From Octopus bimaculoides (taxonomy: Eukaryota): 64,000 nt of DNA. The notes beneath the pieces are model-generated. The model was not told the DNA's origin and searched no databases. It was given only the letters and a program-made list of their open reading frames with translations. Location: the NCBI RefSeq assembly GCF_001194135.2, contig NC_068981.1, forward strand, positions 8,992,142-9,056,141. The letters are read 5' to 3'. Within the stretch, counting starts at the first letter, position 1. Every line of letters starts with the position of its first letter. Of the stretch, positions 1 to 64,000 are shown piece by piece. A program made the translations under genes and the position numbers.

Positions 1-228
1 CTGGACAAAGAGAATGGAACAAACTTTTCAACTATTCTGGAGTAGATTTTACTTTGTTTTCTAAACATTGTGGCACCAGTGCTTTTTACATGGTACCAAA
101 TTTACTAATAAAATTTTAATTTCTAAATTAACGATAAAATTTTAGCATGAAATTTTTCTAAATAATTTACAAAATATCAAAATGTCTATATCACTCAAAG
201 TATGGCAAAGTTGAAATTTTCAACAATT

Positions 229-372
229 GACTGGTGTTAGGAAGGGCATCCAGCTTTAGAAACTCTGCCAGATCAGACTGGAGTCTGGTGTAGCCATCCG
301 CTTCGCCAGTCCCCAGTCAAATCGTCCAACCCATGCTAGCATAGAAAGCAGACGTTAAATGATGATGATGAT
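229..372 (+). repeat. Representative short RTE 3'-tail copy; about 30 copies in the window, e.g. 2080-2230(-), 5020-5195(+), 7130-7280(-), 11190-11330(+), 13590-13760(+), 17225-17430(-), 19350-19510(-), 20215-20360(+), 20385-20560(-), 38670-38810(-), 43020-43190(+), 57280-57435(+), 58050-58210(+), 62310-62480(-), 63000-63085(-)
   Basis: Recurring ggaagggcatccagctgtagaaac...ccaacccatgccagcatggaaagcggacgttaaa(tga)n. Confidence 0.9.
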
Positions 373-528
373 GACTTTGTGTTGTGTAGCAATGGATGAA
401 GGATTTTTACTTTTATTTGCCTTCAAGGGAAGCCAGTCCCAAAATGTAGTAACAGCTGTAAACTCAGGCACACAGAATCAGCTAATGTAAAAGAAATAAA
501 GACACCAAATGTTTGGTTGTAAACCTAC

Positions 529-741
529 CAGATGTTTCTGCGGACTGTCCTTGAAACAATCCAAACATATTTCCACTGGCTTTACTGACAGCAGCCATTT
601 TGGCAATTATTGGCAGATTGTGAATGACAAAACTGACTTCGTTTTTCTGAATTTTTGACAAGTTCTTTGCATGACCGATTAGGCCAAAGCCTGTGACATC
701 AGTGGCACCATGTGCATTGTATTTGTGCATCAGTCTAGCAG
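529..741 (-). CDS. SEPHS2: SPS coding exon 6: (A)[70 protein letters not shown](G)
   Basis: ORF track 482-892; acceptor tttccag, donor GTAGGT. Confidence 0.96.
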
Positions 742-3700
742 CTGGAAAGAACAACAATAAAATAAAGCATTCAAATGAGATGAAGCCATTAATAGTTACA
801 GAATGCTCAAAATTAAATTTAGAATTCATTTTTAAAAATACAATAAAAAAAAAAGAAACAATGAGTCCAAATTTCTTTTTAAAAAGGAACACTAAGTGTT
901 GTTGATATTATACAATAAACTCTCTGGAAAAGGTAAATTTGGATACATTCTTGTCAAGAGAACAAATATTGTAAAAGTGGAAGATTTAATAAAAGCAAAG
1001 GAGAAATCTTAACTCTGACTGTAGAAGCGAGAGGAACATAATAAGATGGAATTCATATACAGTAGCGTGGTTGAGTCTATTATCATTGTAAGGTAAATCA
1101 TGTAATATACAGTAGTGTGGTTGAGTCTATTATCATTGTAAGGTAAATCAGGTTATATACCAGTGCGATTTAGTCTCGACATGCTGCACATTGCTCTGTG
1201 ATAAGCTTTACGAATATCATCTTCACTGACAACCATTTTGAGCCGAGACATTCGTTCAGGTTCATCTAACCATTGATGGGCATTCACAGCAACCTGAGTA
1301 CCCAGGGGCTTGGTCAAAACAAGAACGTCACCCACTACAGCATTGTCTGGCCTGAAAGAAATAAAGTGATGAAAATAAGCATTTTTTTTAAAATTCTTTT
1401 CTTTATAAAAAGAGTTCAATATTAGAAGGAATCATCTAGAAGGAATAATCTGTCAAGATTTCAGCCCAGCTAATATGGATTTTAACTGTAGAAGCACCTT
1501 TGAAATGCCCCGTCTAGGATTTAACTATGCACATACATTTATATGTTTAACTAATCAACTGATAAAGAAAAACATTATTTACAAACAACAAACTGTTTCC
1601 AATAGTAATGAAAATTCTAAGAAAACATTTTAAATACTGAATAAAACAAAAGTTTAGCCAAAATTAAAGAGAAAGCAAAGCATTCTGTAAGAAAACCTTC
1701 AGGAAATAAAAAACAAAAAGAAACCACTGACCACCTTCAGAGTGGACTGTAGTAAGATTAACTAAACATGTTATGTACTATAATTAAATGATGGTGAGAG
1801 ACAAGGAAACCAGTTGGGAGCTTGTACCAAATGTTGTTAGACTCTTTTCGAAGATAGCTATGTCAGGGTCCAAACAACTTGTCTGGAGTTGGTACGTCCA
1901 TTTCATTCTACCTGTCCCTCTCTCCTTCCCTCTTACAAGTTGTTTTATGGAAAAACCACTTTCTATAAGACATTACGAAAGTGTGGAGCCAATCTTCTAA
2001 TTGCAAGGAAAATATTTTACAATTTTTGGAAAATAATTATTGATGATATTAAATGAGACTGTTGAAGAAATCATCATTTTACATCTGTTTTCCATGCTGG
2101 CATGGGTTGGATGGTTTGACCGGCTCCAGTGCCTGTTCTGGTATGGTTTCTATGGTTGGATGCCTTTTCCAACACCAACCACTCCACAGAGTATACCATA
2201 GTGCTTTTTATGTGGCACCAGCACCAGTTCTGTGGCAGACGGTTCTTCTTGAGTACAGCAGTGCACCAAATATCTCGGTCATTAGTCAAGACACAAAGTA
2301 CAGCTACGGGGAATTAGCTTTGTAAAAATGTTTTAGTCGAAAGTGTTCCCAACTCCATGGTTCTGGGTTCAGTCCCACTGTGTGACACCTTGGGCAAGTT
2401 TCTTTTACTACAGCCTTGGACCAACCAAAGCCTTATGAGTTGATTTGGTAGGCGGAAACTGAAAGAAGCCCATTATGTGAATGTGTGTTTGCTTGTCCTC
2501 CACTACTACTTGACAACCAGTGTTGGTTTGTATACGCCCCTTGTAACTTAGCAGTTTGGCAGTAAAGAATGATAGAGTAAGTAACAGGCTTGAAAAAAGA
2601 AAAAGTACTGTGATCAATTCATTTGACTGAAAAGTCTTCAAGGCGGTGCCCCAGTCTGGCCGCATTCTAACAACTGAAACGAATAAGATATAAAAGAGAA
2701 TAAATAGATTTGTTTCCTTACATTATAAATTCATTTGGTTGACATACTGTAGTTGCTACTCCACCAATGGTCAGCCAGGGATTAATAACTGTTTGACCAC
2801 CTGATACCTGGGTGCCAGCATCTTCAGCCAAGTCCTTCAGGGATTTACAAGAGATTCAATGAAAAAATTACAAGAAAATAGGNNNNNNNNNNAGGGGGGG
2901 GGGGAACTAAATATCTCAATTTCTCATTCATCATCATCTATCGACTACAGATTACAACTTGTATTTCCATAGGTCACATTTTATTATTGGTGTCTTCAGG
3001 TCATGGTTAGTAATGGGGGGAGGAGAAGCTGGCAGAATCATTAGCATGCCAGGAAAAATACTGGCATTTCATCTGTTTTTATGCTCTGAGTTCAAATTCC
3101 ACCAAAGTCGAGTTTGACTTTCAACCTTTCGAGATCAATAATATTAAATACCAGTTGAGTACCGAGGTTGATGTCACTGAATCAGCCCCTTCCCCAAAAT
3201 TGCTGGCCTTGTGCCAAAATCTGAAACCTATATTTCATTGAATACTAACTGTACAACAGCCACAAATGTTTTAAGTCTACTTTTATATGACATATTATAC
3301 TGGAAATATTCTATACTTTCTACCTTCTGTCCATGTACCCAAAGGGCTGGACCAGGTCCCTACTTGTTAATGTTGGCAGGAGACACATGTTGTCATCTCC
3401 ATCAGTGATAATATCCTATAATTATCTGTAGTTGTTTCACTAAAGTCACACTAACTGCACCACCACCACCACCACCTGTGTGTCCAAGTTCAGTTACTGA
3501 TGTAGTCATGGTGCTTGATCCAGCAGAAAGTCTGGCAGAGTGAAAGACGAGATCACGGTCTGTACAGTACGAGATCTGGATACCAGGTGGTGGTTTTGGT
3601 CATCACAACTCCAAACATAGATGAGTGAGACTAAAGAATGGACATGTAGAATTGCGTCCCCACTCTTTTCTAACATGATCCAGTTCTCGCTTCCAAACCA

Positions 3701-6700
3701 TTTTACTTCAACTTTGATGCTGTCACACAAAGTGTGTGATTTGTAATCATTCAACCACGGTAGTGGTTGAATATATTCCTAAGTCCACCATTTCGTCAAT
3801 CACAGCAGCTTCCAAGCTTCACCACTAATTCAATTCTCAACTAAATTGCAAACCATTAATAGTTTTAAAGAGGACACCTCCTCAGCTACACTTTGGCATA
3901 AATAGTTTGAGATTTGGTTCAGTAGAAAAAAAGTTAGCATATGTGAGACCTCAAGTGGGCAGTAAGGCAGGTATCCTTCTTCAATTAACATAAATTTTTA
4001 AATTTTTAAATAAAACTATACTTTTCTTAGGCTTAAATGATAGAAAAATGCATGAGGAATTCAGAATTGTTAGTTGCATTGAACAAAAATTAGTAGAAAA
4101 AGAGTTATGAGGTAAAATGTCATGAAATATAAAATAAGTGAGGAAGTAAGGGAGTAACACTCTGACCAATAAGAATATATTTCTAAAAACTATTACTTCA
4201 AGTAAAGTAAAGAATAAGAAACTATTGCGGGTAAAATTAAAATTTGAATATTAAAACTTATTTTAATATAGTTTACAAATAATACTATACTTATTTAAGT
4301 AGAATTTGGCTAGTTTACTACCTTAAATACAGAAAAAAAGTGACTAATTAGACAAACTTACAAATTAGCTGAACAGTTTTGTACAATAAATTTAAAAGAT
4401 GAGAACTGTAAAGAGTGATAAATTAGAAGAACTGGCATTCTTTGCCAAAATATTTTAAGTAAAAAGTTTCTTATTCTTTACGAGAAGTAATAGCTCGTCC
4501 TATACTTTTTCAGGTGTAATAACTTGTCCTGTACTTTTCCAGGTTTATAATTTTAAGAATATTACTTTTCATGCTCACATTTTTCCATGTAATAACAGTT
4601 CTTTGAAGTTCCACATTTGGTTCTTTCCACAGTTATACAGTTGAAAGAAATGAAATGGTGAGGAATACAATTTAGTGATCAATATTCCAAGTGCTGACTG
4701 AATCAACACCAACCCTCAATTATAGATGCCAGGGTTTCTAATACCTCATTCAAGAAAACAATACTAACCTTAAAGTCAATGGGACTCATAACAAAAACAT
4801 TCTTTTTTTATGGTTGTGTCACATAAATGGCACACATGCTGGTGGTACATAAAGTGTACCGCTGGGGCATTGGGCCTCACAGAGACAAAATGGCCAGAGG
4901 CAATGACCAAAACCTTTGGCATTATGTTGGGCTTGAGAAAAAGACCCATCAAGCCGAGCAAAATTGCAGTCGTGGCAGATACCAGTGTCATGCAAATGGC
5001 ACTCGTGCCGGTAGCACGTAACAGCACCCATTAAACTCTTGGAGTGGTTGGCGTTAGGAAGGGCATCCATGCCAAATCAGACTGGTGTGTGGTGCAGCCT
5101 TCCAGCTTACCAGCCCTGGTCGAACCATCCAACCTATCTATGCCAGCATGGACAACAGACATTAAACAATGATGATGATGATGATGATGATGATGATATT
5201 GATGGTAACTTTTCTTCAAATTGTTAAAATGTTTAATATTTCCCTCAAGATTTACATCAGAATTCTTGCAGCAACCAAACCTGAAATTCCAAGTTTCCTT
5301 TTCTTATATTCTTAGAAATTCTGTAAACCTTTTTTTTGCATTCAGATTGTTCTGTCAGATGTAATTCTTATTTATTCACATTATTTTGAATTAATGACTG
5401 TATTTGATGGCCTAAAAGATGCCCAAGTCGAGTGCACAGGACGCACCCAGCCTAGGCTATACTTTTGTAAAATAAATTACCACTAAAATAATGTTTTAAT
5501 TCCTCCACTTTATGTTATTAGCGGTAATTAGAAGCAATTTATTGCATCCACATCCGATATAAACATACCATAGACAGATGGCAGCATGCGTTTTGTAAAC
5601 AGACATACCGTAGGCAATTGGCAACGCCCTGCCATCCACGAACCCTCCCCTTCCCCCCTCTGATGTTACCATGTTCTTTCTTATAAAAATATAGAATTAG
5701 AAATGCATTCATGAGTTTTGAGCCTACACTGAGTGCATTGGACGCAGGGGAGGGGAGATTAAAGCCATTTGGGGGTAAAAAAAAAAGGCACGTCTTGCAG
5801 GCCATCAAATATGGTATCTACAAACTTGTAGCTTTGTGATTACGAAGATGTGATAGTTTATTTTTCTTTTAGGATGACATTCTAGGGAAGGTGTGAGAGG
5901 CCAGATCTGGCTAGTTTGAACATAAAACAAATAGAATATTTCAGCTAGATATTCTATTTGCTAAAGGGTTAAAATTAATATTTCCCAAATCCCCGGATTC
6001 CTTTCTAATTGTTTCATCCATCAAACTCTTTAATTTTTTTAGCTTTCAGATTACTTTTATCCAATGTAAAACAGATTTATTCGCATTGTTTTGAATTAAT
6101 CATAAATTATTTCATAACCTTGAGATTTCAATGTGATTACTTACTTTTAGTATGACATTGTAGGGTAGGTGCAAGAAGCCTAGTGTCAACATAAAGCAGG
6201 TCAAATATTTGGGCCTGATATGGCCCAGTTTAAATGCCAAAGGGTTAAAGCAATAAATACCACAGTAAACAACAGGCAGATATATTAATTAAGAGTATCT
6301 TTCTAATTAATTCACTAATTTAAAATGGAAACAGTAATAAAACTGACCTTGAAACCACGCATCATAATTGGAACGACCACATCTCTTTCTTTTTCTGTCA
6401 TTTTATTACTGACACCAAGCAACATGAGCATATTGTCACATTCGGTGACGCCCATTGCATACAAGTCACTTAACACATTGGCACAAGCAATTTTACCCTA
6501 AAAAAAAAAAGCAAAAGAAAAAAAGGAAACGGAATTATTTACATGAAATCATTTTTTTAATTCAATTCAGATGATAGTCATTGCACATCCAATGAAAAAT
6601 AGACATCACACTTTTAAGAGATTTACTCTTTGGGAAGTGTTGTCCCACTAATGAGAATAGATTAAAGAAACTTGGTCAATGTTACGTGTTCTATCTTGTA

Positions 6701-9700
6701 TAAAATATAAAATAGTAGACTTTGTACAGAAACGGGACATTATTAATTCACAAATATTTACAAAACCAATCAAACAGAAACAAACTGTTAATGCTTAAGA
6801 AAATATTAAGTTTAAAATAAAACAAAAAAGTTCAAACAAAGGGACATAATTCAATCATTTCTATATTAGTTTAGAAACTTCATGTTTCGGGGTTCAATCT
6901 CACAGTATATCTTCTGTAGTTTTAGGTACAAAGCTTGTATAATCACATGGAAACTATGCTGAAACCCATCAGGAACTTTAGTCTTAGTTTTCCATCACCT
7001 GGCTGCCGTTTGTTGAACCCCATTGCAAACACACAGACCAACTCCCCACTCTATAACTTCTTCCTTTCTTTGAGAGCTGCCCTGCTTCCTTCAACAAACT
7101 TGGTTCCTCTTCATTTCTAACTCCAGTTTCTTTCATCATCATTTTATGTCCACTGTCCATGCTGGCATGAGTTGGACAGGTCTGCTCTCTGAGACAGGGC
7201 GACTTTATACACTTGGCTTCATTTTGCATTGGTTTCCACGGTTGGATACCCTTATTAACCACCAACCACTTTCCAGTTGCCTGTTCCTTTACAGAGTGAG
7301 AAAGATGAGTGATAGTGAGGAGAGGGATGTGAGCAAGAAGAGGAGGAGGAGGAGTCATAGAGTAGATAATATTCTGAGAGATAGGTATGTCTATTAAAGG
7401 CAATATAACTGAGATGGCAGGAAGATGACAGAGAGTCTTTGTGACCCAAAGAATACATCAATGAAAGAGAATTAGGAGAAAAGGAACCAGAGTATATGCT
7501 GTCAGATAAGCTGACATAACTCAAGGTGATTGATAAGAGGCAGTAGAGGAGGATGAGGAGAGGATAAAGGTAGAGTGAATGAAGCACAAGTGACCTAATG
7601 TAACCACCTATATACATTCGTGATAAGATGGGGCCACACAGATTGAGTGGAACCCTAACCCTAACCTCTAACATATGAAATCTTAAAAGAGACCACTGCA
7701 AGACTAAACTTTATTTATAAAAGACGTGGAAATATTCTGGATTAGACAACTTTTTTTATCTTTAACTTCAGTCACTAAAAGGTGATTGGTATTCAATATA
7801 ACATCAACTAAACTCAATCTGTTCAATTTCAATTCTTTAAAACCTGATCCCAGGACAGATTGTTACATGGAAGATAATAAAGATAGGGAAAATATTTCAT
7901 TTTTTTACATTAATAGGTGCAGGCGTGGCTGGGTGGTAAGAAGTTTGCTTCCCAACCACATGGTTCCAGGTTCAGGCCCACTGCATGGCACTTTGGGCAA
8001 GTGTCTTCTACTATAGCCTCAGGACAACCAAAGCCTTGTGAATGGATTTGGTAGACAGAAACTGAAAGAAGCCTGTCGCGTGTGTGTGTGTATGTATATA
8101 TATATATATNNNNNNNNNNNNNNNNNNNNNNNNNNNNNNNNNNNNNNNNNNNNNNNNNNNNNNNNNNNNNNNNNNNNNNNNNNNNNNNNNNNNNNNNNNN
8201 NNNNNNNNNNNNNNNNNNNNNNNNNNNNNNNNNTGTGTGTATGTATATATATATATGTGCATGTGTATATATGTGTGTATGTATATATATATATATATAT
8301 GTGCATGTGTATATATGTGTGTGTGTGTGTGTGTATATATACACACACACATGTATATGTTTGTGTATGCGTCTGTCCCCCCAACATTGCTTGACAACAG
8401 ATGCTGAGGTGTTTACATCCCCGTAACTTAGCAGTTTGGCAAAAAAAGACCGATCAAATAAGTACTAGGCTTACAAAGAACAAGGGGTCCTGGAGTCAAT
8501 TTGCTCAACTAAAGGCAGTGCTCCAGCATGGCCAAAGTCAAATGATTGAAACAAGTAAAAGAATTTAAAAAATGATACAGAAATTAGTATTTATGATGTC
8601 ATTGCCAGAGGAAATGATGCTGACAAAAAAAAAATAGAATAAGAGATGTTGTGCTAGAAATAGCTCCAAGTATTCAGGAACTACACCAAAATTATAGAGA
8701 CAAGACAGAAATAGATTTACTGTATTATCATTTGATGTCTACTTTCCTATGATTGCATGAGACAGATTTTCTGTGGCTGGACGCTCTTCCTGTCACTAGC
8801 CCTCACCTATTTCCCAAAGTAATATTGTCCATGGCCAGACGTCCTCACACAATACTGGAAATGAATGACAATGCATATATGACAGGGACAATCATTTAAC
8901 AACTATCCCACACTATCAAGATGAGAAGGCACAAACATGTATACCGTTTACTTATAGATAGATACAGATGGGCTTCTTTCAGTTTCCATCAACTAAATCC
9001 ACTCACAAGGCTTCAGTCAGCTGAGGGATAGAGTAGAAGACATTTGCCTAAGGTGGTCTGAACAATTTATACAAAATAACTGCCAGAATGTGTATGGTAG
9101 ATCTGAAGAGACAAAATATGTCAGTAAAAATATGATAGATTTGAAATAGAAATATTTCTAAAATGTAGGATTGTGATGGGAATAAATGTCAAATAATTAT
9201 ATGATTTCTATTGAATTAGAGGAACTGTAGGACTATGGAGATGTTGGGCTGTAGGGATGATGTCAGCAGGACATGGAACTGTTTGGGGTACTTGGATGTT
9301 GGGCCATGTATCTAGTTTGGACTGGTTTCACAAACACAACCTTATAGATGCTGTATCAGGTTATTTTCCTCACATGCTTCTTTCATAGATGCCTTACAAA
9401 ATAATTTTTAAAGTTGCTACATGCAAGTTCCTATTGATGAAGTTATGATTATAAGGGCCATTTGGAATTTTAACAATGTATTAACATCTTGTGTCTAACC
9501 CATGCCAACATGGAAAGTGGACGTTTGATGATGATGATGATGATAAGATCTGCAAAGAGAAATAGCAAAGCCTGGGTCTATAATACTCAGACAGCCAAAA
9601 TGGAGATGAAACCAAAATTCCATTTCTGTCCTCCTGAGATAGTTTTTGTTTTTATTGAAACATTGAAAGATAAACACAGGGTGTGGAACAGGGAACCAGA

Positions 9701-12353
9701 CTTTTACTGAATGGATATCAATAATAGGATAAGAGAATCCATGGTGAGCAATGTTAATGACATACAATAGTAATTATCATTTAATGAGAAGCAACAGGTC
9801 AAACTTCTTGATGAAGAACTTCAGATCTGAGCAAAAAAAGAAGACAGAAGTCACAAGACGACACTGCTCAACAGATGAAGGGAAAGAACTGGCATAAAAC
9901 AGCTCTAAATAGGGTAGGCAATGAGAACCAATTCCTGCAAATTGTAGCATTTGACAGCTAAACTGATGTAGCCACTAGAACTTTACCTAGCAATACCTGC
10001 AAGTGCAGATTAACTAAACCATAGAATCCCAACACCACCACCAAAAAAAAAAAAGGGGAAGCAATGGGGTACACTGAGATTAATTAAATGACACTGTAAA
10101 GTACTTCTTCCTTCAGCCTCTTTATCCCACACGTCTCTTCAATGAACCAGAGAAAGAATTTAATGCTAATTCACTAATTAGGTTATTAATGATATATATC
10201 TAATGAGTACCTTCTGCTTAAACAACATACTAAATGCAGACGACTGAGCAAAAACAAATTGTTTTCCAACACGCTCATGGCTAATTTTCCCAATCCTCGT
10301 TAATTTTTAATCCACCCCTCTCCCCAAATATTCGAATTCCTTATCTATTGGATCTCTTTGATTTTTTAAACAGCTTTTTTTTCTTTATTTCACTAATTCT
10401 TGTTTACATTTTTCCAAAAGAAATTCTCACATAATCTCAAGTTAACAAAATCATTTTTTTACATTATCTTATTCTTATATCCATTACTTAAAACATTGAT
10501 TTGGATAAAACTGAAATATGGATTTCAAATTTTGGCACAAAGCATGCAAGTTCAGAGGATAGCAGGGGCTGGGGGGCAAACTGAATGCATCTCCCACGCA
10601 ACTGGTACTTATTTTATTGACAGACAAAGACTGACTAAACGCCTCTAAACATTTTGCCTGGCATGCTAACAATTCTGCCAGCTTAGATAAGATTGAAACA
10701 TTGAGAAGTGTTTAGCCATGAGCTGTTTATTTTCCAGTCTTCTTTAAAAACTTTTGGGTATAAAAGACTTGACAAGTTGTTCTGTTGTTGAAACATAAAA
10801 GAGGGAAAAGTGAGACGGATTAACCTCTACGGCTAAAAATATCTTAAGGACTACTTACCATCATGTAAGGGTCATCTACAAGGGGATAGAAAAAGTCCGT
10901 TGTTTGTACCAATGAGAGCCCACCGTGCCGCAGGGGTGTCACACTTGAGTCCATGCCAATTCCTACAAAAGAAAATCAGTGCAAAACAAAATTTCAATTT
11001 CACTGAACAAATAAGAATATTTTTTTCTTTTAACATGAAAATTAAAAATCAAAATCGAGATGAGGGTGTGGAGTTTCAAAAGGACTCTAAAATGGCAATT
11101 CCCATATTAGAACTAAGAAGTATCCAGAGAAAATTCAAGGAAAAATAAAAATTAGTAAATACAAAGAAAAATAAAGTCAGCAGTTTGGAATATGTGGCAC
11201 ATAAAAAGCATCCATTACGCATCTAGCTGTAGAAACTTTGCCAGATTAGATTGGAGTCTGGTACAGCCTTCTGGCTTGCCAGTCCTCAAACTGTCCAACC
11301 CATGCCAGCATGGAAAGCAGACGTTAAAAGATTAAAATATTTACTCAGTTCATACAAATGCTCGTGGTTTGTTGTCCTTTCAAACAACTGCAAATATTTC
11401 AACAAACAGCAACACTATTTCTTACGAAGTGATTCTCTTTAAACATAAAACTTAAATGAAATCTTAACTCTAATTACTTCTCTCCATTTTCACACAGCTT
11501 GAAAAATGTTGAAAACAGTAATGGTCAGACATCCCAATATCCAAAGATACAAAATATATTTCAATGTCCCCAGTTGTGAGAGGTACAAGTGTTAGGCAAC
11601 ATTGTTCAACTCATCAGACTATTATTATTAATCTCTATTATTATTAATACACTTTCAGGCCTTGTGCTTCTGTTACAAACCATTAAATATCTGTTTTATT
11701 ATCACCAATGATTGTTTTCCCTCAGCAGTTTAGAGATGTCTTCAAAATCTTTCGTTTTCCTCTTTCAATAAACAATAAAAGAGGTTTTAAAGAGAGAGTT
11801 GCCTTTATTTCCATAAAGGGTCTCTGAACCCTTTAGCATTTAGACTACACTGTCAAATGCAATGCTTATTTATTCACACTGCTTTGAATTAATCATACAT
11901 TATTCTGTAACTCCAACATTTCAATGATGTGATTGTTTATTTTTAGAATGACATTGTAGATAGGTGTGAGAGGCTGGATCTAGTCAGTTTCAATGCTTTG
12001 CAGAGCTTTTCCTGACAAGTTCTGTGTTCAAATCCAGCTTAGATCAACTTTGTCTTTTATTACTGCAGGGTTAATATAATAAAGTACCAGTCTAGTGCTG
12101 GGGTCAACAGTAATGACTAACCCCCAAACCCTCGAGCCCAAATTAGAAACTATTATTATTAATACAGTTCTATATTTAAGAGATGAGGAATTATTAACAT
12201 TATTTATATTATTTACATTTGACGGATATTTGTCCTCATCTTGTTTGTTGTTAACACAACGTTTCGGCTGATATACCCTCCAGCCTTCGTCAGGTGTCTT
12301 GGGGAAATTTCGAACCTGGGTTCTCATTCCTAACGATGTTACTATTATTATAA

Positions 12354-12389
<36 letters not shown>

Positions 12390-15300
12390 TATTAAATATA
12401 ATAGTAACATCGTTAGGAATGAGAACCCAGGTTCGAAATTTCCCCCAGACACCTGACGAAGGCTGGAGGGTATATCAGCCGAAACGTGTTAACAACAAAC
12501 AAGATGAGGACAAATATCCGTCAAATGTAAATAATGTAAATAATGTTATTATTATTAAGTTTCTATTAACAATTTGGTTCTACAATTTAAAGATTCAAAT
12601 CAGTTTTTACTAACTGAAAGAGGAGACCATAGTCATTCCCCTCTGGCAGTGTCAAATAAAAGAGAAACCACAAACCCATTGCTCCTAGGTTCAAACAGTT
12701 TCACTACTCAACTTAAATACAATGACTGACATCAGCTGGCCCTTAGCTACCTTGATTATGTAGTCCAATGTGCTATTAATCTGAAGTGTTGATTCCTGAT
12801 TCTCCAAAGTTATTTTGTTTGCTAAAAAAACCACCTCAACTTCTTGGCTTCCATTTCCACTTCACTGTTACCCTTCATTTTTTTGAATAAACCACAAAAA
12901 TGGACAAAAGCAGGTGTTTATTTGCTGTTGTGAAACTATCAATCAACAACCAAAATGTAGGAACTGATTGAATCACCAATCCAGACATTTAGAGATCCCA
13001 CCTCCGTACATGACCAACACAACCTTTTCACCTTGCAAACCTAACTGGCTCCAACAACCAAACTGCTGGAGCTAAGACACTCCCAGTTTCTAACAAATCT
13101 ATATTCCATCAAAAGAGGAACCAATAAAGTCTATTTGGAGGTCTTCAGTTATCTGTTACACCATTACCAACAAAACATGTCACCTAAACAGCTAGAAATA
13201 AGACCACTGTAGTCCTAGATACACTATAGGCAAGCCAAGCGAGACCGTAACTGTGGCCTATGCCAGTGCAGCACAACCAGCCCTTCAATCATTGGGCAAT
13301 AAACTGTGCTTGCGAAGACCTGTTGAGGCAAGTGAAATTGTTGTCATGGCCGATGCCAGTGCCTGATTGGCACCCATGTCAGTGGCTTGTTAATAGCATC
13401 ATTCAAGCGTGATTGTCGCCAGCGTTGCCTGACTAGCTCCTGTGCCAGTGACATGTAAAAAAACACCATTTGAGTGTGGTCATTGCCAGTACTGTCTGAC
13501 TGGCTCCGGTGCCAGTGGCGCATAAAAAGCACCATTTGAGTGTAGTTGATGCCAATACCGCCTGACTGGCCCTCATACCGGTGGCACATAAATAGCACCC
13601 ACTACACTCTCGGAGTGGTTGGCCTTAGGAAGGGCATCCAGCTGTAGAAACTTTGCTAGACCAGATTGGAGCCTGGTGCAGCCTTCTGGCTCGCCAGCCC
13701 TCAATCAAACCGTCCAACCCATGCCAGTATGGAAAGCGGACGTTAAACGATGATGATAATGATGAATGAAGGTGAGGAGAGAATATGAATACAAGGAAAC
13801 CAGTGGAAATAATTTGCTGACTTTCACAGAGCAAAATGCAGGGAGAAGAAAGATGTAAACAAGTAGCAGGGTTTGCCAGATATTGTTAAATACTTTCAAA
13901 GAACTGAGATGAGACTATCACTGCTAGATGGACATCAAACGAATGCTTAGTAACATACAAGTATTTTGTACAGGGTTTGATCATCACCAGTAGGTATCAA
14001 TCACAGAGGTAACAAACTGATTGATACGTTACTTGGTGACAAGGACAAAATAAATTCACCCTCCCGTTTCTAAACTAGACATCATTCATTCTAAAACACA
14101 TCTCTACTGACAGATGAAGTCAACTGAGACAAGCTTGGTTCCAAGACAAGATTTTTTGAACAAAAGTGTTAAAAATTAGTTCCTTATGAAGGTTTAAGTA
14201 TGTAAACTATTCAAGCATCACAACCCAAGAGTTGAGATTAAATTGATTGATTAAATACTAAAAATTAAAGCTGCATCAAGATAGTCATCTGCCGCTAAAT
14301 AAAGTTTAATCATAAAAATAAAATAAAATGGAAAGAGCAGTTGATAAGAAATTTGAAGTGTGTAGCGCAGGAGATAATAAAAGAAAAATATTCAGAGAAA
14401 ATTAACCTCAAATCTTGTTTACTTCAAACTAGTTTTGTAGCAAGAACAATGTAAAACTGACAAGAGAAATTGCCATGAGGCCAAAAGGTCAATAAGATGG
14501 GGTAGCCAGTTGTTTAAATGCTACAAAAATCAGATATGAACAGCAGTAGAGCAGGGTCACTATATAATTAGTGTATGGATTTATAGACAACTAAATACAA
14601 TGTATTGCAATATTCGGATCTTTTTTAAAACGGGGGCCACATTTTTCATTAACGAAACACTTTGAAACTTGGAACACTGGTAGAATGTGTCATATAAAAC
14701 ATCTTTTTCTCTTAGTCTTCTTAAAAAAAAAAAGAAATCCCTAAGTTATTCCATGCTAAATTGTCGTATTTCTGTAATTTCAACCAATCACTGACGTCCA
14801 TTCAGCCGATATACATTAAGTGCCGACTACATAAACAAACGATTCTGAAACAATTCTATCGGTGATAGGGTTAGGGTAAAACAGCAAATTTAAAAAGAAA
14901 AAAGCAAAACGAAGCTATGGAAATTAAATACGCTTTACACCGCTTAATCAGCCAAAGGAGTAAAAGTAAACATCTGAATACTTGTCAGTGATTGGTTGAA
15001 ATTATCGAAATAAGACAATTTTTTACATGAAATAAATTCGAATACAAAAATATTTTTCTGTTCTATAACACAAAATAGATAAGTATACAAAGTTTGAAAG
15101 TCTTTCGGTACCAAAAACACTACGTAAAACATTAATGAAAAATGTGGCCCCCGTTTTAAAAAAGATCCCAATATTCAAATTATAATAGACATGTGGGGAA
15201 AAATGTATGTAATTTAATATTCTCACTTTTAATCATCTTATACATTAAAGTAGATAGGTGCATGTTTGTAAACGCATGCATACCCCACCCACCCAAATAA

Positions 15301-18300
15301 TCTAATTTGGAGTAGAAAGACAACTCTTGTTAATATATACATGGAATTGCAACAAACAAAACAAATACAAGGTCACTAACAGGTCTGGATAGGAGACTAG
15401 AGGAATCAACATTTTATTTGGAAGCAAGATTTGTGACAAGAAGAGCATGGAACTATAGAAAGAAAAAAAACTGTCTCATTAACTTTTGTCCAACCCATAT
15501 CAGCATGGAAACGTAGCCAGTAAAACAATTATGATCACAAACACACATGCATAGTTGTAAATATGTTTTGAAACATATGTCATAAATTTATCAAGTGGGA
15601 ATTATAAAATAGGTCAATGGAGGAAAAGAATGCTTTCTGATTTCAGTGGTGGGACGAGGACGAGGACAAGTGCTTTTATGTAACAACATTCAGTTTCTGA
15701 GTTAAGAAAGAAATTAATAAAAATACAAATTGAATCCAAGAAACGGTTAAAGATATTTCTGAAAGATAATTCCAAAGCCACTGTGATGGCATTTTGTTGC
15801 CAGAAAGAAGTCAACTAAATCAGACAAACTAAGGACGTAAAATGTTTATATTCAGATCGTATTGTCTCTGTGGGTGACACACAACACTCAACCTAAATAG
15901 AAAAAGCGGCCAAATCTCCCACAAAATATATTGGACCACATTTAAGAAAAGATGCATTAGATAGTTAAATCTGAATAAAAGATGGGATGGTCACAACTGG
16001 AAAGTCTCTGATCATAGATCAACTCAATTACAACTAACATAGAGTTATATAGTTTCAGTGAACCTTGGTACAATCAGAACCAGAACAATTTCCTACGTGA
16101 TCAATGAAAACGACTTGAAATAAAAGACCAGCTAAAATAAGCCTGTTTCTATCTAAAATGAGAATTCCAACAGAAATCTTGCTGCTCCATTCATGAAAAC
16201 ATGTAACTCCACAAGATATGCAATTAACATATTTATTACTTTTTCCAGATATCTTTACCCCATTACAACTGGAAAAGAAAAATGGACACCATTTCATTCA
16301 CAAGAGACATTTGATTTGAATTTTTCTGTTTTTAAATTCTTCAAAAACAATAGTCAAAAAAATATAGCCACCTGCAATGGAGAATCAGAAATTTCAATTC
16401 CAAATGTGAAAGCAACAACTCTGACAACAGTTCTGATAGGAAAAGTAAGTAATTTTTACCAAAATCAGAATGAGAAAAGGATTTTTAAAGTATTCTTNNN
16501 NNNNNNNATTTGAATTTTTCTGTTTTTAAATTCTTCAAAAACAATAGTCAAAAAAATATAGCCACCTGCAATGGAGAATCAGAAATTTCAATTCCAAATG
16601 TGAAAGCAACAACTCTGACAACAGTTCTGATAGGAAAAGTAAGTAATTTTTACCAAAATCAGAATGAGAAAAGGATTTTTAAAGTATTCTTTTTTGTAAA
16701 AGATTTTTCAGATAAGGCAGGAGCCAGTCACAGTCTTTCCAATGAATCAAAGGCAAAGAATGGTTTTATATACTTTTTTTTCCTTTTCAATTATTCCAAA
16801 CTGTTACACAGAATATAAACGAAGGAAAAACAAACAATAGTTTCTGATCTCCTACATGCCTAAACGAAATTAAGACACTTTTGCTCAAAACATTTTTATG
16901 GACATGAAAACTACTGGAATATAGAGAAACCTTCCAGTATTTATGACACAAGACAAGATTGTTTGAAATCAAGTCAGTTCTTACATAGAAAAGACACTGG
17001 CAATACACCAGTGAGTGGACTAGAAAATTATGAATCCTTACTGAAGAACCTTCCTGGTAGTGTTTATAGCAGAGAGGTGACTATCAATAGAAGATGGCAT
17101 AATGGGATATAAGGGCCAGGTACATTTCAGACAGTATATGCTAGACAAACCCACAAAATAGGGTATCAATACTTGCGAGATTAGCAAGCTAAGTATTGAG
17201 TACTATTATGGGTATAATCACCATCAGCCTCATCATCATTTAACGTCCACTTTCCTTGCTGGCATGGGTTGGACAGTTTGACTGAGGACTGGTGAGCTAG
17301 AGGCTGCACCAGGCTCAATCTGATTAGGCAAAATTTCTACAACTGGATGCCCTTCCTAACTCCAACCACTCTGAGAGTGTAGTGGGTGCTTTTACATGCC
17401 ACCGGCATGAGGGCCAGTCAGGCGGTTCATACAGGGAAAAAAGCACAGCATGGCGTAAGGTATGATGCAATCTGGAAATTATCACTTCCATATCGTAACG
17501 AGGGTCATATATAATTTTTTGATCAATTTTTCAGTTCAAATTTACAGATTTAGAAACTAAGCTGTGGTAACATGGAAAAGTGCTACAATGATCGCAAAGA
17601 AAAGAAAAAGGATGGTCACTGGACTATAAAAAAAAAAGCCAAATTACAAAAATAATAATCTAATGGCAGAAAGGAAATTTGTTAGTGACCACATTACAGT
17701 GGTAAGAGATAAATCAATTTTCTATCCACATGTGCTCAAAAACATGTGGATGGAAATGGCGCATCATATGTGAAACCCAGTCAGACAAGTTGCATGTGAA
17801 AGCATTTTGATGATAAATAAAGTTACAAAGGTTTTATAAAACTATATANNNNNNNNNNNNNNNNNNNNNNNNNNNGTGGATGGAAATGGCGCATCATATG
17901 TGAAACCCAGTCAGACAAGTTGCATGTGAAAGCATTTTGATGATAAATAAAGTTACAAAGGTTTTATAAAACTATATTTATAAATCTATATTCACAATTA
18001 TTTTAGAATTAAGTAAAACTGAAAAAAAGTAAACCATTTGGCATCACTTGAAAAAGACAATTTAGATAGAAAATATAGATACACAGAGTTTCTAACAGCT
18101 GTTTCTGGTCCTTGTGGGGGTTGCTGAGTAGCTTACAAAACAGGAAAGGAAAAGAAAGAAAGAGGAAAACTACTCCCTTGACTAAATGGGAGGGTATTTG
18201 AGAGAGTAGAGAGATGGATGACTAGGACAAGCAGAGGTAGCCATGTTTTCGTTAGATTTGGAATGATTTTGATAATTTTCAATTGTAAACTTTATTAATT

Positions 18301-21300
18301 CTTTAAACATGGATTTTTCTTACATGGATATATAATAAATATTTTCAGGTGTAGAGTTTGTCTATCTGTTGAAACTTTTTAAAGACATTGACTCCAATGT
18401 CTCTCTATCTCTGAGACCCACCTTTCATTTTTAAACTCATAGCCAATGAATAAAATCTCTCTAATTAAAAGTAACTGTGTTGCTGACACTACTCTGACCT
18501 CGTTAAAATTTCTGGCATGACAATTTCAAAAATTAGTTGTTTTGTTTTTGTTGTAGTTACTTTTATTGCTAAAAATATTAGATTAAAACAGGTCATGTTA
18601 TCAATATGCTGTCTTTGTTGAATTTCATTCAGATCTAATTATCATCAGCATCATCACCACCACCACCATCATTTAATAACCTATGTTGTCATAGGTTACA
18701 TGATTTGACAAGAGCTGGTAAGGCTGGGAGCCATAGCAGGTCCCATTGCCTGTTTTGGCATGGTTTCTACAGCTGGATACCCTTCCTAATGCCTAATTAC
18801 ATTAAAATTTGTTGATTGTGAAAATAAAAAGATACAAAAAAACATAACTTGTGTTTAATTTATCCAAAGTCTTCTTGATTGGGTTTGAAGATTTTTGGAA
18901 TAAACATATTTTGTGCATCGAATGGTGGGAGTTTATAATAACCAAATGCACGCACACAGTCACAAGGCCTTGTAAGTTGATTTGGTAATCTAAAAGAAAC
19001 CTGTCGTGTGTGTGTGTGTGTTTATAACATTGTCTGATTTCATGTGATGGCTGTAAATGAGCAACAGTGTCAGAGGCACAAATGTCTGCTTCTGGTCTTC
19101 TATGAAAAAATGTCTGACAATGGGAAGACACTACCTGACTTGGAAACAGATAAGGATTGACAACAACAGGGAAAAGAAGAATGTTGAAACAATAATGAGG
19201 ACTTCAACCATTTCCTTCCTATATTTCTAACTAAAATACACTTCTTATGTGTGTTTCATTTCAGTTCAAACTGGAACTTTAATGATCAACCAAACAAAGC
19301 ACTCATAGAACATACCAGGTCATCTGATGAATACTCCTTGCATATTATATCATCATCATCATCATCATTTAACATCCACCTTCCATGCTGGCATGGGTTG
19401 GACAGTTTGACGGGAGCCAGCCAGGCAGAAGCCTGCAGCAGACTTCTGTGTCTGTTTTGGCAGGGTTTTTTATGGTTGGATGCCCTTCCGAACACCAACC
19501 ACCCTGCAGAGTGGATTAGAAAGGAATCAGATGTAGTGTGCAGGAGAAAATACAGCACATGTATGGTCACATGATGCAGATGGATGAGGAAGTACCAATC
19601 ACTCAAAGAGGAAGGAAGTTGTGGAAAAGAGAGACCCAAGAAGACATGGGACAAAGTATTAAGAGATACAGAACCTTGAAGAGGAGATGACAAAAGACTG
19701 AGATATCCGGCCCCTTGTTGTGCTCAAGAAAACCCACCCACCACAACAGAATTGATATCCTAAAACCACCTTGGCAAATGCTTGTATGTGCAAAGCAGCT
19801 CTACCCTAAACCCATCAAGCTTCTCCCTAAATTCATGACTTGATATTATTCAACAACCATAATCACCTTCCCCCTCTCCTACCCCTCCCCAGGACCACCT
19901 CCATTCCTCCTTGTCTTCCTCCTCTCTACTATACTCCATCCATCCTTAACCCCTATCTTTTATCCCCTATCTCTACCAATGCCCTCACATATCTAACATA
20001 ACCCCTTCCCCCACTGTGCCACTCCTATTTCCCAACATATCCACTACCATCTCTATTTTTCTAAGTCTCCTTCACACTGTCTCTCTCTCTCTCTCTTTCT
20101 CCTATTATTTTTTTAACCTCACATCAACTGGCACAAAGCCACCGCCTTCAATACTGCCACTCCCCACACTGCCTCAAGTCAAGGGAAACTGCCTTCTTTT
20201 GCAATGTAGTTGATGACCCCCAGATGAAAAAAAAGGCATCCAGTCATAGAAGGTATTCCAAAACAGAGCTTGACACAGCCCTCCAGCCTGCCATCTCCTG
20301 TCAAACCATCCAACCCACACCAGCATGGAAAAATGACTATAAATGATGATGATGACGATATATATATATACACACACACAAACATCATCACTCTTTAACG
20401 TCCGCTTTTCATGCTGGCATGGGTTGGGACGATTTGACCAGAGCTGGTAAGCAGCAGAGCTGCATCAGGTTCCAATCTGATTTGGATTGGTTTCTACTTC
20501 GAGAAGCCCTTCCTAATGCCAACCACATAACAGCTAAGAGCTGGATGCTTTTAACATGGCACAAACAGGCAGACAGACCAAATTTGCGGTTGGAGCAAAG
20601 CCTCCACCAGAACTAAGGTGACATGGTGGTGGAACAGTGAAGAGACAGGGCTGGAAAGAATGGGAAAATGGGGGTAGCAAAGAATATCAGAAAGCTAAAA
20701 GGGAAGCTAGACATTAGGTTTATCTAGCTAGGGCAGAAGCAGAAAGGAAGAGGTTTGCTAATGTCCTACAGCATGAAGATCAGACTTGAGGTGTTTCAGA
20801 TTACTGGACTATGTCAGAGAGAATCGAGATATTGTAGGAGAGAGAAGTGTGTACAGATGGATAATGGTATGCTTGCATTTAGTCTTTCAGACAAGAAAGA
20901 GGAGTGGAAGAGTTACTATGCTAGGCTATTAAGTATGGAGAATGAATGGGATAGAGAAAGTCTTCCTCGTGCGAACCTAACAGAGGGACCAGCTATCCAA
21001 GTGGATAGCTGTAGGGTAGATAAGGCAATTATTCAGGAAGGTATAATACCCAGTGACTGATGTAGCTGCATTATTGTTAACTGCTACAAGGCTAATGGAG
21101 ATGCCTAAGATAGAAATAATTATAGATGCCTCAAACTATTGGATCAGATGATGAAAATTCCAGAGACCATTATAGCTTAATTAATTAGTAGCAGAATTAA
21201 GCAAAACAAAATTCAGTTTGTCTATGCACCAAGGAGCACTACTGATACTATTTTCATAGTCAGGCAACTGTAAAGGAAGCACTTAGCTAAGAATAAACTG

Positions 21301-24300
21301 CTATACTTGTCATTTGTTTGTCTGGAGAAAGCCTTCAATAGGGTATCCCCTGCTGTGTGATATGGTTGGCTCTGAAGGGGATAGTAGATGAGTGGCTGGT
21401 GAAAAATGTACAGGCCTTGTACAAAGACACTGTCAGTAAGGTAGGAGTTAACCACGAGTACTGTGAAGAATTTGGTGTACAGGTAGGGGTTCATCAAGGT
21501 TGCATCCCTAGTCCCCTCCTTTTCATCACTGTCCTCTAGGCCATAACAGGGGAATTCAAGACCAGCAGTCACTGGGAACTACTATATGCTGATGATCTTG
21601 CCCTCATAGCAGGGCCTTATGGTTAACATATCAAAGGCTAATGTTTTAGAAAGTAAGAAAACAGACTCTACCCCCATCAGGAGAATGGCCTTGCTCAATT
21701 TGTAGGAAAGGTGTAAGTAGGAATTCCATATGGTGTACCCAGTGTACTCAGCACAAGAGGTGCAGTGGAAGAATAGGAAGACTGTCAGAGAAAGTAATGT
21801 TTGTATGTGGAAGATGCACAGGAGTCATAGGAAATTAGATTCTCAGGAAATTGGTTTTTTCAAGTGCCCCAGAGACCGTTTAGAGGTAGTGGATAATTTC
21901 TGTTACCTAGGGGACCTAATTAGCTGCAGGGGGAAGATGCATGGAAAGTGTAATCACTAGAATAAGAATAGGATGGAGAAAATTCAGAGATCTTTTACCT
22001 CTGTTCTCTCCCTCCAAGTGAAAGGAAGATTGTACGATGCATACAAACAGCAATTCTACATGATAGTGAGATATGAGCCCTCAATGCAGAGGACATGCGA
22101 AGGCTAGAGAGGAATGAGGCTGGTATGCTCTGTTTGGATGTGTAATGTAAGAGTACATATGCAACAAAGTGCTAGAGTGTTGAGAGAAATGTCAGGCATA
22201 AGAGGAATTAGATGCAGTGTGCAAGAGAGAAGACCGTGTTGGTCGGTTTGGTCATGTGATACAGATGGGTGTCGACAGCTCTATAAAGTGCCGATCACTC
22301 ACAGTGGATGGAACTCATGAAAGAAGGAGACCCAGGAAGACAAGGACAACCTCAGGACACTACCTTGCAGAGATGATAAAGGTGAGTGAGACTATTCAGA
22401 GAAGAGCAAGACACGGATATAAAAAGGATGCTTGACAAGTTGTAAGAATTAAACATTATAAATATTATTAGCAAAATACTATGGAAGACGTCATTTGTTT
22501 TTATAAAAGGGGTTACGTGAATATATTGTTGAGGCTTTGTTTTACAGCTGCATTTGCTTCCTCTTAGTAACCATTTTTTTTGCAAGCAGGGGATCTCCTT
22601 ATTTTACACATCATCTCAGGAGCAAAACCAGCCAAAGATTTGGTGAGAGGAGAAATGACAACAAAATCATTGTTTGCAGCTCAGGGTTTTTGGGGGATGC
22701 ACTGATACAAACACACACATACATGACAAGGTCTTTTCGGTTTCTGCTTTCAAGCTAACTTGCAAGGATTTGATTGATCCAGGATTATAAGTAGAAGACA
22801 ATTAGCCAAGGTGTTGTATAGAACAACTGAACCTCTTAACCACAGACAAAACTGCACCTCTCAGAGCATATCTTAATCCATGAAAATAGCACATGTTGAG
22901 GGCATGTACTCATACAGCAAAATTCCATACATCAGGGGTATATATTAATATAACAAAATATCATTTCCCAAGGACATATAAGTGGTGGATTTATAGAATA
23001 CAACTGAAAATGGTATCATGCAGGGTGGTGTCAACAAGGGTAAAGAAAATAAGCACAAAAATAGGAATTTAGAGAAATAGTGGTCACTGCTGTTAGAAAT
23101 GAAATAATAAAGCATTGAGTATGGCAGTCAGTCAGTTCTGAGCTTGAATAAACAATAATGCCACAAACACCCTGTTTTAAAGTGACATTTTACTAAAAGA
23201 AGCTAAAGAAACAATTTTTTGTAATAAATTTTCTTTCTAAATTAACAAATATTTTGTAACTGTTTTTAATTGGTATCAGGTTTTATAATGCAGTTTGTTG
23301 TTGCAATACTAAAACATTCCATACAACTATCCAATTCTCAAGTAGAAAAGATATCCATTCTTTAGGTATAATGTATCAATTAGAACATAACAATGTCACA
23401 TTCCTACTAACGACACAATGAAATCTGTTGCTCCTAATCCAACATTAGAAACATTTCCCTTGAGATCTACACTGTATCATCCTCATCCTTATCTCTAGTT
23501 TTACCAGGTTAACAACTCTTCTCCAGCACAGCATCTCACCACAGTCCTTTATCTCTTTTGTGAAATTCAGCCTCCACCTCTCTCTCTCTTATTTCCTCAA
23601 TCTTCATTTTCTGTCACTTCCTTCCTCTTAGACCAGCCACTTTAGTCCCATTACACATACACATCCAACAAAACATGTTCACCTCATTTCTTCCCAGCTT
23701 CTACCCATCCTACACTCAACGGCCAGGTTCCACAACCATACATCACACTTCATACACAAGAATTACACAATCTAACCTTGACTCTCACAAGTAATGGCTT
23801 CCTGCACTTTTCCAGCCTGTTTTTATTCTGACTATACTTTCACAAAACTTCTCTGCATTTGGTAACTTAGCTAACAGAAGTATTGGATGGAATATATTTC
23901 TTGCATCCTCTCACAGCTAACTACAGTTGTGCATCTACCACAAAACCACCCAGTTTGCCTCCTCTACTTGTAACCTCACATTCCTTGTATATATGAAGTA
24001 GGCCAGTTGAGATACAGCAGTTGTATGGTGACATCTTGACAGTAGAGTTCTACTTGTTCTTTTTCTTCCTAATATTTTTGTCTTTACTCAATTTACTTTC
24101 AGCCTTCCTAATTTTCTGCTTTTGCTTCCATATCTGGAATTTTCATCTCTAAATTTTAGACATCTTAATCTATGAAGAATTAAGCTATTGGAGTTCCTAC
24201 AACTGGTTTTATGATTAGGAGACAGTTATGAGCCAAGCTGTGATGGACACCTACCTGCATGCTAAATTCCTAACTTGTTGCTCACTTCAGCTAACAAAAT

Positions 24301-25758
24301 GCAATCAACACTCAATTTTCTCAGCAACAGCCAAACTACAAAGGTGTGGTACTCTACCAAAGGATTTTTACAGTTCATTAAATCCTAGGTAGAGTGGTTT
24401 ATTGTTAACTGACAACACCTGTAGTTATCTCAGTAGAAATAACATTCTTGCAAAAGATGATCTATCAATTTGATACCTCTAAGTTGTCTCCTTCTCTATT
24501 ACTACATCAGTTATAGTGGATAATCTTTCCCTGGATTATAGAAGTCACTAGTCCCTGCCCCTACAGGCAGCTTATCCCTTAACATCCACCTGCTTCCATT
24601 TTCATATCTTTCGTCACACTTTCGACCATCAACTTTTCACACCGTTTAGTCCCTGTTCCCTATCACATTGCCTCTTTCAGGAATCTCATAATAATATTTC
24701 AAAGACTTTTTTTTTGTTTGTTTTATAAAAAATGTTCGATTTTATTTATGAATAGATGAAAATCGATAATTTGATAGACTTGCATCGAATAGGGCCAAGC
24801 AAGATAGTAAAATTATTAACTTCGAATAGTTTTTTTAATAAAATTGTAAGCAAAAGATGCTAATTTTTTTTTACATAGGTAATTAAAAATGTAGAAAATT
24901 GCAGCAACGTTGAAATAATGTCTTTTAAAAGTTGGCTAATTTATGCCAAGTTTACGATGACGTAAGTCTAGAATTGAAAAATTGCACCAAGAAAAGAGGG
25001 GAAGAATATGAAGAGGGAAATGAAATAAAAGAAATATTANNNNNNNNNNNNNNNNNNNNNNNNNNNNNNNNNNNNNNNNNNNNNNNNNNNNNNNNNNNNN
25101 NNNNNNNNNNNNNNNNNNNNNNNNNNNNNNNNNNNNNNNNNNNNNNNNNNNNNNNNNNNNNNNNNNNNNNNNNNNNNNNNNNNNNNNNNNNNNNNNNNNN
25201 NNNNNNNNNNNNNNNNNNNNNNNNNNNNNNNNNNNNNNNNNNNNNNNNNNNNNNNNNNNNNNNNNNNNNNNNNNNNNNNNNNNNNNNNNNNNNNNNNNNN
25301 NNNNNNNNNNNNNNNNNNNNNNNNNNNNNNNNNNNNNNNNNNNNNNNNNNNNNNNNNNNNNNNNNNNNNNNNNNNNNNNNNNNNNNNNNNNNNNNNNNNN
25401 NNNNNNNNNNNNNNNNNNNNNNNNNNNNNNNNNNNNNNNNNNNNNNNNNNNNNNNNNNNNNNNNNNNNNNNNNNNNNNNNNNNNNNNNNNNNNNNNNNNN
25501 NNNNNNNNNNNNNNNNNNNNNNNNNNNNNNNNNNNNNNNNNNNNNNNNNNNNNNNNNNNNNNNNNNNNNNNNNNNNNNNNNNNNNNNNNNNNNNNNNNNN
25601 NNNNNNNNNNNNNNNNNNNNNNNNNNNNNNNNNNNNNNNNNNNNNNNNNNNGTTGACACACACACACACACACACACACACACCTGCCAACGTATAGAGA
25701 CACACACACACCTGCCAACACAAACACACACCTGCCAACGTATACACACACACACACA

Positions 25759-25790
<32 letters not shown>

Positions 25791-26269
25791 CCTGCCACCA
25801 CGCGCTGAAAGCCGCCATTATGGAGAGGAGAGCATCGAAAGGGAGTCACATTAAAAAACCTATTTATGTCTTACAATGATATGGTAGACACCAAATCCTA
25901 CTTCGAAATGATAAAATAAAGTTAGGAAAATGATTTGCGACCAAAAGAAACCAGCTGGATTCTTTACTTCAGCCAGATCGGCGAAATGAAAGCCGATTTG
26001 GTTGTCAATGCCGAGGTAGTGGCAAGAATGTCTCGTTTCCGATAGAAAGAAAAAAATTAGTGAAGCCATTTCTTACCTATTCGAGGAACACTGGCAATGT
26101 ACTGGAAGTGTTCTGACTCCTGGGCACTACTGTCCTGTTGTAGTCCCTCAAGAAGCTTGAGCAGAGCTTCCTGGGGGACCTTACACCCTCATCCCTTCAG
26201 GTCAGCATATTTGGTGAGTCGGAATTTCGGATCCAAATCGTGAGCGACAGGATCGAAAGGTCGCCGCAT
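529..26269 (-). CDS. SEPHS2: Selenide, water dikinase (selenophosphate synthetase, SelD/SPS family), Sec(UGA)-type, 3'-partial. join(26077-26269, 10859-10962, 6348-6497, 2722-2834, 1161-1351, 529-741); last exon lies left of the window
   Basis: Six GT-AG exons (193, 104, 150, 113, 191, 213 nt) splice in frame (phases 1,0,0,2,1,1) to give 321 codons containing [61 protein letters not shown] and [13 protein letters not shown]. The symbol reflects the Sec codon; the protein sequence itself also closely resembles vertebrate SEPHS1. Confidence 0.96.
1055..1160. repeat. 50-bp tandem duplication abutting the SPS exon 5 donor
   Basis: Units start at 1055 and 1105 with 4 differences; third start (atatac, 1155) is the true donor. 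Confidence 0.9.
1161..1351 (-). CDS. SEPHS2: SPS coding exon 5: (M)[63 protein letters not shown]
   Basis: ORF track 1153-1419; acceptor tttcag, donor GTATAT. Confidence 0.96.
2722..2834 (-). CDS. SEPHS2: SPS coding exon 4: [37 protein letters not shown](M)
   Basis: Acceptor ccctgaag (AAG type, weaker), donor GTAAGG. Confidence 0.93.
3022..3225 (+). mobile_element. Second SINE family (central domain resembles the Meta-SINE domain, from memory); copies near 10515-10685(-), 12000-12150(-), 32575-32790, 49215-49340(-) and 62135-62290
   Basis: Recurring gagttcaaattcc..gaggtcgactttgcctttcatcctttcggggtcgataaa..agtaccagtt and ggccttgtgcc 3' part. Confidence 0.65.
5325..5972. mobile_element. piggyBac-like MITE (CCCTTT...AAAGGG|TTAA), interrupted; further copies at 6031-6248 and 11829-12000
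   Basis: Same internal sequence in three copies; right ends aagggttaa at 5972 and 6248. Confidence 0.65.
5398..5814. mobile_element. MITE with CCGTA-type termini (pogo/Tc2-like), nested in a TTAA-type MITE
   Basis: ctgtatttgatggcctaaaagatg versus cgtcttgcaggccatcaaatatgg; TA on the right flank. Confidence 0.7.
6348..6497 (-). CDS. SEPHS2: SPS coding exon 3: [50 protein letters not shown]
   Basis: Acceptor tttttag, donor GTCAGT, phase 0-0. Confidence 0.96.
7917..8562 (+). mobile_element. tRNA-type SINE with an internal (TG)/(TA) microsatellite; related copies near 2330-2700, 18950-19190, 28130-28260, 33915-34070, 51110-51270 and 54150-54270(-)
   Basis: A/B-box-like head (ggcgtggctgggtggtaag...ggttcaggccc), central ttgggcaagtgtcttctactatagcc, tail ending gaaacaagtaaaag. 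Confidence 0.75.
10859..10962 (-). CDS. SEPHS2: SPS coding exon 2: (G)[34 protein letters not shown]
   Basis: Acceptor ttttgtag, donor GTAAGT, SPS motifs. Confidence 0.96.
12253..12298 (-). ncRNA. Minimal type I hammerhead ribozyme motif (Penelope type, palindromic stem III), intact
   Basis: Minus strand reads GACAC CUGACGA A GGCUG(GAGGGUAUAU)CAGCC GAA AC GU U GUGUU: stem I GACAC/GUGUU, stem II of 5 bp, loopless ACGU stem III, GUU cleavage triplet. Confidence 0.72.
12448..12490 (+). ncRNA. Hammerhead motif, defective copy (3-nt deletion at the cleavage site / stem I)
   Basis: GACAC CTGACGA A GGCTG...CAGCC GAAACGT GTT; lacks TGT relative to the other arm. Confidence 0.6.
14613..15171. mobile_element. 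MITE with about 40-bp TIRs and TA target duplication (Tc1/mariner type)
   Basis: ttcggatcttttttaaaacgggggccacatttttcattaa versus ttaatgaaaaatgtggcccccgttttaaaaaagatcccaa; additional internal inverted repeat aaccaatcactgac / gtcagtgattggtt. Confidence 0.85.
16314..16691. other. Assembly artefact: identical 184-bp duplication across a 10-N gap (likewise about 17746-17977 and 36115-36165). Gaps at 2883-2892, 8110-8233, 16498-16507, 17849-17875, 25040-25651, 36135-36144, 42087-42423
   Basis: 16314-16497 equals 16508-16691 on either side of the Ns. Confidence 0.8.
20600..22345 (+). mobile_element. RTE-clade LINE relic, reverse transcriptase region with stops and frameshifts
   Basis: ORF pieces [41 protein letters not shown] (YADD at 21585-21596) and C-terminal RRRPRKT. 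Confidence 0.9.
23440..24620 (-). mobile_element. Old, highly degenerate RTE-like LINE fragment
   Basis: Minus-strand translation gives [22 protein letters not shown], resembling the RTE C-terminal region. Confidence 0.5.
25652..25800. repeat. (AC)n-CTGCCAAC minisatellite next to a 612-N gap
   Basis: Four cacacctgcca(a/c)c units. Confidence 0.85.
26077..26269 (-). CDS. SEPHS2: SPS coding exon 1: [27 protein letters not shown](TGA)[37 protein letters not shown]
   Basis: ATG at 26269. The ORF track stops at 26189, but homology continues past the TGA (GCKVPQ) to the donor G|GTAAGA at 26076. Confidence 0.94.
26142..26191 (-). promoter_or_regulatory. UGA recoding cassette: Sec codon (26191-26189), GGG-UGU hexamer and Sec-redefinition-element-like hairpin (26180-26142)
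   Basis: mRNA reads UGA GGGUGUAA GGUCCC C CAGGAAGCU (CUGCUCA) AGCUUCUUG A GGGACU: 6-bp and 9-bp stems separated by one C.A mismatch, 7-nt loop. Confidence 0.8.
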
Positions 26270-26488
26270 CGACAGATCTCGAGGTTCCTCCGGTGGGCAT
26301 GCTTCCTGAACATCTAAAAGTAAAAGGAAAAAAATTCTAATTCTACTCAACTGAAAAATGACACGAGCAAAATTTTGAAAAGAGGAGAAAATATTGACCG
26401 GACATAATTGCTTGTTCGTTTCTGTGAGCCACGTTATGGCGTCGTCGAGAGAATGGTGAGAGAAAGACCCGGATGGAGAGGGACTCAC

Positions 26489-26560
26489 TCTTGATTCGAC
26501 TGGGACAGAGGCTTTACTATGGTGCACCGAACGGAACATAAATATATCTGCAAGCACGCA
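26489..26560 (-). other. Putative non-coding first exon of SPS, with a 175-nt 5' UTR intron at 26314-26488; upstream boundary uncertain
   Basis: Donor AGA|GTGAGT at 26488, pyrimidine tract plus ttttag acceptor at 26314, locally CpG-rich sequence. Confidence 0.55.
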
Positions 26561-26569
26561 CAAAAAATT

Positions 26570-26765
26570 TATATGCAGATATATACGTATAAAATTTTAT
26601 GTAGATTATTATAATATATATATGTATTATATATACATAAATATTATATTATAGTTGTAGATTACATCATATATATATATGCATATACATATATTTATGT
26701 ATACATATATATGTATATATAATTATATATATTTATATATCATATGTATACATGTATACACACAC

Positions 26766-26798
<33 letters not shown>

Positions 26799-26870
26799 CG
26801 TGTGTGTATGTATGTGTGTGTCTGTGTATGCATATATTTATATTTATATTTATATATACAGTATACAATT
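26570..26870. repeat. Complex (TA)n/(TG)n microsatellite immediately upstream of the SPS 5' end
   Basis: Direct reading. Confidence 0.9.
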
Positions 26871-27144
26871 TGATTTGTGAGTTAAAGAGATGTTTATTAT
26901 TATTTGGCTATTTTTACTTTTAATAACAATAATATTTAATCTAATGTGAGAATAGGGGAAATTATATTCATTATGTTATATAATTATATTAATTATATGT
27001 GAAATAATTGCAGATACCCCCCCATTCCCCCACCACACCACTCCTTGTCCTTTACCACTATAATGCAAAGCCTTTTCTTCATAAACATTCTTACTGATAT
27101 TTCTGAAATATACGGTGGATTAATTTCATTGTGACGCAATACAC

Positions 27145-27177
<33 letters not shown>

Positions 27178-28449
27178 AAACTGAATTCAAATGGTGGCAA
27201 GGTGTCGAACCATCATTAAAGATTTAGTCACAACCATAGTCCAACCTATAGCAGTCTGGAAGGTGAGTGTTAAATGAGGAATTGTTGTTGTTGCTCTCAA
27301 CAGAAGGCACGAAGTGGTTATTATAAAATATTTTGTGTGTGTGTGTGTCCCCATTTGGGTTTGGCTACCTTAACAACACTGCTTCTTCTTGAAATCAGGC
27401 TGGCCCCAGGAGCTGCAGCACATCATTGCCACAGATGCAAAAGCTGGCACCAACTACTAAATATTTAGCATTGGAGAGAAAAATCAATAAACCTCATGCT
27501 TTCTTGGTTCCTCTTTGCTTGGTGTCTCTAAGAGAAGAATTATAATTGGCCTTCAGCAATTTACAGATGGAAAGATACACTGATATAAAAAAGATTTGGA
27601 ACCAAATGTGCCTCAAAGAATTTGTAACACATTTAAGTTTCAGGCAATTTGATGAATATACAAAGTTATTTGAAAATATGATCTTTTAAATATTTGATTT
27701 CAGACAAAATCTGCTGGACTTGATAAAATGTGAAAAGGTTTCTTCATGCTATAAGTTTTCTGCATCCTTCTACAGGCATCTCCTAGAGCAAGCCATTATA
27801 TTTGAGGAAGAATGAATGCATTCAATTATTGTTATTTTTTATTTCAAAGAGCTGGGATCCCCCAGTTTCTAAAAATAACTTTAAAATAACACAGACAACA
27901 ACTCAAAATTTTAAGAGAGAGAGTTTTGCAAAGCATAATGTGATGTCTAGCCAGAAACTTTACAGAATAAATAGGCTCATAGACTGTAGAAATCTTTGTA
28001 AATTGAAGGCCAAAACAAGAACTATGTCATGAAATTTACTCCAATTTTGGAAATTTAAAATGTGGACAAGTCATGAATTAAGGGTACAGAGTTAGAAAAC
28101 AGGATCAGAGAGGTGTGGATAAAGAAATACAACATGGCAGTTATGGGGTTCTAGGAGTGTCTTCAACTCTAACCCCAGGTTGACCAAAGCCTTGTGAGCA
28201 GGTTTGGTCGACAGAAACTGAAAGAAGCCTGTCATGTGTGTGTGTGTGTGTGTGTGTGCACACGCATGCGCTCTTGGAGTTGAATAACAATAGGGTGGGT
28301 GGAGTGGGTGTATTGTTAGTAGAAAAGTAGATGAAGTGATGGTGCGGGTGGTGAGAGTATGAATCATGAAGTTGAGACTAAATCCTCAACAAAGCTAGAG
28401 TGAGAGAGTTCTGTTTGTATACACACCACAAACAACATCAGTGGTTTAT

Positions 28450-29340
28450 CAGAGAAGAACCTCTTCTATGAGGATCTCCTGTAAATTACCTCAACATAAA
28501 GGACATAGACCATGTTATCATGTTGGATAATGCCAGAATGCCTTCTATGGCCTACAGGAAAGATCAGGAATTAAGGCCCACAGGGCTCAATCATAAGAAA
28601 TGGCTTATTTGGAATATGAATTTCAGGAAACTGGCAAACTAGTTGTTCATCAATCAATCAAACAAATACATTGGGATGGTTATAGTTCCAAGAGCCTTTT
28701 TTGGTAACAAATGGTCCCTTGTTCGTCTATAGAGAATGATGCTGCAAAGTTGTGATGAGTGACCCATAAATTCAGAGGATTTGCAAAAAGTAGAAATAAA
28801 TAAAGAAAGCAAGTTTACGATTTGAAAAGATGGATTCTTAGGAATTATTTACTGCAAAGTTTACACATTATTAATATGTTTGTCACCACGATGACAACTG
28901 CAAAGAGAAGAGGCTTGTTATGAACACTCTTCATGGTATAGACAATACTCCAGCACACACACACACACATCCTAATCATGGACCAAATTTCTTGGGTCTT
29001 TGATTTTTATCAAAGTTCCTGGCTCCAAGTACCATTCTTTTGTTTCAGCCCATGGGTCAGTAACTGTAAGCCAAGTTTTTTTTCTTTCTAAATATCCTTA
29101 AAACACCTATTTAAGATGCATTTGGAAGTGACTTTGTCTGGGAATTTCACATAAAAAGGATTTTGGAATAGTTGCTTTAACATTGCAGATGTACGTTTAA
29201 GAGAGAAATGAAGAAGAGAGTTTTCTTCAAGCTGCTTCAACTTTGGTAAGCATTGTGAACTGATGTTGTCTCTTCAATGGATTTTGAAATATTTGAGAAC
29301 AGAGGAGGTTTTGGACTACTTTCTGAGCCTGGAGGTGAAG
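28450..29340 (+). mobile_element. pogo/Tigger-type DDE transposase relic
   Basis: Frameshifted motifs IDNTPAH, FLAPSTILLFQPMGQ and KDFWNSCFNI resemble MDNAPAHP, FLPPNTTPLIQPMDQ and EFWKEHFNI. Confidence 0.65.
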
Positions 29341-30129
29341 AGAGAGAACATAAATGAGTTGGTTGAGAAGCAGGAAAGAGCTAGAAGCCCCTGCATCATT
29401 TGTGGCTGAGAGAAAGAATCATTCTCAAATCAGATGTTATCAGAACAGCTGAGTTGATCCAGCAGGTCATGGCCATCATCATCATCAACAACAACTACAA
29501 TGGCCTGATGAGGTTCCATCATTGAACGACTGAAGGGAGAGGAATTAAGAATCAGATGTGGGGTTCATGAGAACCTTATGTACAAGTCTTACAGGATGAG
29601 GAAAGAACAATTCATGTTTGGTAAAAGTTGGAAGAATTTGTATGAGCCCCAACAAATCAGGAGTCTTAAGACTCCTGTAGGGTGTGATTGTAGGAAACAC
29701 CAAATGGTAGATCCAGAGTACTAAGGGCTGGTTGGGGGCTACCATTGTTGTCATGCAAGCATGGAAAGCGGACGTTAAGCAATGATGATGATGATGGTAT
29801 ATATATCATATATGTAATGTATGTGTGTGTGTGTATATATATATATGTATGTGTATATATATATGTGTGTGTGTGTGTGTATGTATCTGTATACATATGT
29901 ATATCTTTTTTACTTATTTCAGCTCAAGGACCATGGCCCCTGTCCAGTGAGTGATTTGATCTGTAACTATGTTGAAACTAAAACACTTATTAATGACTTC
30001 AAAGAAATAAAGCTCTCAGAATCTAACAGAGACAATAGGAAGCTGCAGCAAATGTGACAGTAGTAGTAGTAGTGACAGCAGCAGTAGTAGTAGCAGTGCT
30101 AGTAGTTAAATTAGTACAACTAATGAATT

Positions 30130-30580
30130 CTAAAGGTGTAAATTCTGTTATTATTTCTTAAAGTAATTAGATTAGTAAAAACCAGAGAAAAAATATGTGG
30201 ATTCTCAGGTTCCCAGAAGGTGTAAATATGGTGGTTAATTGAGCAGTTTAATTGAAACGTAGCCTCGTTCTTTCCAAGCAATCTTTGTTGGGAAATGTGC
30301 ACCTTCTGCTCACAAAACCATATTTCTTGGTCAGGATTATCTTCATTGAGAGTATGAACCATTCTTGGAATGGAAGTTATTCAATGAAACAACTTCAAAA
30401 TGCAATGAACACATGATTTTGAAATTCCTATTTTACAAACTTACCGGCTGCACATATTTTTTTAACTTGGGCAATATGCTTTAAGTCCCCTCCTTTGTTC
30501 TTCAGTCTTCCAGAACATCTCCTTAGGACATTTTGAACTACAGTTCCATCTGCTTCTAACTTAACTTTAATCGAAGCTAC
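30130..30580 (-). mobile_element. Tc1-like transposase relic (DUF4817-HTH type N-terminus)
   Basis: KLEADGTVVQNVLRRCSGR and LNEDNPDQEIWFCE...NEATFQLNCSINHHIYTFWEPENPH. Confidence 0.65.
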
Positions 30581-30589
30581 TATGATCTG

Positions 30590-31360
30590 CTGGATTTGTA
30601 ATGTCAGTGTGCACACATGACAGAGTGTAAACGCCCTGAGAGAAATGTTAAACATAAGAAGCATCAGATGTGACATGCAAGAGAGACGTTTGCGTTGGTA
30701 TGGTTATGTACTATGGATGGACAAAGAGAGCTGTGTGAAGAAGTGTCATTCTCTAACAGTGGATGGAACCTGTAGAAGAGGTAGACCCAGGAAGACATGG
30801 AATGAGGTGGTGAAGCATGACCTTTGAACGTTGGGCCTCACAGAGGCAATGACAAAAGACGAAGACCTCTAGAGATATGCTGTGATTGAGAAGACCCGGC
30901 AAATAAAGTGAGTGGACAGCTGTAACCTACACCAGTGTCGCATAACCAGCCCACTTAAAAAGTACCTTTGAATCGTCAGGCGACCTGCTGTGCCTGAGGA
31001 GACCTATTGAGTCAAGTAAAGTCAAAATCAAAATCAAATCAAACAACAATCAAATGGAAATTGTAGTTGTGTCTGATGCCAGTGATGTCTGACTGGCTCC
31101 CGTGCTGGTGGCACGCAATAAGCACCATTCATGCGTGGGTCGTTGCCAGTGTCACCTGACAGGCTCCTGTACTGGTAGCATATAAAAAGTACCATCCGAA
31201 CATGGCTGATATCAGAGTGGTTGGTGTTAGGAAGAGCATCCAGCTGTAGAAACATTGCCAGATCAGACTGGAGCCTGGTGCGGCCTCCTGGCCTGCCAGT
31301 CCCCAGTCAAACCGTCCAACCCATGCCAGCATGGAAAACGGACGTTAAACGATGATGATG
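30590..31360 (+). mobile_element. 5'-truncated RTE LINE: ORF end, 3' UTR and (ATG)n tail
   Basis: ORF 30645-30827 (RRLRWYGYV...RRGRPRKTWNEVVKHDL) runs into the common 3' UTR/tail repeat. Confidence 0.88.
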
Positions 31361-34300
31361 GTGGTAAGTTATACAGGGGAATCTGTTTGAAACTCGCTCC
31401 AAAACTGTCTTTACGCTTTGTCTGGATGTTTAAACTTCCAGTAGATTTCCTTCTTTCAAAGCTTTGTCTGGCTCCCTTCATTATATGTAATGGGTTAAAT
31501 CGAAAACGAATGTAAATTAAGTAAAATACCAGCTTTAAAAGTGTGTATACATCTTTTATGGTGGTGGTGGTGCGGCGGACACCCGTATTTATGAAACCTG
31601 CCTTAATTGTTACACCAATGCACATCCGTAGTTCTGAAAAGCGCACCAATTGATATAACCTCGCCTCTCTGTAATAAAAAGTGAGGGAGACATTCTTATT
31701 TTCCTGTCTCGTTCACCACGTGTTTGTTTCTGCCGAAATATTTGGGTTTTTAAATAGAAATTGTCGTTAATCGACATTTCCATATTTTACTACATTTGAA
31801 AATTTAACACTTTGTATATTGATTTTTACGTAGATTTTTTTAAAACAAATTATTTTGCCGTCGTAAATCTCATCAACGTTTTATGCAATCATAGAAAAAA
31901 TTAATTTCCCTCACAAATCTTCAATTAATTTTAATTTTAATGCTGTCAGCTTTTGTTTAAAAATCTAACTTCCACCAGAAAGCACCTCCACTGGATTTGA
32001 TCTCTATTATCGATGTAGTAATAGTAAAATTGATATACCCAGTATTTTAAAATAAATTTCAGATTTCAGAAATGCTAACAGAATTCCGCTGTTTAAACAA
32101 CACAAATAGAAGGCCAACTGGTTTTTTAAATGTCTATTTATCAACAGCTCACACCATAAAACATTGTTTTATTTGGGTAGGGGGGAATGTAGCAGAACAG
32201 GATTTCGATTGGGAAAATTTATTTATCAATAAAGGAGACACAGTAACAAGAGGGGCGAGAAAGAGAGAGAGAAAATAACATAGTGTATGACGAAGTAACA
32301 AGGAGTTCGCCAAGTTGCCAATTTAGTGAAACCGTTACTGACAAGGGAGGTAATTTACACTAATTCACACACAAAACGAGACTTTTTAAAATTTCTTTTC
32401 AACTTAAAATTTCCTTTAAGTGCTTGTAATTTATTTTTTGTAACCGATCTGAAGGGGGGAAATCGCAGGGAAACTTTAATAAACGATCGATTTAACAGAT
32501 CTTTTTTTTAAATCAGCTATTAAATAGCAGAAATTGTTGCCGTTGTGTAAAAACGACTAATTAACGGTTTCAATGTTGATTTAATGCAGCGAGCTGACAC
32601 GCCGGATAAATTGCTCACCAGTATTTCGTCTGTCTTTATGCTTTGGGTTTAATTTCCGCCGAGGTCGACTTTGCTTGTCATTCTTTCAGGGTCGATAAAA
32701 TAATACCAGTAAACTACTGGAGTCCATTTAATCAATTAGCCGCCTCCCCCGAAATTTCAGGCCTTGTGCCAGATATTCAAATTTAAAATATCACATCTCT
32801 ACCCTCAGTAACTTAACTAAAAACGTGGCCTTTATTCCGGTTCAACTTGCTGACAACAAACGAAAAAATTATTTTAGTAACTTGAAATATTTAATAATTT
32901 CTAAATTATATCAAAATGTTATATAATAATAATGATGATGATGTGTATTAGTTACATATTCTGTTAAGACCTAATTTTTTTCAATAAGCCGGGTCAACCA
33001 ATTTGCTAATTTCACAAACTTTTTTTTTTTTTTTTTAAATCTTATATTGGACCTGTTTTAAAAACGAAAAATAAAAACTGCGTAAGTTTACACGATAATG
33101 ATTAAACTGAAAACTTTGTATGTTGTCAGAGTTTGGTGGGGGAAAATAAAAACAATTTACATGCCACCCTTCATCCCGAAAATGTTTAAAAGCCAATTAT
33201 TTCGTAATATCTGGAATTATTTAATATTTTCAAGCGATTTTATAAATATCTTCCTCCAACATTGATGACCGTTTAATACCTGTTATACTCCTCGTTGTTG
33301 AAGTTCACCTTAATTACAACCTAGCTAAGTTAAAACTACCACTCGGTTCCCTTCAACAACAACGCAACATGTCGTTGTCGTCAAGTCACAGAAACTGTAA
33401 TGTAGTTAGAATTAGTTGGTTTATAAAATGATTGTACATTTCAAATTATTTTTTTCCACTTTTAATATATCGCTTTCCAATCTAATAAAGAAGATGCTAT
33501 TTAGCTACTGCTATTACAATTACCATTGAACGTAAGTCATAAACTCTTTCTCTCTCTCTGTGTTGTGGTGGTGCAACGAATTTTATTGATTCCGACTTTA
33601 AAATAGAGTTTTATTGACAAAAATTATACGAGTGGGGAGATAATGATGAAATATGATAAAGAAATAGGCCAAAAACATAGCGGTTATGTATCAAGGGTTG
33701 TTACGTGAGTAGAGATAACCCACATACGCAAAAAGAAAATAGACCAAGACTACATGACACACGAAATTGATAGGACTGAAGTGTGTGTATGTGAGGTGGG
33801 GAAGTTAATTATTATATTTCCATCCCCGTCTGAGGTATTTCATGAATATATTCCAGTACATGACGGGTACTTTATCTAAATGTAAAGGACCATTTCAAAA
33901 CAGTACAAGCATATTGTCTGAGTGTGGCTATGTGGTTAAGAAGTTGGTTTCTGAACACAGTTTTGGATTCAGTCTCACTATATGACACCTTGAACAAAGA
34001 TCTATCTACTAACCAACTATTACATTAGATTTAGTAGATAAAAGGTGAAAGAAGCCCATATATATATATATATATATGATTTCTTTTACTTGTTTCAATA
34101 ATTAGACTGCAGCCAATGCTGGGGCACTGCCTTGAAGAATTTTAGCCAAACGATATATATGCTTTTAATTGTTTCAGCCCTAAGTCTGTGGCCATGATGG
34201 AGCACATCTTTGTCTTGACATTGGGTGATAGTCATAAGCAAGTGTTGGTCATACAAGCAGTATAGAAAATATAATCTTGCTTGGAAATGAGTAATAATGG

Positions 34301-36525
34301 TTGGTGACAGGAAGAGCATCCAGCTGTAGAAAATCTGCCCCATTAAACTAAGTATGATCTTTGTAAGCATGGAAAAGTGGATATTATAATGATGATAATT
34401 CTGTTTCGGACAAGTAATCTTTAAAAAAAAAAAAATGATATTTATCTATCAAGTACAGTGGTTGAGAAGATATTTTCTTCTTTTCAAATGCAGCCATATT
34501 TAATAATATTCAGTTTGTTTCCTAATGTTGATAGCAACTAAACTAGTGTTGCATCATGTTGACCAAATTCCATTTGTGATCTCATATCAAATGAAGGAAT
34601 GCAATATATATTTCAAGAATAGCATTTATGAATAAAGATTCCCCAATACATTTTTGTTAACCATATTTAAAATTCAATTCCAATCACAAAGTATCAATAA
34701 ATATCTCCATGCATGTATCTATAATTTTTCAAGGCAAAATCTCTCAACTCAAAACATGGTCAGTCATATTATCCCTTTCTAAATTCTTGCCTTCTTTCTC
34801 CATCAAAATACTTTTTACCTCCCAATAAAATGTTTATATATCACCACACTGCATCAAAATCCATTTTATTTTTGTTTAATTTTGTAGAGAACCTCATAAT
34901 TTTAGAGGATTCTTTTGATTTAGAAATTGTATCTCATTCTGAGTTTTAAACTCTTACTGGATTAAGAAGGATTTATGGATTAGTTAAATCCTTTCTCAAG
35001 TAAAGCGTTGTCTTACATTTTCTTAACTCCTATTTTTGTGAAAAGGTTTACACTTTCTACATATGCCAAATGAAGAATTCTGGATTATTAAATTAGAAAT
35101 GGAAAGAAAAAGATATTTAGTTGTTAGTTGAACACAGAAAATTCCAGGTGAGAAAGAATTAAGCCAATTTTTGGCTACAAAATCAGAGGATTAGTGTAGA
35201 TAAGGCAAACAAACAAACTTCAATTTTTTATTTGAAAAATCTTTTACTTTTCCAGAACATTAACAGATTTTAGTCGAGAGAGTGAAAGCCATGTTATAAT
35301 GCTATAACAATTTCCAAAAGAGAAGAGATTAACTGGGGAGGAGGGAATAAAAATTAAAAAAAAAATATATATATAAACAAAACAAAGATAATTTCTTGAA
35401 TCACATATTGTTTCACCATGCAGCAGATACAACTATACAGAAATAGCACTCATTAAAGAAAAAAAAAAAATTTTTTTTTTTTTCCATTTCATAATTTAGT
35501 TCAGCTTTTAGTACGACAAGAATATTTTGATCTTCTTCCTCAAGTTTTATTTATTAATTAGTAATAATCAATCACAGAATTTTGAGAATATATTCAGTCG
35601 CATCAATCTCAACACTAACTTTCTAATTGATAATTTAGAAATATCTCCACCAAACAATCAATTAATACCATTTAAGAAGATCCCCCAACAGTTTCCAAAC
35701 TAATCTAATTCTTAATCAGGAGGTCACAAATTTTAAAACAAACATTTTTCTTGTTCCAAACTAATGGCCAATGTACCAGACACTTGCAGAAACTCATTTC
35801 TCTCTTTCACTCCAGATATAAAACAAAGCAGATATTTTTAAATGAATATCTTAATTTCCTAATAAATCTGCATGATTTCTATTAAAACATTAAAAACAGA
35901 ACAGGTCTCAATGTGCTGTAAAGAAGCCAAACTTACAACTGTAGATTACAGTTGTAAAATAAATTTCAGTTGGAGTATGAACAATTAGATCATCGCAAAC
36001 TCACACATCGAATGTTTGCAACGAGAGATGAGAGCACTCAAAAACAACTTTGCCCTCCAACTGACTGAAACATGTTTTAAAGGAATTCTAGGTTTCTTAA
36101 TATTTAAAAAAAATGAGAAAAAAAAAAAACAATANNNNNNNNNNGAAAAAAAAAAAAACAATAAGAAAATTCTGTTGTTTTGAGCACCAAATGCAAGTGA
36201 AATTGCAAAGAGTGTTTTTTTGTTGTGGAACTATTATTTAGGATAGTTTTGTGAGACTCCTGATTGGAGTTCAATTCGAGATTAGTAAAGATTTGCAATT
36301 GAAGGCAGTAATATTGTCACTTTTGAGAGAATAGTTGTTATTAATTAAAGAATTAGCAACGGAAATTATCAACAAGAACAAACAAAAATGAAGAAAAGAT
36401 GAGTTAAAAATGGGTTGATGAAAAATTGCCAGAAAATTGCCTCAACTTCAGGCAACAAAAGAAGGAAAGCTGAAACATTCTGTTCAGCCGAAGAACATTT
36501 TGTCATTCACAACAGAAATTATATA

Positions 36526-36531
36526 TTTATT
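36526..36531 (-). terminator. Candidate polyadenylation signal (AATAAA) for VPS35
   Basis: TTTATT on the + strand about 430 nt downstream of the stop; other candidates lie further downstream, so the true site is undetermined. Confidence 0.3.
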
Positions 36532-36962
36532 GCTGGCAATTGGACCCAAATCAATATAGATTTTTGTATATTTGCAGTTTACAATTAAATAAAAATATAA
36601 CAACCAGAAAGTCATTTACAATTTAGACTTCATTATTTCTTGTTAAATACAAATCATGATTTCGTTTTTCTTCATAGAATAATAAATGTTTATATAATAA
36701 TAATAATAATAATAATACTCAACAAGGTCTATGCACCTTTCTATTTTGTTGTTTGTTTCTTTCCTCAAAAAGTCCTTTCTATAATACATCATGAGTTTAG
36801 GTGATTATATAAAAAGAAAAAAAAAAATGCCCCCACCTAAATCACATATAGCAGCATTCAGAAATTACTTACAGCCAAAGGATGGAGAGAAGAATTCTCT
36901 AGTGTTAGATGGCTAACATCAATGAAAAAAAAAACATGATGGTAGAATTGATTTAGAGTTTC

Positions 36963-62915
<25,953 letters not shown>

Positions 62916-64000
62916 TCAAATATCAATCACAATAATTAGCTATAACAGCAGATTGCAGCTTCACTTGTCCATTTCAACTTTTACATCCCCTAAGGATATA
63001 TATCATCACTGATTAATGTCTGCTTTCCATGCTGGCATGGGTTGGATGGTTTGACTGATAACTGGTAAGCCAGGAAGCTGCACCAATAATTATACACACA
63101 CACACACACACATACATATATATAACCTATACAATATATAAGGTTTTGAATTTATCAACTTCTATTCAGATTTTTTTTAAAGAAAACATTTCCTCGCTGA
63201 AGTAACCAGCAAAATGTCTCTGTGACACATGCCTTCTTCACTTGGATTTGAAAGAGTAAAGTATTCAAGACAATGGGAAATGTGTATTGTGATATTCATT
63301 CCTTTTCCAAGGGTAGCATGCAGTAAATAGAGTAAACTACATCTAAGAATCAAAACCATAGCGAAAAACCTGTTTTACATGTTTTTCTCATTGACAGAAT
63401 TAATATTGTGCTTTTGTACAATCAAAATATTACCAAATGTAACAAAAAAAAAAAAGGCTCATACATTTTCAGGGAATTATTTGAAAAATGGGATCTTTTC
63501 TATTTGGCTGCCAAGGTTTCAAAAATTAAAGTTTATTGAAAATTTTAAAATTTGGTACATTAATGCATTTTTCCAAGCTGAATTGCTGGAGATATTTCAC
63601 TTTTCCAGAAAAATTTAAAAAAAAAAAAGTTATAGATCTTTAAAGTTTGACATTTTTTACCCAGTCAGGAAGCAGGATTTGGAAACTGTCATTTTCTTTT
63701 GTCACTATCCTAAAAATAGCACATGTTGTCAATATTTGTATTCTACATGCGAAAAATGAGTAAACAACTTGTCTTTTGTAGTTTTAAGCATTCAATATGC
63801 ATTTAATGTGATCTCCATTATAGATGTGAGGTTACCGGAGCTTGCTGCCATAATCAGGCAGAACAGTAAAATTTCCAGGCGGGTAAAACAGTAGAACAGG
63901 TGGTTTCAATATATTTGTCAACACAGGTTTTCTCGCAGACAAAAGAGTTCTCATATTCAGCTTGTTACTATGGAAACAGGCATGCATGTGTCTGCGGCTT

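What the first reader, a model, noticed from the sequence alone, without database searches (positions are those of the whole stretch)
26189..26191. In-frame UGA at the catalytic residue: a selenoprotein SPS likely to be mis-annotated
Seen: KG-TGA-GCKVPQ at codon 27 with intact frame and splice sites on both sides. Established: SPS2/SelD carries Sec or Cys here and SPS1 paralogues carry Thr, Arg, Gly or similar; the ancestral metazoan gene is thought to have supplied both functions through Sec insertion versus non-Sec readthrough. Inference: this may be such a dual-output gene. Standard gene callers would truncate it or skip this exon.
Basis: partly seen in the sequence, partly recalled or inferred. 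Interest (0 to 1): 0.7.

Follow-up and report, generated by a model that had tools for sequence, protein, structure and literature searches.

The report
Octopus selenophosphate synthetase selenoprotein gene
The in-frame TGA is real and encodes selenocysteine in the octopus selenophosphate synthetase gene (SPS2/SelD), a known kind of selenoprotein gene that automatic annotation truncates and mislabels as "inactive"; whether it also makes a second, non-selenocysteine product is a published but still untested idea.

Summary
On the minus strand, TGA (26191..26189) is the only in-frame stop across seven window exons of an SPS/SelD gene, and it sits exactly at the catalytic Sec/Cys column. The window is from an Octopus species. 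An octopus RNA-seq contig and eight other UGA-type SPS mRNA sequences also carry TGA there. The true start is probably a 7-nt coding mini-exon upstream, which makes Sec residue 44, not 27. The last exon and 3'UTR lie left of the window. In O. sinensis and Argonauta, the orthologous 3'UTR ends in a canonical type-2 SECIS. It has an invariant AUGA/GA core, one compensatory double change in each of its three helices, and a conserved AATAAA 40-46 nt downstream. A stem-loop (SRE) starts 11 nt after the UGA. The UGA is followed by GGG-UGU, the published readthrough hexanucleotide. RefSeq models in O. sinensis (315 aa, "inactive selenide, water dikinase-like") start after the UGA exon, so the mis-annotation prediction holds. 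The "dual-output" idea restates Mariotti et al. 2015. The octopus gene shows their marker set (UGA + hexanucleotide + SECIS), but nothing here shows a non-Sec product. Verdict: an ordinary member of a known kind, from a lineage absent from the parts of that study's dataset I could search.

The parts
26399..26405 (-). Probable first coding mini-exon (ATGTCCG). The start codon is 26405-26403, and the GT donor is at 26398-26397.
   Evidence: Joined to exon 2 it gives [24 protein letters not shown], matching squid-like [24 protein letters not shown]. The 5'UTR resembles squid transcripts. There is an in-frame stop 38 codons upstream.
26314..26398 (-). Intron 1 (85 nt, GT...AG)
26077..26313 (-). 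Exon 2, which encodes the N-terminal catalytic loop and contains the Sec codon
   Evidence: The splice junction to exon 3 is confirmed by RNA-seq contig L002.
26189..26191 (-). UGA selenocysteine codon (residue 44 from ATG 26405; 27 from the internal Met at 26269)
   Evidence: It is invariant in 9 distinct UGA-type SPS mRNAs. It aligns to the R/T/L/C column of SPS1 and Cys-SPS homologs.
26183..26188 (-). GGG-UGU hexanucleotide directly 3' of the UGA (the readthrough-associated motif of Harrell 2002 as used by Mariotti 2015)
   Evidence: The flanking codons GGA/GGG/UGU are invariant, whereas only 7 of 28 codons with a conserved amino acid are codon-invariant.
26142..26180 (-). SRE-like stem-loop starting 11 nt after the UGA (6 bp + 9 bp, 7-nt loop)
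   Evidence: -23.7 kcal/mol, z about -2; 92% of cells paired in 7 sequences against 41-56% with slid partners, plus one compensatory pair.
10859..10962 (-). Exon 3. The RefSeq O. sinensis model starts here, at MDSSV.
6348..6497 (-). Exon 4
2722..2834 (-). Exon 5
1161..1351 (-). Exon 6
529..741 (-). Exon 7, the last one inside the window. Exon 8, the stop codon, the ~2.2-kb 3'UTR and the SECIS lie beyond window position 1.
   Evidence: In O. sinensis L001, exon 8 is 26796-26981, the SECIS 29027-29097 and the AATAAA at about 29136.

Best explanation
This is the octopus orthologue of the ancestral metazoan selenophosphate synthetase SPS2 (SelD), itself a selenoprotein. The UGA at 26191..26189 (minus strand) is decoded as selenocysteine in the N-terminal catalytic loop (...LKG-U-GCKVPQ...). 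Decoding is directed by a type-2 SECIS at the very end of a long 3'UTR that lies outside the window. A stem-loop (SRE) starting 11 nt after the UGA probably assists. Shown here: the gene structure, the UGA and its conservation, family membership, the SECIS in two sister octopod genomes, the SRE, and the truncated public annotation. Inferred: that the window species has the same SECIS, and that Sec is actually inserted.
For: Gene model with a single in-frame stop. SelD equivalog TIGR00476 at 272 bits (cutoff 125), AIRS and AIRS_C domains, and human SEPHS1 structure 3fd5 at E=1e-156. The UGA is present in octopus RNA-seq contig L002 with the predicted splice junctions. Nine distinct UGA-type SPS mRNAs carry it. 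Coding conservation continues upstream of the UGA. SECIS: it is the top-scoring candidate within 5 kb after the stop in O. sinensis (-25.1) and in both Argonauta loci (-22.3), at orthologous positions. Background is 2 unrelated hits at or below -20 in 264 kb. The AUGA and GA motifs are invariant. 90% of cells pair, against 18-48% with slid partners, and each of the three helices has one compensatory double change. A conserved AATAAAACACCAGTTTC lies 40-46 nt downstream, and interspecies similarity ends soon after. SRE. The published framework expects SPS2-Sec with SECIS and SRE in unduplicated metazoan lineages (PMC4561486).
Against: The 3'UTR of the window species is not in the window, so its own SECIS is unseen. 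Rfam SECIS models did not hit the octopod element even at E<=10. The Argonauta element has CCA instead of GAA in the bulge where the conserved AA normally sits. The O. sinensis helix 2 has two A.G mismatches. No SECIS was found in the squid-like transcript contigs, though these lack poly(A) tails and are probably truncated. Nothing confirms that transcripts extend the ~2.1 kb to the SECIS; that rests on conservation and the poly(A) signal. The Sec machinery (tRNA-Sec, SBP2, eEFSec, PSTK, SepSecS) was not examined, and the window holds no tRNA.
Confidence: 0.9

Rival explanations
1. Dual-output gene, as an extension of the best explanation rather than an exclusive rival. Besides the Sec form, a fraction of ribosomes read the UGA with a standard amino acid, with no help from the SECIS. 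This would yield an SPS1-like isoform that carries the second (SPS1) function in a lineage that never duplicated SPS.
For: Mariotti 2015 and its Supplement S6 propose exactly this for unduplicated metazoan SPS2 genes. They name the GGG-UG[C/U] hexanucleotide together with a SECIS as the indicator. The octopus has UGA-GGG-UGU. The three codons flanking the UGA are invariant in 9 sequences, whereas only 7 of 28 comparable codons are. The SRE is present. No other cephalopod SPS appears among the 120 best homologs, although that list still admits vertebrate SPS1 at 69-70% identity. Proximal AATAAA hexamers lie upstream of the SECIS, which would permit SECIS-less mRNAs.
Against: There is no direct evidence of a readthrough product here or, per the paper, anywhere for unduplicated SPS2. 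The hexanucleotide also encodes the conserved Gly-Cys of the active-site loop, and its nucleotides may be constrained by Sec decoding or by the structure itself. The paralog search covered annotated proteins only, not the genome. SECIS-less transcript ends are unproven, because the contigs lack poly(A) tails.
Confidence: 0.2
2. SPS1-UGA type, as in Hymenoptera: a SECIS-less gene whose UGA is read through without Sec in an organism lacking selenoproteins.
For: It shares the UGA-GGG-UGU hexanucleotide and a nearby stem-loop.
Against: A conserved SECIS with compensatory changes sits at the end of the orthologous 3'UTR in two octopod genomes. Only a single stem-loop downstream of the UGA is predicted, not the three-stem HRE with the UGA at the apex.
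Confidence: 0.03
3. The UGA is a true stop, or the gene is a pseudogene or assembly error. The functional product would be the N-terminally truncated 315-aa protein annotated in RefSeq.
For: Public annotation of O. sinensis and Argonauta starts at MDSSV, downstream of the UGA exon.
Against: The region upstream of the UGA is conserved as protein between octopus, squid-like and more distant lineages. The UGA is conserved in 9 sequences, including RNA-seq contigs. There are no other stops or frameshifts in 338 codons. The truncated model would lack the catalytic loop that aligns to residues 3-60 of human SEPHS1.
Confidence: 0.02
4. Cephalopod A-to-I RNA editing converts UGA to UGG (Trp), producing a non-Sec isoform.
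For: Coleoid cephalopods edit mRNAs extensively (general knowledge). A stable helix lies next to the codon. Two database homologs show W at this column.
Against: Both 'W' proteins have TGA in their contigs, so the W is an artefact of the gene caller's genetic code. All ten cephalopod RNA-seq contigs read TGA at consensus level. The edited A would follow a G, a context that ADARs disfavour (general knowledge). The UGA itself is not inside the predicted helix.
Confidence: 0.03
5. Ciona-type alternative exon (SPS-ae): a second copy of the exon with a sense codon gives the non-Sec isoform by alternative splicing.
For: The mechanism is known in Ciona. A 15-kb intron follows the UGA exon.
Against: tblastn with the exon peptide, at E up to 100, finds only the UGA exon itself in the 64-kb window and nothing in the 10 kb of O. 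sinensis intron held.
Confidence: 0.02

Closest known systems
Unduplicated metazoan SPS2-Sec, e.g. Capitella teleta SPS2 (Mariotti et al. 2015, Genome Res 25:1256; PMC4561486)
   Same: UGA at the catalytic column. The same GGA-UGA-GGG-UGU-AAR-GUC context (the Capitella sequence appears in the supplement). An SRE-type stem-loop just after the UGA. A SECIS in the 3'UTR. No SPS1 paralog detected.
   Different: It comes from a cephalopod mollusc. None of the mollusc genera I searched for (Lottia, Crassostrea, Aplysia, Octopus) appears in that paper's main text or held supplements. The SECIS is unusually distal (about 2.1 kb after the stop in O. sinensis, 1.5 kb in Argonauta), immediately before the poly(A) signal. 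The gene is spread over more than 27 kb with a 15-kb intron after the UGA exon.
Hymenopteran and paraneopteran SPS1-UGA
   Same: In-frame UGA followed by the GGG-UG[C/U] hexanucleotide, with RNA structure next to the UGA.
   Different: Octopods have a conserved SECIS, while SPS1-UGA genes have none. No three-stem HRE with the UGA at the apex was predicted.
Vertebrate SEPHS2 (Sec) and SEPHS1 (Thr)
   Same: The same fold and domains. The protein is about 70% identical to human SEPHS1 (3fd5, E=1e-156). Like SEPHS2, it has Sec at the catalytic site and a 3'UTR SECIS.
   Different: One gene in place of the two vertebrate paralogs. In sequence it is closer to the slowly evolving SPS1 proteins, as the paper reports for unduplicated SPS2 genes.
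Bacterial SelD with Sec or Cys (TIGR00476)
   Same: Equivalog-level match (272 bits) and a catalytic G-[U/C]-G-C-K loop.
   Different: Eukaryotic recoding uses a 3'UTR SECIS rather than a bSECIS directly after the UGA. The downstream stem-loop here is at most a helper element.

Membership tests
SelD / selenophosphate synthetase (TIGR00476; Pfam AIRS + AIRS_C) | Match to the SelD equivalog model above its curated cutoff, plus the two AIRS domains | tested here: met
   TIGR00476 272.2 bits (cutoff 125). PF00586 51.5 bits and PF02769 35.6 bits, both above cutoff. This holds even though the last ~60 residues are outside the window.
SelD / selenophosphate synthetase | N-terminal catalytic loop with Sec or Cys followed by G-C-K | tested here: met
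   ...ADLKG-U-GCKVPQ... aligned to homologs; G43, G45, C46, K47, V48 and P49 are invariant.
Eukaryotic selenoprotein gene (SPS2-Sec) | In-frame UGA at the position homologous to Sec/Cys, with coding conservation on both sides | tested here: met
Eukaryotic selenoprotein gene (SPS2-Sec) | [quoted passage not shown] | not testable with these tools
   The 3'UTR lies beyond window position 1, and no collection available here returned the window species' own downstream sequence.
Eukaryotic selenoprotein gene (SPS2-Sec) | [quoted passage not shown] | tested here: met
   O. sinensis L001 29027-29097 and Argonauta L011/L012 have a canonical architecture, three compensatory double changes, and a conserved poly(A) signal just downstream. 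Caveats: Rfam SECIS models are silent, and the Argonauta bulge reads CCA rather than GAA.
Eukaryotic selenoprotein gene (SPS2-Sec) | Sec-decoding machinery in the genome (tRNA-Sec, SBP2, eEFSec, PSTK, SepSecS) | not tested
SPS1-UGA (SECIS-less readthrough gene of Hymenoptera) | Absence of a SECIS | tested here: not met
   A conserved SECIS is present in octopod orthologues.
SPS1-UGA (SECIS-less readthrough gene of Hymenoptera) | GGG-UG[C/U] hexanucleotide after the UGA | tested here: met
   definition.
SPS1-UGA (SECIS-less readthrough gene of Hymenoptera) | [quoted passage not shown] | tested here: not met
   Only one conserved stem-loop, downstream of the UGA, is predicted.
Hypothesised dual-function unduplicated SPS2 (Mariotti 2015) | UGA + hexanucleotide + SECIS in one gene | tested here: met
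   The SECIS is shown in sister species only.
Hypothesised dual-function unduplicated SPS2 (Mariotti 2015) | No SPS1 paralog in the same genome | tested here: inconclusive
   Among the 120 best database homologs, the only named cephalopod entries are the truncated models of this gene (P0045, P0055). SPS1 proteins at 69-70% identity still make that list. The genome itself was not searched.
Hypothesised dual-function unduplicated SPS2 (Mariotti 2015) | An actual non-Sec readthrough product | not testable with these tools
   This needs ribosome profiling, mass spectrometry or reporter assays.
Ciona-type SPS-ae (alternative exon gives a Gly isoform) | A second, sense-codon version of the Sec exon in the same gene | tested here: not met
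   N-gaps in intron 2 leave about 0.6 kb unseen.

The most novel reading that the evidence does not exclude
The single octopus SPS gene makes two proteins from one UGA: Sec-SPS2 when the mRNA carries the distal SECIS, and a non-Sec SPS1-like readthrough isoform promoted by the invariant UGA-GGG-UGU context and the SRE. The balance would be set by alternative polyadenylation that includes or drops the SECIS. The SECIS sits about 2.1 kb after the stop, directly before the distal poly(A) signal, and proximal AATAAA hexamers lie upstream of it.
Probability: 0.15. Interest if true: 0.75.

Novelty: new member of a known kind. Interest (0 to 1): 0.3.

Why it matters
In practical terms, the RefSeq models of this gene in O. 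sinensis, and the Argonauta models, lack the catalytic exon and are named "inactive". Anyone using those proteomes would wrongly conclude that octopods lack a functional selenophosphate synthetase. The gene model, the Sec codon and the SECIS given here correct that. In conceptual terms, the octopus gene adds a mollusc lineage to the set of unduplicated metazoan SPS2 genes that carry UGA, the readthrough hexanucleotide, an SRE and a SECIS together. It is therefore one more usable test case for the ten-year-old hypothesis that the ancestral SPS gene supplied two functions from one codon. The very distal SECIS suggests a concrete, checkable way in which SECIS inclusion could be regulated. None of this is surprising to a selenoprotein specialist.

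Tried and rejected
1. Rfam scans found no SECIS family hit. This covered gathering thresholds on the window and L001/L002, and E<=10 on the O. sinensis downstream 10 kb, plus E<=1 on nine transcript contigs. The L016 element that my scan later scored as a canonical SECIS was also missed, so I treat this negative as insensitivity rather than absence.

2. My first crude SECIS pattern scan was unspecific: 26 hits in 355 kb. I replaced it with a constrained-folding scan that has a measured background.

3. A deeply conserved ~35-nt 3'UTR block shared by octopus and squid-like mRNAs looked like a SECIS lead, but it has no AUGA/GA core or stem. Rejected.

4. A covariance model built from the octopod SECIS (R1) recovered only the octopod loci. 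It is too sequence-specific to find the element in squid-like or other lineages.

5. No convincing SECIS was found in squid-like contigs L003-L010. These contigs lack poly(A) tails, so the result is uninformative. The strict scan also missed a plausible SECIS in the complete 3'UTR of L020, which a relaxed scan found. Negatives from the strict scan are therefore weak.

6. I first assumed the readthrough hexanucleotide was the CARYYA type and absent here. The paper showed the relevant motif is GGG-UG[C/U], which is present.

7. 'W' at the Sec column in two JGI proteins raised the possibility of Trp codons or editing. The contigs have TGA. Rejected.

8. An alternative sense-codon exon (Ciona type) was not found.

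9. MAFFT could not align the distant L016 SECIS with the octopod ones. The pair counts therefore rest on two species only.

10. Two literature searches for a described cephalopod or mollusc SPS or selenoproteome found nothing specific in the held library.
Full report
**Observation.** On the minus strand the window reads ...CTG AAG GGA TGA GGG TGT AAG GTC CCC CAG... (L K G * G C K V P Q). The exon is bounded by an AG acceptor (26315-26314) and a GT donor (26076-26075).

**Gene model.** I used a human SEPHS1 sequence written from memory purely as a tblastn probe. It located six collinear minus-strand blocks. Reading their boundaries gives these exons, all with AG/GT:

| Exon | Window coordinates (minus strand) |
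|---|---|
| 2 | 26313-26077 |
| 3 | 10962-10859 |
| 4 | 6497-6348 |
| 5 | 2834-2722 |
| 6 | 1351-1161 |
| 7 | 741-529 |

The TGA is the only in-frame stop. The gene runs off the left edge of the window, so the last exon, the stop codon and the 3'UTR are not in it.

**Start codon.** Squid-like transcripts read ...[25 protein letters not shown].... The window encodes [21 protein letters not shown] directly after the exon-2 acceptor. About 90 nt upstream it has ATGTCCG followed by GT, preceded by 5'UTR sequence similar to squid and by an in-frame stop 38 codons upstream. The likely model is a 7-nt coding mini-exon (26405-26399), an 85-nt intron, then exon 2. This gives [24 protein letters not shown]... 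and puts Sec at residue 44. 'Codon 27' counts from the internal Met at 26269.

**Organism and public annotation.** The best homologs include P0045, 'inactive selenide, water dikinase-like protein [Octopus sinensis]'. It is 100% identical over the shared part but only 315 aa long and starts at MDSSV in exon 3. An equivalent Argonauta hians model also appears. Its accessions are XP_029635227.1 and XP_036359497.1. The window is 85-94% identical to the O. sinensis locus across introns, so it comes from another Octopus species. The resulting name ('inactive') is misleading.

**Family.** The window-encoded 338 aa match:
- the SelD equivalog TIGR00476 at 272 bits (cutoff 125)
- Pfam AIRS and AIRS_C
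- human SEPHS1 structures at E=1e-156

In an alignment of 26 full-length homologs, the UGA column holds R (arthropod SPS1), T (vertebrate SPS1), L (Helobdella), C (mites) and W (two JGI calls). The two 'W' proteins have TGA in their contigs. This is the residue classification of Mariotti et al. 2015 (PMC4561486).

**Is the UGA real?** An independent octopus RNA-seq contig (L002, SRR3401912) is 97% identical to the window mRNA. It carries the same TGA and the exon 2/3 junction I predicted. In total, nine distinct UGA-type SPS mRNA sequences have TGA at this codon: two octopus, two squid-like and five more distant. A pseudogene or an assembly error is excluded for practical purposes.

**SECIS.** I fetched the O. 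sinensis chromosomal locus with 10 kb of downstream flank (L001) and two Argonauta loci (L011 and L012).
- **Rfam.** Its models found nothing.
- **Constrained-folding scan.** The scan requires an AUGA...GA core, at least 7 helix-2 pairs, an unpaired AA/CC 9-14 nt after the core, and a helix-1 duplex. Its best hit within 5 kb of the stop is at L001 29040 (score -25.1). In Argonauta the best hits are at the orthologous positions (-22.3). The runners-up score -16 or worse.
- **Background.** Over 264 kb on both strands, only two unrelated hits reach -20, both with long loose loops in repeat-like sequence.
- **Architecture.** The element is a type-2 SECIS. It has a 10-bp helix 1, an internal loop, AUGA/GA, an 11-position helix 2, a 3-nt 5' bulge (GAA in Octopus) and a 3-4-bp mini-stem.
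- **Conservation.** Between Octopus and Argonauta the AUGA and GA are invariant. 90% of cells pair, against 18-48% when the 3' partners are slid. Each helix carries one double compensatory change (C-G to G-C, C-G to U-A, U-A to G-C).
- **Poly(A) site.** A conserved AATAAAACACCAGTTTC follows 40-46 nt later, and interspecies similarity ends shortly after. The SECIS therefore sits at the distal end of a 3'UTR of about 2.2 kb in Octopus and about 1.6 kb in Argonauta.

Caveats:
- The window species' own 3'UTR is unseen.
- Argonauta has CCA in the bulge.
- O. sinensis helix 2 has two A.G mismatches.
- A covariance model built from the pair finds nothing beyond octopods.
- Squid-like contigs show no SECIS, but they end without poly(A) tails.
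- The strict scan missed a plausible SECIS in the complete 3'UTR of L020, so its negatives carry little weight.
- In a distant UGA-type mRNA, L016, the scan finds what looks like a clean canonical SECIS about 250 nt after the stop. I use it as a scan-level control only.

**Recoding context.** A stem-loop starts 11 nt after the UGA (window 26180-26142; -23.7 kcal/mol; z about -2 against dinucleotide shuffles). In seven distinct sequences it stays 92% paired (41-56% with slid partners). It has one compensatory pair and six wobble-compatible single changes. Shuffle support is modest, with 26 of 500 shuffles doing as well, as expected for conserved coding sequence. This matches the SRE that Howard 2005 and Mariotti 2015 describe in SPS2 genes.

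The UGA is followed by GGG-UGU. According to the paper, GGG-UG[C/U] is a readthrough-associated hexanucleotide. It is ultraconserved in SECIS-less SPS1-UGA genes, scattered among unduplicated metazoan SPS2 genes, and absent from insect SPS2. In my nine sequences the codons at -1, +1 and +2 (GGA, GGG, UGU) are invariant. Only 7 of 28 codons with a conserved degenerate amino acid in the surrounding 41 codons are invariant.

[quoted passage not shown] The octopus gene meets that marker set.
- **Paralog.** No SPS1-like cephalopod protein appears among the 120 best homologs, a list that still admits vertebrate SPS1 at 69-70% identity. The genome itself was not searched.
- **Alternative exon.** No Ciona-style alternative exon exists in the window or in the O. 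sinensis intron sequence held.
- **Editing.** No transcript shows UGG.

The hypothesis therefore remains as open for octopus as it is in general. The sequence features are permissive and nothing is demonstrated. One additional, speculative observation: proximal AATAAA hexamers (for example +487 in O. sinensis) lie upstream of the very distal SECIS. Alternative polyadenylation could thus generate SECIS-less mRNAs, which is the 'regulated SECIS inclusion' the paper speculated about.

**Novelty and verdict.** None of the mollusc genera I searched for (Lottia, Crassostrea, Aplysia, Octopus) appears in the main text or held supplements of the 2015 survey. I found no paper describing a cephalopod SPS. 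The gene is a new, correctly behaving member of a well-known kind, and a clear case of selenoprotein mis-annotation. That problem is itself well documented (for example PMC12822975, listed). Interest is modest.

Noticed in passing
window 41175-41531 and 48075-48437, minus strand: Two ORF fragments match Pfam Vps35 (PF03635, profile positions 663-711 and 516-590). The retromer gene VPS35 therefore lies upstream of SPS on the same strand, with its 3' end nearest the SPS promoter.
   Followed up: partly
L001 28210-28247 (O. sinensis, ~1.24 kb after the SPS stop; outside the window); L003 1664-1689, L004 1815-1840, L005 1826-1851, L009 2200-2236: A ~35-nt 3'UTR block (AAAGTSSTTTGTCCATGTAAAGATTGGTTGAAC) is 86-96% identical between octopus and squid-like SPS mRNAs, although the rest of the 3'UTR has diverged. 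It has no stem and no SECIS core. It may be a microRNA or RNA-binding-protein site.
   Followed up: partly
L011 and L012 (Argonauta hians BAAFZT010000002.1 and BAAFZT010000006.1): Two loci on different scaffolds encode the identical SPS product, with an identical SECIS and the same downstream neighbour (an SSF-family transporter). This is either a recent segmental duplication or an uncollapsed haplotype in the assembly.
   Followed up: no
window ~16344-16707 and ~17717-17963, minus strand (intron 2 of SPS): In each place the same translated stretch appears twice, on either side of a short N-gap (for example [29 protein letters not shown] twice). This looks like a gap-flanking duplication artefact of the assembly. 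Larger N-gaps lie at about 25040-25650 and about 42090-42440.
   Followed up: no
window ~240-380, 13628-13885, 31263-31400, 52714-53082, 54442-55017 (various strands): Many copies of one interspersed repeat are scattered through the SPS introns and flanks. In translation it reads ...[16 protein letters not shown]...[18 protein letters not shown].... It is probably an abundant octopus SINE-like element.
   Followed up: no
window ~46585 and ~59068, minus strand; also 55626 plus strand: Related copies of a longer repeat, all containing ...GAAAGAAATGAAGCCAG..., surfaced as false positives of the SECIS scan. They are probably retroelement fragments.
   Followed up: no
L016 2296-2341 and L020 2239-2272 (distant UGA-type SPS mRNAs): Rfam release 15 gave no SECIS hit at E<=1 on nine SPS transcript contigs including L016, where a structure scan finds a canonical-looking SECIS. 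L020 was not scanned with Rfam. Its plausible SECIS was missed by my strict scan and appeared only in the relaxed one.
   Followed up: partly
window 26313-26200, minus strand: Exon 2 opens with an out-of-frame ATG (ATGTTCAGG...) heading a 38-codon frame that ends at a TGA overlapping the Sec region. With the mini-exon start this ATG is internal to the CDS and probably irrelevant. It would act as an upstream ORF only if transcription began inside intron 1.
   Followed up: no
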